A stretch of 64,000 nucleotides of DNA from Candidatus Hydrogenedentota bacterium (GTDB taxonomy: Bacteria > Hydrogenedentota > Hydrogenedentia > Hydrogenedentales > SLHB01), in contig JADLHJ010000011.1 in NCBI GenBank assembly GCA_020848835.1, forward strand, positions 10,862 through 74,861, in the 5' to 3' direction. Made by a program: the position numbers and the translations under genes. Below, piece by piece: positions 1 through 64,000 of this stretch. Every line of letters starts with the position of its first letter. Position 1 is the first letter of the stretch. Below the pieces are notes generated by a model. The model had not been told where the DNA came from. It saw only the letters and a list, made by a program, of their open reading frames with translations, and made no database searches.

Positions 1-264
1 ACGCTCGGCAAAACGGGCATTCGTGTCAATGTAATTAGCCCGGGCTGGATCGATGTTTCCGCGTGGAGAAAATCTTCCATGCGCAATCAGGCCAAGCTCA
101 GTGAAAAAGATCATGCCCAACACCCGGCGGGACGGGTCGGCATACCAGAAGATATCGCCGAGCTTTGCCTCTACCTCGCCGATAGCAATAAGGCGGGGTT
201 TATCACGGGACAGAATTTTGTCGTGGACGGCGGCATGACCAGAAAAATGATCTACGAAGAATGA
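1..264 (+). CDS. short-chain dehydrogenase/reductase (SDR), C-terminal fragment; start lies upstream of window
   Basis: In-frame translation from base 1 reads ...[14 protein letters not shown]...[17 protein letters not shown]...[10 protein letters not shown], a typical SDR C-terminus. Stop TGA at 262-264. Confidence 0.6.
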
Positions 265-276
265 CGGTATAAAGGG

Positions 277-303
277 GCACGGGCGTCCCGCCCGTGATTG
301 ACC
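277..303. repeat. dispersed hairpin repeat family A, copy 1 (GCACGGGCGTCCCGCCCGTGATTGACC)
   Basis: Perfect 8-bp stem CACGGGCG/CGCCCGTG with a 3-nt loop. An identical 27-mer recurs at 38010..38036. Confidence 0.6.
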
Positions 304-402
304 AGCCACTCGGAATCACCCCACGAGCGCACCAACGCAAAATCCGTGTTCACATGGCAACTGCCTGTACCGATCTCCACGGCGCACCTACTCCATCCGA
401 AT

Positions 403-448
403 GCATAACGAAAATCGCCCGCCCGGCGTTGGTGTAACCGGGCGGGCG
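403..448 (-). terminator. rho-independent terminator for the LTD-protein gene
   Basis: 11-bp perfect stem CGCCCGCCCGG/CCGGGCGGGCG at 416-448. On the minus strand it is followed by ATTTTCGTTATG (T-rich), just after the stop at 471. Confidence 0.5.
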
Positions 449-470
449 AAAATACAAAGTTGGATCAGTG

Positions 471-1247
471 CTATTTCTTAAACGTCGGCACGGAAACAAC
501 ACCAACGCTGGGAAGCGGCGCGTTGTTCTCGTTGCCCGGTGATGCCTCAATGCCACCAAAAGAAACGTCGTTAATTTCGCTGGCCGCAAGCGTGTATGGC
601 CCGGGGCTTGTGCCCACTACGTCGCCTGCAATCCACGTCGAAGGATTATTCGGATCCCGCACGATATAGTCAGGCGTGAAAGACGGCGACGCGAATATGG
701 GCAATACAACGCCGCCCAAATCGTCCCCGTGCGGGAAATCGCCGCCACCGCTGTCCTGAATGGTGATCGCATCCAAAACCGCGGTCCACGGGAGGGTCAG
801 ATCGAAGGTTCCGTCGTTGTTTGTGTCAAAGTCCTGGTTGACCGCGCCGGTGAAATTCGTGACCAGTGCAAACGTAGACGTATTGTTTTCGAGGTCGGGA
901 TTGAAGTTGTTGATCAGGATGGTCGTGGCAGCATCGGGCGAGGGGGAGAGGGCGGTCGCGGCGTCACGAATAAGCAGTAGACCGTTCGTACCTACGGTAC
1001 CCGCGCTGGTCAAATTGACGGCATTGAGAACTTGGCCATTCGTCGTGCCGTTACTGTCTATCTCAAGAAACCAGACGTTGGCAACGCTCTCGCTCGCACT
1101 GCCTTTAATCTCAACAAACTCAAAACCGTTGTCTCCACCGCCCGGCGCATTCGTCAGCAATTCGTTAATCTGCAACGCCGCCCAGGCCGGTTCGGCGCAG
1201 GCCAGCACGGTAAGCATGCACAATCCAAGCCGCACACAATTACGCAT
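471..1247 (-). CDS. secreted lamin-tail-domain (LTD) protein
   Basis: Signal peptide MRNCVRLGLCMLTVLACAEPAWA. LTD hallmark QINELLTNAPGGGDNGFEFVEIKG. Gly/Asn/Thr-rich remainder. Confidence 0.6.
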   Translation of the reverse strand: MRNCVRLGLCMLTVLACAEPAWAALQINELLTNAPGGGDNGFEFVEIKGSASESVANVWFLEIDSNGTTNGQVLNAVNLTSAGTVGTNGLLLIRDAATALSPSPDAATTILINNFNPDLENNTSTFALVTNFTGAVNQDFDTNNDGTFDLTLPWTAVLDAITIQDSGGGDFPHGDDLGGVVLPIFASPSFTPDYIVRDPNNPSTWIAGDVVGTSPGPYTLAASEINDVSFGGIEASPGNENNAPLPSVGVVSVPTFKK

Positions 1248-1471
1248 TGTTTCTCTCCCAGAGTTGTCCCGAACAAATGACAGGAATGAATACCCTTAGC
1301 CCCACAGCCAAGAAGCGGAACGCACACTAAGCAGCAATTGTTACACAGCAATTACTTATTTATTAGTGTTTGGCTTGGCTTATGTTAGAAACTGCGGAAA
1401 ACCGGTGCAAAGTTCATCACGCCGCACCATACTTGCGCAAGCGCTGCCGCGCGGTATACCTTTGCCGCATC

Positions 1472-2443
1472 ATGAGCAGTACTCCCTTCGGTCTACTTCA
1501 ATTCAGCGAACAATACTTTGAAAGAATCTGGGGTGGACAGCGCCTCAATACCCTTTTTCAAAAACCCATCCCTGGCGATAAACCGATCGGCGAGGCTTGG
1601 TTGATTTCCGATCATCCCTCTGCGGTGAGCGTCGTACGGAAAGGTCCACACGCTGGGCGCACGCTGCATGATTTAATCGAAGAGGACGCGGATGCCTTAA
1701 TCGGGTCACGTTCCAAGCTCACCCCGCATGGGCGCTTTCCTCTCTTGCTGAAGTTGTTGGATTCCACCGACGTCCTTTCTGTTCAGGTCCATCCAGACGA
1801 CGATACTGCCGCCGCGCTGGGAGAGCCGGATGTCGGCAAAACGGAGATGTGGCACATCCTCCACGCCGACCCCGGCGCGGAATTGTTTTGCGGACTCGAA
1901 CCAGGGACCACATCGGTCGCAATGAAATCCGCCATCGAGCACGGCGCCTTGGAGCAGCACTTAACCCGGTTCAAAGTGGTCCCGGGAGATTCCGTGTTCG
2001 TAGCCGCGGGCACAGTCCACGCAATCGGCGCGGGTATTGTCCTAGCGGAGATACAGCAAAACAGTGACCTCACGTACCGACTGTACGATTGGAACCGGGT
2101 TGACACATCGGGCAAAGCCCGAGAACTCCATATCGAAAAGGGCCTGCGCGCAACCAGATTCGATTGCCAGCCTGTGTTAAAAGGAGAAGACAGGCCAAAG
2201 CAAGGACTGATCGAATTGGCCGCGTCCAAGTATTTCGAAGCGCACCGCTTCGAAGAACAGGCACCGCGCCAGTTTTCCACGAATGGCCGCTTCATAATAG
2301 TTCTGGCAGTTGGGAAACACGCAACTGTATCGATTGAAACAGAACAAGTCCGCCTTCAATGCGGCGAGTGCTGCCTAATTCCGGCATGTATTTCAGCATT
2401 TACATTGGACAGCAATGGCCCATCGCTAATCTACGCCGCGTGA
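1472..2443 (+). CDS. manA: mannose-6-phosphate isomerase, class I (cupin type)
   Basis: Motifs QVHPDDD, KTEMWHIL, GTVHAIGAGIVLAEIQQNSDLTYRLYDWNR are typical of type I PMI. The ATG at 1472 gives MSSTPFGLLQF...; the ORF-track start at 1370 is probably an N-terminal over-extension. Confidence 0.7.
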   Translation: MSSTPFGLLQFSEQYFERIWGGQRLNTLFQKPIPGDKPIGEAWLISDHPSAVSVVRKGPHAGRTLHDLIEEDADALIGSRSKLTPHGRFPLLLKLLDSTDVLSVQVHPDDDTAAALGEPDVGKTEMWHILHADPGAELFCGLEPGTTSVAMKSAIEHGALEQHLTRFKVVPGDSVFVAAGTVHAIGAGIVLAEIQQNSDLTYRLYDWNRVDTSGKARELHIEKGLRATRFDCQPVLKGEDRPKQGLIELAASKYFEAHRFEEQAPRQFSTNGRFIIVLAVGKHATVSIETEQVRLQCGECCLIPACISAFTLDSNGPSLIYAA

Positions 2444-2455
2444 CCACCACCTTGC

Positions 2456-3319
2456 TTACTGGATCTTGTTGATTCCCGGTGGGGGCACAAAACCCGGCGC
2501 ACTACCGCCGATGATAGCGTCCATTCTCATTTGCACCGCAGGCGTCATTTCCGGATGGGTGAGAATGTAGAACTGCTTCGCAACGATTGCGCTCACGACG
2601 TGGTTCGCGATTACATCGGGAGATAGACCCGCCTTGACAACTTGCCTCGTGTATTCCTGCAGCATTTTAGCCGTCGGACCCAGTTCCTCGGTTGGATTTG
2701 CGGCTCCTGCAGGACGGTTCCGCCCGGAGTCCACAATCTTTGTGTTTACCCAAGCAGGGCACAATACCGAAACGCCAACCTTGGTTTGCATAAGTTGCAT
2801 CTCATGGTACAGCGCTTCCGATAACGCGACGACTGCATGCTTGGTCGTGCAATAAATTCCCATGCCCGGTCCCACGATCAGGCCCGCGATCGAAGCGGTA
2901 TTGACGAAATGGCATTCCTCGCCCTGCCGCAAGAGGATTGGTAGAAACGCCTGAACGCCGTTAATGACGCCGAAAAGGTTTACGCCTACCACCCACTGCC
3001 AATCGTGAATCGTCGCTTCGGCCAAAAACCCCGCCGTAGCGACGCCTGCGTTGTTACAGACGATATGTACCTTGCCAAAGCGATCGACTGCACGGTTCGC
3101 GAGATCTTGCACATCGTCAAACCTCGCCACGTCAGTGCGCACGGCAAGCACTTCCGCACCCGTCGCAGCCAGTTCGTTCGCGGCGCTTTGAAGTGCGGCG
3201 TCTTCTACATCCGCAAGCACAAGCTTCGCTCCCTCTGCCGCGAAACGTTTCGCCATCGCCAAGCCAATCCCGCTGGCACCGCCCGTGATGACGGCGATTT
3301 TTCCCTGAATCGATTCCAT
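2456..3319 (-). CDS. SDR family NAD(P)-dependent oxidoreductase
   Basis: N-terminal GKIAVITGGASGIGLA Rossmann motif. NNAG motif. Catalytic YxxxK (YCTTK). Confidence 0.8.
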   Translation of the reverse strand: MESIQGKIAVITGGASGIGLAMAKRFAAEGAKLVLADVEDAALQSAANELAATGAEVLAVRTDVARFDDVQDLANRAVDRFGKVHIVCNNAGVATAGFLAEATIHDWQWVVGVNLFGVINGVQAFLPILLRQGEECHFVNTASIAGLIVGPGMGIYCTTKHAVVALSEALYHEMQLMQTKVGVSVLCPAWVNTKIVDSGRNRPAGAANPTEELGPTAKMLQEYTRQVVKAGLSPDVIANHVVSAIVAKQFYILTHPEMTPAVQMRMDAIIGGSAPGFVPPPGINKIQ

Positions 3320-3429
3320 GCGTTTTTCACCCTCTGAGTAGAGCCGGATTGGAATTCGGCCCGCATTGCTTTCAAAGTTATCCCGGAATAGATATTCGAT
3401 CGCTCAAACAAGCCGGATTCCGACTCGCC

Positions 3430-4908
3430 CTACTTGACCTGTCCGCCTTGTCGCACGCCGGCGATCCCATCGGGATCGAGATGCCCGATAATCGGACAGT
3501 TTCGACACGAAGGATTCGGTTCGCACCAGTCCTGATAAATCTGCAACAGCCCTTGTTGCAGCCGGAAGTCTACTTTCTTTGGTGGCGCATCGCCAAACAC
3601 CCTGGGCAGCATCCGCGCGACAACATGATTCTCGCTCTCTTTCGGCATCTGCGCGAAGAACTCGAGCGCCACTTCCTCTAATCCACGGTCCCGCTCGCGC
3701 CGCGCGATCGCCAGCGCCGCAGGCAGGAACACATTGCCGATGATCGAATGCATGCGCGCCGCGCCAAGCGTAGCGATAGGCTTCGCGAGTCGCTTTCCCG
3801 TCCACGTGCAATGCTCCGCCCAAAATCCCATCGCCTGCGGAAACAATTCCTCAAACGCCGCGCAACGCGCTTTCACATTCGCATTCGAGCGCCATACCAG
3901 CTCCAGCGCCTTCCACAAACCCTCGCGTGACGTGCGCGCGAGAAACCTCGCCGCACCGCTCAACCGCCGCTCGGGATAATTGTTCGGCCGCACGCCCACG
4001 CGCTTCCACGTCAACGGCAGCGAACGCAGGCCGGATAAATGATCGCGGCGTAGCGCGCGCATCCGTGCAAAGTGGGGGACTGCCGTCGTGCCTTCCGGCA
4101 AGGTGTCCGGCAACAACCCCGACAATTGGAAGAACGCTGCCTCGACAAGAAATGCATCCACCTTCGCAAGCTGCACCACGCGCTCGTAGGGCAACTGCTG
4201 CGCCATCGCGCGGAAATGGTGTTTGTACCTGCTGTAGCCGCACGCTGCCATGAATGCCTCGTACAACCCTTGGTCGATACCCACACGCTCCATGCGCTCG
4301 CGGATGGCGCGGGCCTTGTTCAGCATTCGCCACTCGCCCGCGAGCATGGTGAAGTCGCGGATGCGCGCCACACCCTGCGCCTGCGCAATAGCGGCGCAGT
4401 AGCCGCGGCCCAGCGTCGCATCCACCTCGCCATTGCCTGGCTCTGCGAGATCGGGCAGGTTGTAAACGGACTCATCCACGTAGTTGCCGAGGAGCAGGCA
4501 CGGGATGGGGCGGCCTACTGAGGTGAGTGGCAGTGTTGCTGGTGGTTTTGGTTCGAGCACAACGACCAGCAGGACGTTGTCGTAACGCGGATCGAGATGA
4601 TGCCCATGCGCGCGCCACGCGGCATGATCCAGATGAACCTCGATGTCGCCCGTGCGTACCGTATCGCCAAATGCAATCTGCGCGCCTCGAAAGTCGGGCC
4701 CTTCGGAGTGATTCCACCATCCCGGTGACACCACGCGCACGCGCTGCCCTTCTGTCGTCAGCAGTGCATCTGTCTTGAAAAGCTGGTCGTACCAAACCGC
4801 CTGGATGATGTGCTCGGACACCGCGCGCTTACCCTCGCGCGCAACCGTCATCACGCGCGCATACGCATCGCGAAACGCACCCACCGTATCGGTATTAGCC
4901 ACAGCCAT
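3430..4908 (-). CDS. DUF2851 family protein
   Basis: Conserved DUF2851-like stretch WYDQLFKTDALLTTEGQRVRVVSPGWWNHSEGPDF. Start uncertain: the ORF extends to 5340 but its first ~100 aa are Arg/His-rich junk. Internal ATGs at 4908, 4995 and 5022 are candidates. Confidence 0.6.
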   Translation of the reverse strand: MAVANTDTVGAFRDAYARVMTVAREGKRAVSEHIIQAVWYDQLFKTDALLTTEGQRVRVVSPGWWNHSEGPDFRGAQIAFGDTVRTGDIEVHLDHAAWRAHGHHLDPRYDNVLLVVVLEPKPPATLPLTSVGRPIPCLLLGNYVDESVYNLPDLAEPGNGEVDATLGRGYCAAIAQAQGVARIRDFTMLAGEWRMLNKARAIRERMERVGIDQGLYEAFMAACGYSRYKHHFRAMAQQLPYERVVQLAKVDAFLVEAAFFQLSGLLPDTLPEGTTAVPHFARMRALRRDHLSGLRSLPLTWKRVGVRPNNYPERRLSGAARFLARTSREGLWKALELVWRSNANVKARCAAFEELFPQAMGFWAEHCTWTGKRLAKPIATLGAARMHSIIGNVFLPAALAIARRERDRGLEEVALEFFAQMPKESENHVVARMLPRVFGDAPPKKVDFRLQQGLLQIYQDWCEPNPSCRNCPIIGHLDPDGIAGVRQGGQVK

Positions 4909-5073
4909 TGGAATCGCCGCCACCTCGCGACGATGATAGCACCCCGGTGCATTCGCGAGATAGGGCAAGGGACCGATACCAAAACCTATGCCCATTGCGT
5001 ATAGTAAAAATCTGCAAGGCATACGGCGGGTAGTCCGCTGAGCCATTACGACCTGGGGAAAGGATATGGCGCA

Positions 5074-5253
5074 ATGAAGGGGTTTCAGAAGAGTTGGGCC
5101 ATGTGGGCGCTTGTGGTGCTCGTTGCGATAACGCTGTTCGGTCCGAGCATGGTCGCGCATGCGGCCGCGGCTGAACCATCGCAGGCGCTCCTGGAAGTTA
5201 TTCGGAATGCATTTGGCGATTGTGGGCGCGTGATGAGCGGAGAGATTCACTAG
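5074..5253 (+). CDS. possible small secreted/membrane protein (59 aa), not in ORF track
   Basis: Translation from ATG at 5074 gives MKGFQKSWAMWALVVLVAITLFGPSMVAHAAAAEPSQALLEVIRNAFGDCGRVMSGEIH*. AGGA lies 9 nt upstream. It has a signal-peptide-like hydrophobic core and sits in an otherwise unassigned ~390-nt gap. Confidence 0.25.
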   Translation: MKGFQKSWAMWALVVLVAITLFGPSMVAHAAAAEPSQALLEVIRNAFGDCGRVMSGEIH

Positions 5254-5409
5254 TCTCGATGGGCCATATTTGCCGTTGCTGGAGGGCCGTGGAAACCGGG
5301 GCGTGCCGGTCAACCTTCGGCCCTCGGTTTTCTTCACCACGCGAGTACCCCGTTGACCGCCAAGTCTATTCAGACTCCTCTGCAGGGGTTCCGGAAAGGG
5401 GCGCGAGGA

Positions 5410-6411
5410 TTATTGATCTCCGAGCAGTCTTCTGAATTTTTGAATACGGTGGGTCTTATCCTCATCGGCGACATCAGAAAGATATAGATTGCCCTTGGAG
5501 TCTACTGCCGTGCCGTGGGCCCAGGCGGTCATGCCAGGTTTCCAGTTGCCATCGGCACAGAGCGGAAACGACCACTGCTCCAGTGCGCGGCCGGTGGCGT
5601 CGAAGTGCATGACGATTTGATCGTGCGGTGGATTGCCGAGGTTGCCGCGTTGGGTCCAGCGCGCGGGGGTGGAGCCGCTCACGACGATTTCGTCGTTCGG
5701 CAAAATCACGATGCCCCAGGGATTGATCAGGTTGCGCCATTGCGCGAGTGACTTGCCGGACTGGTCGAAGACCTGAATGCGGCAGTTGTTGCGCTCGCAT
5801 ACGTAGAGCAGGCCCTTTGTATCCATCGCGATCGCGTGTGGCTGGCTGAGGTCGCCCGCGCCGACGCCGAGTTGTCCCCAGCTCTTGATGAACTTCCCGT
5901 GTTTGTCGTAGTGAACGATGCGATTGTTGCCGTAGCCGTCGGTCACAAAAACATCGCCGTTCGGCGCGATTGCCATATCGGTGGGCATGTTCAGGTGCGT
6001 TTCATCGCGGCCGGGTACGTCCGGCGTGCCGAGCGTCAAGAGCAGTTCGCCCTTCTCCGTGAACTTGCGGACCATGTGGCGACCATAGTCGGCACACCAG
6101 ATGTTTCCATCAGGATCAATGCGCAAGAAGTGCGGGTTCTTGAAAATGCCAGTGCCCCACGCGAACAAAAAGTCACCGCTTTCGGCATCATAAACCTGCA
6201 CGGCAGGATTGCCCGTGTGAAAGACCCACACGCGATCCTGCTTATCGACCGCGACGCCGGTGACAACATACCAGTTGAATTCCGCCGGCTTTTTCGGCCA
6301 ATCGGGAACGAGTTCGTAACCATTCGCCAGGTTTATTTTTGGATATGCAGCGATAGCTGCTGTCGCAAACGTTATGGTTGCCAGTAGAGCAGCGAATAGG
6401 AAGCGCTTCAA
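5410..6411 (-). CDS. NHL-repeat / six-bladed beta-propeller protein (PAL-like), secreted
   Basis: Repeated NHL-like blades (GNIWCADYGRHMVRKF, GDVFVTDGYGNNRIVHYD, GLLYVCERNNCRIQVFD). Signal peptide LKRFLFAALLATITFATAAIA. The ORF-track start at 6438 is TTG and reads through repeat element B; the TTG at 6411 is the more likely start. Confidence 0.7.
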   Translation of the reverse strand: MKRFLFAALLATITFATAAIAAYPKINLANGYELVPDWPKKPAEFNWYVVTGVAVDKQDRVWVFHTGNPAVQVYDAESGDFLFAWGTGIFKNPHFLRIDPDGNIWCADYGRHMVRKFTEKGELLLTLGTPDVPGRDETHLNMPTDMAIAPNGDVFVTDGYGNNRIVHYDKHGKFIKSWGQLGVGAGDLSQPHAIAMDTKGLLYVCERNNCRIQVFDQSGKSLAQWRNLINPWGIVILPNDEIVVSGSTPARWTQRGNLGNPPHDQIVMHFDATGRALEQWSFPLCADGNWKPGMTAWAHGTAVDSKGNLYLSDVADEDKTHRIQKFRRLLGDQ

Positions 6412-6414
6412 TAC

Positions 6415-6445
6415 ACATCCCCCTGAATCCCCCTTCAAAGGAGGA
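6415..6445. repeat. dispersed repeat family B, copy 1 (ACATCCCCCTGAATCCCCCTT-N-AAGGAGGA)
   Basis: A 21-nt identical core plus an imperfect C5TT/AAG5 hairpin. Second copy at 43625..43655. Both copies lie immediately 5' of a minus-strand gene. Confidence 0.55.
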
Positions 6446-6490
6446 CCGTTAGAACCGAAAATTTTCGTTAACCTAAGACTTGCTAGAGCT

Positions 6491-7723
6491 TCACTTCGTC
6501 TTGTCGATTGCGGCGCTAGCGTTCATTTGAAAAATCTCCGCCAGCTTGGGCAGCACTTCAAAGGGCGGCTCCACCTTATTTTCGCGGCGCGTGAAGAAAT
6601 TGAACATGGCGATGCCGTCGGCATTCTCGGTCTTCAACTGCTTCGCAATTTCCACATAGGTATTCGCATCGTGCTCAACTTCAATCGATGCGTACAGCGG
6701 GATTGTTGCCGGAATCGCATCGCGAAACGGTTTTAGCTTCAACGGAAAATTATTGTGCAGGTAATGAGAGACTACGAGAAAATCAACGAGGCCTTCATTT
6801 GCCCACGAGATTGGATCGAGCCCTATCGCACGATTCTGCTCCGGTGACGTGAGTATTCGCGCAGAAAGCAGAATAGGCCGGCCGCGCTTCTCCCCTACTT
6901 CACGCGTCATCGCGCGCACATCACGCAACCACGCCGTCATCGTCGCGATGTTCTTCTCGCCTTCTTTCTGCGGGAAGTAGATTGGGAAACGCTGGAAGTC
7001 GAGGTCCAGCCCGTCCATCTGCGGGTAACGCTCGTAGCATTCCCGAAGTTCCGCAAGACGCAGCGCGCGTACTTCCGGCACAGCAAAGTTCATCGCGGCG
7101 GGAAACCATGAACCGACGATCGGATGCGTGCGCGGTCCGATGATCTCGGTGAAGATTGGTTCGAGCGGATCGCCAAGTTTCCCAACGCGCCACTCGGGAT
7201 GCTTACGCCAAAACTGCGAGACAATAAGGCTGGTCTCGCCATTCTCCACATCGTGGATTTCGTTCAGACGCCACGTAACGAAAGCTTCCATGCCTTTCGC
7301 TTTTGCGCGGTCCAACACCAGGCCGATTGGATCGTGTCCCGCGTCGATCAATGCGCGCAGATTCACGATGGCCCGCTCGCTGGTCATCGCCTGTTCGTTG
7401 CCCGTCTTATAGACCTGTCTCAACTCATCAGGCGCGACAAAGTCGCCGATCATCTCCGTGACTTTGCCGCGATACATCAGCGGCATGCCGTAGTTCGGAC
7501 AGACGAAGTAACTGGTAACACCTTTGCCCGCCACTTCATCGACATACTTGTAGACGTCCTCGGGCGACATCGGCGGCGCTTTGTCAATGAAGATGTTTCC
7601 GCCGTCGCTGTTGTAGATGAAGCGGAATTGACGCTGCTGCTCAGCCGATGTGGTGTGTGGCAACGCGCAGGCAATCAGCGAGAGCGCGCATGTCCAAAAC
7701 CAATTTCGTTGCGCCGTGTTCAT
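6491..7723 (-). CDS. secreted hypothetical protein (possible TIM-barrel glycoside-hydrolase-like fold)
   Basis: Signal peptide MNTAQRNWFWTCALSLIACALPHTTSA. 410-aa ORF with good codon usage. Function not recognisable from sequence alone. Confidence 0.5.
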   Translation of the reverse strand: MNTAQRNWFWTCALSLIACALPHTTSAEQQRQFRFIYNSDGGNIFIDKAPPMSPEDVYKYVDEVAGKGVTSYFVCPNYGMPLMYRGKVTEMIGDFVAPDELRQVYKTGNEQAMTSERAIVNLRALIDAGHDPIGLVLDRAKAKGMEAFVTWRLNEIHDVENGETSLIVSQFWRKHPEWRVGKLGDPLEPIFTEIIGPRTHPIVGSWFPAAMNFAVPEVRALRLAELRECYERYPQMDGLDLDFQRFPIYFPQKEGEKNIATMTAWLRDVRAMTREVGEKRGRPILLSARILTSPEQNRAIGLDPISWANEGLVDFLVVSHYLHNNFPLKLKPFRDAIPATIPLYASIEVEHDANTYVEIAKQLKTENADGIAMFNFFTRRENKVEPPFEVLPKLAEIFQMNASAAIDKTK

Positions 7724-7730
7724 TTCTATT

Positions 7731-8438
7731 TTACGCGCTCGCGGCAGGTTCCGCCGCTATCACGCGATAGCTCAATCCGGCAAGCGCAGCGCCGAGTATT
7801 GGGCAGACCCAGAACATCCACAGTTGTTGCAGCGCCCAACCGCCTTCGAAGATCGCGGTGGCGGTGCTGCGCGCGGGGTTGAGCGAGGTGTTGGTGACGG
7901 GGATGGTCACGAGGAGAATGAGCACGAGCCCGAGACTAATCGCGATAGGTGCGAAGCCCGCTGGGGCGCGTTTGTCGGTTGCGCCGAGGATGATGGCCAT
8001 GAACATAAAACCCGTGAATACTTCGGAAACGAAACCCGCGACCATCGAGTAGCCGCCGGGCGAGTGTGCGCCGTAGCCGTTGGAGGCGAAGCCTGCGGCG
8101 GCGGAGAAGCCGGCCTTACCGCTCGCGATAAAATAGAGGATTGCCGCGCCTGCGATTGCACCCAGCAGTTGCGCGACGATATACGGCAATAACCGCGCCG
8201 ATGAGAATCGCCCGCCAAGCATCAGCCCAATCGACACCGCCGGATTAAGGTGGCAACCGGAGACGTGGCCAATTGCGTAGGCCATTGTCAATACCGCGAA
8301 TCCAAACGCGAAAGAAACGCCCAACAATCCGATGCCGTTCGCGGGGGACGACAACGCCATCACGGCCGCGCCACAACCGCAAAATACCAACCACGCCGTA
8401 CCGATGAATTCAGCCGCCAGACAATTGCCCAGTTTCAT
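7731..8438 (-). CDS. aqpZ: aquaporin Z (MIP family water channel)
   Basis: Both NPA boxes present (HLNPAVSIG and SLNPARS) and six TM segments. Length 235 aa. Confidence 0.85.
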
Positions 8439-8634
8439 TGCCGCCGCCTTTCGTTAGCGCGCAGGACGCGCGCGACCCAGGACCCACTTGCACCCTTACA
8501 GAAACCTCAACCGATTTAATGATACCGCACCTAGCAAAATTGTGGTGCGGGCATCTTCGCTAATGCATGCAGTCGAGATGGCCACTCCAAGATGGCAATC
8601 GCACAACACGCTATTCGGAGGGCCGGCACGAATT

Positions 8635-9405
8635 TTACAGTTGTTTCAACTCAACTTTTCTAACAAATACTTCCGCACCTTCTGACTGAATCTGAATTCG
8701 GCCCTTTGCCGGCTTCACATCAATCGCTTCGTTCACAATCACACCGTTGAGTTCGACTTTCAACGTGTTGCCTTTCGCGATCACATGAACCACATTCCAC
8801 TCGCCGTGCGGTTTTTCGACGTCCTGCTTGCCGCGGAAGTTAATTGTGTCCGTCCATGCAGGGTCGCGTCCCCACCAGTCGATGCGGCCTTTGTTGATCG
8901 TGTGCGGTTTGCCGCCTTCTTTGTAAACGTGTGGCGTACCATCCTTCACCTCTGCCGTCGGGCAGGTAATCTCGAACGTCTTTGAACCGTCGCCTACCGC
9001 CAGCAAATCTCCCGTGCCACCTTCGATCATTTGCACTTCGATCCCGTGCATCCACACGCCGCTATATGCGCCGTCTTCTCCGATCGAGTGGATGAGAATG
9101 CCGCTATCGCGTGCGGCCTTCTCACGATCGCCCCAGGTCTTGTCGCCCCATTTGAACTCTAGGGTCAACTCGTAGTTACCAAATTCCTCTTTCGAGGTTA
9201 TACATCCCCACTCTTCGCCGGATATGCGGATCATGCCGTCAGTAACGGTGAAGACTTTCTTGGGGTCAACATCTTTTCCGCGATCGCGCAGGAAAGTGTA
9301 AAAGTGGGAGAGGTCTTTGCCATTGAACAAATGAATGGGCTCGGCAGCTTGCGCACAGCAAACCGATGCGAACATCACAGAGATAGCGAAAGTAAAACGG
9401 ATCAT
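8635..9405 (-). CDS. secreted DUF1080 (3-keto-disaccharide hydrolase-like) protein
   Basis: LFNGKDLSHF...NYELTLEFKW...NSGILIHS profile of DUF1080. Start ATG at 9405 is preceded by AAGGAG with 9-nt spacing. Signal peptide MIRFTFAISVMFASVCCAQA. Confidence 0.7.
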   Translation of the reverse strand: MIRFTFAISVMFASVCCAQAAEPIHLFNGKDLSHFYTFLRDRGKDVDPKKVFTVTDGMIRISGEEWGCITSKEEFGNYELTLEFKWGDKTWGDREKAARDSGILIHSIGEDGAYSGVWMHGIEVQMIEGGTGDLLAVGDGSKTFEITCPTAEVKDGTPHVYKEGGKPHTINKGRIDWWGRDPAWTDTINFRGKQDVEKPHGEWNVVHVIAKGNTLKVELNGVIVNEAIDVKPAKGRIQIQSEGAEVFVRKVELKQL

Positions 9406-9590
9406 ATGATTGTGCTCCTTAGACATCTGGGACATGATGAGTCTAACGGCGGCGGGTTTGGACTTCCACATCGTCACCTCTTTGTATCACCCACAAAAGT
9501 GCCGCAACCGCCCGCCGAGGTGGAAGTTGCGGAATATGCGGACTCTTATTACAATCGACTGTTGGCGGGGTCTAGCTGCCGCAAGGGAGA

Positions 9591-12500
9591 TTGGTGATGA
9601 AGCAGTGTACGAGAGCATTTCGTTTCCGCAATGTCTTCAAGGGTCTGGGCTGGCTCGCGATGGCATGCGCCGTCGTAGCGTTCGGGTCTGGCGCGGTCGC
9701 CAAGGCCGAAGACGCCAAAATCGACTTCAACAAGGAAATCGCGCCGATCCTCGCGGCTTCGTGCGTGAAGTGCCACGGGCCGGAACGCCAGAAGGCCAAG
9801 TTGCGGCTGGATTCGCCCGAGGCGATCAACGCCGGGAGCGAAAACGGCCCCGTGCTGGTTGCCGGAAAACCTGGCGAGAGCACACTTTGCAAACTCATTT
9901 CCCTGCCTGCGGACCACCCGGACCGCATGCCGGTAAACGCGGACCCGCTAAACCCCGAACAGGTCGCGCTCATCGCCAAGTGGATTGAGCAGGGCGCGGC
10001 CATGCTGGCGGCGGAAGGTGCGCCGGCCGATGCGCCCGCGCCTGCACCAACAACGGAACCGGCAGCCGCGACGGGCAACGTGGATTTCTCAAAAGACATC
10101 TATCCAATCTTTGTGGCGTCATGCGTAAAATGCCACGGGCCGGAGAAACAAAAAGGCGAACTTCGTCTCGATTCGATAGATGCCATTAAGGCTGGTGGTG
10201 AAAACGGCCCAATATTTGTCGCCGGTAAGCCCGCGGAGAGTTCGCTGTGCGTGCTCATCTCGAAGCCAAAAGGCGACCCGGACATCATGCCCGCGAACGG
10301 CGACCCACTGACGCCCGAACAGATCGCGCTCGTCGCGAAATGGATCGAGCAGGGCGCGGTGTTGCCGGAAACCTTGCCGGATATTTCCACGTTGGGCGCA
10401 CCCGCGCCGGTATCGTCCCCTGCTGCAGCTGCAGGTTCGGAAGCGGAAGCAGAGGCCCAGCTTCTCGCGAAACTTGCCGATGGTGTGCAGCCCGCCGCAG
10501 CGGAAACTATCGAGCCAGTTAAACAGATCGGCGGTCTCGCAATGCCGCTGGACCTGAAGTCTCCCCTGCTCTCCGTGAATTTGCAGTACGGCGCGGACAA
10601 AGTGAACGACGAGGCCTTGGCGAAACTCGCTGCGCTTGCGCCACAGGTCACCTGGCTGAATCTCGCCGGTACGAAAGTTACCGATGCCGGCCTCGCGCAG
10701 GTCGCGAACCTGAAAAAAATCACACGCCTGCACCTTGAACGTACGGAAGTGACCGATGCGGGTATCGCGAATCTTGCGGGCCTGGAAAATCTTCAGTACC
10801 TGAATGTCTACGGCACAAAGGTAAGTGACGCGAGCATCGACGCGCTGCAGAAGATGGCGTCGCTGAAAAAACTTTATGTTTGGAATTCGCAGATAACGAA
10901 AGAAGGCGCGGACAAATTGAAAGATGCGCGCCCAGACTTGTATGTAAACATCGGCATCGAGCAAGCGCCGCCTGCACCTGCAGCCGCTACCGCAGGCACC
11001 GTGGATTTTGCAAAGGACATCGCGCCGATCTTGCAGGCCAAGTGCTATGGTTGCCACGGTCCGGAGAAGCAGGCCGGTAAACTGCGTCTCGATCTTCCCG
11101 AATGTATCACGGCGGGTGGCGCAAGCGGTCCGGCGGTTCTCGCGGGCAAGCCCGGAGAGAGCCCGCTGTGCGTGCGCGTTCACCTTCCCAAGGAAGACGA
11201 AAAACACATGCCGAAAGAAGGCGAGCCTCTGACTGCGGAGCAGTTGGCGCTTGTTGCAAAGTGGATCACCGAGGGCGCGGTATTGCCCGCGAAGGTGGCT
11301 GATGCGCCCGCTCCTGCCGACAGTAAACCCGCGATTGACCTGGCTTTGTTCTTCGAGGCTGACGGATGCTGCGCCAAGGCCAAGGCGGCTGGAAAAGATT
11401 GCGATCATCCCTGCTGCGCGGAGGCCAAGGCGAAGGGCGAAGTCTGCGCTAAGTGTAACGCTAAGGGCGCAAAATTGTCCGCGCTCGTGAAATCGTTTGA
11501 CGCGGACGGGTGCTGCGCAAAAGCAATCGCGGGCGGAAAGCCTTGTGACCACCCCTGCTGCGTCGAGGCGGTCGCGAAGGGCGAGTTGTGTGCGAAGTGC
11601 AATCCTAACGGCGCAATAACAATCCAGCTTTCCAAGTTCGACAAAGACAGTTGCTGCGCCAAGTCGGTTGCGGAAGGCAGGGAGTGTGATCACCCCTGCT
11701 GCGCGGAAGCGCGCGCCAAAGGAGAAGTCTGTGCCAAATGCAATCCAAGCATCGCAAAGGCGAAATTGACGGCATTGTTCGACGCGGACAGTTGTTGCAG
11801 CAAAGCACTGGCAGCTTCGAAAGACTGCGAACATCCGTGTTGTGTGGAGGCACGCGGCAAAGGGGAAGCGTGCACAAAATGCAATCCGGGCGCAGCGGAG
11901 AAATTGAAGGCCGCCGCCCCGCCGGGCGCAGCGGCGCCCGATCCGAACGCGCCGAAAAAAGTCGCCTCACTCACCTACAACCGCTTCATTCACCCCATCC
12001 TCGCCGACAACTGCTTCACTTGCCACGGCCCCGACAAGAATGCGCGCAAAGGCGACCTGCGCCTCGATGTGCGGGAGGCGGCACTCGAAACGCACGAGGG
12101 CCGGGCTGCGATTGTGCCGGGGAACAGCGGAGCAAGTGAGTTGGTGCGCCGCATAACATCGTCGAAGGCCGACGATCTTATGCCGCCCACCAACTCGGGA
12201 CACGCGCTGAAGCCGGAGCAGATTGCGGCGTTGACAAAATGGATCGACGACGGCGCGGAATACGAACCGCACTGGTCATACCTGCCGGTTGTCCGCCCGG
12301 AAGTGCCCTCGACTTCAAGCGACGCGTGGTCAAAAAATCCTGTCGATCGATTTGTTCTGGCTAACCTTGATGTGCACGGCTTGAAACCATCGCCAGAAGC
12401 CGATCGCATCACCTTGATTCGCCGCGCGAGTCTCGACCTGATTGGCCTCCCTCCCACGCCGGACGAAGTGGACGCGTTTGTAAATGACACTGCACCGGAC

Positions 12501-14972
12501 GCTTACGAAAAGCTGATCGACCGTCTGCTGGCCTCGCCGCAGTACGGCGAACGCATGGCAGTAAGCTGGCTGGACTGGGTGCGCTACGCCGACACAAACG
12601 GATATCACGGCGACGAGCCGCGAATTGTATGGCCATACCGAGACTACGTGATTAAAGCCTTTAACGAAAATATGCCTTTCGATCGCTTCACAATCGAACA
12701 ACTCGCGGGCGACCTTTTACCAAACGCCACGCGCGAACAGAAAATCGCGTCGGGATATAACCGCCTCAACCAACTCACGGCGGAAGGCGGCGCGCAGGCC
12801 GCGGAATACGTGCAGAAGTATATGGCCGACCGCATTCGCACGACGACGTCGGTGTGGATGGGATCGACGTTTGGCTGTGCAGAGTGCCACGATCATAAGT
12901 TCGACCCGACGACGATGAAGGATTTCTACTCGTTGGGGGCATTCTTTGCTGACGTCAACGAGAAAGGCGTCTATACGGCAGGCGGGCCTTGGGATCCGAC
13001 CTTGCCGCTACCCGACGAAGCGCAGGCCGCGGAACAGTCCACTCTGGAATCGTCCATTGCGTCGCTCGAGCAATCGCTCGACACCCCAACCGATGCACTA
13101 GCCGCCGCGCAACAAGCTTGGGAAGCGGCGCATCGGGCCGAATTGGCTGCGGCGTATAACGATTGGACGATGCTTCTGCCCGAATCCGTAACAGCAGAAG
13201 GCGGCGCTACGCCGACGGCGGGAAACGATTTGATTGTCACCGTCTCTGGCGCGGACCCTGCGACGAACGTCTACAACGTGACGCTGCCGGTGAACCAGCC
13301 CGCGATCACCGGTTTGCGCCTGGAGCTTTTCACGCATCCGAAGAGCGGTAAATTATCGCGCGCCGGTGGCAATGGAAATATCATACTCAGCGGGTTTGAC
13401 GTTGCCCTTACGTCGGCACCGGATCAAGTCATTCCGATTGCATCTGCGCAGGCTGACTACGAACAGCCAAACTATCCCATCGCCGCGGCACTGGATGCTG
13501 ACCCGAAAACTGGCTGGGCCGTTTCCGGACACGAGGTGAAGGGCATCAATCATTTCGCTCTGTTCACATTCGCGCAGCCAATCGCAGGTGGGCCGGGCAC
13601 AAAGCTGATCGTCCGCTTGAAACAGGAATCGGAATTTCCGAACCACACTATCCTGAAATTCCGGCTATCTGCGACCACGGTGGCCACGCCCAAACTGGTG
13701 AGCACCGCTAGCGCCAATGCGACAATTTCAGCGATCCTGCTGAAAGACGCTTCAGCGAGGACCGTCGAAGACAATACCGAACTTGCCAAACATTACCGCA
13801 GCATCGCGCCAGAACTTGAGGCAACCCGCGCTGAATTGAAGGCAAAGCAGGACCGGCTCGCCGCATTGAATAAAGAAATTCCGACCATGCTTGTCGCGAA
13901 TTCAATTTCGCCGCGCGAAGTAAAGATTCTGCCGCGAGGGAACTTCCTCGATACTTCCGGAGATGTCGTACAACCGGCAACGCCGCACTACCTTCCTCAG
14001 TTGCAGATCACGGATCGCCGCGCAAACCGGCTCGATCTCGCGCAATGGCTTGTGTCGCGCGAAAATCCCGTTACCGCGCGCACGACGGTGAATCGATTTT
14101 GGGAAATGTATTTCGGCTCAGGCCTGTCTAAAGTGCTCGACGATCTCGGCGCGCGCGGCGAGTGGCCAGTGAATGCAGACACGTTGGATTGGCTCTCGGC
14201 GGAATTCATGGACAGCGGCTGGGATGTAAAGCACATCGTTAGGTTGATGGTCACTTCAGCAACGTATCGCCAATCGTCGAGCGTCACAACCGACCTGAAT
14301 GCAACGGACCCGTTCAATCGCCTGTACGCGCGACAGTCCACTTACAGGCTCGCCGCTGAAGAAGTGCGCGATAGCGCGCTACGCATCGCCGGTCTGCTTT
14401 CGCCAAAGCTCGGCGGGCGCACCGTGTTCCCGTATCAGCCAGATGGCTACTATGCCGACTGCAATACCTTTTCCGAACCTGCTCGCTGGCTCACTAGTCC
14501 GGGTGAAGACCAATACCGGCGTGGGCTGTATACGTTTTGGAAACGCTCCTTCCTGCACCCGAGCATGCTGGCTTTCGATGCGCCCACGCGCGAAGAGTGC
14601 ACCGCGGAACGTGTCATCTCGAACACACCCCTGCAAGCCCTCGCACTGCTGAATGATCCAAGCTACGTGGAAGCGTCCCGTGTGTTCGCAGAGCATATAA
14701 TGAAAGACGGCGGCGCAACCCCCGAATCGCGCATTCAGTTCGCTTTCCGCCGTGCACTGTCCCGAAATGCGTCGGCGGATGAAATCGCCGTACTCACCGC
14801 ACTCTGTAAAAAGCATTATGACGAATTCTCAAAAGAGCCTGATATGGCAAAGCAGGCCATTAGCGTTGGCCAGGCACCGGTGCCTGCCGAAGTAAATGTC
14901 GCCGAACTCGCCGCGTGGACCTCTGTCGCACGCACGATCTTGAATTTGCACGAAACGATCACGCGAACCTAG
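9591..14972 (+). CDS. giant PSCyt1(x4)-LRR-Cys-repeat-PSCyt2(DUF1549)-PSD1(DUF1553) protein
   Basis: Signal peptide. Four planctomycete cytochrome-c-like modules with CxxCH (CVKCHGPE x2, CYGCHGPE, CFTCHGPD). Leucine-rich repeats at about 10540-10940. DUF1549 signature NPVDRFVLANL...LIRRASLDLIGLPPTPDEVDAFV. DUF1553 signature TVNRFWEMYFGSGL...FDAPTREEC. Confidence 0.85.
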   Translation: MVMKQCTRAFRFRNVFKGLGWLAMACAVVAFGSGAVAKAEDAKIDFNKEIAPILAASCVKCHGPERQKAKLRLDSPEAINAGSENGPVLVAGKPGESTLCKLISLPADHPDRMPVNADPLNPEQVALIAKWIEQGAAMLAAEGAPADAPAPAPTTEPAAATGNVDFSKDIYPIFVASCVKCHGPEKQKGELRLDSIDAIKAGGENGPIFVAGKPAESSLCVLISKPKGDPDIMPANGDPLTPEQIALVAKWIEQGAVLPETLPDISTLGAPAPVSSPAAAAGSEAEAEAQLLAKLADGVQPAAAETIEPVKQIGGLAMPLDLKSPLLSVNLQYGADKVNDEALAKLAALAPQVTWLNLAGTKVTDAGLAQVANLKKITRLHLERTEVTDAGIANLAGLENLQYLNVYGTKVSDASIDALQKMASLKKLYVWNSQITKEGADKLKDARPDLYVNIGIEQAPPAPAAATAGTVDFAKDIAPILQAKCYGCHGPEKQAGKLRLDLPECITAGGASGPAVLAGKPGESPLCVRVHLPKEDEKHMPKEGEPLTAEQLALVAKWITEGAVLPAKVADAPAPADSKPAIDLALFFEADGCCAKAKAAGKDCDHPCCAEAKAKGEVCAKCNAKGAKLSALVKSFDADGCCAKAIAGGKPCDHPCCVEAVAKGELCAKCNPNGAITIQLSKFDKDSCCAKSVAEGRECDHPCCAEARAKGEVCAKCNPSIAKAKLTALFDADSCCSKALAASKDCEHPCCVEARGKGEACTKCNPGAAEKLKAAAPPGAAAPDPNAPKKVASLTYNRFIHPILADNCFTCHGPDKNARKGDLRLDVREAALETHEGRAAIVPGNSGASELVRRITSSKADDLMPPTNSGHALKPEQIAALTKWIDDGAEYEPHWSYLPVVRPEVPSTSSDAWSKNPVDRFVLANLDVHGLKPSPEADRITLIRRASLDLIGLPPTPDEVDAFVNDTAPDAYEKLIDRLLASPQYGERMAVSWLDWVRYADTNGYHGDEPRIVWPYRDYVIKAFNENMPFDRFTIEQLAGDLLPNATREQKIASGYNRLNQLTAEGGAQAAEYVQKYMADRIRTTTSVWMGSTFGCAECHDHKFDPTTMKDFYSLGAFFADVNEKGVYTAGGPWDPTLPLPDEAQAAEQSTLESSIASLEQSLDTPTDALAAAQQAWEAAHRAELAAAYNDWTMLLPESVTAEGGATPTAGNDLIVTVSGADPATNVYNVTLPVNQPAITGLRLELFTHPKSGKLSRAGGNGNIILSGFDVALTSAPDQVIPIASAQADYEQPNYPIAAALDADPKTGWAVSGHEVKGINHFALFTFAQPIAGGPGTKLIVRLKQESEFPNHTILKFRLSATTVATPKLVSTASANATISAILLKDASARTVEDNTELAKHYRSIAPELEATRAELKAKQDRLAALNKEIPTMLVANSISPREVKILPRGNFLDTSGDVVQPATPHYLPQLQITDRRANRLDLAQWLVSRENPVTARTTVNRFWEMYFGSGLSKVLDDLGARGEWPVNADTLDWLSAEFMDSGWDVKHIVRLMVTSATYRQSSSVTTDLNATDPFNRLYARQSTYRLAAEEVRDSALRIAGLLSPKLGGRTVFPYQPDGYYADCNTFSEPARWLTSPGEDQYRRGLYTFWKRSFLHPSMLAFDAPTREECTAERVISNTPLQALALLNDPSYVEASRVFAEHIMKDGGATPESRIQFAFRRALSRNASADEIAVLTALCKKHYDEFSKEPDMAKQAISVGQAPVPAEVNVAELAAWTSVARTILNLHETITRT
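11347..11895 (+). repeat. four tandem ~45-aa cysteine-rich repeats inside the PSCyt protein
   Basis: Each unit reads F(E/D)ADGCCAKAxAxGKxC(D/E)HPCCxEAxAKGExCAKCN (7 Cys). Units begin at about 11350, 11500, 11640 and 11770. Confidence 0.6.
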
Positions 14973-14983
14973 GTAGCAGTAAC

Positions 14984-16411
14984 ATGGACCCCTTTCACGA
15001 ACAATCGTTACGCACCACGCGCCGCCACTTCCTCGGCCGTGCCGCAAAAGGCATTGGCAGTGCGGCGCTGGCTTCTCTGTTGAATCCAAGCCTTTTCGCG
15101 GCCAGCACTACTGATGATGCATGGCGCGGTGTCGTGCAGCCACTGCACTTCGCGCCGAAGGCCAAGCGCGTAATCCATCTAGTCATGTCAGGCGGTCCCT
15201 CCCACCTCGAAACCTTTGATTACAAACCAAAGCTGGGAGAGTTGGCCGGCCAGCCAATGCCCGAATCGTTTACCAAGGGCCAACCAATCGCGCAGTTGCA
15301 GGGCGCACAATTGAAGTGCCTCGCACCGCAACATGTATTCAACACCGTCGGCAAATCGGGCCAGGTCATCAGCGAGATTTTCCCGCACATCTCCAAGATC
15401 GCGGACGATATCTGCATCGTGCGTTCCATGCAAACAGAACAGATTAATCACGATCCCGCGAATACCTTCATGAATTCCGGCACTTCGATCTCCGGCCGGC
15501 CCAGCATGGGCTCCTGGGTGCTCTACGGTCTCGGCAGCGAGACGCAAAACCTGCCCGGCTTTGTCGTGCTCACGTCGGCAGGTGGCGGACAAAACCAACC
15601 CATCGCCGCGCGGCAATGGCATAGCGGTTTCCTGCCTAGCAAGTTCCAAGGCGTGAAGCTGCACTCCTCCGGCGATCCGGTGAACTACGTCGCGAATCCT
15701 CCCGGCATCACCACCGCGCGGCAGCGCGACGTGGTGGATGCGATCGAAAAGCTGAACGCTATCCGTCAAGATTCGGTAGACGATCCGGAAATCGCCACGC
15801 GCATCAGTCAATATGAAATGGCGTTTCGCATGCAGGCGAGCGTGCCCGATCTGGTGGACTTCTCAGACGAGCCGCAGCACATCCGCGACCTGTACGGCAC
15901 CCAAGGTGGCGACGGTAGCTTTGCATCGAACTGTCTCATGGCGCGCCGTCTCGCCGAACGTGGTGTGCGCTTCATTCAGGTATATCATCGTGGCTGGGAC
16001 CATCACGGCGGTGTAAAGCAAGGTACGGCCACGACCGCTGGCTTGACCGACCAAGCCAGCGCGGCGCTTGTAACAGACCTGAAACAGCGCGGCATGCTCG
16101 AAGACACCCTCGTGATCTGGGGCGGCGAATTCGGCCGCACGCCGATGGCGCAGGGCGACGGCCGAGATCACCATATCAAAGGGTATTCCATCTGGATGGC
16201 GGGCGGCGGCATCAAACCTGGCTTCGCCTACGGCGCAACCGATGAACTCGGTTACAACGCCGAAATCGACAAAGTCCACGTGCACGACTGGCACGCAACG
16301 ATCATGCACCTGCTGGGCATCGACCATAAAAAACTCACCTACCGATTCCAAGGACGCGATTTCCGCCTCACTGACGTCGCGGGCAACGTAGTCCATCCCA
16401 TCATCGTGTAA
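14984..16411 (+). CDS. DUF1501 domain protein (sulfatase-like, Tat-exported)
   Basis: Twin-arginine leader TTRRHFLGRAAKGIGSAALASL. Classical partner of DUF1549/DUF1553 genes. ATG at 14984 lies 12 nt after the upstream stop. Confidence 0.85.
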   Translation: MDPFHEQSLRTTRRHFLGRAAKGIGSAALASLLNPSLFAASTTDDAWRGVVQPLHFAPKAKRVIHLVMSGGPSHLETFDYKPKLGELAGQPMPESFTKGQPIAQLQGAQLKCLAPQHVFNTVGKSGQVISEIFPHISKIADDICIVRSMQTEQINHDPANTFMNSGTSISGRPSMGSWVLYGLGSETQNLPGFVVLTSAGGGQNQPIAARQWHSGFLPSKFQGVKLHSSGDPVNYVANPPGITTARQRDVVDAIEKLNAIRQDSVDDPEIATRISQYEMAFRMQASVPDLVDFSDEPQHIRDLYGTQGGDGSFASNCLMARRLAERGVRFIQVYHRGWDHHGGVKQGTATTAGLTDQASAALVTDLKQRGMLEDTLVIWGGEFGRTPMAQGDGRDHHIKGYSIWMAGGGIKPGFAYGATDELGYNAEIDKVHVHDWHATIMHLLGIDHKKLTYRFQGRDFRLTDVAGNVVHPIIV

Positions 16412-16427
16412 CCGCGGTGCGCGCGGT

Positions 16428-17741
16428 ATGACGACAATTGACGGCTCACCACTCCGCCGCACGCTCGGCTTCTGGGCGCTGCTCGCCTATGGCGTTGGTG
16501 ACATGCTCGGCGCGGGGATCTACGCATTGATCGGAAAGGTGGCAGGCATAGCCGGCGCGTGGGCATGGGCATCCTTCGCACTCGCGATGGTTGCGGCAAC
16601 GCTAACTGCGTGCGTCTACGCGGAACTCGCAACAAGATTCCCACAGAGCGGCGGCGCGGCCTACTACTGTGAACGCGCGTTTAGGAAGCCTGCGCTTTCA
16701 GTATTCATTGGATGGCTCGTGCTTTGTTCCGGTGTCGTGTCGATGGCAACCTCATCACTCGCGTTTGCAGGCTACTTTAATAAGCTTGGCGTTTCTGTCC
16801 CCGTCCCATTGATAGTCTGCGCATTTCTATTTGTCGTCGGCACAATCGCAATGCGAGGCATCCGCGAGTCCTCAACATCGAATATGATCTGTACTGCAGT
16901 CGAACTTTCAGGGCTGCTAATCGTCGTAGTCACAGGCCTGATGATCGTATTTGGCAGCAAGCCCGTTGCAGAACCAATACCAAATGTCGCCTCTGAAGCA
17001 GCGACCTGGCTCCCGATACTCATCCTCCAGGGCGCAGGCCTTGCATTCTTCGCGTGCATAGGATTCGAAGACATCGCAAACGTCGCCGAAGAAGTGAAAG
17101 ACCCGGAGCGTACCATCCCGCGCGGCCTGCTCAGTGCGATGTTCGTCGTCGGCACCGTGTACATGCTTGTGGCATTCGTATCCACGCGCGCGGTTCCTCC
17201 CCAGGTACTCGGCGCAAGCGAAGCGCCATTGCTCACCGTCGTTGAATACGCCGCGCCATCGTTTCCTTTAAAAGTATTCAGCGGCATCGCGATGTTTGCG
17301 GTAGCAAATACCACGCTGCTCAATTGCGTCATGGGATCCCGCCTACTCTACGGCATGTCCCGCGAAAAACTTTTGCCCGATTGGTTGGGCCGCGTACACG
17401 CCACACGCCACACACCCTATATCGCAACGCTTTTCGTAATTACAATCGCGCTTATATTGGCGCTTACCGGTACCGTCCAGCACCTCGGCGGTACGACAAG
17501 TTTGTTGTTACTAATCGTCTTTATTGTTGTAGACATTGCCCTGCTCCTGATTCGTCGCGATAAAACGGACCGCACGGGATTTCGTGTGCCGGTCATCGTG
17601 CCGATTGGAAGTACTGCAATATGCGCGGTGCTCATTGTGTTCTCTCAACAGGCCTCCATGGCAATCGCCGCGGTGCTGGGAGCAATCGGCGCGGTTATCG
17701 CCTTTGTCCGGTGGAAAACCATGACCGTCACCAATACATAA
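16428..17741 (+). CDS. APC-family amino acid permease
   Basis: 12 predicted TM segments. N-terminal FWALLAYGVGDMLGAGIYALIGKVAG motif typical of amino acid transporters. Confidence 0.8.
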   Translation: MTTIDGSPLRRTLGFWALLAYGVGDMLGAGIYALIGKVAGIAGAWAWASFALAMVAATLTACVYAELATRFPQSGGAAYYCERAFRKPALSVFIGWLVLCSGVVSMATSSLAFAGYFNKLGVSVPVPLIVCAFLFVVGTIAMRGIRESSTSNMICTAVELSGLLIVVVTGLMIVFGSKPVAEPIPNVASEAATWLPILILQGAGLAFFACIGFEDIANVAEEVKDPERTIPRGLLSAMFVVGTVYMLVAFVSTRAVPPQVLGASEAPLLTVVEYAAPSFPLKVFSGIAMFAVANTTLLNCVMGSRLLYGMSREKLLPDWLGRVHATRHTPYIATLFVITIALILALTGTVQHLGGTTSLLLLIVFIVVDIALLLIRRDKTDRTGFRVPVIVPIGSTAICAVLIVFSQQASMAIAAVLGAIGAVIAFVRWKTMTVTNT

Positions 17742-17759
17742 GAAGCGAGGAAATCAGCC

Positions 17760-18650
17760 ATGCGCATAGTCATCGGTGGCGCAAGCGGATTGATCGGTAC
17801 CGCTCTCGTACAAGAATTACGCGCACAAGACCACCATGTGCGGAAACTCGCGCGGCGTGCTAGCTCGGATGGTGATATTTCTTGGGACCCCGATACCGGA
17901 AAGCTTGACGCTGCTCAACTCAACGGCATCGACGCGCTGATTCATCTCTCCGGCGAAAGCGTCGCAAGCGGACGTTGGACTGCGGCAAAGAAAAAGGCCA
18001 TTCGCGAGAGCCGGGTGAAATCCACACAATTGTTGGCAAAAGCGCTCACTTCTACCGAGAATCCCCCGAAAACTTGGCTTTGCGCGTCAGCGGTTGGCTG
18101 GTACGGCGATCGCGGTAATACATGGCTAGATGAAGATACCGCCGCTGGCGAAGGTTTTCTCGCAAGCGTGTGCAAGGAATGGGAAGCGGCGACAAGACCC
18201 GCGGCGGATGCGGGTATTCGCGTCGTCAATATGCGCTTCTCCGTCGTACTTAGCGCAGATGGCGGCGCTTTCAAGACGATGATGACAGCGTTCAAACTCG
18301 GCGCAGGCGGTATCATCGGCAGCGGCGAACAATACGTGAGTTGGATTACAGTGGACGATGCAGTGCGAGCGATCATGTACGCACTCGCAAACCCGTACAT
18401 TTCAGGACCCATGAACGTGGCCACACCCAATCCCGTCACGAACCGAGAACTCACCAAGTCCCTGGGCGCGGCGCTGCATCGCCCGACCATCCTCCCCATG
18501 CCCGCATTTCTCGCACGAGCCGCCTTTGGCGAAATGGCAGACGAAATGTTTCTCGCCAGCACAAGGGTCCGGCCGAAGAAGCTCGCAGATGCTGGTTTCG
18601 CCTTTGAGTCACCAATACTTTACGAAGCGCTTCACAAAATCCTCGGTTAA
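17760..18650 (+). CDS. TIGR01777 (YfcH-like) NAD-dependent epimerase family protein
   Basis: MRIVIGGASGLIGTAL Rossmann start. 296-aa length and C-terminal DUF1731-like region. Confidence 0.75.
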   Translation: MRIVIGGASGLIGTALVQELRAQDHHVRKLARRASSDGDISWDPDTGKLDAAQLNGIDALIHLSGESVASGRWTAAKKKAIRESRVKSTQLLAKALTSTENPPKTWLCASAVGWYGDRGNTWLDEDTAAGEGFLASVCKEWEAATRPAADAGIRVVNMRFSVVLSADGGAFKTMMTAFKLGAGGIIGSGEQYVSWITVDDAVRAIMYALANPYISGPMNVATPNPVTNRELTKSLGAALHRPTILPMPAFLARAAFGEMADEMFLASTRVRPKKLADAGFAFESPILYEALHKILG

Positions 18651-18672
18651 TGTATGCTTCGAGGTTCCTTAC

Positions 18673-20205
18673 TTACCACGTGTAATGCACGAGATAGGTG
18701 ACCTTCTTTTCCTCATCCGGCTGCAACGGCACGCGAAATTCGATCGTTTGCGCGTCAGTCTTCTCGAATTGCATGGACGGGCTGCGGATTTCCCAGTTGG
18801 TCCCGCGGTAGAGATGCTCGACAACACGAATCTCCGCGGCCTCCTTCTTCCGATTGCGCAACTTTATCTCGAACATTTCATCTACCCAATGCGCGTTGTA
18901 GTCCATGCTGTAGCTGACCTGCTTGCGCTCGCCTACCAGGTCGAACGCGTCGCCGGTATAGACGCGCACGGTTTCGCCCTGCGGCGTGTGGGTGATGACA
19001 TTCTCGCCCGTGAATTCCAGTTGGCCGCTGGCCGCGCCGCTTGCGCTTACCTCCGGCGCCGCTTCGTCGCGCTGATAGAAACGCGTTTTACCCGCGGGAA
19101 GCGGAATACCAAGTCCATTCTCCTTCGTGTTTTCGAACTCGCGCATAACCCATACGAGCTTGTTCGATTGCGTACCGTAATCGCGCTGCTGCATGAGCTG
19201 TTCTGTGCCCCAGCCGCGATATTGATTCGGATCGATCTTGGTCCCATCGTAGACATAGAATCGGGTCGAGGTGATGCCGTCTGCACGGACGAACTCGACT
19301 TGCTTCGTTTCGCGATCGCGTAGTGTAGTCGCGCGCTCAACGGTATAGAGGTGATACTCGTCAAACGATTTCTCGCTAACTGTCGGCTCGAACCCGCCGC
19401 GTGACCTCCGCTCGCCGCTGATCGAGAAATCGTTCAACATCTGGTTTTCCGGCTGAAGCTTACTCACATTGCCCGCCATAAGTTTTATCTGCGCATTTTC
19501 AAAGGTCTTGCCGCTCTGGTTGTCCATCGTCACCCAACCGACGAGATCCACTTTGTCTCCTTCCTTCGGCGCGACAAAGTTGTAGCTCGCTTCCCAGCTC
19601 ATCCCGCCGGTGAGGTAACCGATCTCCGCATCGAGGGCGCCTGCCGTATCCGACTCAAGCGTCCAAGTTAATGAGGGCTTTAGAATCGTGTCATCGGGGA
19701 TTGCGGGGAACAACGGCTGCCCAGGCAGACCAAAGTGCAACTTGCCATAGATCTCGATGATCGGTTGCGAGGCCCCGCCGTAGGCATAAGCTTGTTGCAT
19801 CATCTGATATTGCTGCCCATATCGCTGCATGGCAGCGTCGCCGTGCGGCGCATAATTACTGCGTACAACACGTCCCTGCACGATGTCCCGCTGATCGCCA
19901 TTTTGAATGATGAAGTCGATAAACTTGCCTTCATTCAGTTTTAGCAATAGCTCAGTCGAAAGCTGATCCGCCCGGTAATTTTGTTCGAGAATGCGAATAT
20001 TCGCCTTACCTGCTGGATCGCGCAGCATTACGGAATCGGGTTCAAGGTGGGCCGTCGTATCATTGAACGTGACCTGATTGACCCCGTGTTGCAAGTCGAG
20101 GTGAATGCTCTCCCTAACGACACCAAAGCGCTGATTGTAAATCGTCACGGAGGGTTCCGCCGCCGCAAACGCAGTAGCGGCAAGTAGGACGAAGATTGGA
20201 CGCAT
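18673..20205 (-). CDS. secreted DUF4140/DUF4139 (TIGR02231-like) protein
   Basis: N-terminal VTIYNQRFGVVRESIHLDLQHGVNQVTFNDTTAHLEPDSVMLR matches the DUF4140 pattern. ATG at 20205 is preceded by AGGAG. Signal peptide MRPIFVLLAATAFAAA. Confidence 0.6.
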   Translation of the reverse strand: MRPIFVLLAATAFAAAEPSVTIYNQRFGVVRESIHLDLQHGVNQVTFNDTTAHLEPDSVMLRDPAGKANIRILEQNYRADQLSTELLLKLNEGKFIDFIIQNGDQRDIVQGRVVRSNYAPHGDAAMQRYGQQYQMMQQAYAYGGASQPIIEIYGKLHFGLPGQPLFPAIPDDTILKPSLTWTLESDTAGALDAEIGYLTGGMSWEASYNFVAPKEGDKVDLVGWVTMDNQSGKTFENAQIKLMAGNVSKLQPENQMLNDFSISGERRSRGGFEPTVSEKSFDEYHLYTVERATTLRDRETKQVEFVRADGITSTRFYVYDGTKIDPNQYRGWGTEQLMQQRDYGTQSNKLVWVMREFENTKENGLGIPLPAGKTRFYQRDEAAPEVSASGAASGQLEFTGENVITHTPQGETVRVYTGDAFDLVGERKQVSYSMDYNAHWVDEMFEIKLRNRKKEAAEIRVVEHLYRGTNWEIRSPSMQFEKTDAQTIEFRVPLQPDEEKKVTYLVHYTW

Positions 20206-20326
20206 GGCAATACTCCTGTTCCCCTGCATATGACACCAAGGTGCCGGCGCAGGTTCGGGGACTTTTTGTACGGACACAATCGTTTTACACTATATCCAAC
20301 GATTTGTAACCTGGATTGTTTAACGC

Positions 20327-20557
20327 ATGGACACGCAGTTCTTGGGACGCGCCCTTATTGGCCTTGGCCTGCTAATCGTTGTGGCGGGATTGGTCGTCTA
20401 TTTTGGAGGCAAGATAGGTTTTTTCGGGCTTGGCAAACTGCCCGGCGACGTGCAGGTAGAGCGAGAAAACTTCAGGTTTTACTTTCCGATCACAACTTCG
20501 ATTATCGTCAGCGTTATACTGACGCTTTTGCTTACGCTATTCGCCAAGCTACGGTGA
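20327..20557 (+). CDS. DUF2905 small membrane protein
   Basis: 76 aa with two TM segments and GKLPGDVQVEREN motif. Confidence 0.65.
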   Translation: MDTQFLGRALIGLGLLIVVAGLVVYFGGKIGFFGLGKLPGDVQVERENFRFYFPITTSIIVSVILTLLLTLFAKLR

Positions 20558-22345
20558 TGTAGGCTCCGGCAGTTTTCGATTCGCGACCAACATCAGTTCT
20601 TTAAACTCAATTGGTCCGGCGAGCACTTCATACGACTTTATTCCCGCGACTTTGATCAAGCTTTGGCGGGTTAGGTAAATATAAGGTTTCTCGCCCGCAA
20701 ATTTTTCCTGTACGCGCGCGGGACTTTGCTCGAGAGGGATGACCGTCTGAGCGTAAAAATCAAACGCGGGATAAACTTTCGACGATTCGACCGTATAGCC
20801 GGCATTAACGTACTGCGCAGCGCGAATCGCAATTCTTTTGGGTGATTCGTCGCCGGTATTCTCGTCGCCGCGCGAGATGAGAAACAACAGGATTGCGCAC
20901 AACGACGCAATAAAAACACCCGCGCTCCGGTAGGTATGGCTGCGAAGCGAAATCAGGCACGCAGCCAATCCCAGCGCTGCGAGCGGGAGAATAAGCGCGA
21001 ACAGGCCTACAGAGAAATGCTCAACGGCGACATATACGACGCCGCCAAGCAACGCGACAATGAGCAGGACCAGCGCGCCAATTTGCCAATACTTGCACCA
21101 ACGCTCCATCCACGGTGATAACAAACCCGTGTCGATTTGAGCGACATGATGGCCAAGCGCGATAGCCATAAACGGAATGCAAGGCAGGATATACTCATAT
21201 TCTTTACCGGCAATCAACGAAAATACGAGTACGCTCAGCCACGATACCAATACGCAAAAACGATACATATCGCTTTGCCGCTCCCATTCGCGCTTCGAGA
21301 ACTGTAGCGGGAGCAAGAATCCCCAAGGCGCGAGCATGGGACCGATCATGACGAGGAAATACCAAGGCGCGCCACTGTTGATCTCGCTCGCGACGTAGGT
21401 ACGCTCCACAACTTGATTGTTCAGCATCGCGCGAATGCTGTCCCAGCCCATCGTGTGGAGTACCGCAAGCCCCCAAGGAAGCGCGAGCAGAACGCCAATC
21501 AGCATTGCGCCGAGCCAAATCCCGATGACCGAGAGCGGCAATCCGGAATAGCGCAATGCGAGAAACGCCCAGACCAGCATCACCACGACGAGCGCAATTG
21601 GTGCGCTGACCAGATTCGCATACGCCGGCAGCACGCGCGAGGCAAGAACCTTTAGTAGTACTTCCAAACCAAAAGCCGCGACGCTGACCTTGATTCCGAT
21701 GTTCATCACGCGTCCCAGTTGCGGACTGCTCGCCACGAGTGTCGCAACAAGACCTGCCCCAAAAAACAAAAATGGGACCGGCCCTTTTAACATCACCGCC
21801 GCGCCGAACGAAACACCGGATAAAATGCAAAAACGAATCCGCTGCTGCACGGGGTCGCTCAAGGTTGCGTTACGTGCAAAAAGAATGGCGAGAAATGTTG
21901 CGAGCGTGAGGGGAATATCCAGCTCCGCAAATCGCATACGCTGGAACGCGTATGGTGACGCCAACAGCGCGAGTGCGCCCCAACGTGCCGCGCGCTCTCC
22001 TGCTGCTTTTCGCGCAAACAGGTACATCGATACGACCAACGCCGCGCCACAAAGGGCCGTAGGCACACGCGCCGTGAATTCAGAAACACCCGCCACGGAA
22101 TAAACGCCCGCAATGGCCCAATACAGCAGCGGCGGTTTCACGAGATAGGGTTCGCCGTTTAGACGCGGAATGATGTAGTCGCCGGTGCGCAGCATGGTAG
22201 CGGGCGGCGCGGCGCGCTGACCTTCGTTATCCTCCCGCACGTCGCCCACGCCCAATGCGTAGAACACCGCGACAAGCGCGACGCAAAGCAGCACGATCCA
22301 GAATCGATTACCCATTCCCCGATAAGTCCCGAAACAACCAGCCAT
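20549..22345 (-). CDS. GT39/ArnT-like glycosyltransferase (polyprenyl-phosphate sugar transferase family)
   Basis: Multi-TM protein with the N-terminal GT39 pattern DxxxEGxRAxxAxxMLxTGDYIIPRLNGEPYLxKPPLLYW. Confidence 0.75.
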   Translation of the reverse strand: MAGCFGTYRGMGNRFWIVLLCVALVAVFYALGVGDVREDNEGQRAAPPATMLRTGDYIIPRLNGEPYLVKPPLLYWAIAGVYSVAGVSEFTARVPTALCGAALVVSMYLFARKAAGERAARWGALALLASPYAFQRMRFAELDIPLTLATFLAILFARNATLSDPVQQRIRFCILSGVSFGAAVMLKGPVPFLFFGAGLVATLVASSPQLGRVMNIGIKVSVAAFGLEVLLKVLASRVLPAYANLVSAPIALVVVMLVWAFLALRYSGLPLSVIGIWLGAMLIGVLLALPWGLAVLHTMGWDSIRAMLNNQVVERTYVASEINSGAPWYFLVMIGPMLAPWGFLLPLQFSKREWERQSDMYRFCVLVSWLSVLVFSLIAGKEYEYILPCIPFMAIALGHHVAQIDTGLLSPWMERWCKYWQIGALVLLIVALLGGVVYVAVEHFSVGLFALILPLAALGLAACLISLRSHTYRSAGVFIASLCAILLFLISRGDENTGDESPKRIAIRAAQYVNAGYTVESSKVYPAFDFYAQTVIPLEQSPARVQEKFAGEKPYIYLTRQSLIKVAGIKSYEVLAGPIEFKELMLVANRKLPEPTSP

Positions 22346-22352
22346 CTACCCT

Positions 22353-22387
22353 AGAACACAAAAAACGCCCGGCATCTCGCCGGGCGT
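22353..22387 (-). terminator. rho-independent terminator after gene 22412..23188
   Basis: Minus strand reads ACGCCCGGCGAGATGCCGGGCGT followed by TTTTTGTGTTC. Confidence 0.55.
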
Positions 22388-22411
22388 TATGAACATATTG
22401 TCGAGCTACGC

Positions 22412-23188
22412 CTACTTACCGTTAATCGAACCTTTGCGCGCTTTCTTAATCATATCGCCTGAGTAAGGATTGCCTTCCTTCACCCGCTCATCGGCCTTCG
22501 CTGCATCGTCCGCGTCTTTCCATTCGCCGGTATACTTGAGTCCACCGGGTCGCGGTGTGTTGCGATCGCGCGCGTCTGCAGGCCATTTCTGCTTAGAGAA
22601 TTTCGCAGCGGCGCGCGCAACCTCTGCCCGTTCTTCCGGCGTCATTGCATATCGATCGACTTCCGATTGCGCGACAGTCACAGCGCCCGGACCAAACACC
22701 GCGCCCACACTACCGGCGCCGCCGTAGTAAAAGATCGCCGCAGTAGACGGCAAATCCGCCAGCGCGGCGAGGCGCCGATCCGAATCGATGAATTCGTTCG
22801 CGGGATGCGTCTGCTCGACTGGAAGTGGATACTGCCCGGCCATGCCCATATAGGTGCCCGCACCGATTTCAACGAGACCGCGGCGAACACCACGAAAAAC
22901 CTGCACGCCACCACCAACGCGACCCGCTTTCTGCTCGCCTTCGTTTACGGTAAAGCGAAATTGATACTTAAACGCTTTAAGACCGCGCCAAAAGGCTTTG
23001 AAAGGACGCGTTGCTGGTTCTTCAGGATTGCCGTACTTGCCCCAGTGTGAAGGTTCGATTGCCGTGCGCGGCTCGGATCTTGTGCTCTTGTGTCCCCAGC
23101 TCATCGCTGGCGGCGTCAAATCATCTACCGCACCGGCCGTAAACGAGACGGCGCAGGCCGCCGCTATCAGGAGTCTCATCCGCTTCAT
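22412..23188 (-). CDS. secreted hypothetical protein
   Basis: Signal peptide MKRMRLLIAAACAVSFTAGA. 258 aa. No recognisable domain. Confidence 0.5.
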   Translation of the reverse strand: MKRMRLLIAAACAVSFTAGAVDDLTPPAMSWGHKSTRSEPRTAIEPSHWGKYGNPEEPATRPFKAFWRGLKAFKYQFRFTVNEGEQKAGRVGGGVQVFRGVRRGLVEIGAGTYMGMAGQYPLPVEQTHPANEFIDSDRRLAALADLPSTAAIFYYGGAGSVGAVFGPGAVTVAQSEVDRYAMTPEERAEVARAAAKFSKQKWPADARDRNTPRPGGLKYTGEWKDADDAAKADERVKEGNPYSGDMIKKARKGSINGK

Positions 23189-23333
23189 GAAGTCTCTCCA
23201 TGTAGAGCCGAATTCCGCTTCGGCTTGGCACTAAATGCCTCACGCCAAAAAGGATACCAATGTCCCTCACGCATATTCAGTTTACAACAACGCCACCGTG
23301 ATTGCCAAGCCCAAATACCGCGGAGCCCGTGGC

Positions 23334-24815
23334 TTATTCTGCCACGGTGATGGCAAGCGTAGGCCGCCCTCTCTCGCCGGAAATTGCCGACGCCCAATAC
23401 CACGCACTCGCGTCGGGCCACGATTCTGTGTCTTTGAGCCAATCGTTCAATTCGCCGCCTTGGGGGTGGTCCCAGTTCAGCGCGATATAACATTCACGCA
23501 CACTTGTCTGGCTGCCATCCGGGCCTCGATACCAAAACCTGCTCCAGAGGCGTCCGGCCTCGTCGCGAAATGTCGGCTGTGGCGTGCATGTTCCGCCCTG
23601 GGCAAGATAGCAGTTTTGCGCTGAGTGCAAGTCACGTGTCGGCCCATCGCATAATCGCAGCAGTACATGCCTCTTGCCGTCGTGCCACCGAAATTGTGCA
23701 GACTGGCCGGGCACGTCCTGAAGCCAGGCCTTCATAGCGCCGGTCTCTTCAACGGGCTCCAACCATTTACCGTTCCATGTTTGCGGCCATGCTATCGCGC
23801 GATGCGATACTTGCGACGGTTTTGATGCAGCTTCGCTTACGCCAGAACGCACACCCGCCACCACGCACCCCATCACAAAACATACCGAGAGCAATCTCCC
23901 GGCGGGCAGCCTTGGCCACACGAGGTGCCGTCTTGCGTCCAGCCTCTTCCAACTTCTGATTCCGTTTGCGATCACTAGAAGGAGCAACGCGCATTCCGCG
24001 AACACGATAATCCCTAAAACACCGTGCTCGGGATAGTCCGGCCCGATTCCTGCCACGTACAGCGTTGCCGCGCGGTGGGCGTTCCCGAAAATCGCAAGTG
24101 CAAAAGATATTGCTATTAGAAGCGCAGTGCGCAACGGATTAAATTGGTACAGCACTGCGACACCCGCGCCCATCGCGATTGACGCCGAAAGCATGCGCAC
24201 GCCACTGCATGGCGCGTCCACAAAAAACGTCGTCGCGCCGTTTGACAGCGCGGTCCCCTCCGCCCGAATTTCCGGCCCCAGCATGAACGCAGCGATGTTA
24301 CTCGACGCCACGCGCAATGGAAATCCGATGAAGAAATCGAGCGATGTCGCAACGTGGACACATAGCAGCATTAGCACCGCGATCCCCCACGCGCCCCGCC
24401 GCGATCTTGATGCGAGCGTTCCCATCATGGTGCATCCGACAATTCCAGCAGCCAACTCACACCGAACCAACTGAGGCGCAGTAGGCCAAGTCAGCGCATA
24501 CAACCCTAACAGCACAACCGCCGCGATCAACCAACCGCGCGCCGGGGCAACGCGCAAAGGACCGCCCGACGGGCCCGTGATCAGGAACAGCCACGCGCCA
24601 ACGGCGAACAGAGCGATGACCGCGCCCATCGGCGATCCCCACGGCGCAAACCAGCGTATCCACAACTCGGGCGCTGCGGCCCAGACCGCGGCGACACTTG
24701 CCAAGACCCAAGAGAAGCCAATCAAAGTTTGGAGCGCGACGCGCTGCGGCGGCACGATCTTTGGGTGTGCGTGCATCACCAGCACGTCAATTGCTTTATT
24801 GGCGGCAGAACCCAT
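23334..24815 (-). CDS. exosortase (EpsH/Xrt family) fused to a C-terminal EpsI-like domain
   Basis: Eight-TM core with active-site motif FFVDAPCSGVRMLSASIAMG (exosortase Cys-Ser-Gly-Arg). C-terminal about 190 aa carry an EpsI-like LHSAQNCYLAQGG motif (compare HSPxxCLPGxGW). ATG at 24815 lies 2 nt after the upstream stop (TGA AC ATG). Confidence 0.75.
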   Translation of the reverse strand: MGSAANKAIDVLVMHAHPKIVPPQRVALQTLIGFSWVLASVAAVWAAAPELWIRWFAPWGSPMGAVIALFAVGAWLFLITGPSGGPLRVAPARGWLIAAVVLLGLYALTWPTAPQLVRCELAAGIVGCTMMGTLASRSRRGAWGIAVLMLLCVHVATSLDFFIGFPLRVASSNIAAFMLGPEIRAEGTALSNGATTFFVDAPCSGVRMLSASIAMGAGVAVLYQFNPLRTALLIAISFALAIFGNAHRAATLYVAGIGPDYPEHGVLGIIVFAECALLLLVIANGIRSWKRLDARRHLVWPRLPAGRLLSVCFVMGCVVAGVRSGVSEAASKPSQVSHRAIAWPQTWNGKWLEPVEETGAMKAWLQDVPGQSAQFRWHDGKRHVLLRLCDGPTRDLHSAQNCYLAQGGTCTPQPTFRDEAGRLWSRFWYRGPDGSQTSVRECYIALNWDHPQGGELNDWLKDTESWPDASAWYWASAISGERGRPTLAITVAE

Positions 24816-24817
24816 GT

Positions 24818-27550
24818 TCACGCGCGCCTTAACTGCTGCCTGCGCTGGTAGGCCACCCACGCGAGCACAATACACACAACAACAATCAACGCCCACTCGT
24901 GTGGCTCCGGCACGCCGGGTATTGCCTCTTCGTTTTTCGTGGGATCAAGACCGTGCCGCGCGTATTGTTCCATCGTTTCAAGCACGACGGCGCCGGAGAG
25001 CGGCGTTACCAACCGCGCTTCAATGGCAACCTGACGGAGCGCGTCAATCTCGTTCGACTGGTGGCTCTGCACTGCTCGCATGACAGCATCATTCACGGCC
25101 AGTCGCACAAGATGGCTTGCAGGGGGCTCAATTGCGGTTTGCACCGCAGCGTCAGAGACACCCATGGCAAACTTCGCGGAAACGGATTCTGGGGATCGTA
25201 TTTTGACGACCTGCGAAATTGTTTCTTCCAACGATTCGAATATGGGCACACGCTCGATAATCGCGAGATCGCTGCATTGCTCCAATAAGCGGTTCGGCCC
25301 GGGGACGGCCTCTATCGAGAGTATCTTCACACTCGCGCCACCGCGTCTGCGCTCCCACTGCCGCAGTGGTTCAACGGAAGATAGTTCGACCGGCAACGGT
25401 CCATGAACCCAAATCACCGTACCGCCGCTACCCGCAATATCGCAGGCATGCACAAGCGCCGGCACCTGATCGCAACCGCCTACATACTCGCGCGACGCCA
25501 GCCACTCTCCCAGCGTGGTCGAAGGCGCTGACGATTTATCTTCATAAGTCTCGACCTTGCTTCCCGCAAGCACTGCATTAACATCGACGTCGTCAGGCAC
25601 AGACGACAGAATAGACTCCCAAGGGATGTTTGTATCGCGCATCGACGCCGATCCATCCACCACGAAGCATATCGGATGCTTGCTGCCCGCATTCGGCAAC
25701 TGGCGCGTCATCGTCGCTGATTGAGTTCCCAACGTACCGAGGAAAATATCGTCCGACGTATAGGAAGCAGATACATTGATCGTTCCAGCGTCTACGCGCT
25801 GAAGATCGTTTTCAGCCAATGCGCCGCGCAACGCAATACGCCCGGGCGCCGGCTCTTCCCACTGGAGCGATTTCGACGAAGCCTCGACACCGGCATCGCA
25901 TTCCACCCATACCCCATGTGAAAACTCCGGCGGAACCGTAAAATTGCGTTCGGAGATATACGGCAAACGCAGGTAGGATTTTCCGTCGCGCTCGACTATA
26001 GGCGCGGTAACGCCGATCTTCAGTTTCATCGTGCTGTGGGCATTGATCGGAAAACATTGCAGGAGCACCTTATCGGGACCGCACACATTTAGTAACGCAG
26101 GATCGCGCCGCTGCACGACTGCCACGCTTTGATACGCCTGGCGCACCTGGTCGCGCCCGCCAAACGCGGCTTCGCGTTCTTCCCCGTTAATCCAAAGCGT
26201 CAACCTGCTGGCAACGGCACCGTGCGGCAAGTCAATCTGTGCGCGGGCCTCGCGCTGCCTCCCGGACGCGTTGTTGAACTCAATCGTCCATTCCATATAG
26301 GCGAGGTGCGGCGATCCTTCCGCACCCAGGCGCATGATGTTTACATCCATCGTGCTCGCGTGCAGGGACAATCCGTGCACGCGGCCTGCAACACTGGTTC
26401 CGCCGATTTCGCTGTCAGTCACGCGAGCGTCTTCAAAATCCTCAGCCATCAGGGTGCGTGTACGAAACGTGCCGCGCGTGTCCGGTCGCGGCACGGCGTT
26501 ATATGGCACGCCTGTCACGCGAAAATACAAGTCGCGACAAGCGCCTTGGCGCGCAATGTCTTCGGCGGTCCAACGTCGCGTGGGCCCAATCCCGCGCACA
26601 ATCGGCGAATAACACGTCAACAACACCTGATGTTCGAGATGAAGGTTACGAATGAGGGCGATGCCGCGGTCGCGTTCAGAGGGATTCTCGCTCAGTGCCA
26701 TTGGAATCACTTGTGCGGCAATGAGCCGCGGCCCCGCGTAGATTGAACCCGCCGCAATCACCAACAGAGTGCCCGCAGCCGAATACCAGACTGCCTTAGC
26801 CCAGTGCGTGGAAGTTTCCGCGCGCAACCGGTAAAGCGCGCGCATTTGGAACAGGCCCGCAATGAGACAGAACAGCGGTGAAAAGCCCATTATCCCCAAG
26901 CCGAAAGCCAGAAGCGCAAAAACAGCGATCGGCAAAATAGGGATATACACCGCCGCATAAATCAGCGAGAGAGTTGTTGCGTATGCGTTGGCAAAAAATA
27001 CGGCGTTGTGCCAACGCGCGATCACCTGAGAACTTTCAGCGGGCTTGCGCGTAAGCATGTACAGGAAGACGTCTGTCGCAAGTATGGAAGCCAGCAGCAA
27101 GACGCCGGCGGCAAGGTGCCACGCGGTGGGAATCGGATCGGCGTACAACTCCGCCATGGCCCCCATCGAAAGCTCGAACATCAGGGAGAGCGCGGGAATG
27201 ACTAAACCACAGAGAATTACAAAACTGCGGCCGCTCACCGAATAGATCGGCCTCACTTTTTTCAACCGCTCCTCTACCGCAACGTGCGATCGCCCGTTGC
27301 CATTTGATCGCGCGACGCTATCGCCGGCGACGTCGGCAACCTGTTCTGGCGTGCCGATGCTGGCAATGGCATGTTTCACGTGGACGTCTGTGACGAGCAG
27401 TGGCGATTTACCTTCTGCTTCTGTGCGGATGTGTTGCTTCAGCCCGTCGACGATTTCGTCTGCGTCGTCGCCGTTTGCGCGCGACAACGCGTCTACCCGC
27501 GCGAGATATTCGTTCAGTTGCTTCTCGGCCTCGGGAGTCCATTGCGTCAT
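24818..27550 (-). CDS. HAAS(DUF1700)-like N-domain, multi-TM, VIT-like plus vWA, PEP-CTERM-tailed protein
   Basis: Residues 1-75 (AEKQLNEYLARVDALS...DEIVDGLKQHIRTE...IASIGTPEQVA) have the HAAS/DUF1700 pattern. About six TM helices at residues 105-285. VIT-like block at about 385-520 (TIEFNN, LWINGEE). vWA MIDAS DGSASM at 632-637. Terminal GVPEPHEWALIVVVCIVLAWVAYQRRQQLRRA is a PEP-CTERM-type sorting signal. Confidence 0.75.
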   Translation of the reverse strand: MTQWTPEAEKQLNEYLARVDALSRANGDDADEIVDGLKQHIRTEAEGKSPLLVTDVHVKHAIASIGTPEQVADVAGDSVARSNGNGRSHVAVEERLKKVRPIYSVSGRSFVILCGLVIPALSLMFELSMGAMAELYADPIPTAWHLAAGVLLLASILATDVFLYMLTRKPAESSQVIARWHNAVFFANAYATTLSLIYAAVYIPILPIAVFALLAFGLGIMGFSPLFCLIAGLFQMRALYRLRAETSTHWAKAVWYSAAGTLLVIAAGSIYAGPRLIAAQVIPMALSENPSERDRGIALIRNLHLEHQVLLTCYSPIVRGIGPTRRWTAEDIARQGACRDLYFRVTGVPYNAVPRPDTRGTFRTRTLMAEDFEDARVTDSEIGGTSVAGRVHGLSLHASTMDVNIMRLGAEGSPHLAYMEWTIEFNNASGRQREARAQIDLPHGAVASRLTLWINGEEREAAFGGRDQVRQAYQSVAVVQRRDPALLNVCGPDKVLLQCFPINAHSTMKLKIGVTAPIVERDGKSYLRLPYISERNFTVPPEFSHGVWVECDAGVEASSKSLQWEEPAPGRIALRGALAENDLQRVDAGTINVSASYTSDDIFLGTLGTQSATMTRQLPNAGSKHPICFVVDGSASMRDTNIPWESILSSVPDDVDVNAVLAGSKVETYEDKSSAPSTTLGEWLASREYVGGCDQVPALVHACDIAGSGGTVIWVHGPLPVELSSVEPLRQWERRRGGASVKILSIEAVPGPNRLLEQCSDLAIIERVPIFESLEETISQVVKIRSPESVSAKFAMGVSDAAVQTAIEPPASHLVRLAVNDAVMRAVQSHQSNEIDALRQVAIEARLVTPLSGAVVLETMEQYARHGLDPTKNEEAIPGVPEPHEWALIVVVCIVLAWVAYQRRQQLRRA

Positions 27551-27915
27551 GGTTTACCTTCCTTTTCCAACAAGCTGCCGATGTCGTTGGCCAATCCGCA
27601 CCAATAGGTCCGCATAGCATGCACGGTCCTACGTCCTTCATCGGTAAGAACGTAATATTTCCGCGCGGGACCGTTAGAGGATTCTTCGAGACGCGATGTG
27701 ATGAGGCCCGCACTGCGCAGGCGGGATAGGAGCGGATAAATGGTACCTTCGGTGATGACCAAAGCTTTGATGTTGGCGAGACGCTTCACTAGATCATAAG
27801 CGTACATCTCACCCTCGGCCAAAACGGCGACGATGCACAGCTCAAGCAATCCCTTCCGGACCTGGGTCACCCAATTGTCCAGGTCGAATGCAGTCGGCTT
27901 GGGCTCGGTATGCAT
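27547..27915 (-). CDS. PadR family transcriptional regulator
   Basis: Winged-helix motif LELCIVAVLAEGEMYAYDLVKRL...GTIYPLLSRLRSAGLI...KYYVLTDEGR. Overlaps the downstream gene by 4 nt (ATGA). Confidence 0.85.
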   Translation of the reverse strand: MHTEPKPTAFDLDNWVTQVRKGLLELCIVAVLAEGEMYAYDLVKRLANIKALVITEGTIYPLLSRLRSAGLITSRLEESSNGPARKYYVLTDEGRRTVHAMRTYWCGLANDIGSLLEKEGKP

Positions 27916-27951
27916 GTATTAATTCTAATACAAACTACCTTGTTATGCAAG
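27916..27951 (-). promoter_or_regulatory. candidate PadR operator palindromes abutting the padR start codon
   Basis: GTATTA-ATTC-TAATAC perfect palindrome at 27916-27931, directly 5' of the ATG. Second palindrome CCTTG-TTATG-CAAGG at 27937-27951. Confidence 0.3.
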
Positions 27952-28036
27952 GAAATCTTTCGCCGATAATGAAGCCCGGGACGCGGGGGTTACTCCCCGC
28001 CTCCCGGCTAATTACCACACCGCAAGAGACTTACGA

Positions 28037-28672
28037 CTATTTGGTGCGTTTTCGAAGACCCATCGCAGCGAGTCCCAGGCCGAGCAATCCGACAGTGGCC
28101 GGCTCTGGAACCACGCAACCGTTTAGGCTACCGGCATAGACACTGTCGTCGCAGGGACCTTGAGTCCATTTTACTGCGGCTGTGTTGCAGGAGAAGTCGT
28201 GGCATCCGCCAGTTGGCAGACCGGTGAAAAAGTCGAGCGTATCTAAATTGCTGCCAGTGACGAGGAAAGTTACGGTCACATCGTTTCCATTGGTGAGACC
28301 CCAGTTTCCCCAACCCATGTCGAACTCGTAGTCGTAGGTGCCGAAGGGGCCTGCGGTGGAATTGGGAGTAAGCGATGTGTTCGAAAGCGGGCCGTCGCTG
28401 AGAATAGACATCGACGTTACGTCGCTCGACACATTGAAATACAATTCGGAGAGCGTATAGTCGTTCGGCCAACTGGTCTGGTTGAATATCTGCATCGTCA
28501 ACACATTGCTGCCGGCGTCGAAGCCCCAGATCACTTCGGCGTCAAACACGCCTGCGTTCGGCTGATCGTTATCGCTCAACTGCCCGCTAAACAGAATGAC
28601 TTCCGCGTTCGCGGATAATGTGGCAATGGCGATCAGCGCCAATGTCAGGATGGGTAAATAACGTGTCTTCAT
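28037..28672 (-). CDS. PEP-CTERM sorting-domain protein
   Basis: Signal peptide. C-terminal VPEPATVGLLGLGLAAMGLRKRTK. Confidence 0.8.
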   Translation of the reverse strand: MKTRYLPILTLALIAIATLSANAEVILFSGQLSDNDQPNAGVFDAEVIWGFDAGSNVLTMQIFNQTSWPNDYTLSELYFNVSSDVTSMSILSDGPLSNTSLTPNSTAGPFGTYDYEFDMGWGNWGLTNGNDVTVTFLVTGSNLDTLDFFTGLPTGGCHDFSCNTAAVKWTQGPCDDSVYAGSLNGCVVPEPATVGLLGLGLAAMGLRKRTK

Positions 28673-28968
28673 GGCAACAGCCCCCTACTACGTACTACTT
28701 GTGTAAGTTGCGATGGCAACTACTGGGTTGAGGGGTAACAATTCGAGTGCCAAGTGTTCGTTCAGAATGCCATCCGCATCAGGTTTGCGGTGGCATTGCA
28801 CGTAAACAGCGCTACGCACTCACGTTGGAAAAATTCGGAGTTCGACATATTTGTGATATGCGAAAAATAGCGTAACGGAGATTATTTTATGCAGTTTATC
28901 AATACACGCGTAAGGTTGTGCACGGGTGATTAATCTGTAAACCTACGTAAAATTAGCTACTTTCTTGA

Positions 28969-29010
28969 TTGGAGAAAATAAATGAGGCGAAGTCCACAAG
29001 ACTTCGCCTC
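28969..29010 (-). terminator. rho-independent terminator after PEP-CTERM gene 29033..29815
   Basis: Minus strand reads GAGGCGAAGTC-TTGTG-GACTTCGCCTC (11-bp perfect stem) followed by ATTTATTTTCTCC. Confidence 0.6.
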
Positions 29011-29032
29011 CTCGTAATATACCGTGAATGTA

Positions 29033-29815
29033 TTAGGCGCGTTTCATGCGACGGCGCAAACCGGCCGCGGCGAGGCCGAGTCCGAGTAACGCGAGGCTGG
29101 AGGGTTCGGGAACAACGACTTGCACGTCGCCTTCCGTAATCGCCCACTCTTCAAATCCGCCGTTGTTGTTCTCGTTCACGCCGAAAAGCGAGTAGAGATA
29201 AACATACTCATCCCCAGTTGCGAACACGCTGCTCGGAACATAGAACAGCATGTCGCCACTGCCGCTACCACTGTTGAGATTCGCATCAACGAGGATATAT
29301 GAATCTTCCACTGCGTCAAGGTCGTAAACGAGCGTAGAGTCCGCCAAGTCGATAATGCCGGCTGTAAATGTCTCCGCACTCTGATTCGGCGTGCCCGACG
29401 TGAAGATCTGAATCTCATCCAGCGAAATAAAGGAGTCGCTACCCGACTGGTTCACGTCCAGAATAAATTCGCGATACTCGACACCATCGATTACGACAAC
29501 CGGGATATCCGTCAGTAAAAGTTCATGGTTGAAGTTGTCAGGCGCACCATTGTCGAGCGTTCCGTTTTCGGTGGTGTTATACGCCTGAACCGTGTCCGTA
29601 TTATTACCGATCTGCACAAAGCTATCGATCGTTCCAGTACCTGTTGCCTGCCCGTCCCACTGAAGAAACAAGGCGCCATTGACTTCGCCTTCGGACCCTA
29701 CAGTTGTAAGATCGACGGTTTCTGCTGAAACGACACCGGCGAAGGCCAACGCGCTCAGCATTAGAATTGTTGATTGAATTCCTCGCCGCATACTCATTTT
29801 CATCATCCTTTGCAT
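29033..29815 (-). CDS. PEP-CTERM sorting-domain protein
   Basis: C-terminal VPEPSSLALLGLGLAAAGLRRRMKRA. Signal peptide after MQRMMKMSMRRGIQSTILMLSALAFAGVVSA. Several in-frame ATGs lie between 29789 and 29815. Confidence 0.8.
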   Translation of the reverse strand: MQRMMKMSMRRGIQSTILMLSALAFAGVVSAETVDLTTVGSEGEVNGALFLQWDGQATGTGTIDSFVQIGNNTDTVQAYNTTENGTLDNGAPDNFNHELLLTDIPVVVIDGVEYREFILDVNQSGSDSFISLDEIQIFTSGTPNQSAETFTAGIIDLADSTLVYDLDAVEDSYILVDANLNSGSGSGDMLFYVPSSVFATGDEYVYLYSLFGVNENNNGGFEEWAITEGDVQVVVPEPSSLALLGLGLAAAGLRRRMKRA

Positions 29816-30129
29816 TGTGACACTTAGCAGCTCGCCCACACTGCGGATGAATGAGCAAACCGCATGCCGAAGGCTAATAACGGGCTTTGTACGCCGAAAT
29901 ATTGCTACGGAAATGTAAAAGGAACGCGCCAAGGCGAGTGACAACAATATCTTAGGAAAAACATAGGGGTATTGCCGGAAGGCGTAGGAAATCGTAGCGA
30001 AAACTCGTAGGAAATCACAACTGCATGCGATAAAGCCGACAAAGCCCTGATAAAGGTTATTCAGCGTTGCACAATAGTTTCATAGTATAGTTGTATATAT
30101 AAACAAATCAACCGCCCAAATCAATTCTA

Positions 30130-30933
30130 CTAACGTACAAATAGCTTCTGCGCGTTGCCACCCGCGATTGAACGTTTATTCAATTCATCAACATCAAGAC
30201 ATTGCAGCTTCAAAAAAGCCGGCGACGGCGTCTTGAACGGAAAGCCCGTCCCCAGCAATACACGTTCGGGCCCCAACGCCCCCACCATTGTCTCAATGTC
30301 TTTGCCAAGCACACTCGTCATCCGCGAGCACTCGACATAGAACGGCAGCGCGTGCATGCGTTTCCAGTGATCGCTGTCGCGCGGCCAGGAAAGGATCGAT
30401 TCCAATAAAATAAACGTCGCCTCCGGACGCTGCTCCGCAATCCCAAGGACTTGTTCGGGATCGAGATTGTCGAGCACATCCATCCAATGCCGCTGCCGCA
30501 AATCTTCGACGCGGCACTGAAACGACACCGGTAAACCGGCTTCGGTCGCGGCATCGATGATCGACAGACACTCGGCGCTTTCCAATGTGTACCCGTGATA
30601 AATCGGATACAACCGCAATGCCTTGAAGCCGAGGTCTACGCACTCTTTCAGATCGCGTTGCCATCCCGCATAGGCGGGATTGAGTGTGGCGTAGAGCAGA
30701 AAACGATCGGGGTGGGCGCGGGTTTCGTCGTAGAGTTTCTTGTTACCTTCGTGTGCATCGCGATACAGAATCGAATCGGCCGACGCAACACACGACCTGG
30801 ATATGCCGAACTGATCCATCATGGCGATTAGGCCTGCGGCATCGTTGCGGCGCAGTCTGCGAAACGCCCAATTACCGATGAACGTGTGTGCGTCAATGAC
30901 GTCCGCGCCGAAGATCGAATCGTACTTACTCAC
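30130..30933 (-). CDS. amidohydrolase-2 family (TIM-barrel metal-dependent hydrolase)
   Basis: N-terminal VIDAHTFIG and C-terminal metal-binding region typical of PF04909-like proteins. Confidence 0.7.
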   Translation of the reverse strand: MSKYDSIFGADVIDAHTFIGNWAFRRLRRNDAAGLIAMMDQFGISRSCVASADSILYRDAHEGNKKLYDETRAHPDRFLLYATLNPAYAGWQRDLKECVDLGFKALRLYPIYHGYTLESAECLSIIDAATEAGLPVSFQCRVEDLRQRHWMDVLDNLDPEQVLGIAEQRPEATFILLESILSWPRDSDHWKRMHALPFYVECSRMTSVLGKDIETMVGALGPERVLLGTGFPFKTPSPAFLKLQCLDVDELNKRSIAGGNAQKLFVR

Positions 30934-31703
30934 GCGACAGCCCTCTTATCGAGTATCGCCGCAAAATTTCCACCGAGTACGCGTGCGCGCTGCTCATCGG
31001 TCAGGTTCGCATCGAGAATCTTCCCGACGCCGCCCTCTATCGTCATATCGGTCGCAAACAAGATTCGTTCGACGCCGATCGCCGCAACCGCTTTGTCAAC
31101 CATCCACTCATCGATCACGCTGCCTGCCGTGTCGAGATACACCGTTGGGGCTTCTTGCAAATGTTTCAGCGCCCATTCCCAGTCTCCCCCGCCGCCTAAA
31201 TGAGCATGGATAAGAATCAGCTTCGGGAAACGCTTCACCGCGCGCACAAAATGCGCCGCGTCGCTGATGAAGGGCTGTAACTTCTGCGTAGTTGGATCCA
31301 TCGGATGACCGGCATGCGACAACACCGGTATCTGCCAATCGCTGGCAAGCTGCAAAATTGGCGCGACGATGTCATCGTCGATGAAGTGCTGGTTGTATAA
31401 CTTGATGCCGATAAACCCGTCGTCTTTAATCCGCGCCTTCACTTCGTCCAGTGCCTTAGGATCCGACGGATTCACATAACAATAGCCGCGGTACCGTTTC
31501 GGATGCCGCGCAATCGCCTGCTTCACGCGCTCGTTCGCGCCATGAAATTCGTCGTAAGTTAGCGGCCCGGTAAGCTGTAGATCGGACACGCAAAACACAT
31601 CGATGCCCAAAAGGTCGCCCGCCTCGATCGTCGCATCGCAATACGCCGTATCCAGCGAACCATCCTTCGCCGCCCGCACGTGCATGTGGCAATCAATCAC
31701 CAT
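30930..31703 (-). CDS. amidohydrolase-2 family protein (paralog)
   Basis: MVIDCHMHV start and HAHLGGGGDW...FATD motifs. 4-nt overlap with the downstream paralog. Confidence 0.75.
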   Translation of the reverse strand: MVIDCHMHVRAAKDGSLDTAYCDATIEAGDLLGIDVFCVSDLQLTGPLTYDEFHGANERVKQAIARHPKRYRGYCYVNPSDPKALDEVKARIKDDGFIGIKLYNQHFIDDDIVAPILQLASDWQIPVLSHAGHPMDPTTQKLQPFISDAAHFVRAVKRFPKLILIHAHLGGGGDWEWALKHLQEAPTVYLDTAGSVIDEWMVDKAVAAIGVERILFATDMTIEGGVGKILDANLTDEQRARVLGGNFAAILDKRAVA

Positions 31704-31899
31704 AATTCCACCACGAAGGCACGAAGCACACGAAGAGGAACTTCTGGGAAAGAAATTGCAGGCTTAGGAATTGACGCTTTAAAGTCAAAATCGAGCAACT
31801 GAGAATCTGGTGCAATTCGTTCCACTGACATCTTTCTTCTAAAACGCTTCTTAGTTTTTATATTCTTCGTGCCCTTCGTGCCTTCGTGATAAAGTCCTT

Positions 31900-32694
31900 C
31901 TATTCGGCTTCGAAGCCGAATAAGCCCATCACGTGATAGCCGCTGTCCACGTGGACCACCTCACCGGTGATTGCACTCGAATAATCCGACAACAAGAATA
32001 CCGTGGTCTGACCCACATCGGTCTGCGTCACATTGCGGCGCATCGGCGCGACCTTCTCAGCCGCGGTCAACATGCCGCGCATGCCGGCTATAGCACTCGC
32101 CGACAAGGTACGTATCGGCCCCGCGCTGATGCAGTTCACGCGGATGCCCTTCGGCCCGAGATCGTTGGCGAGATACCGCGCGCTGGCCTCCAGCGCGGCC
32201 TTCGCCACGCCCATCACGTTGTACCGCGGCACAACTTTTTCCGCGCCGTAATACGTCATCGCGACGACGCTCCCGCCGTTCGGCATCAGCGGCGCTGCCT
32301 CGCGTGCCAGCGCCACGAGCGAGTACGCCGAAATGTCGAGCGCCAGCGTGAAGTTTGCGCGCGGCGTGGTGATGTATTGGTCTTTCAAATCTTCGCGGTC
32401 CGCAAATGCGACCGAATGAATCACGAAGTCGATAGTGCCCCACTCTTTTTTTATAGCTTCGAAAAACGAGGCAATTTCTTCGTCGCTCTGCACGTTACAA
32501 TTAAGTACGGGCGACCCGGGAAGAAATTCATCCACCAGTTTGCGCACGCGCTTTTCCAGCGATTCGCCCAAATAATTGAACGCCAACTGCGCCCCTTGCG
32601 CCGCGCACTCCTGCGCACAACCCCACGCAATCGATTTTTCGTTCGCAACGCCAAACACGACGCCGCGCTTCCCCGCGAGCAGACCTTCAGGCAT
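31900..32694 (-). CDS. fabI: enoyl-[acyl-carrier-protein] reductase (NADH), FabI
   Basis: LLAGKRGVVFGVANEKSIAWG start. Catalytic Tyr/Lys region MTYYGAEKVVPRYNVMGVAKAALE. ATG at 32694. Confidence 0.85.
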   Translation of the reverse strand: MPEGLLAGKRGVVFGVANEKSIAWGCAQECAAQGAQLAFNYLGESLEKRVRKLVDEFLPGSPVLNCNVQSDEEIASFFEAIKKEWGTIDFVIHSVAFADREDLKDQYITTPRANFTLALDISAYSLVALAREAAPLMPNGGSVVAMTYYGAEKVVPRYNVMGVAKAALEASARYLANDLGPKGIRVNCISAGPIRTLSASAIAGMRGMLTAAEKVAPMRRNVTQTDVGQTTVFLLSDYSSAITGEVVHVDSGYHVMGLFGFEAE

Positions 32695-32783
32695 AAAGCC
32701 TCCTATAGGATTTACATCACCAAAGTCGGCAATCCTAGCGCACAATCGCACTCTAAGCCAAGGTTTGCTCTTTTAATTCTAAA

Positions 32784-33467
32784 TCAACCACTCGGAGAAG
32801 GTTTTTTTGGTGAGGAATCTCGATAGTACACCCAGTTTCCGCCTTGCCAATCCCACTGCAAAAACGGGCCGCCACCGGGCCCGGATTCCGTTATCCACAC
32901 TGTGCCCGGCGTTTTGCCTATCCCAGGCACGTTTACGACCATATGGGATCCGACACGAACCACTTCACAGTCCTCTGCCTCGTATCGAATAATCGGCAAA
33001 CGCACGCGATCCCATTCACGCAATATATCGTCGCACGCGTTGGCGGATAGTTCGCCACGAACCGGATATCTTCCTTGCGATTCGTAGTAGTCTCGCGATG
33101 CTTTGACGAGTAGTTCCCCAAATGTCTTGGCCTGTACAAGTCCCAAACGAAATGCACAACCAACCGCCAATGCGGTCAGCAGCCCCACAATGATTAGGCT
33201 AATTCCAATGCACAAGCACCCGTACGGCATCTTCGCCTGCAAAAGGGAGACAACAAACACGCTTATCAGCCAAATCCATACAGTGACCGTTGTCGCGTCT
33301 GATGTCAGCGGGTTCGCAAAGCTGCCGACGAGTAGTATTACTCCGCTTGTAAAAATAGACCCGAGGAAGTGCGTTGTTACTCGCTCCCAAAAAGGAACGA
33401 TTCGCGTTTGCGGTCTGTCTTTCACGGCCGTTGAGTGCTCACTCGCAAATCGGTACGCTACCGACAC
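32784..33467 (-). CDS. hypothetical membrane protein
   Basis: Three or four hydrophobic segments. No recognisable domain. Confidence 0.45.
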   Translation of the reverse strand: MSVAYRFASEHSTAVKDRPQTRIVPFWERVTTHFLGSIFTSGVILLVGSFANPLTSDATTVTVWIWLISVFVVSLLQAKMPYGCLCIGISLIIVGLLTALAVGCAFRLGLVQAKTFGELLVKASRDYYESQGRYPVRGELSANACDDILREWDRVRLPIIRYEAEDCEVVRVGSHMVVNVPGIGKTPGTVWITESGPGGGPFLQWDWQGGNWVYYRDSSPKKPSPSG

Positions 33468-33494
33468 AAAGTCTATCTTCAGACATGAGATAAG

Positions 33495-36400
33495 TTAACC
33501 GTAATACGGTCGCATCCCTACCGCAAGCTTGCCCACGCGCAGAGCGTTCTCTATCTGCGTGATTCCGATATCGCGCGCAGTCTCCAGCATCCGCAGTTGG
33601 TTTGCTTCTAACGCTGCGATCGGGGTTCCGTCTTGAAATAGAAGCCTATTGTTGGTCAACGACGATACCCGCGCGCCCGGCGTAACAATACCGACCAGGT
33701 TCAGCGGGTCTGCGGCACTGATCGTAACGAGCTCGCCCTTCGCCTCTTTTCTGCGCAAACTCCGCAGCGTGCCGACAGCTTCCGGCAGCGCGAATTGTTC
33801 GCCGCTCACACCGCTGACGAAATACCCGCCGCGAATTTCGCCGCGCGCTTCCCAGCGGCGATAAATGCGCGCGAGGTCATACCACGTTACGTTGAATGCC
33901 TCGCGCTCGAGCAAGCGGCGAAACACCACGCCATATCGGCGCAGCAGCGTACGCGCGAAACGCTCTTGCGCCGCTTGCGTCTCCGGTGATACGGAATATG
34001 TGCGTGCGTCACTAAGCGGCGGCGCGTCTGCCCATGCGGGTCTCAATAACGACCAGCGCCCCGCGTGCTCCACGCTTGCAATATTCGTCTTCGCATGACG
34101 CCTGCCTTCGTTGCGCCCGAGGGTGGGCCGCTTGTCCGACGGCACGAGTAGTGCGCGCAACCCATCGAAACCATCCGCTGTGACAATCCCGAGCGATGCC
34201 AATTCCGCGAGCGACTGCTCCACCTGCACGGGCAACAGTCCCGACGAGCGGACAATTTCTGTGAAGAACTGCGCGCCGCTTTTATTCAATGCGTCGAACA
34301 CGCGGCGCGCATTCGCCGGCAACTCGGCGGTTTGCGGCCCGCTCGACAATTGCAACCAATCGTGAAGTGACTCACGCAGGTAAAGTGCCATCGGGCTGCT
34401 GCGCAATGGCGCGAACATTTTTGCCACACCGTTCTGCGGCGCGGTGAATCGGCCCCACCCCGCGCGTCCCGAAAAACACAAGCGATCCAAGTGGTGCGAT
34501 TTGTAATCGCCCACGCGCGCGCTAATGACCTCCGGTTCCCAGGCGGACAAGGGCAGCTCGCAACCGTCAAGCAATTCAATGATGGTCTCGACACCATGCG
34601 GCCCATTCAAGCGATGCTCAGAATCCACATGCTGCCACGCAAACAAAAACCGCAAGTACTCGTGTGCAGACACCGCTTGTATCTCGGAGCGCAGCCGATC
34701 GATGGTCATGCGGTGGATACGTGCGAGCAATCGCCGGTCACACCATTCCGTTTCCTCCGCATCGGGGCGAAAATGTCCGCGCAACACGAAGCCTTCGCCT
34801 TCCAACGCAACCAACGCGATTTCGATGTCAGACGCAGCGATATAGATCGCGCGCGACAACGCAGCGACGGTAATTGGCCCGGACACTTCTATCCGCCCGC
34901 GAACCAGTTCACGCACGGCTTCTTCGCGCGTATTGGACCACTCACCCACTTCCGGAACAAAGGCGGCATCAAATGCGCCGCCGAAAATCACGCGCAACAT
35001 CGGCACCCGTTCCGAAGCCGTATAGTAGGTCATTTCGCCCAAACGGGCCATGGCCACCCGGCGTTGCGCAATCAGTTCGTCGAGCACGCGGTTCGCGTCG
35101 AGTTCGAGCGATTCGTCGCGGGCGCGGACCGTGCGCCGAATCTCCTCCTCAGACATCACGCCTACCATCATTAATGCATCGTGCAATTCGTCTGCGTTGC
35201 TCGCATCCGGCCAGGCGTCCGCCTGCACTTTCTTGATCGCCGCGATATCCAGCGCGCCGAGTTCATCACCGCGCGCGGGTTCCGATGCGCGCCGCGTGTA
35301 TACCGCCTGCGTGCGGCGCTCTTCCAAGGGCGCGTTATCCAGGAACGCGTACGGCTTCGCATTCAAAATCTCGTGCGCGAATACCGATGGCTCCGGCAAA
35401 TCGCGCGCGATGCAGCGAATAACGCCCGCTTCCATGCGCCGCAGCACGGCCTCAAGCCCGTCGATATCCATCGCTTCCGTGAGACAGTCTTCAATAGTCT
35501 GCGTAATTAAAGGATGGTCAGGAACTTCGCGGTCGCCCACGATGTGTTCGAGGCACGCCAATTGATCGGGAAACACCGCGGCCATCAAGTTCTCTGCTTC
35601 CATTCGTTGTAAAGGCGCAGGCAATCGCGCATTGCCACGACGACGCGGTATCGCAAGCGACCGCGTGGCATTCCAGCGCCAGCGTATCGTGAACATCGGC
35701 GCATCGAGCAAGGCTTGCACCAGCACCTCGCGCACAGTATTCGCGTGCAAATACCGGAACACGTCTTCGAGCGGAAACGAATGCTGAGTTCCCAATGAGA
35801 TTACGATTGCGTCTTCCGTCGCGGCCGCCTGCAACTCGAAATTGAAACTCCTGCAAAATCGCTTTCGCAGCGCAAGCCCCCACGCGCGATTGATGCGATT
35901 GCCATAAGGCGAATGCAACACCAACTGCATCCCGCCGGATTCGTCAAAGAACCGCTCCAACACCAATGTATGTTGCGATGGAATTACACCCAAAGTGCGG
36001 TATGCATCGGCGAAATACGATGCGAGCTGTTCCGCGCCGTGCCGCGGCAACATGCCATTCAACTCCGCGCACAACCATTCGGTAAGATTGCCGGATGTAT
36101 TTGCTTGCCGCGGTGCACTCAATTCTACGGCAGACCCGCCAGACCCTATAGCCTCGGCAGACCCGATTAGTATTCGCCCACATTCTTCGCGCAATTGCGA
36201 CACCGCGCGCGACAATTCATCCGTCCGCGACGGCGCCTCGCCGAGCCAGAACGGAATCCCCGGCGGTTGTCCTTTCGCATCCTCGACGCGCACTGTGCTC
36301 GCATTGATCCCGAGAATGCGCCACGACGTATTGCCCAGTTGGAAAATGTCACCGGCCATGCTCTCGACTGCGAAGTCTTCATTCACCGTGCCGATAAATG

Positions 36401-37940
36401 TGTCAGATGCATCGAGCACGACACGATAGTCCGCGTTATCTGGGATCGCGCCGCCGGATGTCAGCGCGAGCAACCGCGCACTGCGACGCCCGCGGATGCG
36501 ATGGTTGATCTTGTCGTGATGAATCAGCGCGGCGCGGCGTCCGCGCTTCGTGCTGAAACCCTCCGCGAGCATGCAGACGACTTTATCGAATTCCTCGCGC
36601 GCGAGATTGCGATACGGCCACGCGCGGCGAATAAGGTCGAACACTTCGTTTTCATCGAGATCGTCGTTGCCCGCCATCGCAACGATCTGTTGCGCGAGGA
36701 CATCCAGCGGCTTCTCAGGAACGAGCAACCGATCGAGATCGCCGCGTTGTACCGCGCGCAGCAACGCAACGCATTCGACCAATTCATCGCGCGTGAGCGG
36801 AAACAAACGTCCTTTGGGCAACCCGCCGAGCCGATGTTCCGCACGCCCCACGCGTTGCAGAAAAGCGGCAATGGATCGCGTCGATCCCAACTGACACACG
36901 AGATCGACCGACCCAATATCGATACCGAGTTCCAGCGAAGCCGTCGCCACCAGCGCTTTCAGCTCGCCGCGCTTCAGGCGATCTTCCGCGTTCAACCGCA
37001 ACTCTGCAGACAAACTGCCATGATGCGACGTAACGAATTCTTCGCCGATCAATTCGCCAAGCTGCCGCGTGACGCGTTCCGCCATTCTGCGCGTGTTCAC
37101 GAATACTAGCGTGGTCTTGTGCGCTTCAATCAGCGCCGCGATACGTTTGTAGACCTCTTCCCAAACCTCGTTCGACATCACCGCTTCGAGCTGCGACCCC
37201 GGCAGTTCGAGCGCGAGATCCATCTTGCGCTTGTGGCCCACGTTAACAATTGCGCAATCCGGTTCGTTCGCCGAATTCACGGCACGCGCGCCGACAAGGA
37301 ATCGCGCGACTTCTTCAATCGGCTTCTGCGTCGCGGACAGGCCAATTCGTTGCAACGGCCGGCCCGTCAACGTTTCGAGGCGTTCGATGCTCAAGGCAAG
37401 ATGCGATCCGCGACGGTCGTCCGCAATCGCGTGAATCTCATCGACAATCAACGTCCGCACCGTGCGCAACATCGCGCGCCCCGACTGGGAAGTCAGCAAA
37501 AGGTAGAATGATTCAGGCGTGGTCACCACAATGTGCGGCGGCTTCTTGATCAGCGCGCGCCGCGCCGCCGCCGAAGTGTCCCCCGTTCGCACCTCCGCCC
37601 GCACATCAACCGCACGGCCATCCATCGCAAGAAACGCCGCGCGAATTCCCTCCAACGGCTCCTGCAGATTTTTGCGGATGTCATTCGACAGTGCCTTCAA
37701 CGGCGAGACGTAAACGACACGCGTTTCGTCTGGCAACGGCGATTCCGCGCCCTCGCGAAACAGGGTATCGAGCGACGCAAGAAAAGCCGAAAGCGTCTTA
37801 CCGGAACCCGTCGGCGCAGCGATCAACACATGCCGGCCCGACTGAATCGCCGGCCAGCCCAATGCCTGCGGCTCAGTAGGCCCGGCAAAGGTCCGCGAAA
37901 ACCACCGCATCACGGCGGGATGAAATTGAAACGTGTTCAT
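33495..37940 (-). CDS. lhr: Lhr-like large ATP-dependent DEAD/DEAH-box helicase
   Basis: Walker A AAPTGSGKT. DEIH box LIVDEIHAIADDRRG. 1481-aa length typical of Lhr. Confidence 0.85.
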   Translation of the reverse strand: MNTFQFHPAVMRWFSRTFAGPTEPQALGWPAIQSGRHVLIAAPTGSGKTLSAFLASLDTLFREGAESPLPDETRVVYVSPLKALSNDIRKNLQEPLEGIRAAFLAMDGRAVDVRAEVRTGDTSAAARRALIKKPPHIVVTTPESFYLLLTSQSGRAMLRTVRTLIVDEIHAIADDRRGSHLALSIERLETLTGRPLQRIGLSATQKPIEEVARFLVGARAVNSANEPDCAIVNVGHKRKMDLALELPGSQLEAVMSNEVWEEVYKRIAALIEAHKTTLVFVNTRRMAERVTRQLGELIGEEFVTSHHGSLSAELRLNAEDRLKRGELKALVATASLELGIDIGSVDLVCQLGSTRSIAAFLQRVGRAEHRLGGLPKGRLFPLTRDELVECVALLRAVQRGDLDRLLVPEKPLDVLAQQIVAMAGNDDLDENEVFDLIRRAWPYRNLAREEFDKVVCMLAEGFSTKRGRRAALIHHDKINHRIRGRRSARLLALTSGGAIPDNADYRVVLDASDTFIGTVNEDFAVESMAGDIFQLGNTSWRILGINASTVRVEDAKGQPPGIPFWLGEAPSRTDELSRAVSQLREECGRILIGSAEAIGSGGSAVELSAPRQANTSGNLTEWLCAELNGMLPRHGAEQLASYFADAYRTLGVIPSQHTLVLERFFDESGGMQLVLHSPYGNRINRAWGLALRKRFCRSFNFELQAAATEDAIVISLGTQHSFPLEDVFRYLHANTVREVLVQALLDAPMFTIRWRWNATRSLAIPRRRGNARLPAPLQRMEAENLMAAVFPDQLACLEHIVGDREVPDHPLITQTIEDCLTEAMDIDGLEAVLRRMEAGVIRCIARDLPEPSVFAHEILNAKPYAFLDNAPLEERRTQAVYTRRASEPARGDELGALDIAAIKKVQADAWPDASNADELHDALMMVGVMSEEEIRRTVRARDESLELDANRVLDELIAQRRVAMARLGEMTYYTASERVPMLRVIFGGAFDAAFVPEVGEWSNTREEAVRELVRGRIEVSGPITVAALSRAIYIAASDIEIALVALEGEGFVLRGHFRPDAEETEWCDRRLLARIHRMTIDRLRSEIQAVSAHEYLRFLFAWQHVDSEHRLNGPHGVETIIELLDGCELPLSAWEPEVISARVGDYKSHHLDRLCFSGRAGWGRFTAPQNGVAKMFAPLRSSPMALYLRESLHDWLQLSSGPQTAELPANARRVFDALNKSGAQFFTEIVRSSGLLPVQVEQSLAELASLGIVTADGFDGLRALLVPSDKRPTLGRNEGRRHAKTNIASVEHAGRWSLLRPAWADAPPLSDARTYSVSPETQAAQERFARTLLRRYGVVFRRLLEREAFNVTWYDLARIYRRWEARGEIRGGYFVSGVSGEQFALPEAVGTLRSLRRKEAKGELVTISAADPLNLVGIVTPGARVSSLTNNRLLFQDGTPIAALEANQLRMLETARDIGITQIENALRVGKLAVGMRPYYG

Positions 37941-38009
37941 AAGTGAGGCTCTACACGCGAAAATTGCAGCAGCCTTATTCTACCGCGAAAAGTTGAATCT
38001 CCCAAAGGA

Positions 38010-38036
38010 GCACGGGCGTCCCGCCCGTGATTGACC
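38010..38036. repeat. dispersed hairpin repeat family A, copy 2
   Basis: Identical 27-mer to 277..303, here in the divergent lhr/ECF-fusion intergenic region. Confidence 0.6.
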
Positions 38037-38314
38037 GCAACGATTACAGCATGCCGTCACAACAACGACCCCACCGCGATCCGCCGCAATGCGAGACTAA
38101 TTGTCCTCTAATTTTCCTCGTATTCTTGCTTAGACGCAGCTTTAGTCAATTAAACAGGGGTCGTTTCGCAGAACTAGTCGCGCGAAAACAGTATCTGTCA
38201 ACCGTTTCTCCCTTGATTTCCATTGCCAAGTCAGCGCCCAAAGTGCAACGCACTGGGCAAGTAACTAGAGGTAAGTCAGCAAGAATCGCAGAGTAGAGAA
38301 ATGCGACAGCTCCC

Positions 38315-41300
38315 ATGTCACACTTTTGCCCCGCCATGGCACATGATAGGTGCAAGGAGACAAGGGCAGTGCTGGGTATTGCGCGAAATAACGATGTTGA
38401 GCTGATCCGGAGGACACTGTCAGGACAACGCGACGCGTTTGGTTTGCTGGTGGATCGCTATCTGCGTTTTGCCTATGCCATCGCGTACGCACGGGCGCAC
38501 TCGCGTACGGATGCCGACGACGTTGTCCAAGACTCCTTCCTCACCGCTTACCAGCAACTGAATACCCTTCGCGAACCCGCACGGTTCTCCGCGTGGCTGG
38601 CCACGATCGTGCGCAGGTTGTCTGGAAAATCGAACCAGCGCGCGCGACTCGCCGAGTCGGCGGAATCAGCCGCGGCGCCAAGCGAGTTAGTCCATCCAGA
38701 ACACGAACGCGATGAACTCCGCGCACTTATCCGCACGGAAGTACAAGCGTTGGATGAATCGGACCGCGAAGTCATTCTGCTCTGCTACTTCGCAGGCAAG
38801 TCCGCGGGCGAAATTGCAGCGGCACTGGATTCTACCCCCGCGGCGATTCGTAAACGCCTCCAGCGCGCCCGCGAAAAACTCGGCGAGCGGCTCCTCTCGT
38901 CCATCGCTGAAACGTCCAAACCAAATACTGACGCAAACAAACAGATCATGGGCGTTATCGCTGCGGCGCCTACAGTGTGGAACGTGACAACGTCCAGCAC
39001 AGGCGTGTTAACAACAGGAGGCGCATTTGCAATGAAAGTCGCGGCCGTTTTAGCAGTGGTTCTGGCTCTGGGCGGCGGCGCCTACAGTTTGCGCAACCGG
39101 AGTCTTGACGCAAATAAGCCGTCCGCGCCAACGCAATACGCAAAAACTTCTTCGACTTCTGCCCCCAGACAAGTGCCGAAAGCTGATACTGAAGTCGCGA
39201 CAAATGAAGCAGATAAAGCCGCAGATAAATGGGTATCCGTCGCTCCTAAATATCCCTTTCGCTTCGAAGCTATTGTGCTCGATCCGAATGGAGAGATTGC
39301 GGTAGACGTTCCGGTCCAAATCAGAGTGCTCGAAAGATACTCGCCATCCTTCAATGGGACGGATAGGGTCATTGCCGAAGCTTCCGTGAGAAGCGACGAA
39401 AACGGTTGTGTTGTTGCGCAACTAGAGAGCGGGCCGCAGTCAGATCAAGGCTATGTCTACATCGAGCTCTCTGCGCAACGAGATACTACAGGCCGCTATA
39501 CAAAAGCGATGTTTTCACAGTCAACAACGAGACTCTACGCGCTTCAACTCATATCATTGGGAACCATTCGCGGACTGGTGCGAGATGCTCTGGGCAACCC
39601 CATCGAGAATGCTCGCATAGAACCACGCGCCTACGATCGTCCAGATGGTCAATCTCACATGTATCAATGGAACGAAAGCGGCGTCGTCACTGCCAATGAC
39701 GGCACTTTTAGAATTGACCACCTGTACGCTGGTCGTTGGCAATTCCAAATCATTGCCGACGGTTTCGCGCCCAAGTTGACCGAGTTCATTCCGACCGAAT
39801 CAAACCTTGAGATAACGCTGGATCCGGGTCTTCGTCTGGCAGGAACGCTCATCGACGACGCTTCTGGAAACGTAGCTCCCAACGTACGCTTGCAACTCTC
39901 TTCGAAACAGATGTGGCAGGAGCGACATCAATCGACTACAGACTCGAATGGCCACTTTACCTTTTCCTCGCTGAGCAGTGGTGTGTATCAATTGAATACA
40001 GATGATCACCCCCACTACATCGCGCTGGAGCAAAGCGAAATCACAGTGCAGAATTCGGTCGAAGACTTGGCGATTCACCTTGAAACTGGTGGAATCATCA
40101 CTGGCCAACTTGTTGATGCGGATTCGCAGAAAGGCATTGCGGGCACAAAAGCCGTGGCGAATCTTACTGCGTCATCGCAAACGAAACACCCAAGAAACCG
40201 TTCGGAGGCCACGACGGACAAAAACGGGAATTATCAAATTGAAGGACTTCCCTCGGGCGAATATAAGGTGATGTTCTGGTCACCCGACGCGTTACCTAAA
40301 GCAACACCAGAATCAATCCAATTGATGCCCACTACGAACATTGCGGCGGGCAAGACGGTCGAGTTACATGCCCACGCCATTGACCGCCGAAACCAAATTC
40401 GAGGTAATGTGCGCACGATAGACGGCAAAGCCATTCAAGGGATATATGTCTTCGCAGTCGCCCTCGATCATCCGGAGTGGTACGACCCCACCATTATTTC
40501 TTTCAACGGCGTGAGGACCGATGAACACGGTACATTTGTAATTTATCTTCCCGGGACTTCGCAAAACACTTTCGTTATTGCAAGAGGTCTTGGATTTGCC
40601 ACTCGAGAATCAGGCCCGTATATCGTCCATGGCCAGCCAGACGATGCGATAAATCTCATCGCATATCCCGTTGGCCGAATACTTGGTCAGGTAATCGATT
40701 CGCGCGGCGCACGAATTTCCCGGGCACGGTTTACATACCGGGGATCGGCTTCGCCGTTGCAGCAGACCAACACCAAACCCGGTTCTTCCAATAGTTTGAA
40801 TAGACTGCTTGAACGAGATCAATTATCCGAAGACGGTAATTTTTATCTTACGAATCTTCCTCCTGACACTTACACCTTTGAATACAAAGGAAGTTCGACA
40901 TCCGCAACTCTCGAACAAGCCAAGACGCTTCGAAGTTTTAGTATTTCGGCGGCCCCTTTGGGTAGCGCGATCCTTTCTGGAAACGTCACGATCAAGAAGG
41001 TAGCGGCAGAAGACGTGCTCATTCAGATATTGGGAGGGACCGAAGGAAGCAGTAGTGAGACTAAAACCAATGCCTATGGAAACTTTTCACAGGTTGATAT
41101 GCCCGAAGGCGAATATAATCTAATCATAAATTGCCGGGACGACGCAGACGGTGCGCGCATTGTGCGTCGTTCATCTACAAAAGTGACTCTTCCCGCGTCA
41201 GGCACGACGACGCTCAATACGGACTTCGCAACGGGTGATTGTGGAATCGAGGGACATATTAAAGAGAATGGGAAAGCGGTACGCGCCGAATTTTACATGG

Positions 41301-41833
41301 TTGAAGCGCTGCCAGATGATCGAGACGAGACAATTAGCGTTACGGCAAATGACAAGGGATACTATCGCGTGACGGGACTGAGGCCCGGTGAGCACGTAAT
41401 TCGGCTAATGCGGAAGGCCCCTTCCGATCCGAATCAACGTTACGAAACACCTTTCAAAGTCGAACTGCAATCCGGCCAAATACTGAACCATGATATTTCG
41501 TTTGGTACGGGTTCGATAGTAGCGGCGTGCTCGGGCGTACGCGCCGGGTTTGATGGACGACTTCTAATTGTACCGGGAGAGAACAATACCGAAAACATGA
41601 CGCTGTTAGGCGCGTATTCGCTAATTGAAAAGGCAATCTATGACAAAGAAATCACAACGGACGAAACACTAATCGCGAAAGAGGTGCCGGAAGGACCTTA
41701 CACAGTCTTGTGGGCAACTTACGATGCAAAGGCTGAAACCGATGAAGCGCGTTTCGCCTCGACCGAGTTCATAGCCGCGATAGCGATTGTGGAAACGGGA
41801 CAGGAAACAAAGATGCAGCTTTCGCTTCGTTGA
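38315..41833 (+). CDS. ECF sigma-70 factor fused to a TM helix and a large extracytoplasmic CarboxypepD_reg-like repeat region
   Basis: Sigma region 2 (VVQDSFLTAYQQL). Region 4 HTH (LDESDREVILLCYFAGKSAGEIAAALDSTPAAIRKRLQRAREKL). A TM helix MKVAAVLAVVLALGGGAY at about residue 240. About 900 aa follow with repeated GxxxGxVxDxxGxPI blocks. Confidence 0.7.
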   Translation: MSHFCPAMAHDRCKETRAVLGIARNNDVELIRRTLSGQRDAFGLLVDRYLRFAYAIAYARAHSRTDADDVVQDSFLTAYQQLNTLREPARFSAWLATIVRRLSGKSNQRARLAESAESAAAPSELVHPEHERDELRALIRTEVQALDESDREVILLCYFAGKSAGEIAAALDSTPAAIRKRLQRAREKLGERLLSSIAETSKPNTDANKQIMGVIAAAPTVWNVTTSSTGVLTTGGAFAMKVAAVLAVVLALGGGAYSLRNRSLDANKPSAPTQYAKTSSTSAPRQVPKADTEVATNEADKAADKWVSVAPKYPFRFEAIVLDPNGEIAVDVPVQIRVLERYSPSFNGTDRVIAEASVRSDENGCVVAQLESGPQSDQGYVYIELSAQRDTTGRYTKAMFSQSTTRLYALQLISLGTIRGLVRDALGNPIENARIEPRAYDRPDGQSHMYQWNESGVVTANDGTFRIDHLYAGRWQFQIIADGFAPKLTEFIPTESNLEITLDPGLRLAGTLIDDASGNVAPNVRLQLSSKQMWQERHQSTTDSNGHFTFSSLSSGVYQLNTDDHPHYIALEQSEITVQNSVEDLAIHLETGGIITGQLVDADSQKGIAGTKAVANLTASSQTKHPRNRSEATTDKNGNYQIEGLPSGEYKVMFWSPDALPKATPESIQLMPTTNIAAGKTVELHAHAIDRRNQIRGNVRTIDGKAIQGIYVFAVALDHPEWYDPTIISFNGVRTDEHGTFVIYLPGTSQNTFVIARGLGFATRESGPYIVHGQPDDAINLIAYPVGRILGQVIDSRGARISRARFTYRGSASPLQQTNTKPGSSNSLNRLLERDQLSEDGNFYLTNLPPDTYTFEYKGSSTSATLEQAKTLRSFSISAAPLGSAILSGNVTIKKVAAEDVLIQILGGTEGSSSETKTNAYGNFSQVDMPEGEYNLIINCRDDADGARIVRRSSTKVTLPASGTTTLNTDFATGDCGIEGHIKENGKAVRAEFYMVEALPDDRDETISVTANDKGYYRVTGLRPGEHVIRLMRKAPSDPNQRYETPFKVELQSGQILNHDISFGTGSIVAACSGVRAGFDGRLLIVPGENNTENMTLLGAYSLIEKAIYDKEITTDETLIAKEVPEGPYTVLWATYDAKAETDEARFASTEFIAAIAIVETGQETKMQLSLR

Positions 41834-41839
41834 GGCGAA

Positions 41840-43528
41840 TCAATCAATCCCTTCTCGCTTCATCAGACGCCACAATGTCGTGCGGCCGATGCCGAGGAGT
41901 TCGGCGGCTTCGGAGCGATTGCCGCGGGTTCGTTTGAGCATGGCGCGGAGCACGTCGCCATTGAGTTCTTGTGAGGGCCGTACTGAACGGAACGATATGA
42001 TTTCTTCGGGCAGGTCTTCGATACCGAGCTCGCGGTTCGGCCCGAAGACGACGGAGTGATCGATCGTATTCTTGAGTTGCCGTAGATTCCCTGGCCACGC
42101 ACAGTCAAGCAAGGCCTGCTTGAACTCCTTCGAGAACTGCGCAGCGGGACGATCATATTTGTCCCGCGCGTCTACCATGAACAAGTGCGCGAGTGGAAGC
42201 ACGCAATCGAGGCGATCGCGCAGAGGCGGCACATCGATGCGGCCGATGGCGATTGCGTAGTAAAGGTCCTCGCGGATTTTACCGTGCGCCAATTGCGTCT
42301 GCGGATCGTACTGCGTCGCGGCAATCACGCGGATATCCGCCTTTGCCGGCTCTTCCGAACCGAGCGGTGTGACAATCTTATCCTCCATTGCCCGCAACAA
42401 CAGGCCCTGCGCTTCAGGCGTCAGGTGCGTGATCTCGTCGAAGTAGATCGTACCCTTGTTTGCCCGGGCCAGCGCGCCCACGTGTCCTCGCGACGCGCCT
42501 TGAAAAGCACCCTGCGCAAACCCGGCGAGCTCTTGTACCAACAACGATGCGGCCAGCGATCGGCAATCGACGACTTCGAAAGAACCCGCCTTACGCCCAC
42601 TGGCGAGATGGATCGCCTTGGCGAGGGTGGCACGGCCCGTCCCCGGTTCGCCGACGATGAGTACTGGCACGTCGGATACCGCGACCTGCTTGGCGCGGCG
42701 CATCACCGCCTGCATATTCTCGGAATCTGCAATGAGACTGTCTAGCAAGAGGTCGCTTTTGAGCCTGCGCTGCAACGCTTGTAGCGCAGCGTTCGAGCGG
42801 CTTGCCGCTTCTCTGTATTGGTTCGCTTGCTCGTCGCGGGCGGCGAAATCAACCTCGATGGAATCCGTCTTGAACGCATTCCGCGCCCAGTCGGCCTCTT
42901 CGCCCCATTCGTTCTCGAACCGCGCCAGAATCCGGCAAGGGCCTTTGTTGGAGGCTGCGCAGGACTTTTCCAAGGCAATGACCCTGCGCCCGAGGACTTC
43001 CGAGGTATGGCCCGCCAGGTAACCGCAGGTTGTCCAGCAGACCGATTCGGCAGGTTCGGTGGTGACGAGGCGGTGGACGGTGGCTTCCGTACAAGATTGG
43101 AGGGCGATTTCCCTGTAAAGTGTATTTGACTCCAGGTCGTACTCGAATCGGACAGGTTCCGCGACTACTTTTCCCAGCATTTGGGCGAAAACGCAGACAG
43201 CCTGGAGCGCCAAACGCACATTCCCCTCGTATTGCTCCAGGTGACGAAGCGCGTCGCGGCGGCCTTGCTCGAAGCCTATCCGGTAGAAAAGGGCGCGGGC
43301 CCTATCTCGTCCCAGCATTTGGAGGATTTGGCGGCGTTGAACTGCCATAGACTCGACATCTTCAAAGACGCCGACCCGCCCCATGAAGCTGACCTTACCC
43401 GAGGGAGGGCTGGTCTCTATCCAACTGGTTCGGGTGTTTTCGAGGTAGTGGCCGAGAACGGGTGGTAAATCGAGGAAGACTTGTGCGCTAAGACGGGTCG
43501 GACGCTTGATCATGTGGTGTGCCCCCAA
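41840..43528 (-). CDS. sigma-54-dependent transcriptional activator with XylR-N/V4R-like sensor (no receiver domain)
   Basis: AAA+ core VLIVGEPGTGRATLAKAIH and GAFQGA box. C-terminal Fis HTH AAELLGIGRTTLWRLMK. N-terminal about 230 aa resemble the XylR/DmpR sensor. Confidence 0.8.
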   Translation of the reverse strand: MGAHHMIKRPTRLSAQVFLDLPPVLGHYLENTRTSWIETSPPSGKVSFMGRVGVFEDVESMAVQRRQILQMLGRDRARALFYRIGFEQGRRDALRHLEQYEGNVRLALQAVCVFAQMLGKVVAEPVRFEYDLESNTLYREIALQSCTEATVHRLVTTEPAESVCWTTCGYLAGHTSEVLGRRVIALEKSCAASNKGPCRILARFENEWGEEADWARNAFKTDSIEVDFAARDEQANQYREAASRSNAALQALQRRLKSDLLLDSLIADSENMQAVMRRAKQVAVSDVPVLIVGEPGTGRATLAKAIHLASGRKAGSFEVVDCRSLAASLLVQELAGFAQGAFQGASRGHVGALARANKGTIYFDEITHLTPEAQGLLLRAMEDKIVTPLGSEEPAKADIRVIAATQYDPQTQLAHGKIREDLYYAIAIGRIDVPPLRDRLDCVLPLAHLFMVDARDKYDRPAAQFSKEFKQALLDCAWPGNLRQLKNTIDHSVVFGPNRELGIEDLPEEIISFRSVRPSQELNGDVLRAMLKRTRGNRSEAAELLGIGRTTLWRLMKREGID

Positions 43529-43624
43529 GCCGCAAGAGTCTAACAGCTACTTGATGGAAAATCAAGTGTTTCAGTAGAAACATGACGGATGTGAGGATAG
43601 TGATAGGAGCGCGAGGCGAGAATT

Positions 43625-43655
43625 ACATCCCCCTGAATCCCCCTTCTAAGGGGGA
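43625..43655. repeat. dispersed repeat family B, copy 2
   Basis: ACATCCCCCTGAATCCCCCTTCTAAGGGGGA with a perfect CCCCCTT/AAGGGGG hairpin. Lies about 95 nt 5' of the sigma-54 activator ATG. Confidence 0.55.
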
Positions 43656-43697
43656 CTAAGATGGTTAGTGCGGGCGTAATTGCAATGAACCGGTCAA

Positions 43698-44579
43698 TCA
43701 TTTTGTGGGTGCCGATTCCGTCTGCTTCTTGAGGCGGAGGTGGCGTTTCTTCATTCCGCTGAGGATAATCCAGAGGATGATGCCCGCCACTGAAGCGGCA
43801 AGTGCCATCACCTGCTGATCCGTGAGGCCGAAAAGGTGAACCGGGTTGCCGTCGTCGCGGAGCATTTCGATGCCAAAGCGGCCGATTCCGTAGAAGATGA
43901 AGTAGTAACAGGCGGTAGAACCGTGAAAGGGACGGCAGTACTTGCGAAGAGTAATTAATAATATACACAAAAACAATAGGCCGGCGCTGCTGTAAAGCTG
44001 TGTGGGGTGTACGTGATAGGACCATTGATCGACTGCGGGGTCGAGGCCGAAGCGGTGTACATGGTCCATGAACGCCGGGCTGCCTGTATAGGACTTCGTG
44101 GTGTCAAAGGGCACACGGGGAAAGCTGATCCCCCAGGGGACATCCGTGCGGGCACCGTAGCAACAGCCGTTGAGAAAGCAGCCGAGCCGACCGATTGCAT
44201 GGCCCAGTGCAAGGCAGGGTACGGCGAGATCGGCGAGCGTCCAGAAGGGCATCTTGTGCTTGCGCGTCCAGTAATAAAGAAACGCAACGGCAGGCGGAAT
44301 GGCGCCCTGGAAGACGAGTCCCCCATTCCAGATCGCGAACCAGCCGAGCGGGTCACGCCATGAAAAGTCCTCCGGGAACATCATGATAAAGGCCACGCGG
44401 GTCCCGGCGATGGCGAGCAACAAGACCCAGAATGCGGCATCGGCGATCTTATCGGGGTCAAGGCCGTACTTGGGAGCGTGGCGGCGCGCGAGGAAAAGGC
44501 CTGCGAGAAATCCAAGGGCGAGCATTAGCCCATAGGAATGGACAGGAAGAGGACCAAGCTTCAAAAGGACAGGGTACAT
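43698..44579 (-). CDS. lgt: prolipoprotein diacylglyceryl transferase
   Basis: MYPVLLKLGPLPVHSYGLMLALGFLAG start. Lgt signature region around GRLGCFLNGCCYG. Confidence 0.85.
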   Translation of the reverse strand: MYPVLLKLGPLPVHSYGLMLALGFLAGLFLARRHAPKYGLDPDKIADAAFWVLLLAIAGTRVAFIMMFPEDFSWRDPLGWFAIWNGGLVFQGAIPPAVAFLYYWTRKHKMPFWTLADLAVPCLALGHAIGRLGCFLNGCCYGARTDVPWGISFPRVPFDTTKSYTGSPAFMDHVHRFGLDPAVDQWSYHVHPTQLYSSAGLLFLCILLITLRKYCRPFHGSTACYYFIFYGIGRFGIEMLRDDGNPVHLFGLTDQQVMALAASVAGIILWIILSGMKKRHLRLKKQTESAPTK

Positions 44580-45438
44580 GCGTAGTTCCTAAACGGTTAA
44601 ACCACTCCGCACGATGACGGGGATTGAAACGAAGATGTTACTGCGTCGGGGTGTGGGGTGTCGATTTTTTGGTTCGGATTGATGCCATCGCGTTGCATTA
44701 CACATACCTTACCTATTTGGATGTCGCTTTTTTGACTTCTACGCGGTCGGTGGATTGTTAACAGCCTCCGCGAAAGACGGCGCCAGTTCCCTGTACAACG
44801 TCCGGCGCGGAGACCGGACGCTACACCAAGCACGTTGGACACGGAGGGGGGTGTGAAGAACTTTTTTCTGACGAAACAATGGGGGGTGATCTTTCTTTTT
44901 TTTTTGACGATTCAAGGGGGTGGTGAGCGAAAAAAACCTCATAACTCCTGATTCTACGGTCGAGGGTGAGGTGACACCCCCAGGGGGTGTCGTGGGGGTG
45001 CAGGCGGTGGTTGCGTGGAAGGAAGATAATGATGACGTGGGTTGCGTGGTCGCGCTCCCCCGCTTTGGCTGGCGGTTTGCATGCGTATTGGGATGCATTG
45101 GATTTCATTTGTTTAGGCTCCTGTCTGCATTCGGCGGTATTTATTTCCTGGCTCCTATTTTGCGCGTTTGGGCACGCGGGGGCATCGTCCGGCGCGAAGG
45201 CTGGACGCTACGACGAGCGAACCAAGACCGCGTAAACTCGGAATTACGAACCTGACTCGTTTCGACGGAAGACCGCTTCAACGCGGAACTCCGAACCGAA
45301 CTCGATGCGTACGAAGTCTGCGGCGGAAGTGGAACGGTGCACACTCTATAGCCCAGCGCGTTGTACTCTGGACGGGGCGTGTCAAACTGCGGACATTCTT
45401 ACCTCACGCGAAGACGGCGTGAAGGACGCTATACTGCG

Positions 45439-45789
45439 CGAATGCGAATTCGGATTGTCAGCACTCCACAAGGCGAAGCGCCGGAAGAAGTCCGGAGGGG
45501 TTGGATTGGGCTGGAATTGCCGCTGCCGCCAAAGTTCAATGGTCCCGCGACTTTTCTTGGAACAAGCGTTCTTGCTGCGCCTCAGAACTGGATTGGGCAG
45601 ATAATCGCCATGCTGACCGGACGTGCGAGAATACGCACGGGATACAGCGTGGAAACCTCAGACGCGCTTCGCCTGCTGGTGCGACACAACCCGGACGCCG
45701 CGGAGTGGTGGTACAAGAACACACCGCGACTAGTTCATCCCGGGCGCTATTTCGTGTTCGCAGCCGATTGTTGCGAAGAAGTGGAGTGA
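45439..45789 (+). CDS. hypothetical protein (weakly supported)
   Basis: 116-aa ORF MRIRIVSTPQGEAPEEVRRGWIGLELPLPP...WWYKNTPRLVHPGRYFVFAADCCEEVE with balanced composition. No recognisable domain. It overlaps the convergent downstream gene by about 40 nt. Confidence 0.3.
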   Translation, partial: RMRIRIVSTPQGEAPEEVRRGWIGLELPLPPKFNGPATFLGTSVLAAPQNWIGQIIAMLTGRARIRTGYSVETSDALRLLVRHNPDAAEWWYKNTPRLVHPGRYFVFAADCCEEVE

Positions 45790-46499
45790 CTGCGAAATAG
45801 AGCTGCAGGAAAGTCTTTGATCCACGTGACGTGCCCATCCATGTATAGCACGTTGTTACCATTGGCTGACTTGAGTGGCGGCGTGATGCTAATCACGACC
45901 GGTATTTTGGCCTGTGTCTCGGCGGGCGCTGATGCATTCGTTGTGTCGGTTATAAATTGCCGTTCCACGCCCTCTTTGAGCCTGTAGAAAGTTTTGCCTT
46001 CGACAACAATGTCATCGCTCAACTTTTCTGAACTGAGCCCGCGCCGCGCTTCGATTAGCTGCGCCAACTCGACGTTATCTTCCGTCGCCCACCCGGTGTA
46101 CGCGTAACTTTGGGCCGCGAGCCGTGTAAGCGCCTCCCAATCTATTGGCTGTTGTGTGGACAGTGTATTAATTTGACCGCGCAATTCTTCCGCGTTCGGC
46201 AGATTGGGACTCACCATAATGGAAAGATCAGATAGGTATTCGGGATAAACTGATTGCAAATCGAACATCCAAATGTCAGCGTATCGCGTCGTGGGCGGGA
46301 ACAAATCATCGTGCTCACCCGAGTACATCTTAAAGACAATGCCTAGCTGCTTGAGATTGTTCTGATCGCCCGCCCGAGGCGATCCCGATCGTGATCTGCC
46401 TAATGCTGGCAAGAGAACTGTGCCAACAATAGTGAGGACAACAGCAACGCCTAGAACCTCGAACCACGGGAACCATCGTGCCTTTTGACCCGAATCCAT
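45747..46499 (-). CDS. DUF1559-like (H-X9-DG) protein with plain TM anchor instead of prepilin leader
   Basis: QNNLKQLGIVFKMY and C-terminal NVLYMDGHVTW match the DUF1559 core. N-terminus is WFPWFEVLGVAVVLTIVGTVLLPA rather than a G-FTLIE prepilin motif. Confidence 0.65.
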   Translation of the reverse strand: MDSGQKARWFPWFEVLGVAVVLTIVGTVLLPALGRSRSGSPRAGDQNNLKQLGIVFKMYSGEHDDLFPPTTRYADIWMFDLQSVYPEYLSDLSIMVSPNLPNAEELRGQINTLSTQQPIDWEALTRLAAQSYAYTGWATEDNVELAQLIEARRGLSSEKLSDDIVVEGKTFYRLKEGVERQFITDTTNASAPAETQAKIPVVISITPPLKSANGNNVLYMDGHVTWIKDFPAALFRSHSTSSQQSAANTK

Positions 46500-46572
46500 G
46501 TGTGAACCTCCCTGGATGATGCTTTCCGGCGTGTCTGACTTGCTTCTTACTACGCCGTCGCCGCAGGAAGGT

Positions 46573-47505
46573 TCATTTTATGAGTAGAGAAATATTGGGT
46601 AGGTTGCCCTCGAAGGACACGTGCCCATCCAAATACAACACATTCCCGCCTTCAGCATTTGTCGTGCAGTTAAACATTACTGGAATGGACTTCTGTAAGA
46701 AATCCGGCCCCGCCGCCGGACCGTTGATGTCGGTAACAAGGAAGCGCGCGACGCCTTCCTTCAGGCGGTAGTAATATTTTCCATTCCATTCCAAATGGTC
46801 ATCCAGTTGCTGCGGATTTACCCGGCGCGCGTTGGAGAGCGTCTCCAACTCTGAAACGTCTAGCATTCCCCAACCGGTATAGGTGTAGCTCTGCGCTGCG
46901 ATACGCGTAATGGCTTCCCAATCTGTCGGTGTCTGTGATACGAGCGCGTTGAGTTTTTTGACCAATTCCTCTGCGTCCGGCCGATTGGGGTTTACAAGAA
47001 CGGCAAGGTCTGTAAGATATTCCGGGTACACTGCGCGGAGATCAAACATCCAAACATCGTTATACGGCGCCATGGGCGGGTACTTTTCCCCGGGATCATC
47101 GCTCGCATACATTTTGAACACAATGCCGAGCTGTTTGAGATTATTTTGATCGCTGGCACGGCGGGAAGCCTCACGAGCCTGCGGCAGAAGAAGTGTACTA
47201 AGCATCGCGATCACGCAAAGCGTCAACAACAGCGTCGCCAACCTCAGGCCGCGATCGGTGCGTTTCACAGCTTCGGCATGGGCCGCCTCATTCACTGCGG
47301 CAACGGTGGATTTCGCGAGACCGAGCGGGGCTTGTTCTTCAGGCAGCGAACCGAGCACATCGAGCATACGACGTTCATGCGCAAGTGCTTCTCGCCACTC
47401 AGCAGATTCCGCAAGGTGTCGATCAACCACCACGCGTTCTGACGGTGAAAGTGTCTCAAGCAGGTAGCCACGTACCAGCCTTGATTGAACGTCGTGCTCT
47501 GTCAT
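46573..47505 (-). CDS. anti-sigma factor (zinc-less ASD) fused via TM helix to a DUF1559-like ectodomain
   Basis: N-terminal LVRGYLLETLSPSERVVVDRHLAESAEWREALAHERRML equals the anti-sigma HLAxCxxCRxEL motif with the Cys replaced by Ser/Trp. TM LRLATLLLTLCVIAMLSTLLLP. Then SDQNNLKQLGIVFKMY...GGNVLYLDGHVSF. 4-nt overlap (ATGA) with the upstream ECF sigma gene. Confidence 0.65.
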   Translation of the reverse strand: MTEHDVQSRLVRGYLLETLSPSERVVVDRHLAESAEWREALAHERRMLDVLGSLPEEQAPLGLAKSTVAAVNEAAHAEAVKRTDRGLRLATLLLTLCVIAMLSTLLLPQAREASRRASDQNNLKQLGIVFKMYASDDPGEKYPPMAPYNDVWMFDLRAVYPEYLTDLAVLVNPNRPDAEELVKKLNALVSQTPTDWEAITRIAAQSYTYTGWGMLDVSELETLSNARRVNPQQLDDHLEWNGKYYYRLKEGVARFLVTDINGPAAGPDFLQKSIPVMFNCTTNAEGGNVLYLDGHVSFEGNLPNISLLIK

Positions 47506-48107
47506 GGCGCGAGGTCCTTCAATTCATCCATCAAAAATTGCACGGCCTTATTCATGCGCGATTTAACGGTTCCCTGCGGGATAAACAGTGCACGCGCGAT
47601 TTCGCTGTACGGCATATTTTGATAGCGGGCCATCACAAACACTGTTCGTTGTTTAATGGGTAGTCGCTGCAAAGCCGAGTGCAATCGCGCTTGCAGTTCG
47701 GCCGCGCCCGCGTCCGCAGCGGGATTCGGACGACCATCCGGTAGCGTATCAACGACTGGTTTGGCGTCTGGATCACGCGATGCCGGCGCATCGAGCGGAA
47801 TCGTCGGTCTTCGGCGACGCGCGCGTAGTTTATCGCGGCAAAGGTTCGTTGCGATGCGATAGATCCACGGCCGCACGGGCGCACCCCGACGGTACCGTGG
47901 GCGGTGTTTATACACGCGAAGGAAAGTCTCCTGGAAAACGTCGCGGGCATCTTCCCTATTATCGAGTACACGAAAGGCATAGTTGTACAAGGGAGACTCA
48001 TAACGGTGAACGAGTGTCTCGAAAGCCTCGCCGCTATCATCACAGATCGCGGCCATGAGCCTTTCATCGCTCTCGTCAGTGCCATTCGCATGGGTTGAAT
48101 ACGTCAT
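47502..48107 (-). CDS. ECF (group IV) sigma-70 factor
   Basis: Region 2 (DVFQETFLRVYKH...WIYRIATN). Region 4 (LPIKQRTVFVMARYQNMPYSEIARALFIPQGTVKSRMNKA). Confidence 0.85.
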   Translation of the reverse strand: MTYSTHANGTDESDERLMAAICDDSGEAFETLVHRYESPLYNYAFRVLDNREDARDVFQETFLRVYKHRPRYRRGAPVRPWIYRIATNLCRDKLRARRRRPTIPLDAPASRDPDAKPVVDTLPDGRPNPAADAGAAELQARLHSALQRLPIKQRTVFVMARYQNMPYSEIARALFIPQGTVKSRMNKAVQFLMDELKDLAP

Positions 48108-48378
48108 AGCCGCCTGATTGGTTCACGCTTACGGCCGTTGCTCTGTTGAAACCCGTGCTCACCCTGAATGTGCCAGCCCTTCAGGCCTTGAATAAGAAGG
48201 GGTGGTTGGCTCGTACCTGGGCCTCACGGGCCCACGCTAGAAACCGTATCGCGCCTTCAGCGCTGAATACGTCCGACCCGTATGTCGTGTACTCGAGAAG
48301 GTTTCAGCAGAGCAACGGCTAAGTATAGCCGCCGCACTGAGAAATCGTGATGACATTTTTTTTGGAACGTCGTCCGAC

Positions 48379-49749
48379 TTATTTGTCGTCCGCGGCGAGT
48401 CTTTCGACTGCGCGCACTGCGGATACCACGCAGTCGTTGAGACCGACGCCGCGGTAAGCATTGCCCGCGAAGTAGAGGCCGGGGTTGCGTTGTTCGGCGG
48501 CGGCGATGGCTTCGAGGTTTTGGCCGTGGTTGAGCAGGTATTGGGGGATGCCGCGGACGTGGCGGAAGATGCGCGTGAATTTGGGTGCGCCGTTGACCCG
48601 CATGAGCGGGTGAACTTCGCGGTGGACGATGTCGAGTAATTGGGCATCGGACAAGCGCACAGCATCCGGGTCGGTCGCACCACCGATCATCGTGCGCAGG
48701 AGCACGCTGCCGTCCGGCGCTTCGTGCGGAAATATGGACGAGGTCCACAAGCAGCCGAGCATGCGTTTGCCTTCGCTGCGCGGCACGAGAAAACCGAAGC
48801 CGTTTACGTCGTGCGCGATTTGCTCGCGCGAATAGCCGGTGCAAATGACCGCAATGTCCGCGTAGGGAATTTGTGCAAGGACCTTGGCCACGTCCGCATC
48901 GAAATCGGCGAGTGCATCCGCCGCGGCGTAGGTTGGCATTGCGACGATGACGTATTGCGCGTTGACCGTGTCGCCATTGGAAGTTTCTACGCGATATTCT
49001 TTGTTCTCCCGTGTGATGCGCCGTGCGCCGTTTCCGAACAACACACGCGGGTCGAGTTGTTCGGCGACGTGCGCTGGCAGAAAGCCGATGCCTTCACTAA
49101 AGGTCGTCAGCACACCGCTGGGTCCCATTGCGCTCGTTTTCTTGTTCGCGCGACGCTTGCTCATGAGCGCTTTGAACAGCGTGCCGTATTCTTTTTCCAT
49201 GGCCGCCATGCGCGGGAAACAATGTTCCAGCGACAATTGCTTTGCGTCGCCGCCAAAGACGCCGCTGACCATGCAAGATACGAGCGTGTCCGCCGCTTCG
49301 TGCCCGATGCGGCGCGCGGCGAAATTCCAGATCGTTTCCGGATTGTCGTTTGATTTTTGCGGCACGAATGGCTCGCACAAGAGACGCATGCGACCCGCCA
49401 CGGACAGCAATGGACTAAACATAAATGCGGGCGGCGGTTTGATCTCGACAAGATTTCCATTCTTGAGGATGAACCGTTTTGCCGCGGCTTCGTTGGCGCG
49501 CACCAGCGAATCGGTCAGGCCAAGATCGTCCACCCACTTCAAGGTAAGCGGCTCGCGATCGAGGAAACCGTTGGGTCCCCAATCGAGGCGGAAGCCGTCG
49601 ATACATTCCGTGCGGGTCGTTCCGCCTGGCGACTGCGCGGCTTCGAGTACGAGGACACTTTCGCGTCCCAACAATTCGGAAAGGTAATGCGCGGCGCACA
49701 TTCCGGTGACGCCCGCGCCGAGGATTGCGACTTTTGTTTCGTAGGTCAT
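48379..49749 (-). CDS. hemY: protoporphyrinogen/coproporphyrinogen oxidase (HemY/CgoX family, FAD-dependent)
   Basis: VAILGAGVTGMCAAHYL FAD-binding start. 456-aa length. C-terminal LYFAGNAYRGVGLNDCV. Confidence 0.7.
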   Translation of the reverse strand: MTYETKVAILGAGVTGMCAAHYLSELLGRESVLVLEAAQSPGGTTRTECIDGFRLDWGPNGFLDREPLTLKWVDDLGLTDSLVRANEAAAKRFILKNGNLVEIKPPPAFMFSPLLSVAGRMRLLCEPFVPQKSNDNPETIWNFAARRIGHEAADTLVSCMVSGVFGGDAKQLSLEHCFPRMAAMEKEYGTLFKALMSKRRANKKTSAMGPSGVLTTFSEGIGFLPAHVAEQLDPRVLFGNGARRITRENKEYRVETSNGDTVNAQYVIVAMPTYAAADALADFDADVAKVLAQIPYADIAVICTGYSREQIAHDVNGFGFLVPRSEGKRMLGCLWTSSIFPHEAPDGSVLLRTMIGGATDPDAVRLSDAQLLDIVHREVHPLMRVNGAPKFTRIFRHVRGIPQYLLNHGQNLEAIAAAEQRNPGLYFAGNAYRGVGLNDCVVSAVRAVERLAADDK

Positions 49750-49825
49750 ATGCCGCCAGAGTATAGCCGTTTCGTGCTATGCTACGCGAAGCGGGGCGCA
49801 ACGTGTGTGGTAGACTTGGAGTGTC

Positions 49826-50980
49826 ATGAGCGATAATTTCTACCCGCGTCCGCGCAAGTTCTCCTCCTATCATTTGGCCATGGTGGCATCAGGGTGCATC
49901 ATTGGCGGAATCGTAATCGGCAACTGGCTTGGCCGCGAAGAAGATGCACCCGCGTCTGAGATCGAACAAGTACCTCCGACTGCAATCGCAGTCGAAACCG
50001 GTTCGACACCGAAGCAGGGCGTAATTGCGCCGCTGCCTGAGAAACCGTTCACTTCTCAGTTCGAAGATGGCCAATTGCTCGCATATCGTCTTGACACAGA
50101 GATCGAAGGCGGTGGCGCGGAGATGGGCGAGTTCTCGGACGTCTACATGAAATTTGGCAGCGACGTGACGTTGTATACGCAGAAGGTCGCCGATGACGGC
50201 ACAGCAGACCTGAAGTTCACGTTCGACAACGCGTCGGTGGCGGGCACGTTTTTCGACAGCCCCTTTGAAATTGCATTGAGCCAGCCCACGCCGGGCAGCG
50301 AACCGAACGCAAACGTACCTGAGAACGCGCAAACCAAATTCTTAACAACACCGATCGAGATGCGCGTTGCGGCGGACGGCACGGTGCTCGATATATCGAG
50401 CCCCAATTCCATGAAAGACATGCTTGGTTCAATCGCCACAATTCCGCACCTCAAGTTTCCGCGTGAGGAATTGGTCGAAGGGATGGAATGGGAAACGGAA
50501 CTGAAATTGCCCGTGCCGGGAATTGGCGACGCAATCAACACCACGGTACGCAACAAACTTGTCGGGCGCGAGCGCATGGGAAATTACGAGTGCGGGGTCG
50601 TTGTACAGACCATTGGCGCAAAAGCGACGGACACCAAGGCGACTGCGGATCCAGATCGTCCGAATGAAAAGCCGATGTTATTCAGTGTCCCGCTGTTTGA
50701 TCTGCAAGGCGAGAATACGATTTATTTTGATCTAAAGACGGGGCGGCTCATCCACGCTGCTCTCGATCTCGATTTCGCGTTGCGTATCAAGGAACAGCTC
50801 GGCGATGCGGGAAAACTGCTGCAACAACTCATACCGAATATGGCAGGCGAGAACAGCGTGCCGGATTTGGACAAGATGCTGAATCCCGAAGGCAAACCGG
50901 ACTTGATGGATCTGTCGCTAAAGATCAAAGGCGGGATGAGTCTGGTCAACGAAGGTACGCCGCTTCCTATGCCGCAATGA
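49826..50980 (+). CDS. hypothetical membrane-anchored protein
   Basis: Single N-terminal TM segment (LAMVASGCIIGGIVIGNWL) and a 350-aa extracytoplasmic region. No domain recognised. Confidence 0.5.
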   Translation: MSDNFYPRPRKFSSYHLAMVASGCIIGGIVIGNWLGREEDAPASEIEQVPPTAIAVETGSTPKQGVIAPLPEKPFTSQFEDGQLLAYRLDTEIEGGGAEMGEFSDVYMKFGSDVTLYTQKVADDGTADLKFTFDNASVAGTFFDSPFEIALSQPTPGSEPNANVPENAQTKFLTTPIEMRVAADGTVLDISSPNSMKDMLGSIATIPHLKFPREELVEGMEWETELKLPVPGIGDAINTTVRNKLVGRERMGNYECGVVVQTIGAKATDTKATADPDRPNEKPMLFSVPLFDLQGENTIYFDLKTGRLIHAALDLDFALRIKEQLGDAGKLLQQLIPNMAGENSVPDLDKMLNPEGKPDLMDLSLKIKGGMSLVNEGTPLPMPQ

Positions 50981-51002
50981 CCGCGGCAAACAAGTTTCTT
51001 AA

Positions 51003-51494
51003 CTACCCTCTCCCCCGCCGTTCAGGGCGCGGCAGCAGGTCGGAGCGAAATTCCGTGCTTACAAGTTTTGCATCAACGCCCGTGCCTTGAAAGGCAAGTG
51101 CGACGGTGGCGGGCCCCTTTGCGAAGGTTGCGTCGTACGTTATCACGGTGGCGGCGGGCCCGCGTTCGCGGACGATCTTGACCCCGCGAATTGTTTTTGA
51201 TTGGTACTCGCCTAGCTTTTCATGGATAAGTTGCTGGTTCGTCATAAACTTGTCCTGATCCACCGAATCCTGGAGCGGTTTCGCCGCGCTCTCGTATATG
51301 GGTGCAAAGTCGCTCGCATTGTATTTGGCAAAATAGTTTTCGATTGCCGGTTTGAGCGGGCGTTCGCCGAGATACATGGACATCGTCATTGCGCCGAAGG
51401 TGACGACTACGAACCCAAGTGCTATGCCGAGCGCGGTCGCAAATATCGCAGGCGATCCGCGGCGAGGTGTCTGTATCTGGTTATCTTCTGCCAT
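51003..51494 (-). CDS. hypothetical membrane-anchored protein
   Basis: N-terminal TM (AIFATALGIALGFVVVTFGAM). 163 aa. Confidence 0.45.
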   Translation of the reverse strand: MAEDNQIQTPRRGSPAIFATALGIALGFVVVTFGAMTMSMYLGERPLKPAIENYFAKYNASDFAPIYESAAKPLQDSVDQDKFMTNQQLIHEKLGEYQSKTIRGVKIVRERGPAATVITYDATFAKGPATVALAFQGTGVDAKLVSTEFRSDLLPRPERRGRG

Positions 51495-51564
51495 GTCATG
51501 CGGCCTCCTTCAACAAGTGTACACCCGCAGGCTTGCGCAGGATCAAATGTGACCGGACCACGAT

Positions 51565-52680
51565 TCAAATGCGTATTGCCCGGGGGAGGCCGGTGCCGTT
51601 GCTGTGAGTGGGCGCGCGCTTTTCCCATACACCCGGAACGACTGTGCCGCATTCGTAGCAGGCGTTTCCCGTCATCCGATTTTCAATCACCGTAAAGCCG
51701 CGCCTGCGGATCAGCGTTGCGCCGCAAGCCGCACAGTTCGTGTTCTTGCGGTCGCCGACCAAACCGGGGAGATTGCCAGGATAGACGAAGCGAAGCCCTG
51801 CTTCCTTACCTGCGGCGTAAGCGCGATCGAGTTCGGTGGTGGAAGTCCGCGGCGGAGCAGTCATCTTATAGTCAGGATGAAACGCAGTGACGTGCCACGG
51901 GACATCGACCGAAACGCTTGCGATGAACTTCGCCATTTCTCGCAATTCCGTCTCGCTATCGTTGAATCCGGGTATTACCAAGGTGACCAGTTCAACCCAG
52001 AACCCTTTTTCTTTCAGCAGCACAATCGTGTCAAGAATGTGTTGGAGAACGCCGCCAAGCTGGCGATAGTGTTTGTCGTCAAAACTTTTTAGATCGACTT
52101 TGTAAAGCGACACGAATGGCCGGATATATTCGATGACTTCCGGCGTACCATTCCCGTTGCTCACATAGCCGCAGACAAGTCCCTGCTCGCGCGCTTTCTC
52201 AAACACCTTCACGGCCCAGTCCGATGTGATGAGCGGTTCGTTGTAGGTGCTCACGACGACCGGCGCGCCGTGTTGAACGGCGAGGGCGACTAAATCTTCG
52301 GCGGAACACTTTCGCGGCAACGCAACAGCGTCGTCGTCGCGCAATGCCTGGCTTGTTATCCAGTTCTGGCAATAGCCGCAATGAAAGTCGCATCCAAGCA
52401 TTCCGAACGAAAGCGCATCGCGGCCGGGGTACGCGTGGAAAAACGGTTTCTTTTCGATTGGATCAATTTGCAGACCGGCCACGTAGCCGCCTGGAACGCG
52501 AAGCGCACCGCCGCGATTAAAACGAACGCGGCAGATACCTGACCGAGCTTCTTTTATATAACAGCGGTGACCGCAGGCTACACACCGAATTGCGCCCTCG
52601 CCTTCAGCAAATGCCAAAGCTGGGGCGGCGGGAATCGTAGTCGCTTCCACGAGGTCTTTAAGCTTTAGTGGCATTGGCAC
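51565..52680 (-). CDS. radical SAM enzyme, AmmeMemoRadiSam-system (AmrS)-like
   Basis: CxxxCxxC cluster CDFHCGYCQNW. N-terminal Cys ribbon CVACGHRCYIKEARSGICRVR. Length 371 aa. Confidence 0.65.
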   Translation of the reverse strand: MPMPLKLKDLVEATTIPAAPALAFAEGEGAIRCVACGHRCYIKEARSGICRVRFNRGGALRVPGGYVAGLQIDPIEKKPFFHAYPGRDALSFGMLGCDFHCGYCQNWITSQALRDDDAVALPRKCSAEDLVALAVQHGAPVVVSTYNEPLITSDWAVKVFEKAREQGLVCGYVSNGNGTPEVIEYIRPFVSLYKVDLKSFDDKHYRQLGGVLQHILDTIVLLKEKGFWVELVTLVIPGFNDSETELREMAKFIASVSVDVPWHVTAFHPDYKMTAPPRTSTTELDRAYAAGKEAGLRFVYPGNLPGLVGDRKNTNCAACGATLIRRRGFTVIENRMTGNACYECGTVVPGVWEKRAPTHSNGTGLPRAIRI

Positions 52681-52863
52681 GGCCTAGACTCGCTCACATT
52701 AATTAATTGTATCACCAAAGCGGCTCTGTGACATGTTCGCGTGTTCAGAATTTATTCACCGCTGACCAACTTGTGACCCTTATTTCGTGTATTTTTCAAT
52801 CCTTCCATTTATCACATCTTCTTAAGTATATGTGTTTCATGGACTTGATGAACACAACATATA

Positions 52864-52879
52864 TGGCTCAAAACTTGCT
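52864..52879 (+). promoter_or_regulatory. sigma-54 (-24/-12) promoter upstream of PEP-CTERM gene 52953
   Basis: TGGCTC-AAAAC-TTGCT: GG and GC at exact consensus spacing (TGGCAC-N5-TTGCA). About 74 nt upstream of the ATG, in an AT-rich leader. Confidence 0.5.
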
Positions 52880-52952
52880 ATCCTACAAGTGGTGGTAAGG
52901 GTCAAATCTGCTGGTTCTGCGGATTTGCCAATATTGATGCAAGGAGAATCTG

Positions 52953-53630
52953 ATGAAATTCCGCTTTTTATTTGGCGTGGTGCTGGTCGCCGTCGCGTGC
53001 TTTGCGCCTGCCGGCGCTGAAGTCATTTATGACAACGGGGATTCCATCCAGTCAATTGGTTTGCCTGGGATTGATCCCTTTTTCATGCCCGCAGATAATT
53101 TCGTGCTGCAAACTGGCGCAAGCACAATCACGGAGTTCCATTGGACGGGTTATTACGCATTGAATGAAGTCGATAAAGTTGTTCCTATCGACGATTTCAC
53201 CGTCTACATTTTCGCGGACAATGGGGGCAGCCCGGGCACCCAACTTTTCAGCTTCGATGATGCCGTGACCGCCACCGCGACCGGCACAAATGCCTTGGGT
53301 ATTTTTCCCGAGTATGAATATGTGATGGCGATTGATCCCTTGGCGCTCACCGCGGGTACAACGTACTGGATCGGAATCCTGAACGATATTACGTTTCCGG
53401 ATCCTGTTAAGGGCGTAACTCCTGTTCAAAACGCTTGGTTCTGGTCTACGTCGCAAGTACAGACTGGCGATGCGCACCAAAAGTTTGTGACCGCCTGGCT
53501 TGACGCGAATGTTGAATTGGCCTTTGACTTACACGGTCCCGGCGTAGTCCCAGAGCCTGCGACGATGACATTGCTGGGTGCTGGACTCGTGGCGATCGCA
53601 GCGCGCCGCAGATTCATGCGCGGGAAATAG
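52953..53630 (+). CDS. PEP-CTERM sorting-domain protein
   Basis: Signal peptide. C-terminal VPEPATMTLLGAGLVAIAARRRFMRGK. Paralog of 54426..55076 (shared DVIYDNGD and FHW motifs). Confidence 0.8.
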   Translation: MKFRFLFGVVLVAVACFAPAGAEVIYDNGDSIQSIGLPGIDPFFMPADNFVLQTGASTITEFHWTGYYALNEVDKVVPIDDFTVYIFADNGGSPGTQLFSFDDAVTATATGTNALGIFPEYEYVMAIDPLALTAGTTYWIGILNDITFPDPVKGVTPVQNAWFWSTSQVQTGDAHQKFVTAWLDANVELAFDLHGPGVVPEPATMTLLGAGLVAIAARRRFMRGK

Positions 53631-53646
53631 TGCGCTCGAAAATGTG

Positions 53647-53687
53647 ACCGCCGCCGTTGTTGAATACGGCGGCGGTTTTTTATTTTC
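53647..53687 (+). terminator. rho-independent terminator
   Basis: ACCGCCGCCG-ttgttgaata-CGGCGGCGGT followed by TTTTTTATTTT. Confidence 0.6.
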
Positions 53688-53697
53688 GATTACTTTT

Positions 53698-54123
53698 TTA
53701 ATCCGGGATCTCGACCTTAAGTTCGCCATTTTCGATCTGGACCTTGTAGCGGCATAGACCGTCCTTTGGGTCTTCATCGCAAAGCTTTACGTCAAAGCTC
53801 CATCCGTGCCAGGGACACGTTACCTCGGTGCCGTCCAACCACCCGTCCGACAAGGGTCCCCCGGCGTGCGGGCAGGAATCGCTGACGGCGTAAAACGCGC
53901 CATCAATGTTGAAGACAGCAACGCGGTGTTTGCCGCAGGTAAAGGCTTTGCCTTCCCCGTTGGGTATCTGGTTCGCGCTGCCGATTGGGACAAGTTCGGG
54001 CATGGGTACCTCACATTGTTTGTTGAAGGCGGCAATCTTATTCGAGCCGGGTATTGTACGTCCAATCGCCACTATCTGAACTATTGTACAATTTAATTTA
54101 CTACTTTCTTTTTCTTGAGACAA
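53698..54123 (-). CDS. Rieske [2Fe-2S] domain protein (NirD-like small subunit)
   Basis: CPHAGGPLSDG ... CPWHGWSFDV Rieske ligands. 141 aa. Confidence 0.75.
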   Translation of the reverse strand: MSQEKESSKLNCTIVQIVAIGRTIPGSNKIAAFNKQCEVPMPELVPIGSANQIPNGEGKAFTCGKHRVAVFNIDGAFYAVSDSCPHAGGPLSDGWLDGTEVTCPWHGWSFDVKLCDEDPKDGLCRYKVQIENGELKVEIPD

Positions 54124-54348
54124 CTGTCAATTATTTACTTCGGCCTGCATAGCATGGGCTGAGCAAAACTCCCGATAGTTATGAAAATAATGCCCCAACT
54201 GCCAAGTTAATCACTTGACAATTTTACTATTAAGTGTTCTTCAATTGTGATTACTTTTGAATCATCGTTAAAAAAACAATTTCAAAGGTGTCCCACAAAG
54301 CGATTTGTAAATCATTGAAAATAAACGACTTGCAAATCATTTTTCGCG

Positions 54349-54364
54349 TGGCATATATATTGCT
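54349..54364 (+). promoter_or_regulatory. sigma-54 (-24/-12) promoter upstream of PEP-CTERM gene 54426
   Basis: TGGCAT-ATATA-TTGCT with perfect GG/GC spacing. About 62 nt upstream of the ATG, in a ~300-nt AT-rich leader. Confidence 0.55.
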
Positions 54365-54425
54365 ACTCTCCTTACGCATTCTTAGGCTGTGTTCTGGGTA
54401 AACAAAAAATAGAGGTGGGAGAGTT

Positions 54426-55076
54426 ATGACAAAGACACTAGCGCGCATGGCGATGGTTGTCCTCCTGCTGCTCGGCGCTGTGTCGAGTCAGGCGGACGTC
54501 ATCTATGACAACGGAGATCCTTCGGGATACATCGCTCCGACGAGCAGCTATCTGCTCACGATTCTGGATGACTTTGAACTTGAGACGGGTGCATCGACCG
54601 TTACCGATTTTCATTGGTATGGCGCGTACTATGGTGATGTTCCCGCCGAAGACGATTTCACGCTGTACATCTTCGACGAAAACTTCAACCTTGTAACCGA
54701 GATCGATGGCAGCGGCACCACGCGCACTGCGACCGGTGAAACCGTTGACGTTCCGGTCTTTGGCGGCGACTACGACGAGTATTACTACGAACTCTTCGTG
54801 GATCCGATCAACCTCACGGCAGGTTCGACCTATTACCTCGGTATCGCCAATGCCAATAATGCAGCGTGGGCCTGGGAAGGTACCGACAATGTGTTCGACG
54901 GTTTTGCGCTTTGGTATCAGCCGGAAAACGAATTTGAAGACGTCGGCCTGGGTGACTTCTCGTTCCAGATCACTGGCGACGGTACGACCGGCGTAGTTCC
55001 GGAACCGGCTTCGATGACGCTGCTTGGCCTTGGCTTGGTGGTAGTCGCCGCGCGCAGGAAGTTTTCGCGCAGCTAA
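54426..55076 (+). CDS. PEP-CTERM sorting-domain protein
   Basis: Signal peptide. C-terminal VPEPASMTLLGLGLVVVAARRKFSRS. Confidence 0.8.
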   Translation: MTKTLARMAMVVLLLLGAVSSQADVIYDNGDPSGYIAPTSSYLLTILDDFELETGASTVTDFHWYGAYYGDVPAEDDFTLYIFDENFNLVTEIDGSGTTRTATGETVDVPVFGGDYDEYYYELFVDPINLTAGSTYYLGIANANNAAWAWEGTDNVFDGFALWYQPENEFEDVGLGDFSFQITGDGTTGVVPEPASMTLLGLGLVVVAARRKFSRS

Positions 55077-55094
55077 TACGTTGAATTGATTTGC

Positions 55095-55133
55095 GAGCGC
55101 CCTCGGCCTTGCGCCGGGGGCGCTTTCTTTTTG
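55095..55133 (+). terminator. probable rho-independent terminator
   Basis: GC-rich hairpin GAGCGCCC...GGGCGCT followed by TTCTTTTTG. Confidence 0.5.
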
Positions 55134-55241
55134 CGCGTTGCTGGAATCCCGCGTCGCGTTTATGTTGTTATAGTGCTTATCCACGTCATTTCTGGGAAGA
55201 ATTTTGTTTGGCCCTTCGGGCCGTAAGGAAGGAGACGATAG

Positions 55242-55850
55242 ATGCCCTACACATTGCCCCCGCTGCCGTATGCGTTCAACGCGCTGGAACCGCACATCGA
55301 CGCGAAGACGATGGAAATCCACCACGGCAAACACCACCAGGCCTACATCACGAACGTGAATACGGCGCTGGAAGGCACGGGGATTGATGCGCACCCCATC
55401 GAAGAGGTGTTGAAGAACATCAACGACGTGCCGGAGGCGAAGCGCCAGGCGGTTATCAACAATGGCGGTGGCCACGCGAACCACACCCTGTTCTGGCAGA
55501 TCATGGCGGCAAACGCGGGCGGTAAGCCGAGCGGCGATCTGGCGAAGGCCATCGACGCAGAGCTGGGCGGCTTTGAGAAATTCCAAGAGGATTTCACGAA
55601 GGCGGGGACGACGCGTTTCGGTAGCGGCTGGGCATGGATCGTCGTTGGCAAAGACGGCAAGTTGCAAGTCATCAGCACCGCGAACCAGGATTCGCCGTTG
55701 ATGCAGGGCCTCACGCCCATTCTTGGCATGGATGTGTGGGAGCACGCGTATTACCTCAACTATCAGAACCGCCGGCCGGATTACATCAAGGCGTTTTTCA
55801 ACGTCATCAACTGGCCAAAGGTCGCGGAATTTTACGCTGCCGCGAAATAG
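55242..55850 (+). CDS. Fe/Mn superoxide dismutase
   Basis: [40 protein letters not shown] and C-terminal DVWEHAYYL signature. Confidence 0.9.
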
Positions 55851-55873
55851 GCAATTTCGCAGCATCTTTTTTG

Positions 55874-55908
55874 GGGCCGCGCGACTGTCGCGCGGCCCTA
55901 TTTATTTT
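55874..55908 (+). terminator. rho-independent terminator after SOD gene
   Basis: GGGCCGCGCG-actgt-CGCGCGGCCC followed by TATTTATTTT. Confidence 0.6.
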
Positions 55909-56016
55909 GCCCAACGGGTTGCATTGACGAACCCCGCGAAGAGGTTTAGCGTATAGGTATAAGCGTGTACGCGCGCATGGTTTTCCAGGTGCCGCAGTTG
56001 TGGCGAGGTCCGGGGC

Positions 56017-56406
56017 ATGGGTATTACCTACGAAATTCAAGACGACGTAATTCGCTTCACCACGCATGGCGCGGTGGATTTCGTCGAAGGGTTGCATGTT
56101 CTTCAATGCGGCTTTGCCGAAGCTTCCGATATCACAGCAAAGGACGCGTCGCGGAAATGGTTTCTCCTGTTCGACGTGCGCGAGTCGACTGAATCGCGTA
56201 CATCTGGCGAGTTGCGCGACATCGCGACGCTAATCGCATCACATCGCGGCATGCTGAAGGGACGCAGCGCGATCATCGTTTCAAAGCCGTTGTATTACGG
56301 ACTCGGGCGGATGTTTGCGGTGTTTATGGAGAGTTTTGGTTTGACGACTTCGGTGCTGCATTCGGATGAGGAGGCGCTGCATTGGCTGCACGCGCCGTTG
56401 CATTGA
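56017..56406 (+). CDS. hypothetical protein
   Basis: 129-aa ORF with good composition. No recognisable motif. Confidence 0.45.
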   Translation: MGITYEIQDDVIRFTTHGAVDFVEGLHVLQCGFAEASDITAKDASRKWFLLFDVRESTESRTSGELRDIATLIASHRGMLKGRSAIIVSKPLYYGLGRMFAVFMESFGLTTSVLHSDEEALHWLHAPLH

Positions 56407-56523
56407 ACACAACACCAAAGAATCAGCGCACGCACGGTAGCGCAGCTTCGACTGAATATGACGCTGGGCTCCGAGACGCGCCGCGCTCAGGCGAGCGAGG
56501 CGCTACTTGCGCGCGATCCTATA

Positions 56524-57228
56524 TTAACCGCCAATGCCAAACTTCACGTTTACCGAAACGCGCACGTCAATTGCGCCCGGCGCGAAGGTGCCTTGCACTT
56601 CATCGTCTTGCATGATCGCCGCGGGTGCGATCGTGTTGGAAATGTTCGTGTAGGCAAATGCTCGATCTGATGTTTCCTCGACAGTAATTACCGGACCGAG
56701 TGTCGCGCCGAGTTCTGCGAGCATGGACTCCGCTTTCTCTTTTGCGATTTTCGCCGCGCGCTTGCGGGCTTCTTTGCGCAACTCCAGAGCTTGCGACGAT
56801 TGCCACGAAAAATTCACGTCGGCCTGTGTCTTTTCGACGAGCGCGTTGAAGAACTCATCGAAGCGATCGAGATCGCGCTGCTTCACCACAACGCTGCGCT
56901 GCACAAGGTAGTGTTTGAATTCGGTTTGACGGCCTTGTTCATCGTGGTTGTACTCTTTGCCGACAGAAACGTTTGAGGTCTGCATGTCGGCGGGTTCTGT
57001 GTCGAGCGATCGGATTAATTCCATTGCAGCGGTGACGCGTTCGTCGTTGCGTTTCTTTGCGTTCAACAAGTCCGGGTTGGTATCGACAATGTTGATGTAC
57101 CACGCGACGTGGTCCGGCACGACTTGCACGACGGCAGTGCCGGTTACGGTAATGTTGCGCTCGGTTTCGGCGAGGGCGAGCGGTAATAGAAAAGATGCGA
57201 AAGCGATTAGACGAAGTGAATTGCGCAT
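56524..57228 (-). CDS. SIMPL (DUF541) domain periplasmic protein
   Basis: Signal peptide MRNSLRLIAFASFLLPLALA. ITVTGTAVVQVVPDHV start and overall DUF541 pattern. Confidence 0.7.
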   Translation of the reverse strand: MRNSLRLIAFASFLLPLALAETERNITVTGTAVVQVVPDHVAWYINIVDTNPDLLNAKKRNDERVTAAMELIRSLDTEPADMQTSNVSVGKEYNHDEQGRQTEFKHYLVQRSVVVKQRDLDRFDEFFNALVEKTQADVNFSWQSSQALELRKEARKRAAKIAKEKAESMLAELGATLGPVITVEETSDRAFAYTNISNTIAPAAIMQDDEVQGTFAPGAIDVRVSVNVKFGIGG

Positions 57229-57475
57229 GATCGTGGACTCCTGTTGTTTTGCATCATACTGCCTAGACACGCCGGAGTTGTGATCTATTTGTAAAAGAAA
57301 TCTATCGACTCGAACAAAATTGCCACAACCCTTTCAGGGTTGAGAAAGAGAATGGTGAGGCACACGGTTACCCAGGGTAGACCCGCCTGCGTCGAAGCGA
57401 CTCCGGCGGGTCAACCCTGGGCTGCACGCTGAAATCCCTTCGGGATAATAAAAATGAGGATTGCTTCATTCATTC

Positions 57476-59188
57476 CTATTTTCCACTTGCGATACCGGCT
57501 ATTGCGAAATCGATTGCGGTATCAATTGACACAACGCCGCTTTCGCCGGTGTCGCGGCGTTTCCATTCGATGTTACCTTCTTTGAGATTGCGTTCGCCGA
57601 CGATGAGACGGACTGGGATGCCGAGGAGATCGGCATCGGCGAATTGTACGCCGGGGCGTTCGTCGCGATCGTCGAAGAGGACTTCGATACCTTTTGCGGT
57701 GAGGTCGGCATAGAGTTTTTCGGCGGCTTCTTTGACGCCGGGTGTGTTGAGTTTAAGGGCGTTCAGGTGGACCTGCCACGGCGCGACCGACATTGGCCAT
57801 TTCGGGCCGTATTGATCGCGGTGGACTTCCATGATCGAGCTCATCATGCGACCGATACCGATGCCGTAGCAGCCCATGATCGGCACGCACTTCTGCTGCG
57901 CTTCGTCGTTGTAGGTCATGCCCATCGACTCGGTGTACTTCGTACCGAGCTGAAAGATGTTCCCCACTTCGATGCCGCGCTGCAATGCGATCACGCCTTT
58001 GTCATCCGGTGTGCGATCGCCGTCGGCGATCATCGCGATGTCGTGCGTTTCTACGCCCGGGAGATCGCGCGAGAGATTAAAGTTCTTGTAGTGATAATCG
58101 GCTTCGTTTGCGCCGGTGACGAGATTGTTCGAAGTTGCCACCGTCGAATCGACGACGATGCGCCACTTCGATTTGTCGAGTCCCAACGGCGAAGCAAAAC
58201 CGGGCACGCCGCCCGCACCGCGAATGCGCGCGTCGTTTGCGGGTGTTGGAATTGCGCGGATAATTTTCGCAAGTTTGGGTTCGCAGATTTCGCGATCGCC
58301 GCGAATTACCGCGATGACCGGTTTGCCGTGTTCATCGGAATCGTAGAAGACGGCCTTCGCGGTTTGGTGTTGCTGTACGCCGAGGAATGCTGCGACTTCC
58401 TCAATCGTCTTTTGATTCGGGGTGTGTACTTTTTCCAAAGCCTGTTCTGCTTCTGCGTAGCCTTGGATGATCCCTGTAGCGACTTCGCGGTTTGCGTAAT
58501 AGCCGGTTTCCGTGCAGGTCGCGATGGTGTCCTCCCCCACTTCGGTGAGGAGAATAAACTCATGCGAAATTTTTCCACCCATCATGCCGGAGTCTGCTTC
58601 GACGGCGACGACGTTCGAAAATCCCGCACGCTGAAAGATGCGTTCGTAGGCGCGGAAGCATTCCATATAATAAGACTCAAGATCTTCCTTCGTGCGGTGG
58701 AACGAGTACCCGTCCTTCATCGTGAATTCGCGGACGCGGATAAGCCCGCCGCGCGACCGCGGTTCGTCGCGGAATTTGGTCTGGATTTGGTAGACCATGA
58801 AGGGCAACTGGGCGTAGCTGTGGATTTCGTTGCGGCAGAGGTGGACGACCCCCTCCTCATGGGTCATGGCGAGGACCATGTCGTGGCCGGCGCGGTCTTT
58901 GAACCGGGCCAGCTCCGGCCCGACGCTCTGGTAGCGGCCGGACTCCTCCCATAGTTCGCGCGGCTGGGCCAGGGGCATCAGCACTTCCTGGCCGCCGATC
59001 CGATCCATTTCCTCTCGCACGATGCGCTCGATTTTGCGAATCACTCGTAGGCCGGCCGGCAGTAAAGAATAAATCCCGTTGGCAACCTGCCGGGCGTAGC
59101 CCCCACGGAGGAGAAGTGCGTGGGATTCAAGGGTGGCTTCGGCCGGGCGTTCCTTATATCGATGGCCGACGAGTTCGCTCATGCGCAT
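57476..59188 (-). CDS. proS: proline--tRNA ligase (bacterial type with INS editing domain)
   Basis: Class II motifs (FRDEPRSRGGLIRVREF, GCYGIGIGR). Anticodon-binding C-terminus. ATG at 59188 gives MRMSELVG. Confidence 0.9.
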   Translation of the reverse strand: MRMSELVGHRYKERPAEATLESHALLLRGGYARQVANGIYSLLPAGLRVIRKIERIVREEMDRIGGQEVLMPLAQPRELWEESGRYQSVGPELARFKDRAGHDMVLAMTHEEGVVHLCRNEIHSYAQLPFMVYQIQTKFRDEPRSRGGLIRVREFTMKDGYSFHRTKEDLESYYMECFRAYERIFQRAGFSNVVAVEADSGMMGGKISHEFILLTEVGEDTIATCTETGYYANREVATGIIQGYAEAEQALEKVHTPNQKTIEEVAAFLGVQQHQTAKAVFYDSDEHGKPVIAVIRGDREICEPKLAKIIRAIPTPANDARIRGAGGVPGFASPLGLDKSKWRIVVDSTVATSNNLVTGANEADYHYKNFNLSRDLPGVETHDIAMIADGDRTPDDKGVIALQRGIEVGNIFQLGTKYTESMGMTYNDEAQQKCVPIMGCYGIGIGRMMSSIMEVHRDQYGPKWPMSVAPWQVHLNALKLNTPGVKEAAEKLYADLTAKGIEVLFDDRDERPGVQFADADLLGIPVRLIVGERNLKEGNIEWKRRDTGESGVVSIDTAIDFAIAGIASGK

Positions 59189-59620
59189 GGCGGGGAATGG
59201 CTCCTTTGGTTGGTCAATGGGTCGGTAGGTTATAGCAGAGCTTCCATTTATATTGCCACTTCGTTGCATTGGGGATTTGGGAAATAAGGGTTAATTGCTT
59301 GACGAAATTCTTGTAAGCCGTTTAATAATTGATGGTTATGGGAAGTATGGGGCGTATGGGATATGTGGAATGACTGGAGCCGGTTCGGTATTAGCCCTGT
59401 GTTTAGGGACTTGCTTTAGTGATTTATTATCATTTTTCATATTTAAGAACGTTAATTAATTACGTATAGTATTGAGTTGCGTGAAGTGGGTTTGGGGCAT
59501 TTACCGACCCAATCCGGGGAACTTTGATGAGTAATGTTTTGTTTGCGGGGTATTCGGTGTAGAATATGGTAGTATAGGGACTGAGGGTTCCAGAGGGGAT
59601 TCCAGAGACAAGGAAAATTA

Positions 59621-59649
59621 TTGACAATAGTGTCGTGTTGCTCCATAAT
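59621..59649 (+). promoter_or_regulatory. candidate sigma-70 promoter for the LRR lipoprotein gene
   Basis: TTGACA - 17 nt - CATAAT in a low-GC divergent intergenic region. Confidence 0.35.
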
Positions 59650-59753
59650 ACAACAGACTGAGGAGGTTGTGTTTGGGACTTTGCTGGGCCGTTGCCCGTA
59701 GCGAGACGGGTGCTGGCCGCAACACGCGCACTTGCGCCATGGGAATGAGTGGC

Positions 59754-60320
59754 ATGAAACGATTGGGAATGGCAATAGCGCTGGTAGTAGCGATGACGCT
59801 TGGTACGGGATGTCCGTTGAACCAGGCGATTGTGAGTATTCCCGACCCGGTCCTTGAGGCGGCGATCCGCGCGGAGCTGGGAGCTCCCCTCGGTTTCCTG
59901 ACACGCGGAGATTTGTTACGCCTGCGGCAGTTGGACGCGCGGGGCAGCGAGAAGGCTGGGATAGCCAACCTGAGCGGCCTTGAGTTCGCCACGAACCTCA
60001 CATTCCTGGACATCAGCGGTAACCCGCTTTCGGATATTACGCCAGTCGCTAGCTTGGTGAATTTGCTTAGTTTGAATATCGATGGAACGTCGGTGTTCGA
60101 ATTGTCCCCCCTTGCGAACCTCACGTTGCTCGATTCATTGAGCGCGTGCGGGACATTAGTCACAGACATCCAGCCGCTCGTCACCAACTCGGTGAACGGT
60201 GGCCTTAACACCGGAGACTTTGTAAACCTTTCCTGTGGGGACTTGGGCGACCAAGCCAACGACTTCGATATTCCCTTCCTACAGAATGCCGGCGTAAACG
60301 TCGTCTGCTGCGATAGCTGA
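59754..60320 (+). CDS. leucine-rich-repeat lipoprotein
   Basis: MKRLGMAIALVVAMTLGTGC lipobox. LRR units (LSGLEFATNLTFLDISGNPLSDITPVASLVNLLSLNIDGT). Confidence 0.6.
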   Translation: MKRLGMAIALVVAMTLGTGCPLNQAIVSIPDPVLEAAIRAELGAPLGFLTRGDLLRLRQLDARGSEKAGIANLSGLEFATNLTFLDISGNPLSDITPVASLVNLLSLNIDGTSVFELSPLANLTLLDSLSACGTLVTDIQPLVTNSVNGGLNTGDFVNLSCGDLGDQANDFDIPFLQNAGVNVVCCDS

Positions 60321-60477
60321 TGCTGCGCACGACGCCATACGCAACGACCTGAGAATTGCCAGCCGCTGGCCTTCGCCCGCGGCTGTTTGTTAGACCACGG
60401 CGCGGTCCGGGCCTGGGGCATGCGCCATAGAAGCGGCCGCATGACCGCGCTGCTTCGTTTTCGGAGGTACGTCATCC

Positions 60478-62970
60478 ATGCATCGACTACTGGGTTGCGC
60501 GAAGGCGGTGGCTGTCGTGCTGGCATGCGCGGCGCTCGCGGGCTGTCCGTCGGGCGGCGGCGGAGGTTTGTCCGGTCTATCGGTGAATCCCGCGGCGGTA
60601 AACTTCGGCGCGAACGGCAATAATGAAAACATATCCGTCTTTAATACGGGCGCGGGCGTGATCGCGTGGACCTTGACGGAAAACGTGGCGTGGCTGAGCG
60701 CGAACATTTCGTCTGGGACAGTTTCGACCGAAATCGATCATGTAAAGTTGACGGTAGACCGGAGTGGCCTCGGGCCAGGCACCTATACGGGCAAAGTGGC
60801 GATCACCGGTGGGGGCACGACGAAGCAGATCAATGTGGCGATGACCGTCGCAGGTAGCCCTGATTTTGAAGTTGATCCGCTGACGTTGAACTTCCTGAAC
60901 AATCAGGAAGAAGACGAATTCACGATCACGAATACGGGGTTGGGCCCGCTGACCTGGAACGTGAAGCTGCAGGATCCCGATGACGATACGGAAACCATCC
61001 CCTTCCCCGACTATCTGACTGTGGAACCCGCGTCGGGGACGATTCAACCCGGCGACACCGAGACGATAGAGGTCACGATCGACCGCGAGTTGTTGGATGA
61101 CGGCATCTTCGGGCTTGTATTGCTCATTGATACGAACGCGGGCGACACGCAGGTTGCGATCAATATTACACAGGGCGCAAGCGCGTCGATTGGCGTCGAG
61201 CCTTCCACGCTGGATTTTGGCGAGACGGAAAACACGTTGACCTTTGACGTGTTCAACAATGGCGAGCCGGGCAGCGTGTTGAATTTCACGCTTTCGACGG
61301 ACCGCCCCGATCTGATTTTCTTCGATCCCGCGGATGGTACAAGTGTCGGCACGGACAACGTGCTGGATTACGACCGCGTGCCGATCACGGTAACCATCGA
61401 TCGCAATGCGCTGACAGGTTCGAGCGACGGCGGCACAATTACGGTATCAGGCCTTGGCATCGATCCGGTGGATGTGATCATCAACGTGCAGGCCGCGCCG
61501 CTTGGATTTGAAGGCGCGGAAAACCGCGCGCGCCCTCCGTTCATCATGCGCTTCGTATTTCTGATTCGCGACGCGCTGGGCAATGCGATCGATACGACGG
61601 ACGAAGACGTTTTCGAGGAATTAAGCACGGCGTTTTCAATACAGGAAGACGGGGTCGATCTCGACACGGATGAGACAAACCTGTTCGTAACGCCCGCGGA
61701 CAATCTGCGGTACAACGTTGCGCTGATGCTCGATTACACGGGCAGCATGTACAACGCGGCGCCGGGGAATGGCGCGATCATCGAGCAAATGGTTACGGCC
61801 ACGCTCGATTTTATTGACGACACGCCGGATTCGTGGCGGCTTGCGCTGATGGAGTATCACGATCGTCAGCAAACCGATCGCCTGATTCACAACTTCTCGA
61901 CATCGAAGGACTCGCTGAAAGCCGGCCTGCAAGAATTTCAAGTACCGATCGGCGAGAACGGCGCGTCCGAGGTTTACGATGCGGTCATCGATGGCTGTAA
62001 ACGAATAGAAAACGAAGACGCGGGCAGTTTGTCGTTCGATGACGCAGACGTGCGCGCGCTGATCTTTATTTCGGACGGGCGCGACACATCGAGTATCGCA
62101 TCGCTCGAAGAGTGCATCACGGCTGCGACGGATCGCCGTGTGCGGCTTTATCCGATTGGGTTTGGCCAGACGGTGAATGCCGCGCCGCTGATTCAGATGG
62201 CGACGGAGACGGGTGGGCATTACTACGCGGCGCCGACGGCCGCGGATCTGGTGAGCTTACTGCAAAACGAAGCTGGCGAACCCAGCAACGCGCCCGGCCG
62301 AATCGTGACGGAACTTAAACGCCAGATTGTGTTGACGTATATCTCGTTGTTCCAGGAGGGGTCGCACAATTATTTGATCAGCGCCGAGTACCAGGGCATC
62401 GAGGGATCGTTTGAACGCGATGGCGTGTTTGTCGGCGGCGACGTGCGCGCGGGACAGTTGTCGTTGCGCTCTGCTGGAATTCAGCCCGACGGCAGCGCGG
62501 ACGTATTTGTGCGCGCTGAGTACGTGCCGCGCAATGTGAGTCAGATCAAGGTCAAGTTGCTGAGCACTGAAGCTTTCACCCTCGCAATCGATCCCGATGG
62601 ATTGATCAGCGATTGGTTCCTTGTGAACAACGGCGGGGGCGTTTGGACGGCGTTAACGTCAGAGACGACTCCACTGAAGTACGGCGCGTTTGGAAACATG
62701 TTCAAGGTCAGCTATACGGGCCTGAACCAAAACGACATTGTGCCGCTGATCTTCCGCGTGGATAACCAGGTTTATGTGAACCCGCCGTTTACAAAGTTCT
62801 TCCAATATCCCGACGGGGTCTTAATTGAAGAGGGATCGACGCAGGCATCGGTCGTTCCGCTTTCGATAGAAGACGGTTTCGATCCCGATGCGGCTGACGC
62901 TTGGGACCGCGACGAGGACAGCGTGCCTGATTTTGACGATTTGTTCCCGGATGACGATACGCAGTCGTAG
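60478..62970 (+). CDS. lipoprotein with three BACON/Ig-like N-terminal repeats and a vWA domain
   Basis: Lipobox LAGCPSGGGGG. Repeats of the form LSVNPxxxNFG...WxxxExxxWLS...TVDRSGLxPGTY. vWA-like NVALMLDYTGSM ... IFISDGRDT. Confidence 0.65.
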   Translation: MHRLLGCAKAVAVVLACAALAGCPSGGGGGLSGLSVNPAAVNFGANGNNENISVFNTGAGVIAWTLTENVAWLSANISSGTVSTEIDHVKLTVDRSGLGPGTYTGKVAITGGGTTKQINVAMTVAGSPDFEVDPLTLNFLNNQEEDEFTITNTGLGPLTWNVKLQDPDDDTETIPFPDYLTVEPASGTIQPGDTETIEVTIDRELLDDGIFGLVLLIDTNAGDTQVAINITQGASASIGVEPSTLDFGETENTLTFDVFNNGEPGSVLNFTLSTDRPDLIFFDPADGTSVGTDNVLDYDRVPITVTIDRNALTGSSDGGTITVSGLGIDPVDVIINVQAAPLGFEGAENRARPPFIMRFVFLIRDALGNAIDTTDEDVFEELSTAFSIQEDGVDLDTDETNLFVTPADNLRYNVALMLDYTGSMYNAAPGNGAIIEQMVTATLDFIDDTPDSWRLALMEYHDRQQTDRLIHNFSTSKDSLKAGLQEFQVPIGENGASEVYDAVIDGCKRIENEDAGSLSFDDADVRALIFISDGRDTSSIASLEECITAATDRRVRLYPIGFGQTVNAAPLIQMATETGGHYYAAPTAADLVSLLQNEAGEPSNAPGRIVTELKRQIVLTYISLFQEGSHNYLISAEYQGIEGSFERDGVFVGGDVRAGQLSLRSAGIQPDGSADVFVRAEYVPRNVSQIKVKLLSTEAFTLAIDPDGLISDWFLVNNGGGVWTALTSETTPLKYGAFGNMFKVSYTGLNQNDIVPLIFRVDNQVYVNPPFTKFFQYPDGVLIEEGSTQASVVPLSIEDGFDPDAADAWDRDEDSVPDFDDLFPDDDTQS

Positions 62971-63090
62971 AAAATAAACCAATGAGCAAATAGCGAGACC
63001 AAATACTCGATACCGATTACGAGAAATTTTACGAGCACGAGCACGATGCGTTCGAGAAGAACGCGTTGCTTTGGATGAGGAGTTTTGCCC

Positions 63091-64000
63091 ATGACACGGC
63101 GCACACTTGTTACGCTGCAGATGACCGCGTTAATCGCGATGCTGGTCGCGGCGGGATGCCCCACCGGCGGTGGCGGCGCAGCCACACCGTCATTGTCGGT
63201 CATTCCAGCGGCGTTCAACTTCGGCGTGAACAAGGACGAAGACAGCTTCGCCGTTCAGAACGTTGGCTCGGGCGTGCTCGTGTGGAGCGTGAACGAATCG
63301 ATTGATTGGCTAAGCGTATCGCCGTCGAACGGTAGCACGCCGGTGGGCGGCCCCACTGTTGCGACCATTACGGTCGATCGCAGCGACCTCGATCCGGGGA
63401 CGTATACGGAAGAGTTTGGAATCGCGTCGAACGGCGGAACGCGGATGATTTCGGTGACGATAAAAGTCAGCGAAGACCCGCTGCCCCCCACGCTTTCGGT
63501 GAATCCCGACGATCTGAATTTTGGTACGACGGACACGCTGATCGAAGTGGACGTTGAAAATGACGGCGAAGGCACCGTTAATTGGGATTTGAGCGAAACG
63601 GAAGCGTGGCTGAACACGTCAGTCACTTCAGGTTCGTCTACTTCCGCGACACCAACGACCGTGGTGGTGACCGTCGATCGCACGGGCCTTTCACCGGGGT
63701 TGTATACGACAAATATTGAATTCACTTCCGATGGCGGCGACGTTACCGTGCCGGTGCGCATGCGCGTGCCGGGGCCAACGCCGGAACTGGCGGTGAATCC
63801 GAGTTCGCTGGATTTTGAAACGAACACGACGCAGTTGCAGTTCACGATTCGAAACGACGGCACAGGCACTTTGACTTGGAACATCAGCGAGTCGATGCCG
63901 TGGTTAGTGCTGGATGTAACCAGCGGTTCGACGACGAACGAGACGGAGACTATCACCGCTACGGTAGACCGGACAGGTCTCGGCGCAAATGACTACAGCG
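63091..64000 (+). CDS. paralogous BACON/Ig-like repeat lipoprotein (5' part; runs off window)
   Basis: ATG at 63091 gives MTRRTLVTLQMTALIAMLVAAGCPTGGGGA, followed by at least four of the same repeats. There is no stop before the window end, so the ORF is absent from the track. Confidence 0.6.
   Translation, partial: MTRRTLVTLQMTALIAMLVAAGCPTGGGGAATPSLSVIPAAFNFGVNKDEDSFAVQNVGSGVLVWSVNESIDWLSVSPSNGSTPVGGPTVATITVDRSDLDPGTYTEEFGIASNGGTRMISVTIKVSEDPLPPTLSVNPDDLNFGTTDTLIEVDVENDGEGTVNWDLSETEAWLNTSVTSGSSTSATPTTVVVTVDRTGLSPGLYTTNIEFTSDGGDVTVPVRMRVPGPTPELAVNPSSLDFETNTTQLQFTIRNDGTGTLTWNISESMPWLVLDVTSGSTTNETETITATVDRTGLGANDYS

Follow-up and report, generated by a model that had tools for sequence, protein, structure and literature searches.

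Exosortases are widespread but poorly understood, and we know of no bacterial system for which the acceptor of the transfer reaction has been identified. In the window, by which we mean the whole 64-kb stretch of DNA analyzed here, an exosortase gene follows the genes of a PadR-type regulator and of a 910-residue membrane protein. This locus raises the question of how a transcriptional regulator, a large membrane protein and a sorting enzyme belong together, and whether the enzyme controls the regulator. An earlier reading made from the sequence alone (the sequence-only reading) had placed PadR, a membrane protein carrying PadR's usual partner domain HAAS, and an exosortase in one operon, an assignment that the domain matches described below support.

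Three coupled genes are preceded by an operator-like palindrome

The three genes all lie on the minus strand, in the order padR, 910-aa gene, exosortase gene (Table 1). They had been described as translationally coupled through a 4-nt overlap and a 2-nt gap, and the open reading frames and both junctions were found as claimed: the padR stop codon overlaps the start of the 910-aa gene in the sequence ATGA, and the TGA stop codon of the latter is followed by two nucleotides (ac) and the ATG of the exosortase gene at 24815. The three-gene operon is genuine, and its arrangement is far beyond chance and recurs in many phyla.

The candidate PadR operator, TTCCTTGCATAACAAGGTA, is located 21 nt ahead of the padR ATG, where it covers the putative -35 hexamer. 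It is the single site in the 64-kb window that matches TACCTTG-N5-CAAGGTA with at most two mismatches. Across many phyla, this palindrome is conserved ahead of padR operons. Allowing up to three mismatches, it was present in 33 of 58 padR upstream regions of related loci versus approximately 2% of random 160-nt windows, and all 16 sites with at most one mismatch in 1.12 Mb of loci were located upstream of padR operons. A good palindrome was absent within 160 nt in approximately 40% of the padR upstream regions; several have further genes before padR. The putative -10 hexamer TAGAAT ends 6 nt short of the padR ATG, and a transcript started from that position would be near-leaderless. A consensus promoter scanner was silent on this putative promoter because its -35 hexamer, TTGCAT, matches at three of six positions only. 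A second palindrome, TGTATTAGAATTAATACA, directly borders the start codon of padR. In L001, an orthologous locus with 80% identity, its right arm has not been kept, and we therefore treated this palindrome as a chance occurrence.

A 258-aa ORF downstream of the exosortase gene, possibly the final gene of the transcription unit, is followed by a terminator-like hairpin and gave no Pfam or NCBIfam match. It was rejected as a general member of the module, as no homologues were found beyond the close relatives L001/L002 and L007. For the DUF4139 and PMT-type glycosyltransferase genes, synteny was confined to L001, and they were also rejected; in distant loci the flanking genes differ. An Rfam scan of the whole window detected no RNA elements.

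Table 1. Positions of the genes, protein domains and candidate control elements in the window.
Feature	Position	Strand	Description
Putative sigma-70-type promoter	27922..27950	-	TTGCAT 27945-27950, 17-nt spacer, TAGAAT 27922-27927; read by eye
Candidate PadR operator TTCCTTGCATAACAAGGTA	27936..27954	-	One mismatch from the palindrome TACCTTG-N5-CAAGGTA
padR	27547..27915	-	122 aa, single-domain PadR-like winged-helix regulator; Pfam PF03551, 72.6 bits
910-aa gene	24818..27550	-	
HAAS domain	27332..27550	-	Residues 1-73 of the 910-aa protein; three helices, GxP motif G66-T-P68, predicted cytoplasmic
Five-helix TM domain	26696..27247	-	Residues ~102-285; AlphaFold helices, hydropathy, loop charges
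ITIH-like extracytoplasmic module	24941..26371	-	Residues ~394-870; VIT beta-sandwich, vWA with MIDAS, C-terminal helical part
PEP-CTERM-type tail and stop codon	24818..24916	-	Residues 879-910, GVPEPHEWALIVVVCIVLAWVAYQRRQQLRRA
Exosortase gene	23334..24815	-	
Exosortase catalytic membrane domain	23946..24815	-	Residues 1 to ~290; PF09721, TIGR04178
Exosortase C-terminal accessory domain	23334..23930	-	Residues ~296-493; one TM helix and an alpha/beta periplasmic domain of ~165 aa
258-aa downstream ORF	22412..23188	-	Lineage-specific; possibly last gene of the transcription unit
Terminator-like hairpin	22364..22388		After the 258-aa ORF

padR and the exosortase gene are separately linked to the 910-aa family

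More than 555 species genomes contain relatives, and neighborhood counts were drawn from 85 loci. A padR gene was present directly upstream in 59 of the 62 HAAS-bearing loci but in none of the 19 HAAS-less loci (Fisher p = 1e-15), the HAAS-bearing loci without a detectable padR being L041, L043 and L070. An adjacent exosortase gene was found in all 19 HAAS-less loci compared with 17 of 55 HAAS-bearing ones. Most Verrucomicrobiota homologues have kept padR and HAAS with no adjacent exosortase, whereas the HAAS-less homologues have kept the exosortase and have no padR. The type of C-terminal tail followed the enzyme: PEPE-type tails were found in 32 of 36 loci with an adjacent exosortase and in 3 of 37 without (Fisher p = 6e-13).

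Searches starting from the accessory domain of the exosortase gave a matching picture from the other side. In 30 metagenome loci that extend far enough to show the neighbor, the VIT-family gene lies directly upstream in 27 and some PEP-tail protein is next door in 29; of the three loci without the VIT-family gene, two carry another PEP-tail protein in the upstream position and the third carries no such protein. By adjacency and tail covariation, as seen from 64 kb of genome, the exosortase and the 910-aa protein are a dedicated enzyme-target pair.

The gene neighborhood comparison proposed in the sequence-only reading thus showed that padR and the exosortase are both linked to this family in other genomes, but that the two linkages are separable. 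The module therefore consists of two separable parts, a putative PadR/HAAS autoregulatory switch and a dedicated exosortase-substrate pair. We favor its interpretation as an autoregulated, dedicated exosortase system made of these two modules, to which we give a probability of about 0.6.

A tighter connection had been suggested at the outset, in which exosortase-dependent processing gates PadR activity. Removal or transfer of the tail would shift the conformation of the TM domain and HAAS and thereby release or capture PadR, and the operon would sense the maturation of its own substrate. The translational coupling of all three genes is consistent with such a loop, and so is the recurrence of the triad in two tree branches and in loci that carry at least five different phylum-level labels. 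In addition, a PEP-type tail is present in 118 of the 120 listed proteins, including nearly every HAAS-bearing homologue, and processing would therefore always be possible. Nevertheless, all 19 HAAS-less systems pair with an exosortase in the absence of PadR, and 38 of the 55 HAAS/PadR loci have classical tails and no exosortase next to them. As the HAAS-less systems have the exosortase without padR and most Verrucomicrobiota homologues the reverse, the data do not require that the exosortase gate PadR, and we consider this loop unlikely. It is similarly doubtful that PadR activity is set by cleavage or transfer of the C-terminal anchor, or by mechanical tension on an ectodomain that is then held between the inner membrane and an acceptor in the outer envelope, relayed through the five-TM domain to HAAS. 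If true, such a device gated by its own processing would be the first in which exosortase activity is read out by transcription, and it would sense the envelope in one step by a new logic.

The 910-aa protein has an ITIH-like ectodomain and a PEP-CTERM-type tail

About six TM helices had been expected in the 910-aa protein. Five are predicted instead in the AlphaFold model, at residues 105-129, 143-168, 174-216, 220-246 and 250-285, and hydropathy and loop charges agree with this topology. Only an odd number of helices would place the VIT-vWA module outside the cytoplasm. The conserved motifs of the TM domain include FDPxPT and FGLGLLPLSP, and the domain shares homology with the TM region found in MSEP-CTERM proteins (TIGR04286 match at residues 182-236).

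The proposed extracytoplasmic pair of VIT and vWA domains was recovered by two routes. Pfam detected VIT at residues 416-512 with 30.7 bits (cut-off, 26.5), and this domain was present in 43 of 43 family members. The Pfam VWA HMMs did not match the 910-aa protein, and VWA_3 matched 2 of 43 relatives; vWA was identified by structure and by a complete MIDAS motif, DGSAS, at residues 632-636. The AlphaFold model has a pLDDT of 89.2, and the best PDB match of the ectodomain found by Foldseek was the eukaryotic inter-alpha-inhibitor heavy chain 1, ITIH1 (6fpy; E = 1.8e-18 over ~592 columns), which covers VIT, vWA and the C-terminal region at 11% sequence identity. D632 is invariant in the family; the third MIDAS serine is poorly conserved, and ligand binding may therefore not be the central function. 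ITIH chains are cleaved at the C terminus and joined covalently to a glycan by transfer. However, the chemistry of cleavage and transfer and the enzymes are unrelated to those expected here, and the parallel is an analogy only.

The description of the C terminus as PEP-CTERM-like holds for its layout, with VPEP, a hydrophobic helix and RRQQLRR in that order and P881-E882-P883 invariant across the family, but not at the level of profile matches: the PEP-CTERM HMMs (TIGR02595/PF07589) did not match the 910-aa protein at E ≤ 0.1. PF07589 matched 15 of 43 family members, this protein not among them. The silence of these models on the tail would fit an uncleaved 910-aa protein, acting as a stable partner or scaffold of the exosortase that might, for example, present or recognize a polysaccharide acceptor through vWA/MIDAS, with the PEP-like helix as a second anchor. 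A conserved five-TM domain of its own, an uncommon feature among sorted surface proteins, and the weakly conserved MIDAS serine point in the same direction. It is difficult, however, to reconcile such a role with the invariance of P-E-P and with a tail type that covaries with the presence of a dedicated enzyme. Moreover, the curated families of the same architecture, XrtN system VIT protein and MSEP-CTERM, are annotated as sorted substrates, and VIT/vWA homologues exchange GlyGly-CTERM, PEP-CTERM and LPXTG signals (PMC3237569, Haft & Varghese 2011). We thus regard an uncleaved scaffold as quite improbable.

The HAAS domain had been predicted at the N terminus of the 910-aa protein, and HMM searches, proposed as a check for both HAAS and VIT, gave significant matches above the Pfam cut-offs for each. 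For HAAS, the score of PF22564 at residues 14-73 was barely above the cut-off (29.4 versus 27 bits). In the AlphaFold model, helices are found at residues 6-25, 30-48 and 55-71 with pLDDT > 90, and the GxP motif is conserved across 43 family sequences (G66 in 37, P68 in 35), which supports the assignment. HAAS was matched at E < 0.01 in only 14 of the 43 family members, with a best value of 7.7e-8. That the N-terminal helical domain is no PadR partner, and padR a neighboring autoregulator or an unrelated gene beside an ordinary dedicated exosortase pair, would agree with this marginal score and with the many family members that have no precomputed HAAS match, but it is already strongly disfavored by the covariation of the domain with padR, the overlap of the padR stop codon with the start of the 910-aa gene, the conserved GxP motif and confident three-helix model, and the conservation of the operator along with the padR-HAAS pair.

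The exosortase belongs to an uncurated subfamily

The exosortase was identified by PF09721 (61.6 bits; cut-off, 25.7) and by the TIGR04178 signature (35.7 bits; cut-off, 23). The APCSGxR motif reported for it is present as DAPCSGVR, and the invariant or nearly invariant residues of the family include R168, D200-A-P-C203-x-G205 and H264. Of 36 related loci, 14 have the accessory domain fused to the exosortase and 22 encode it as a gene of its own. The label exosortase-EpsI given to the enzyme was not borne out: the accessory domain sits in the EpsI position, but neither it nor 13 of its homologues matched the EpsI/DUF3485 models of NCBIfam and Pfam (TIGR02914/PF11984) at E ≤ 5. No Pfam domain was found in the best 120 homologues of the accessory domain either.

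The closest named models are XrtQ (NF012182) and XrtT (NF033770). The exosortase scored 62.1 bits with XrtQ, compared with 143-173 for HAAS-less relatives and a cut-off of 270, and 53.1 bits with XrtT (cut-off, 250), whose C-terminal part is homologous to the accessory domain and was matched by 13 of 14 members. The sequence-only reading had likened the locus to XrtN-type pairs. This resemblance did not hold, as both proteins remained below the XrtN cut-offs (48.9 bits versus 200 for the enzyme, 149.3 versus 250 for the 910-aa protein with the XrtN system VIT protein model), the best named matches of the enzyme being XrtQ and XrtT. The best NCBIfam matches of the 910-aa protein were this VIT protein model and MSEP-CTERM, the latter with 50 bits (cut-off, 150). 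Membership in XrtN, XrtQ, XrtT, XrtO, XrtA, XrtD and other named systems was rejected, every score being below the curated cut-off. Judged by these scores, the exosortase represents an uncurated subfamily related to the XrtN, XrtQ and XrtT systems and a member of none, with a new accessory domain that Pfam does not annotate.

Proposed function of the system

In the autoregulated, dedicated exosortase system that we favor, the 910-aa protein would be held in the inner membrane by its five TM helices, with the VIT-vWA module facing the periplasm and the PEP-CTERM-type C-terminal helix as a second membrane tie. The cotranscribed exosortase, with the Cys site in DAPCSG and its own periplasmic accessory domain, is expected to cleave the protein at PEP and to pass the new C terminus to an envelope acceptor; after cleavage, the ectodomain would stay anchored through the N-terminal TM domain. 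PadR would bind TACCTTG-N5-CAAGGTA, which overlaps the putative promoter, and repress all three coupled genes, its own included. Depending on what state the ectodomain and TM domain are in, the cytoplasmic HAAS domain, fused to that TM domain, may bind PadR or let it go, and expression of the operon would then follow an envelope signal or ligand binding.

The module is a compact and tractable case, with one enzyme, one predicted substrate with an ITIH-like ectodomain, one putative repressor and one 19-bp candidate operator. Should PadR change its activity with the state of this substrate, the promoter of the operon could serve as a genetic reporter for exosortase function.

Relation to known systems

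HAAS-PadR dyads have been defined by a HAAS domain that is always next to a standalone PadR wHTH protein, with signal transfer proposed to occur via the GxP groove, and have been put forward as an alternative to two-component signaling (PMC11237479, Ravi et al. 2024). Both defining features are found in the window, where a standalone padR immediately precedes the gene for a membrane protein with an N-terminal three-helix GxP HAAS domain. The fusions of HAAS described in that work are to PspC, LiaI-LiaF-TM, Toastrack, FtsX/MacB, FtsW/RodA, VanZ and uncharacterized 2-, 4- and 6-TM domains; VIT, vWA, PEP-CTERM and exosortase contexts are not mentioned in its text and one supplementary file (PMC11237479). 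In contrast to the described dyads, the putative sensor encoded in the window has an ITIH-like ectodomain and is a predicted sorting substrate as well. The dyad is thus extended to a putative VIT-vWA sensor outside the cytoplasm, and also to phyla without model organisms, namely, Hydrogenedentota, Omnitrophota, Planctomycetota and Verrucomicrobiota. Autoregulation, as we propose it here, has a precedent in the Listeria PadR repressors LstR and LltR, which mainly regulate their own operons encoding membrane proteins (PMC6624303).

On the exosortase side, XrtN with the XrtN system VIT domain-containing protein (TIGR04476/TIGR04477) and MSEP-CTERM (TIGR04286) resemble the window in having a dedicated exosortase beside a large multi-TM VIT protein with a C-terminal sorting signal. 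Judging from model alignment coordinates, the XrtN target seems to start approximately 77 residues later than the 910-aa protein and probably has no HAAS-sized N terminus. To our knowledge, no PadR belongs to the XrtN or MSEP-CTERM systems. EpsH/EpsI (XrtA-type) shares with the family studied here a single-TM periplasmic accessory domain that is fused or encoded by the next gene. A lone VIT-vWA substrate of an adjacent sorting enzyme is also found in the dedicated Gram-negative sortase with its VIT-vWA LPXTG target (PMC3237569), although the enzyme class differs and the substrates there were not described with a five-TM domain, HAAS or PadR.

The sequence-only reading had known of no HAAS-bearing exosortase target cotranscribed with PadR, and none was found in the literature searched. 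No paper was found there to tie exosortase to PadR or HAAS, two papers containing both "exosortase" and "PadR" but each word only once or twice, and none combined exosortase with VIT domain, XrtN, XrtQ, XrtT or MSEP-CTERM. The joining of a PadR/HAAS signaling pair to an exosortase and a large surface protein substrate is thus undescribed in the literature searched, both halves being of known kinds.

The window also encodes four classical PEP-CTERM proteins, whose tail, VPEP[AS]..LLGLGL..RR, is unlike that of the 910-aa protein. With no second exosortase in the 64-kb window, these proteins fit the presence of a distinct, general exosortase in another part of the genome.

Results

The padR gene, the gene for the 910-aa protein and the exosortase gene are arranged head to tail in the minus orientation (see the table), as the sequence-only reading of a signalling-plus-sorting module had described them. 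We recovered the same coordinates, the ATGA common to the padR stop and the start of the 910-aa gene, and the 2-nt gap ("ac") between the TGA of that gene and the exosortase ATG. The best database match, with 100% identity, was a protein encoded by a Candidatus Hydrogenedentes MAG. An Rfam search detected no RNA family in the window. The downstream hairpin is probably the operon terminator. The 258-aa ORF is kept only in close Hydrogenedentota relatives (loci L001 and L007). Farther 3', genes for a DUF4139 protein and a PMT/ArnT-type glycosyltransferase (18673-22345, minus strand) are syntenic in L001 and are not kept beside distant homologues, which are flanked by LtaS/GT2 genes, ABC transporters and others.

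Features of the window and of the predicted structure of the 910-aa protein
Feature	Position	Strand	Remarks
padR	27547-27915	minus	ORF, 122 aa
910-aa gene	24818-27550	minus	ORF
Exosortase gene	23334-24896	minus	ORF from GTG; likely start ATG 24815, giving 493 aa
258-aa ORF	22412-23188	minus	no family match; 145 nt 3' of exosortase
GC-rich hairpin	22364-22388		11 bp, with T-run; 3' of 258-aa ORF
Candidate operator	27936-27954		TTCCTTGCATAACAAGGTA; 21 nt before padR ATG; sole window site with at most 2 mismatches
Small classical PEP-CTERM protein	28037-28672	minus	tail VPEP[AS]..LLGLGL..RR
Small classical PEP-CTERM protein	29033-29947	minus	same tail type
Small classical PEP-CTERM protein	52938-53627	plus	same tail type
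Small classical PEP-CTERM protein	54402-55073	plus	same tail type
Three N-terminal helices (AlphaFold)	residues 6-71		910-aa protein
Disordered linker (AlphaFold)	residues 76-96		910-aa protein
Five membrane helices (AlphaFold)	residues 105-129, 143-168, 174-216, 220-246, 250-285		910-aa protein
Last helix (AlphaFold)	residues 883-909		910-aa protein; preceded by helical stalk, beta-sandwich and alpha/beta domain

PadR is a clear winged-helix member of its family (PF03551, 72.6 bits). In the 910-aa protein, both the HAAS domain (residues 14-73, 29.4 bits) and the VIT domain (residues 416-512, 30.7 bits) exceeded their Pfam cut-offs of 27 and 26.5, as had been anticipated. The GxP motif singled out by the paper defining HAAS (PMC11237479) is present as G66-T-P68 and conserved among relatives. 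An AlphaFold model computed with 43 homologues as input was confident (pLDDT 89.2, pTM 0.79), and the topology, N-in with five spans, is consistent with hydropathy and loop charges. The previous count of about six helices is thus replaced by five, because only such parity places the VIT-vWA region outside the cytoplasm and the Arg-rich C terminus inside. No Pfam vWA model matched the sequence. The top PDB match of the modelled ectodomain was inter-alpha-inhibitor heavy chain 1 (6fpy; E = 1.8e-18), and the extent of this alignment, about 590 columns, argues for a complete ITIH-like VIT-vWA module, so that the proposed domain pair holds, its vWA half through the predicted fold. The MIDAS motif is complete (DGSAS, 632-636); across the family D632 is invariant, S634 is found in 37/43 proteins and the third serine is not conserved. 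The C-terminal tail, GVPEPHEWALIVVVCIVLAWVAYQRRQQLRRA, had been described as PEP-CTERM-like: its P-E-P is invariant in the family, but PEP-CTERM HMMs did not match the 910-aa protein, although they match 15/43 relatives.

The exosortase passed PF09721 and the exosortase/archaeosortase signature TIGR04178, with R168, DAPC203SG and H264 near-invariant. None of the named NCBIfam exosortase subfamilies reached its cut-off (XrtQ, 62/270; XrtT, 53/250; XrtN, 49/200). Residues ~296-493 form an accessory domain, predicted as a TM helix followed by an alpha/beta domain of ~165 aa (pLDDT 83). Its previous assignment as EpsI was not borne out, as 14 homologous domains gave no EpsI/DUF3485 match at E <= 5; 13 of them matched the C-terminal part of the XrtT model. 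A profile search retrieved 356 homologues, of which the best 120 are unannotated and nearly all 150-190 aa long. Exosortase and accessory domain are fused in one gene in 14 loci and split in 22, where the catalytic gene encodes ~290 aa and the accessory gene ~180-215 aa. The accessory-domain family comprises at least 356 unannotated proteins, with free-standing forms mostly of ~170-180 aa. In this domain (23334-23930, minus strand; alignments A2 and A3), W343-P344, R387, R394, H397, C402 and SW.D.SAWYWA are fully or almost fully conserved. In this periplasmic domain, the His and Cys that do not vary might form a catalytic, metal-binding or contact site.

The 910-aa family comprises at least 196 clusters at E < 1e-5, and a scan of species genomes found relatives in more than 555 of them. 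We called stop-to-stop ORFs in 85 loci (the 80 best genome loci and five distinct ones from exact-protein look-ups) and searched them with HMMs built from the window PadR and exosortase. A HAAS-type N terminus was found in 63 homologues, including L005 and L085, counted because padR is present (in L005, a precomputed Pfam match confirms HAAS); the other 22 start at the first TM helix. The expected linkage to padR recurs: it is the immediate upstream neighbour, mostly with an overlap or a gap of at most 10 nt, in 59/62 HAAS-bearing loci with readable upstream sequence, versus 0/19 HAAS-less ones (Fisher p = 1e-15). The expected exosortase linkage held less generally, the enzyme being immediately downstream in 19/19 HAAS-less loci with readable downstream sequence but in only 17/55 HAAS-bearing ones. 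These 17 are labelled Hydrogenedentota, Omnitrophota, Planctomycetota/Phycisphaeraceae, Synergistaceae, Myxococcota, one Verrucomicrobiota and several unclassified bacteria. In L041, L043 and L070, which have a HAAS-type N terminus, padR was not detectable directly upstream; L043 has a divergent TetR-like gene in its place.

In a rough neighbour-joining tree computed on the core region, one clade, that of the window, has all three genes, a mixed clade always has the exosortase, with HAAS/PadR present or absent, and a large Verrucomicrobiota clade has HAAS/PadR and no adjacent exosortase. PEP-CTERM/exosortase systems are typical of bacteria that have an outer membrane, which makes some MAG labels look implausible: Bifidobacteriaceae/Bifidobacterium (L011, L018, L063, L066), Heliomicrobium (L057, L086) and Akkermansia muciniphila (L083). 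The Bifidobacterium-labelled proteins fall within the Verrucomicrobiota clade and the others within the mixed clade; these records are probably mis-binned or mislabelled.

Tail chemistry tracks the enzyme. A glutamate follows PEP in 32/36 exosortase-adjacent loci versus 3/37 non-adjacent ones (Fisher p = 6e-13); the tail reads PEPHEW in the window and its closest relatives, and the non-adjacent tails resemble classical PEP-CTERM (PEPGTWALLGLGL...). In the reciprocal direction, with the accessory domain as the starting point, a VIT-family gene ended at the exosortase start in 27 of 30 metagenome loci with enough upstream sequence; a different PEP-tail protein was upstream in two others and nothing in one. 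The window also encodes four classical PEP-CTERM proteins with tails clearly unlike PEPHEW, and no second exosortase was found within its 64 kb, so a general exosortase system is presumably encoded elsewhere in the genome. The exosortase and the 910-aa protein are therefore a dedicated pair of enzyme and substrate as Haft uses the term (PMC3237569). At both L160:3056-5113 and L138:2538-5012, an exosortase from this subfamily lies beside a PEP-tail protein that does not match the five-TM/VIT core HMM; one has 686 aa, a signal peptide and a PEPEMF tail, and the other 825 aa and a TPEPAAC tail. Enzymes of this subfamily may thus have substrates in more than one protein family.

Alignment of padR upstream regions revealed a candidate operator, the 7-5-7 palindrome TACCTTG-N5-CAAGGTA. 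The best match within 160 nt upstream had at most 3 mismatches in 33/58 loci, versus ~2% of windows drawn at random from these loci. Sites with at most one mismatch numbered 16 in 1.12 Mb, 13 of them within 200 nt upstream of padR and the other three also upstream of padR operons. The window palindrome spans a plausible -35 box (TTGCAT, 17 nt, TAGAAT, read by eye), with the -10 box ending 6 nt before the ATG; a consensus promoter scanner did not report this promoter. Several Verrucomicrobiota loci have a left half-site, TACTAT, that is also the -10 box, downstream of TTGACA. We infer that PadR represses its own operon by promoter occlusion, resembling the Listeria PadR repressors, which chiefly control their own membrane-protein operons (PMC6624303). 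A second, 18-bp palindrome abutting the padR start (TGTATTAGAATTAATACA, 27913-27931) is probably fortuitous, as its right arm is not kept in the 80%-identical locus L001.

Discussion

The system can be viewed as two joined modules, each of which can occur without the other. The sorting module consists of the five-TM/VIT-vWA/PEP-tail substrate, the exosortase and its accessory domain, and stands alone in Pyrinomonadaceae, Desulfomonile and others. Judging from other exosortase and archaeosortase systems, cleavage most probably takes place at PEP, and the new C terminus of the ectodomain is transferred to an envelope acceptor; the N-terminal domain would keep the protein in the inner membrane. 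The regulatory module, PadR, HAAS and the operator, would have been added at the substrate N terminus and upstream. Signal transfer from HAAS to PadR has been proposed for HAAS dyads in general (PMC11237479); likewise, a change of state in the attached TM domain or ectodomain may cause HAAS to bind PadR or to let it go. As the modules are separable in the comparative data, we favor, with a probability of about 0.6, a dedicated sorting system that regulates its own expression in response to the envelope or to a ligand. That exosortase processing itself gates PadR, as first proposed, would fit the fact that all HAAS-bearing proteins have kept the PEP tail but is not required by the comparative data, and we consider it unlikely. 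The initial observation is real once the TM helix count, the EpsI label and the missing PEP-CTERM HMM match are corrected. Its interpretation is partly supported: PadR, HAAS and an exosortase are co-encoded and their linkages recur, but the two modules are separable.

The HAAS-PadR paper (PMC11237479) gives PspC, LiaF-type, Toastrack, FtsX, FtsW/RodA, VanZ and anonymous TM domains as HAAS fusion partners, and neither its text nor one supplementary file mentions VIT, vWA, PEP-CTERM or exosortase. Full-text searches returned no meaningful exosortase-PadR connection. The closest NCBIfam systems are the XrtN system VIT protein, MSEP-CTERM, XrtQ and XrtT, and the window proteins score below all their cut-offs. 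The finding joins two known kinds of system and is not categorically new; to these it adds an exosortase subfamily that is uncurated and whose accessory domain is unannotated. Neat, conserved and amenable to experiment, the arrangement offers a way into both exosortase biology and HAAS-PadR signalling.

In some Verrucomicrobiota loci (L003, L014, L036, L044 and similar ones), at least one co-directional small gene precedes padR (173-aa and 251-aa ORFs in L003) and the palindrome lies farther upstream (677 nt in L036), so the operon can be longer in those lineages.

Follow-up and report, generated by a model that had tools for sequence, protein, structure and literature searches.

A probable one-enzyme, one-substrate exosortase system with a HAAS-PadR regulator in a Hydrogenedentota genome

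We identified an operon of three genes on the minus strand of the window (the whole stretch of DNA analysed here, 64,000 nucleotides long) that probably encodes a dedicated exosortase system, with one enzyme and one substrate under HAAS-PadR control. One-to-one pairs of enzyme and target genes were termed "dedicated systems" by Haft (bioRxiv 10.1101/2023.06.07.544157). The genes occur in the order padR, VIT-vWA gene, exosortase gene. We read the operon as an unnamed form of a known system type, comparable to XrtN and its VIT protein, with a HAAS-PadR switch attached.

27922-27948, minus strand: conserved non-coding block GCATAACAAGGTAGTTTGTATTAGAAT directly upstream of padR, candidate promoter
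27547-27915, minus strand: padR, a 122-aa stand-alone PadR-type winged-helix transcription regulator (PF03551, E=2.7e-20)
24818-27550, minus strand: 910-aa polytopic membrane protein with HAAS, five TM helices, VIT, vWA and a PEP-CTERM-type tail, probable substrate
23334-24815, minus strand: exosortase gene, 493 aa plus stop, with its ATG 2 nt past the stop of the VIT gene

The exosortase open reading frame runs from an ATG at 24813-24815 to a stop at 23334-23336. The stop of the 910-aa gene is at 24818-24820, and the junction reads TGA AC ATG, as an earlier reading of the sequence alone had stated. The database copy (P0001, 493 aa) is 100% identical and uses the same ATG start as all homologues. 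A longer version starting from GTG at 24896 (the longest open reading frame) was rejected, given its 79-nt overlap with the VIT gene and the lack of support from any homologue. At its other end, the VIT gene start overlaps the padR stop by 4 nt (ATGA). Genes downstream of the exosortase encode a 258-aa secreted protein, a PMT_2/ArnT-like glycosyltransferase and a DUF4139 protein. Their synteny is restricted to the closest relative (L005), and thus we place them outside the system. A literature search for Hydrogenedentes together with exosortase returned nothing.

The exosortase core

23931-24815, minus strand: eight-helix exosortase core (aa 1-295)
24207-24209, minus strand: codon of Cys203, catalytic candidate
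24072-24074, minus strand: codon of Arg248, catalytic candidate together with Asn245
24024-24026, minus strand: codon of His264, catalytic candidate
23826-23897, minus strand: ninth TM helix (aa 307-330), which returns the chain to the periplasm (hydropathy and AlphaFold2 model)
23337-23798, minus strand: periplasmic C-terminal domain (aa 340-493) of XrtT type, probably distantly EpsI-like, with motif HSAQNCYLAQGG at 23592-23627

Judged by its sequence, the 493-aa protein is a true exosortase. It matches the Pfam family PF09721 (E=1e-16; 61.6 bits, cutoff 25.7) and the NCBIfam exosortase/archaeosortase signature TIGR04178 (35.7 bits, cutoff 23), well above what chance would give. The motifs that define exosortases, Cys-x-Gly, Asn-x-x-Arg and His-x-x-x-Gly (Haft 2006, PMC1569441), are present as C203-S-G205, N245-A-H-R248 and H264-G-V-L-G268. 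Among 16 homologues, C203, R248 and G268 are invariant and N245 and H264 each occur in at least 90%; conservation of the Cys, Arg and Asn was a check proposed by the sequence-only reading. Both peptides that it quoted were found in the exosortase: FFVDAPCSGVRML, which contains Cys203, and LHSAQNCYLAQGG, which contains the motif of the C-terminal domain.

Hydropathy and an AlphaFold2 model (pLDDT 79.6) indicate eight core helices, a basic loop (RSWKRLDARRH), a ninth helix and a mixed alpha/beta domain. Both the eight-helix core and the extra periplasmic domain that had been proposed are thus recovered, the core by hydropathy and the secondary structure of the model. The domain comprises about 155 aa; the earlier figure of about 190 aa after the core also counts the ninth helix. 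In the model, Cys203, Arg248 and His264 are located where helices 6, 7 and 8 reach the periplasm, an outer-face placement that is deduced from helix order and the positive-inside rule. The loop before the ninth helix is strongly basic and is therefore assigned to the cytoplasmic side. A Foldseek search of the full-length model against the PDB gave nothing significant.

The enzyme reaches no curated cutoff among the named exosortase subfamilies (XrtA-Z and cyanoexosortases). The best-scoring are Exosortase Q (XrtQ, NF012182; 62 bits, on the core, cutoff 270) and Exosortase T (XrtT, NF033770; 53 bits, cutoff 250), followed by XrtN (49, cutoff 200), XrtA (33, cutoff 208), XrtD (27, cutoff 400) and XrtO (24, cutoff 250). 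We rejected filing it under XrtQ, XrtT or XrtN, as all scores are at most a quarter of the cutoff. Relatives in four further loci (L130 and L132-L134) are likewise below every named-subfamily cutoff, including the short split enzyme of L132, which scores 167 of 270 for XrtQ. Nothing relevant was found in the literature on XrtN, XrtT, XrtQ and MSEP-CTERM.

The C-terminal domain and its relation to EpsI

On sequence grounds, we assign the C-terminal domain to the family represented by the C-terminal part of the XrtT model. This model is matched by 137 of 145 relatives of the domain, stand-alone copies included. In the window enzyme, aa 38-407 correspond to model positions 4-383 of 472, an alignment that takes in the core and also the first half of the domain. 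We identified 741 relatives (at 50% clustering), some joined to an exosortase and others free-standing proteins of about 170 aa; the latter make up about a third of the 150 relatives listed. In two loci (L132 and L141) a gene of its own encodes the domain, immediately behind that of a short exosortase. Among the invariant residues are W343/P344, H397, C402, G407, W424/S425 and W466/D468/W472/W474. Searches of the PDB with the domain by profile and by sequence gave no match, and Foldseek with the domain model gave nothing significant (best 3lyd, E=0.04, TM 0.34).

The domain had been described as EpsI-like, and the enzyme as comparable to EpsH-EpsI fusions. The part of this claim that concerns the EpsI models did not hold; absence of HMM similarity to EpsI, which the sequence-only reading had itself named as grounds for refutation, is what the searches gave. 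TIGR02914 and PF11984 (DUF3485) do not match the domain or the whole protein at E<=10, nor any of its 145 relatives at E<=0.001. As positive controls, 40 of 40 EpsI proteins match PF11984, EpsH-EpsI fusions match TIGR02914 at 103-146 bits, and genuine EpsI and fusions together score 103-183 bits. By these comparisons, "EpsH-EpsI fusion subfamily" is not a fair label for the window enzyme.

A more distant kinship was suggested by three kinds of evidence: profile comparison, a common H-x4-C-x2-G-x-G motif and a fused-or-adjacent gene pattern. Using larger profiles, hhalign placed the two families in register with a score of 35.9 (probability 50%, P=1.7e-4); the reversed profile scored 13.4 and 30 column-shuffled EpsI profiles 9.3-18.5 (n=31 controls). 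The two aligned segments (WP..G..L, then the motif) have the same order and spacing in both families. The motif itself, which had been called close to the EpsI hallmark H-S-P-x-x-C-L-P-G-x-G-W, shares with it the His, the Cys, both Gly and the identical spacing, but both Pro are missing and the Trp is replaced by Gly here and by Tyr in the wider family (consensus LHPAxDCxRGxGY). Positions ~372-383 of the XrtT model hold both the window motif (aa 397-408) and the motif of an XrtD protein that is a real EpsI fusion (L016, aa 412-423).

The architecture is also that of the EpsH/EpsI systems (TIGR02602 and TIGR02914/PF11984; fused in XrtD, TIGR04152, and in XrtW). In these, as here, one TM helix and then a periplasmic domain of about 160-170 aa come after an eight-helix exosortase; the domain is part of the same protein or the product of the gene that follows, and has a His-x4-Cys-x2-Gly-x-Gly-aromatic motif at the equivalent place. 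The systems differ in the motif (LHSAENCYLAxGG in the window, HSPxNCLPGxGW in EpsI) and the remainder of the domain can barely be aligned. The window enzyme also lies outside a polysaccharide locus and apparently has a single target.

The domain may instead be unrelated to EpsI, with the H-x4-C-x2-G-x-G pattern arising by convergence or chance in an independent invention of XrtT/XrtQ-like exosortases. Besides the silence of the EpsI models and the missing prolines (HSP..CLPG), this would be consistent with the low hhalign probability obtained with small profiles (4.9%) and with cross HMM searches between the families, which gave at most 14 bits. One 12-residue motif supplies most of the hhalign score; with it masked, an N-terminal stretch of 37 columns alone aligns (score 21.8, P=0.022). 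We regard independent origin as possible but rather unlikely, given the gap between the larger-profile score and its controls, the conserved order and spacing of the two segments, the superposition of the two motifs on the XrtT model and the shared placement of both domains behind a single TM helix in the periplasm, fused to or directly following an exosortase. Thus, we describe the domain as EpsI-like and probably a distant homologue of EpsI.

The VIT-vWA protein and its pairing with the exosortase

27332-27511, minus strand: HAAS domain (aa 14-73), cytoplasmic, with GxP motif IGTPEQ
26714-27226, minus strand: five-helix membrane domain (aa 109-279), from hydropathy
26015-26305, minus strand: VIT domain (aa 416-512), Pfam, periplasmic
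25643-25657, minus strand: MIDAS-like D-G-S-A-S (aa 632-636) where the vWA domain begins, read from the sequence
24821-24928, minus strand: C-terminal sorting signal EAIPGVPEPHEWALIVVVCIVLAWVAYQRRQQLRRA, with PEP motif, hydrophobic helix and basic cluster

The 910-aa protein begins with a HAAS domain (Pfam PF22564; 29.4 bits, cutoff 27), in which the GxP motif is G-T-P at aa 66-68 and is conserved in the family consensus. A homologous N-terminus is present in 84 of the best 120 members of the VIT family. The five-helix domain that follows has an invariant E126, a D138-P-x-P141 motif and G217/G219/P225, and aligns with the membrane region of the MSEP-CTERM model TIGR04286. The VIT domain scores 30.7 bits (Pfam cutoff 26.5), and all 40 of 40 family members match PF08487. 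In the vWA region, D632 is invariant across the family and S634 nearly so. As a single sequence, the VIT-vWA half has no match in the PDB; the family profile alone reached human inter-alpha-trypsin inhibitor heavy chains, aligning with the vWA region of ITIH4 at the MIDAS-like site (E=1.2e-5) and with ITIH1 (E=9.7e-5).

The tail of the protein, VPEPHEWALIVVVCIVLAWVAYQRRQQLRRA, follows the PEP-CTERM pattern of a PEP motif, about 14-20 hydrophobic residues and a basic cluster at the extreme C-terminus (VPEPHEWAL, helix, RR). The PEP-CTERM HMMs (PF07589 / TIGR02595) do not match the window protein at E<=0.01, and PF07589 is matched by 14 of 40 family members. PEP or PDP occurs within the last 60 aa of 117 of 120 members. 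The family consensus of the tail is [TS]VPx[VI]PEPxxWAL, with P881, E882 and P883 invariant. Together with the gene junction, this tail supports the earlier proposal that the exosortase is tightly coupled to the gene of its probable substrate.

In all 17 distinct loci with the enzyme and sufficient upstream sequence, a VIT-family gene is immediately upstream of the exosortase, and the two genes overlap by up to 4 nt or are separated by no more than a few nt. These loci span several phyla, and most have no other PEP-CTERM gene nearby. A metagenome scan with the exosortase alignment gave 8 confirmed loci, and the clade includes at least 198 VIT partners. The type of tail signal follows whether an enzyme gene is adjacent and which form it has: PEP[EH]E[WI] or PEPEMW tails occur in 13 loci with a fused enzyme (in a 14th fused locus, L139, no tail matched), a split enzyme goes with PEPETW (3 loci), and the 2 loci that lack an adjacent enzyme have PEPGTW or PEPSTW. 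Two VIT-centred loci (L129 and L131) have PadR and HAAS-VIT genes and lack an adjacent exosortase, and thus the pair is not obligatory in cis.

It is improbable, in our assessment, that this enzyme is the general exosortase of the cell, acting on all PEP-CTERM proteins with the VIT-vWA protein as just one client among many or as an accessory factor. The window does contain four open reading frames with canonical PEP-CTERM tails, two of them directly upstream of the operon, and we found no second exosortase or EpsI gene within the 64 kb; a broader substrate range is thus conceivable. The core VPEP is common to all of these signals. However, the VIT tail differs from the four canonical tails in having acidic residues and Trp after PEP and a helix without the Gly-rich LLGLGL pattern. 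General exosortases usually occur in polysaccharide loci (PMC1569441), and the window locus is not one. The overlap or near-overlap with the VIT gene in every informative locus and the tracking of tail type with the adjacent enzyme also argue for the dedicated system that we favour.

Very unlikely is a VIT-vWA protein that is not cleaved, whose PEP-like tail would serve as a docking helix in a stable complex with a non-proteolytic, exosortase-like partner or sensor: the five N-terminal helices would keep the substrate in the membrane after any cut and the window tail is below the Pfam PEP-CTERM threshold, but the invariant P881-E882-P883, and the full Cys/Arg/His set with its flanking motifs, conserved in the subfamily and in 145 more distant relatives, argue for retained catalysis.

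Regulation, mechanism and related systems

The block upstream of padR contains a candidate promoter (-35 TTGCAT, 17-nt spacer, -10 TAGAAT) and an overlapping palindrome, CTTG-N5-CAAG, which may be the PadR operator. The block occurs once in the window (0 expected by chance). It recurs upstream of padR in the closest relative (L005) and in a Verrucomicrobiae-labelled locus (L131), and a diverged form is found in two others (L003 and L127); the candidate promoter and palindrome are thus conserved across phyla. None of the 7 loci checked has the classical PadR operator, ATGT-N8-ACAT, upstream of padR. PadR and HAAS are both present in 11 loci and both absent in 8 (in 2 of which the sequence is cut inside the VIT gene), and one never occurs without the other.

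HAAS, with its GxP motif, was defined in work that also proposed the HAAS-PadR dyad as a signalling pair (Ravi et al., mSystems 2024, PMC11237479). The window shares with that dyad a stand-alone padR beside a multi-helix membrane protein that carries HAAS and GxP. The dyad partners reported there are PspC, LiaI-LiaF-TM, Toastrack, FtsX-like, FtsW/RodA and VanZ-type domains; in contrast to the window, VIT, vWA, PEP-CTERM and exosortase are not mentioned. In the literature searched, this PSP/HAAS-PadR paper was the only one retrieved and no paper ties HAAS or PadR to an exosortase. The link between an exosortase system and a HAAS-PadR regulator is previously undescribed.

We propose that the three genes are translationally coupled and encode a PadR repressor, an inner-membrane VIT-vWA protein and an exosortase. 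The Cys203/Arg248/His264 centre, at the periplasmic membrane face, would recognise VPEPxEW at the start of the last helix of the substrate. Most likely the exosortase cuts the tail of the VIT protein, and the new C-terminus is probably passed to an acceptor. After cleavage the protein would still be anchored by its N-terminal helices, and thus processing would mature or re-tether it rather than release it. The C-terminal domain, linked through the ninth helix and with its invariant His-x4-Cys, may be an accessory module for handling of substrate or acceptor. HAAS would relay the state of the membrane and VIT-vWA part to PadR, which may bind the conserved palindrome in the candidate operon promoter.

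A bolder possibility, which we consider doubtful, is that processing by the exosortase itself constitutes the signal in a transmembrane switch. The VIT-vWA ectodomain would be held by two membrane anchors before cleavage. Cleavage at VPEPxEW, or transfer of the C-terminus to an envelope acceptor, would then alter the conformation of the five-helix domain, and this change would reach the cytoplasmic HAAS, so that PadR is released or captured.

The closest known parallel is XrtN (TIGR04476) with the "XrtN system VIT domain protein" (TIGR04477) and MSEP-CTERM (TIGR04286), which follows the same logic: a dedicated exosortase beside a multi-helix protein of about 800-900 aa with VIT, vWA and a sorting signal. 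The window protein matches TIGR04477 (E=1.2e-43; 149 bits, cutoff 250) and TIGR04286 (E=1.1e-13; 50 bits, cutoff 150). The signal is VPEPxEWAL in the window and MSEP in the XrtN/MSEP-CTERM system. Unlike XrtN, the window enzyme has a core closest to XrtQ and an extra domain closest to XrtT, and most members add the N-terminal HAAS and the padR gene.

Among eukaryotic proteins, ITIH1 and ITIH4 also have VIT followed by vWA, but without a membrane domain, PEP-CTERM signal or exosortase. ITIH chains are cut near the C-terminus, and the new C-terminus is joined to a glycosaminoglycan. This processing may be regarded as a functional analogy to that by sortase-type enzymes.

Exosortases are widespread, and their study is hampered by the dozens of targets that most of them have. 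We know of no exosortase with an established acceptor, and both one-step transpeptidation and the role of EpsI are unsettled for the field. The system in the window combines, within one operon, a single enzyme and a single obvious target, with a probable transcriptional read-out via HAAS and PadR. The divergent EpsI-like domain exposes the truly conserved features, a His-x4-Cys pair and two glycines. The HAAS-PadR dyad appears to extend to a new class of extracytoplasmic sensor, VIT-vWA. The clade, whose metagenome-assembled genomes are labelled Hydrogenedentes, Verrucomicrobiae and Synergistaceae, among others, is unnamed as a whole in the June 2026 NCBIfam release. If processing is also the signal, the cell would sense the state of its envelope or matrix by a sortase-like reaction, and an exosortase would have a regulatory role for the first time. 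The chemistry of exosortases and EpsI-type domains could then be studied on a single substrate, with a transcriptional reporter built into the system.

The exosortase and its gene neighbourhood

The exosortase (493 aa) is identical to a database protein (P0001) from a Candidatus Hydrogenedentes MAG. The following genes and elements were identified in the window.

9591-14972, plus: large ORF, 1793 aa
18673-22345, minus: ArnT/PMT_2-like membrane glycosyltransferase (598 aa) and DUF4139/DUF4140 protein (534 aa)
22412-23188, minus: signal-peptide protein, 258 aa, directly downstream of the exosortase
23334-24815, minus: exosortase, 493 aa (ATG at 24815, stop at 23334-23336)
24818-27550, minus: VIT protein, 910 aa
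27547-27915, minus: padR, overlapping the VIT gene by 4 nt
27922-27948, minus: conserved 27-nt non-coding block GCATAACAAGGTAGTTTGTATTAGAAT, directly upstream of padR
28037-28672, minus: ordinary PEP-CTERM ORF, small secreted protein
29033-29947, minus: ordinary PEP-CTERM ORF, small secreted protein
33495-37940, minus: large ORF, 1481 aa
38315-41833, plus: large ORF, 1172 aa
52938-53630, plus: ordinary PEP-CTERM ORF, small secreted protein
54402-55076, plus: ordinary PEP-CTERM ORF, small secreted protein

The junction with the upstream VIT gene reads TGA AC ATG, as the sequence-only reading had it, and both peptides quoted in that reading were found in the translated ORF. A GTG start at 24896, giving a longer ORF, was rejected due to overlap with the upstream gene and lack of support from any homologue. 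Identity as an exosortase is borne out by Pfam Exosortase_EpsH (aa 41-283, E=1e-16), by a score above the cutoff of the NCBIfam exosortase/archaeosortase signature, and by the three family-defining motifs of Haft et al. 2006 (PMC1569441). These motifs, Cys-x-Gly (C203-S-G), Asn-x-x-Arg (N245-A-H-R248) and His-x-x-x-Gly (H264...G268), are conserved when 16 full-length homologues (33-78% identity) are aligned, and the candidate catalytic Cys, Asn and Arg (C203, N245, R248) are retained with them. Every homologue in this alignment with a named source is from Hydrogenedentes.

The eight core helices of the sequence-only reading are seen both in hydropathy and in an AlphaFold2 model (pLDDT 79.6, pTM 0.69), with the Cys, Arg and His motif residues where helices 6, 7 and 8 end on the periplasmic side. 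The core is followed by a basic cytoplasmic loop, a ninth helix (aa 307-330) and a mixed alpha/beta domain (aa 340-493; the C-domain), which on the modelled topology must be on the periplasmic side.

No Pfam or NCBIfam model matches the 258-aa downstream protein. Its synteny is limited to the closest relative (locus L005), so it is probably outside the exosortase system; L005 also repeats the order of the ArnT/PMT_2-like and DUF4139/DUF4140 genes.

The C-domain and its relation to EpsI

The C-domain had been described as EpsI-like. Membership by HMM was not borne out: at a limit of E<=10 no Pfam or NCBIfam model matches it, whether it is searched alone or within the full protein, and this holds for EpsI (TIGR02914) and DUF3485 (PF11984) too. 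As a positive control, a genome collection was scanned for DNA encoding H-[ST]-P-x-x-C-x-P-G-x-G-W, which yielded stand-alone (~215 aa) and fusion (~530 aa) proteins from Acidobacteriota, Geobacter, Methylococcaceae, Opitutaceae and others. PF11984 was matched by 40/40 of those tested (E down to 1e-56), a control that the window exosortase fails; the fused examples are XrtD-type enzymes (TIGR02914, 103-146 bits).

When 1.84 billion representatives were searched exhaustively by profile, 741 relatives of the C-domain were recovered at E<=0.001 (575 at E<=1e-10), either as the C-terminus of 440-520-aa exosortases or as stand-alone proteins of ~170 aa. Among the best 145 of the 741, 137 match the exosortase T model and none match the EpsI/DUF3485 models; the C-domain is thus of the XrtT C-terminal type. 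In the stand-alone relatives the match is confined to the C-terminal part of the XrtT model (positions ~296-433).

Profile-profile comparison nevertheless suggests a distant kinship with EpsI. Small alignments gave a probability of 4.9% (P=0.008), and larger profiles (built from 152 C-domains and 82 EpsI domains) gave 49.6% (P=1.7e-4, score 35.9), pairing WPxxfeGxxL with FPxxiGxW and LHPAxDCxRGxGY with HSPxNCLPGxGW. Control scores were 13.4 for an EpsI profile read in reverse and 9.3-18.5 for EpsI profiles with shuffled columns (30 shuffles run). With the 12 motif columns deleted from both profiles, the N-terminal segment alone still aligned (score 21.8, P=0.022). Two further, independent observations agree with this. 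On the XrtT model, the motifs of a genuine EpsI fusion (L016, aa 412-423, up to model position 387) and of the window exosortase (aa 397-408, up to position 383) fall in the same columns. In addition, split enzymes were identified in two comparison loci, mirroring the EpsH and EpsI arrangement:

L132, 6439-7757: core of ~260-270 aa, then a separate 179/180-aa C-domain gene; called genes overlap by 4 nt
L141, ~4600-5947: the same arrangement; overlap of ~40 nt between the ORFs taken from stop to stop

Occurrence "fused with or adjacent to" an exosortase is the behaviour that defined EpsI (PMC1569441). The C-domain is thus probably a distant homologue of EpsI, as profile similarity, motif register and the fused-or-adjacent pattern suggest, and not an EpsI family member by HMM.

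The exosortase also scores below the named subfamily cutoffs (best XrtQ, 62 bits against 270; XrtT, 53 against 250; XrtN, 49 against 200). As it falls short of the curated thresholds of XrtN, EpsH-EpsI fusions, XrtQ and XrtT alike, it is an unnamed subfamily. In sequence, its core is nearest to XrtQ and its extra domain to XrtT; EpsH-EpsI fusions are closest in enzyme architecture, and XrtN with its VIT-domain target is closest in mode of working.

The VIT protein and its pairing with the enzyme

The VIT protein has the following parts.

aa 14-73: HAAS domain, GxP motif present, barely above the Pfam threshold
aa 109-279: five hydrophobic helices
aa 416-512: VIT domain
aa 632: DGSAS MIDAS-like motif of the vWA region
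C-terminal tail, read from sequence: VPEPHEWALIVVVCIVLAWVAYQRRQQLRRA

As the N-terminus is inside and five helices follow, the VIT-vWA part is periplasmic; the last helix then sends the basic tail back to the cytoplasm. This topology is that required by a PEP-CTERM signal. The NCBIfam models "XrtN system VIT domain protein" and "MSEP-CTERM" both match below cutoff. PEP or PDP occurs in the last 60 residues of 117 of the best 120 homologues (consensus [TS]VPx[VI]PEPxxWAL), and 84 of these 120 have a HAAS-like N-terminus (median 884 aa with it vs 814 aa without). Named sources include Hydrogenedentes, Verrucomicrobiae and Synergistaceae MAGs and one "Clostridia" MAG.

Two human inter-alpha-trypsin inhibitor heavy chains are picked up by a profile of the bacterial VIT-vWA family (40 homologues; aa 606-838): H4 (vWA region of ITIH4, E=1.2e-5) and H1 (ITIH1). 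These heavy chains are cleaved near the C-terminus and the new end is covalently linked to glycosaminoglycan, which may be a functional parallel to the VIT protein.

We gathered 21 loci via the enzyme, the C-domain or the VIT protein and scored them with local HMMs. A VIT-family gene is immediately upstream of the enzyme in 17/17 distinct loci having the enzyme and enough upstream sequence; the two genes overlap by at most 4 nt (ATGA) or lie at most a few nt apart. Six loci were reached through the VIT protein: the next gene downstream encodes the enzyme in four of them but not in L129 and L131. The VIT tail type follows the form or presence of the enzyme: PEP[EH]E[WI] or PEPEMW with a fused enzyme (13 loci; the fourteenth, L139, has no tail match), PEPETW with a split enzyme (3 loci), and PEPGTW or PEPSTW with no adjacent enzyme (2 loci). 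Enzyme and target from consecutive genes constitute a "dedicated system" (Haft, bioRxiv 10.1101/2023.06.07.544157), and the exosortase and VIT protein are one in this sense.

The main alternative is a general exosortase serving all PEP-CTERM proteins of the cell. No second exosortase was identified within the 64-kb window for the four ordinary PEP-CTERM proteins, as this explanation would have it. However, their tails (VVPEPxxxxLLGLGL...RRR) are unlike the VIT tail, and the conserved enzyme-VIT gene pairing and co-variation of the VIT signal with the enzyme argue against a general role, which we consider unlikely.

Some loci depart from the usual organization. PadR and HAAS-VIT-vWA without an adjacent exosortase were identified as follows:

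L129, 4657-7679: tail PEPGTWALLLLGL
L131, 295-3229: tail PEPSTWALLTIGG

These tails are nearer to ordinary PEP-CTERM, as if served by a general exosortase elsewhere. Broken gene models were found in three metagenomic relatives; genuine gene splitting, pseudogenes and faulty assembly are all possible causes:

L003, 5272-5511: HAAS as a separate 79-aa ORF
L138, 754-3950: VIT gene spread over two frames
L140, 2-1920: exosortase core and C-domain in different frames

PadR, HAAS and a possible signalling role

PadR and HAAS occur together in 11 loci (L003 counted with HAAS as a separate small ORF) and are both lacking in 8, without exceptions; two of the eight (L135, L140) end inside the VIT gene, so that the upstream region is outside the sequence. 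Loci labelled Hydrogenedentes and Verrucomicrobiae share the GCATAACAAGGTAGTTTGTATTAGAAT block, which also precedes padR in L005 (4862-4888) and the Verrucomicrobiae-labelled L131 (~258-285); L003 and L127 have diverged versions of it. The block can be read as a -35 element (TTGCAT) and a -10 element (TAGAAT) set 17 nt apart, with the palindrome CTTG-N5-CAAG inside it; it looks like a promoter overlapping a palindrome. In both the window and L005, 6 nt separate the end of the -10 element from the ATG of padR, suggesting that the padR mRNA is leaderless.

Building on the observed domain identities, conserved residues, topology, gene order and signal/enzyme co-variation, we propose that padR, VIT and exosortase genes would be expressed together. 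The exosortase would recognise VPEPxEW at the outer end of its partner's last helix and cleave through Cys203 with Arg248 and His264. The new C-terminus would probably be handed to a putative acceptor, with the partner held in the membrane by its five N-terminal helices, and the periplasmic His-x4-Cys domain may aid substrate or acceptor handling. HAAS could couple the state of the membrane or VIT-vWA part to PadR, which would act at the conserved palindrome.

The paper that put forward the HAAS-PadR dyad as a signalling mechanism alternative to two-component systems (PMC11237479) makes no mention of VIT, vWA, PEP-CTERM or exosortase. We found no description in the literature of an exosortase/VIT system combined with HAAS and PadR. 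Should exosortase processing prove to be the signalling step, the system would gain much interest.

Follow-up and report, generated by a model that had tools for sequence, protein, structure and literature searches.

The locus at positions 38315 to 41833 (+ strand) of the window, by which we mean the whole 64,000-nucleotide stretch of DNA analysed, from an uncultured Hydrogenedentota bacterium, raises the question of whether a sigma factor, a TM helix and a very large extracytoplasmic region really form one protein and, if so, how such a protein could work. The first-pass annotation had described a single uninterrupted reading frame with sigma regions 2 and 4, a TM segment and CarboxypepD_reg repeats, and this description is confirmed by the reading frame, Pfam, TIGR02937 and hydropathy, with the start corrected to 38369 (Table 1). 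Counted from the first ATG at 38315, the uninterrupted frame encodes 1172 aa. The true start is probably a GTG 54 nt further downstream, at 38369, which gives a product of 1154 aa. The Shine-Dalgarno sequence AAGGAGA (38354-38360), 8 nt 5' of this GTG, is kept in the orthologous loci, MLGIARNN is the N-terminus both in the orthologues and in the NCBI gene model, and in one orthologous locus (L001) a TTG replaces the ATG at 38315. A 1154-aa NCBI protein, which belongs to a Candidatus Hydrogenedentes MAG and is present in nr from a 139.9-kb contig, is 100% identical. The + strand of the upstream region gave no sigma70-like promoter, this region and the 5' leader had no match in Rfam, and a search for a target promoter or an autoregulatory ECF-type promoter identified none.

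Table 1. Features of the fusion gene and its surroundings, with positions counted from the first letter of the window
Feature	Position	Strand	Description
Conserved upstream region and 5' leader	38142..38368	+	79-85% DNA identity to the orthologous loci L001/L002, near-invariant blocks
Probable CDS, sigma-TM-ectodomain fusion	38369..41833	+	1154 aa plus stop; 100% identity to NCBI protein
Sigma-70 region 2 (sigma2)	38393..38668	+	aa 9-100 of 1154; Pfam PF04542; AF2 helices, pLDDT >90
Sigma-70 region 4 (sigma4)	38702..38908	+	aa 112-180; Pfam PF08281, PF04545; AF2 pLDDT >90
Exchanged module	38908..41843	+	No DNA homology to L001/L002; codon composition unlike surroundings
Juxtamembrane helix KQIMGVIAAAPTVW	38939..38980	+	aa 191-204; signature [IV]-M-x-x-[IV]-A-x-x-P-x-x-W
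Internal RBS-like element	39016..39034	+	AGGAGG 39016-39021 (Gly217-Gly218), 10-nt spacer, ATG 39032-39034 (Met222)
Single TM helix AFAMKVAAVLAVVLALGGGAY	39023..39085	+	aa ~219-239; Ala/Gly-rich; sole hydropathy peak >1.6
Disordered stalk, Ser/Thr/Ala/Pro/Lys-rich	39086..39256	+	aa 240-296; AF2 pLDDT 25-30
CarboxypepD_reg/prealbumin-like (Cna-B-like) beta-sandwich array, about 8-9 domains	39257..41368	+	aa 297-1000; Pfam, AF2, Foldseek
Membrane-distal C-terminal region	41369..41830	+	aa 1001-1154; mostly beta, two short helices; AF2 pLDDT 85-93
Convergent neighbour, sigma54-dependent activator (XylR_N, Sigma54_activat, HTH_8)	41840..43528	-	Stop 6 nt past the fusion-gene stop
Lgt gene	43698-44579		Beyond the sigma54 activator; both syntenic in L001

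The N-terminal part has sigma2 and sigma4 only and matches the full-length ECF model above its curated threshold (NCBIfam TIGR02937, 81.3 bits against a cut-off of 42.9), which places it among the ECF (group 4) sigma-70 factors. Pfam assigns Sigma70_r2 to aa 45-102 (1.7e-13) and Sigma70_r4_2 to aa 138-189 (3e-11), and profile alignments span both sigma domains of SigW (3.7e-32), RpoE, SigH and CnrH (structure 4cxf), the best being those with SigW and RpoE. The named NCBIfam ECF subfamilies TIGR02989 (the Rhodopirellula/Verrucomicrobium family; 70 against 124.55) and TIGR02984 (Planctomycetaceae-specific subfamily 1; 47.2 against 183.75) both scored under their cut-offs, and among the best 25 models listed all equivalog and subfamily models, including those for SigW and RpoE, were far under theirs. 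Judged from the sequence, the sigma module is under strong purifying selection and functional, since it aligns in full with SigW, RpoE, SigH and CnrH and is 97% (sigma2) and 87% (sigma4) identical in amino acids to an orthologue (P0002) despite only 60% identity at third codon positions. C139 is the single cysteine in the sigma region of the 1154-aa product. Position 85 is a serine, where a cysteine stands in 24% of family members and in all 30 Poribacteria-type fusions (100%); no further column of the family has 8% Cys or more.

Between sigma4 and the TM helix lie ~38-40 residues with one short helix, which is more conserved than anything else outside the sigma domains (I/V at position 193 and W204, each in 91% of 144 representatives). 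AF2 places it at residues 187-199 with low confidence, and a comparable helix lies ahead of the TM in the Poribacteria-type fusions. A flexible stretch of ~13 residues rich in Ala, Ser, Thr and Gly separates it from the TM, and the linker (aa 181-218) is without Cys and His. No zf-HC2 or other Pfam anti-sigma domain was found at E<=10 in the sigma4-to-TM linkers of 10 family members, only ~38 residues are available for a class I anti-sigma domain (~80-90 residues in four helices, N-terminal to the TM), and AF2 docked nothing on the sigma domains with confidence. The architecture had earlier been called both "sigma/anti-sigma-like" and "one-component"; the results from the 10 linkers and the AF2 model speak against the first term, while the second is a fair description because there is no separate anti-sigma gene.

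Kyte-Doolittle analysis gave one hydrophobic segment only (aa ~235-258 in the 1172-aa numbering), and 140 of 148 relatives have a TM in the corresponding position, starting at a median of aa 218. AF2 confidence is low across linker and TM. The column profile of the representatives has conserved Gly positions within the TM, and an Ala/Gly-rich helix of this kind would be compatible with the substrates of intramembrane proteases. Arg and Lys residues follow C-terminal to the TM and the positive-inside rule is not clearly obeyed, so the N-in/C-out topology rests on domain logic and not on a predictor.

Beyond the membrane, CarboxypepD_reg (PF13620) matches seven stretches with an E-value of 3.3e-48 and 162 bits against a cut-off of 32.3, and PF13715, PF17210 and PF17802 are the other Pfam families of the array. 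The AF2 model of the ectodomain is all-beta with a pLDDT of mostly 80-90, and Foldseek matched it at a probability of 1.00 to the TIE protein, BcpA, Cna-B repeats and PitA, with further matches to SdrD-B and to the MG domains of alpha2-macroglobulin. The PF13620 score and the corresponding fold together identify a CarboxypepD_reg/Cna-B-like repeat protein, and the ectodomain is predicted to be of an extracytoplasmic type, with sandwiches as in pilins, adhesins and alpha2-macroglobulins. The array is collinear with that of a homologue (P0017; 31% identity over 893 aa), no self-matches were seen within it, and P251 in the stalk is kept in 84% of representatives. The region from aa 1001 to 1154 had no Pfam family at E<=1 and is kept to the C-terminus in a collinear subfamily of 1155-1178 aa; it is a candidate for the sensing tip.

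In the family the sigma-linker-TM chassis is conserved and the putative sensor ectodomain is exchangeable, and a module swap is seen at the orthologous loci in two other assemblies (L001 and L002). These loci come from different samples, share ~80% DNA identity and are not the same genome. Their sigma domain is 87-97% identical to the one studied here and the ectodomain is unrelated: a TM and a PQQ_2 beta-propeller stand in place of the sandwich array. DNA homology to both stops at 38907. At the protein level, identity to P0002 beyond the sigma domains is 38-42% in the linker, 65% in the TM and 20% further on, and GC3 is 0.50 in the exchanged module, compared with 0.64 for the sigma part and 0.68-0.70 for the neighbouring genes.

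The protein belongs, by these sequence comparisons, to a large, undescribed paralogous family expanded in the Hydrogenedentota. At E<=1e-30 the family has 298 representatives (clustered at 50% identity), mostly of 600-1400 aa, with several copies per genome; all named members are from Hydrogenedentota, and 38 of the 47 members scanned have CarboxypepD_reg repeats. Related fusions with the same sigma-linker-TM chassis (TM at aa ~215-245) and with beta-propellers are present in Poribacteria and Planctomycetota, and both WD40 and BNR propellers occur in the poribacterial ones. Such fusions had been thought rare and this ectodomain unusually large, and neither view is supported within this lineage: to the family size and range just given can be added a median length of 888 aa for the best 148 relatives, and the subfamily of 1155-1178 aa aligns with the 1154-aa protein from end to end.

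The fusion gene is monocistronic, with a divergent gene on one side and a convergent gene on the other, and the neighbours encode an Lhr helicase, the sigma54 activator and Lgt. We regard the sigma54 activator as context only. No anti-sigma gene is adjacent, no conserved neighbour was found at other family loci, and the 64-kb window has no gene for a site-1 or site-2 protease. Such protease genes are normally unlinked to their targets.

We consider it probable that the gene encodes a transmembrane signalling device in one polypeptide, in which an ECF sigma factor is tethered to the membrane, coupled to a sensor ectodomain and released by proteolysis. A complete ECF sigma would lie in the cytoplasm, tethered through a linker of ~40 residues and an N-in/C-out TM to an extracytoplasmic part of ~915 residues made up of the disordered stalk, about ten beta-sandwich domains and the tip. 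The sigma held at the membrane is presumed to be inactive. A signal at the ectodomain, which could be the binding of a ligand or a surface, unfolding or protease attack, would cause the ectodomain to be trimmed (site 1), after which an RseP-type site-2 protease would cut within the Ala/Gly-rich TM helix and the freed sigma of ~24 kDa would redirect RNA polymerase. Regulated proteolytic release is by analogy the most likely route of activation, and we infer this release, along with the inactivity of the tethered form, the signal and the regulon, from IutY and from the RIP of anti-sigma factors.

A conserved internal Shine-Dalgarno sequence and ATG at the TM entry show that the locus may do more than encode a sensor with a single product. 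It is quite possible, and we put it forward tentatively, that the one frame yields two products, with internal initiation at Met222 giving a sigma-less, signal-anchored or secreted ectodomain of 933 aa besides the full-length protein. The element has the geometry of a start site, with a Shine-Dalgarno sequence of 6 nt, a 10-nt spacer, ATG-AAA and a hydrophobic run, Met222 being followed by Lys and then by the hydrophobic segment. The conservation of the in-frame AGGAGG and ATG-Lys together with selection at the codon level suggests such a second product. The first Gly codon is the Shine-Dalgarno-forming GGA in 12 of 16 matches to the motif against a background of 16% (p=3.5e-7), while the third position of the second Gly codon is free to vary, and GGA is present in 16/24 sequences with an in-frame Met after it against 1/12 without (Fisher p=0.001). 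A Shine-Dalgarno core of at least 5 nt precedes 8 of 11 ATGs at the TM entry against 1% of 287 other internal ATGs, and only 0.2% of 842 internal start-like codons in the 64-kb window have one; sequences of the GGAGG type are also present at some genuine starts in this organism. Met-Lys stands at the TM entry in 24/144 representatives. Against this, the motif is limited to a subclade (18-24/144 representatives, about 12-17%, the lower figure for GG-x-MK and the higher for MK alone) and so is not required for the family to function, the sequences that bear it are phylogenetically related, so that the statistics are not fully independent, and there are also protein-level reasons for Gly-Gly and Lys at the entry to a TM. 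Alternatively, the element may have begun as the start of a separate downstream gene, later fused to the sigma gene, and may still be under selection. A shorter isoform could serve as a bulk structural or binding protein, or as a partner that pairs with a fused "sentinel" copy, and a second product is compatible with the tethered sensor, which it would modify.

A more far-reaching version, which we think unlikely, joins this isoform with the module exchange. The locus would then be a "two-in-one" surveillance gene that makes mainly a sigma-less envelope protein of ~98 kDa together with a minor full-length isoform fused to sigma, and damage to or engagement of the ectodomain would cause cleavage of the fused sentinel copy and release of sigma. 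Recombination would swap the linker-TM-ectodomain cassette behind the conserved sigma chassis, with CarboxypepD_reg here and a PQQ propeller there. If true, the lineage could in this way connect new envelope inputs to one and the same transcriptional output.

The conservation of the juxtamembrane helix raises the idea that it is a minimal built-in anti-sigma element, which would fold back on sigma2/sigma4 and keep the protein auto-inhibited for as long as the tether is neither cut nor pulled. We find this rather doubtful. Position 193 and W204 are the most strongly conserved outside the sigma domains, and the helix before the TM in Poribacteria-type fusions is similar. By comparison with ZAS-type anti-sigma factors the helix would be a candidate remnant of the last helix of an anti-sigma domain, and short class II anti-sigma peptides such as CnrY illustrate that small elements are able to inhibit an ECF. 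However, the helix is undocked in AF2 (pLDDT 50-58 with the N-terminal alignment, <50 for the full-length protein), it has no Pfam anti-sigma match, and the segment is hydrophobic and may simply sit at the membrane interface.

It is improbable that the sigma factor is active while still tethered, in the manner of ToxR or CadC, recruiting RNA polymerase to promoters at the membrane with the ectodomain acting through oligomerisation or conformation and not through proteolysis. In favour of this possibility, sigma4 ends in a solvent-exposed C-terminus in those ECF holoenzymes, such as ECF41 and ECF42, in which C-terminal extensions are tolerated, and the segment of ~13 residues between the conserved helix and the TM is flexible. 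We also count in its favour that ECF sigma factors from one Planctomycete have been recovered in detergent-soluble fractions (PMC8567305). However, a linker of ~40 residues is short for a sigma that has to enter a holoenzyme of ~400 kDa on DNA. To our knowledge, there is no precedent for a membrane-tethered sigma factor that is active. IutY, the sole hybrid studied experimentally, requires cleavage by RseP (PMC5411451).

The last possibility, a merger of a ~200-aa sigma gene with a downstream membrane-protein gene by sequencing, assembly or frameshift error or a chimera at repeated sigma sequence, could be read from the change in GC3 exactly after the sigma-coding part, the near-identical sigma-coding segment joined to another 3' part in other assemblies and the internal Shine-Dalgarno sequence and ATG at the junction, but it is effectively refuted on sequence grounds: the frame reads through 38950-39060, where a frameshift had been suspected, and is collinear with 11 homologues and 144 representatives, the same fused frame recurs in >140 representatives from NCBI, ENA, JGI and Logan assemblies, the closest relatives of the ectodomain are likewise fused to sigma domains, linker and TM are typical of the family, synteny with L001 covers the downstream flank (sigma54 activator, Lgt), L001 and L002 are the separate-sample, ~80%-identical loci described above, and the only split copy found (L086) is a frameshifted, degraded long-read contig.

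Among known systems, the tethered, releasable sigma proposed here is best compared with IutY of Pseudomonas putida, a sigma-TM-periplasmic hybrid that is released by Prc and then RseP (PMC5411451) and that is active when its periplasmic part is truncated (PMC5411451, PMC8999054). It is a sigma/anti-sigma hybrid of cell-surface signalling, classified as ECF243 (PMC8999054), and the only such hybrid with an experimentally demonstrated mechanism (PMC5411451, PMC8999054). Both proteins have a cytosolic ECF sigma, one TM and an extracytoplasmic domain and work with no separate anti-sigma protein. However, IutY has 374 aa with a FecR-type periplasmic domain and an adjacent TonB-dependent receptor, while the protein described here has 1154 aa with a sandwich array, no FecR/DUF4880-type Pfam match and no TonB-dependent transducer among its neighbours, and the two proteins differ in phylum and in sigma clade.

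The group ECF57 was formerly named ECF01-Gob. In the 2021 classification it comprises planctomycete ECFs with long WD40-repeat C-terminal extensions and many paralogues (PMC8999054, PMC8567305), and it resembles the protein described here in having a very long, beta-rich repeat extension and a paralogue expansion in a PVC-related lineage. The two are set apart here by published features, namely the type of extension and the cysteines: the protein has no WD40 match but CarboxypepD_reg, SdrD_B and SpaA-like ones, and it lacks the pair of conserved cysteines (only C139, with Ser at 85) that has been proposed to link sigma2 and sigma4 in ECF57 (PMC8999054). In the actinobacterial groups ECF48, ECF52 and ECF53 (e.g., SCO4117), sigma is fused at its C-terminus to TM helices and an extracytoplasmic region, which in ECF52 is proline-rich and carbohydrate-binding, and proteolytic activation has been proposed for these groups (PMC8999054). 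Their zinc-finger (ZAS-like) anti-sigma domain, which lies between sigma4 and the membrane, is absent here, and their extensions reach up to ~400 residues compared to ~970. In the canonical pairs under regulated intramembrane proteolysis (RpoE-RseA, SigW-RsiW and SigV-RsiV), as proposed here, a single-pass N-in/C-out protein with a sensing ectodomain keeps sigma at the membrane; in those pairs a non-covalent anti-sigma domain wraps sigma2/sigma4, whereas the protein described here has no such domain and ties its sigma factor to the sensor by a covalent link.

The gene at 38315-41833 encodes an ECF sigma factor joined in one polypeptide to a TM helix and a large ectodomain, and we find that it belongs to a Hydrogenedentota-expanded family of membrane-tethered ECF sigma factors that lack an anti-sigma domain and carry exchangeable ectodomains. 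The uninterrupted reading frame claimed by the first-pass annotation is present, and the claimed order of sigma2/sigma4, TM segment and CarboxypepD_reg repeats was borne out by Pfam, TIGR02937 and a hydropathy scan. Pfam placed Sigma70_r2 at aa 45-102 and Sigma70_r4_2 at aa 138-189 of the 1172-aa ORF and found CarboxypepD_reg in seven stretches (E 3.3e-48) together with related prealbumin-like models. The NCBIfam ECF superfamily model TIGR02937 scored 81 bits (cut-off 42.9), with no NCBIfam subfamily or equivalog model at threshold, and the only segment above the hydropathy threshold lies immediately C-terminal to the sigma module. The Shine-Dalgarno sequence upstream of GTG 38369 is kept in both orthologous loci, MLGIARNN is the N-terminus of both orthologues and of the 1154-aa NCBI model of the protein, and the upstream ATG is replaced by TTG in one orthologue. 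This GTG, rather than the first ATG, is probably the start, correcting the earlier ORF call.

Features of the fusion gene, its flanks and other genes of the window (nucleotide positions are those of the window; residue numbers refer to the 1154-aa protein)
Feature	Position	Strand	Details
Fusion ORF	38315-41833	+	1172 aa from first ATG
Shine-Dalgarno AAGGAGA	38354-38360	+	8 nt upstream of GTG
Probable start codon GTG	38369	+	1154-aa protein
Sigma2	aa 9-100		AF2 pLDDT >90
Sigma4	aa 112-180		AF2 pLDDT >90
Basic patch and conserved helix KQIMGVIAAAPTVW	helix aa 191-204		after sigma4
Ala/Ser/Thr/Gly-rich spacer	~13 residues		between conserved helix and Gly-Gly
AGGAGG	39016-39021	+	Gly-Gly before TM, coded A-GGA-GG-C; start-like element 39016-39034
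In-frame ATG-AAA	39032	+	Met222-Lys, 10 nt past AGGAGG
TM helix AFAMKVAAVLAVVLALGGGAY	aa ~219-239		directly after Gly-Gly; Ala/Gly-rich
Disordered stalk	~55 residues after TM		P251 conserved in 84 %
All-beta ectodomain	aa 297-1152		AF2 pLDDT 80-90; about ten consecutive sandwich domains
Membrane-distal tip	aa 1001-1154 (41369-41830)	+	pLDDT 85-93; mostly beta, two short helices
Conserved leader	38316-38368	+	53 nt before GTG
Sigma54-like candidate (rejected)	38337-38354		TGGCAC...GTGCA
Gap between convergent stop codons	41834-41839		6 nt; fusion gene and sigma54 activator
Shared upstream region and sigma-coding part	38142-38907		79-85 % DNA identity of L001 and L002 to the window
Segment without DNA homology	38908-41843		L001:2008-3751; L002:768-2508
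Shared sigma54 activator and Lgt	41844-44510		82 % DNA identity of L001 and L002 to the window
PSCyt/DUF1501 pair	9591-16411	+	1793-aa protein (four PSCyt1 stretches, PSCyt2, PSD1), then DUF1501 protein
Exosortase (EpsH) region	23334-29947	-	EpsH gene adjoining 910-aa HAAS + VIT protein; PEP-CTERM protein close by (29033-29947)
BACON_2 and von Willebrand factor A protein	60478-62970	+	830 aa

The ectodomain resembles the Cna-B/prealbumin-like chains of Gram-positive pilins and adhesins (TIE protein, BcpA, Cna B-repeats, SdrD, PitA), and MG domains of alpha2-macroglobulin are also among its structural neighbours, which suggests that it binds macromolecules of the envelope or the extracellular space, or is exposed to them. 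With about ten domains of ~4 nm, the array could reach across a periplasm. No enzymatic domain was found in it, and its sandwiches are too diverged for self-BLAST to pair; self-comparison gave no internal matches, so the repeats did not arise by recent expansion. Relatives of 1155-1178 aa are collinear with the fusion up to the C-terminus (one of them, P0017, has 31 % identity over 893 aa), and the membrane-distal tip is conserved within this collinear subfamily. The last ~150 residues matched no Pfam family, and the modelled tip is a candidate site of ligand binding.

An exhaustive phmmer search with the sigma, linker and TM part as the query gave 298 representatives (at 50 % identity) with E<=1e-30. 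The best 150 of these are nearly all 600-1400 aa long, with matches that extend through the linker and TM. From this size and distribution, the earlier descriptions of the fusion as rare and of its ectodomain as unusually large fail within this lineage. Sigma2 and sigma4 were found in all of the 47 closest full-length representatives (47/47) and CarboxypepD_reg repeats in 38/47; other ectodomains on the same sigma chassis are a PQQ_2 propeller, Big_5 and peptidase M16. All source-named members are Hydrogenedentes/Hydrogenedentota, and two fusions (902 and 1162 aa) sit together on one 11.7-kb contig. The case shows the covalent sigma-TM-sensor design to be a dominant, highly paralogous strategy in Hydrogenedentota, without a recognisable anti-sigma domain, and it occurs in related form in Poribacteria and Planctomycetota. 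A scan of reference genomes with a generic sigma2 pattern, which missed Hydrogenedentota, placed the next relatives, at 27-38 % identity, in Candidatus Poribacteria and in a single Planctomycetota MAG; these proteins are 450-1050 aa long, with a TM at aa ~215-250 and WD40 or BNR/Sortilin-type propellers. An invariant Cys ends sigma2 in 30/30 Poribacteria-type fusions, and the window fusion has Ser at that position. In Bacteroidota, Proteobacteria, Acidobacteriota and Firmicutes, the ECFs at a similar level of identity are plain sigmas of ~190 aa. Sigma-TM-propeller genes, each coding for ~700-1050 aa, often stand in tandem, in twos or threes: in Poribacteria at L013:2878-12704 (three in a row), L007, L010, L014 and L015, and in the Planctomycetota MAG at L009.

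ECF sigma factors constitute the third major mode of bacterial signal transduction, and mechanistic knowledge of them comes almost entirely from sigma/anti-sigma pairs. To our knowledge, IutY of Pseudomonas putida is the only covalent membrane-tethered sigma hybrid that has been studied. The fusion had been called sigma/anti-sigma-like, but no anti-sigma Pfam family matched the linkers of ten family members at E<=10 and no anti-sigma gene is adjacent. The gap between sigma4 and the TM is ~38 residues without Cys or His, too short for a class I anti-sigma domain. The gene is monocistronic, with a divergent Lhr helicase upstream and a convergent sigma54-dependent activator, then Lgt, downstream, and the contexts of three relatives (P0009, P0011 and P0012) have no partner gene in common. 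No other regulator accompanies the intact sigma module, and the architecture is conserved across the family. The best-supported model, which we consider reasonably likely by analogy with IutY, is a membrane-tethered sigma factor released by regulated proteolysis, so that the earlier proposal of proteolytic release is probably right. The ectodomain would be trimmed first, and a site-2 protease would then cut the Ala/Gly-rich TM and release the sigma. We infer from the same analogy that the sigma is inactive while tethered, that a signal leads to cleavage and that a regulon is served. For IutY, cleavage by Prc and then RseP has been demonstrated, and its truncation leads to constitutive activity (PMC5411451; review PMC8999054). 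No M50, PDZ or Prc protease gene lies within the 64-kb window, and in a tblastn search of the window the sigma and ectodomain parts matched only the fusion gene itself.

The leader of the fusion gene is nearly invariant between genomes that are elsewhere only ~80 % identical, and it gave no Rfam match. Seven upstream regions had no consistent AAC-N16-17-CGT-like motif of an autoregulatory or shared ECF-type promoter, and no sigma70-like site was found upstream of the fusion on the plus strand. A sigma54-like candidate, considered in view of the neighbouring sigma54-activator gene, was rejected, its GG-to-GC spacing being 14 and not 12 and the site overlapping the Shine-Dalgarno sequence. No terminator-like hairpin was found in 37900-42100, and with so short a gap between the convergent genes, the fusion and activator transcripts would run into each other in antisense orientation unless they end in an unconventional way. 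Elsewhere in the window, the PSCyt/DUF1501 couple is a Planctomycete-type cytochrome/DUF1501 gene pair in a Hydrogenedentota genome, and the EpsH region looks like a PEP-CTERM/exosortase sorting system.

The fusion ORF may also yield two products, a reading that is compatible with proteolytic release and that we regard as a serious possibility, somewhat short of an even chance. At the TM entry, AGGAGG is followed by an ATG-AAA with which the hydrophobic run begins. Its layout matches that of a ribosome-binding site followed by a start codon and a signal anchor of the Met-Lys-hydrophobic kind. GGAG(G) is used by genuine starts in the window, those of fabI and of the fusion (GTG) among them, and a Shine-Dalgarno sequence of this kind precedes only 0.2 % of internal start-like codons there. 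Codon tests drew on the DNA of 80 further metagenomic family loci, whose relatedness means that the p-values overstate independence. A Shine-Dalgarno core of at least 5 nt precedes 8/11 TM-entry ATG-Lys sites; for the other internal ATGs (n=287) the figure is 1 %. GGA encodes the first Gly of 'GG-x2-4-MK' motifs in 12/16 cases, against a 16 % share of the remaining Gly codons in these genes (n=886; binomial p=3.5e-7), and the third position of the second Gly is free. Within the same region, GGA occurs in 16/24 Gly-Gly pairs with an in-frame Met 2-4 codons later and in 1/12 without Met (Fisher p=0.001). At the level of codon choice, these comparisons show a nucleotide-level constraint tied to the ATG at the TM entry. 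Met-Lys is found there in 24/144 representatives and therefore marks a subclade to which the window gene belongs. The signal could be either a live internal start giving a 933-aa sigma-less ectodomain, possibly signal-anchored, or a still-selected relic of an ancestral downstream cistron. If live, it would be an unreported coupling of sensor abundance to its own reporter.

For a family without a recognisable anti-sigma domain, it becomes a question how a tether by itself would keep a sigma factor silent. That the conserved juxtamembrane helix acts as an auto-inhibitor is a reading likewise compatible with proteolytic release, albeit an unlikely one. SigW, RpoE, SigH and CnrH align with the full length of sigma2 and sigma4, and the match stops at about profile position 175; the helix beyond has the family signature [IV]-M-x-x-[IV]-A-x-x-P-x-x-W, with W204 in 91 % of representatives (n=144). 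In the AF2 model the linker and TM are at low confidence, and the linker helix is not docked confidently onto the sigma domains. A sigma factor that is active while tethered, in the manner of ToxR, seems to us distinctly improbable.

The first-pass annotation had called for a re-check at 38950-39060 for a frameshift or merged genes, and the junction is collinear without a change of frame in 11 homologues and 144 representatives. A hydrophobic helix is present in 140/148 relatives analysed (median start aa 218), and 121/148 are at least 600 aa long; the short members inspected are truncations. The fusion protein is matched at 100 % identity in nr by a protein of a Candidatus Hydrogenedentes MAG (139.9-kb contig), whose sole annotation is 'sigma-70 family RNA polymerase sigma factor'. 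The one split copy, P0055 on a long-read contig (L086:301-4045), has a 243-aa sigma ORF followed by CarboxypepD_reg fragments in other frames and is therefore a frameshifted copy of the fusion, either a sequencing-indel artefact or a pseudogene. A wrongly merged pair of genes is thus rejected on comparison, as very unlikely given the identical nr protein, the family-wide collinear layout and the broken state of the split copy. By this comparison, the fused state is the native one in the family and the split is the artefact.

The exchangeability of the ectodomain is seen at the orthologous loci of two other Hydrogenedentota assemblies, L001 (GCA_020846215.1) and L002 (from a Logan run). Both flanks are common to the window and these loci, and no DNA homology was found between the flanks, where L001 and L002 encode a TM and a PQQ_2 beta-propeller (726-729 aa) in place of the 2.9-kb sandwich array. 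Protein identity to the propeller-bearing orthologue P0002 is 97 % in sigma2, 87 % in sigma4, 38-42 % in the linker, 65 % in the TM and 20 % beyond. Third-position identity of the sigma part is only 60 %, and the sigma module is therefore under strong purifying selection. GC3 falls from 0.64 in the sigma part to 0.50 in the ectodomain part, and the neighbouring genes have 0.68-0.70. The simplest reading of these sequences is that a linker-TM-ectodomain cassette was replaced by recombination behind a fixed sigma chassis, with the breakpoint somewhere within aa 180 to ~245. Such a swap provides, in nature, a case in which the sensor module changes while the output domain stays fixed, and it bears both on evolution and on the design of orthogonal synthetic sensors.

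ECFs with membrane-spanning C-terminal extensions are a recognised but little-studied class that includes IutY, the actinobacterial ECF48/52/53, which have a ZAS domain and TM helices, and ECF57, Planctomycete ECFs with WD40 extensions (PMC8999054). In general design the fusion would work like this class, while testable membership features set it apart from each type. In contrast to the IutY type it has neither a FecR domain nor a TonB-dependent receptor; unlike ECF48/52/53 it has no zinc-finger anti-sigma domain, and it lacks both the WD40 repeats and the conserved Cys pair of ECF57. In the literature searched, neither ECF fusions from Hydrogenedentota nor any that carry CarboxypepD_reg arrays were described, and the findings concern uncultured phyla with little-known regulatory biology. 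The general fused-sigma design is thus already known, and what is new is the Hydrogenedentota family, the cassette swap and the conserved internal start-like signal.
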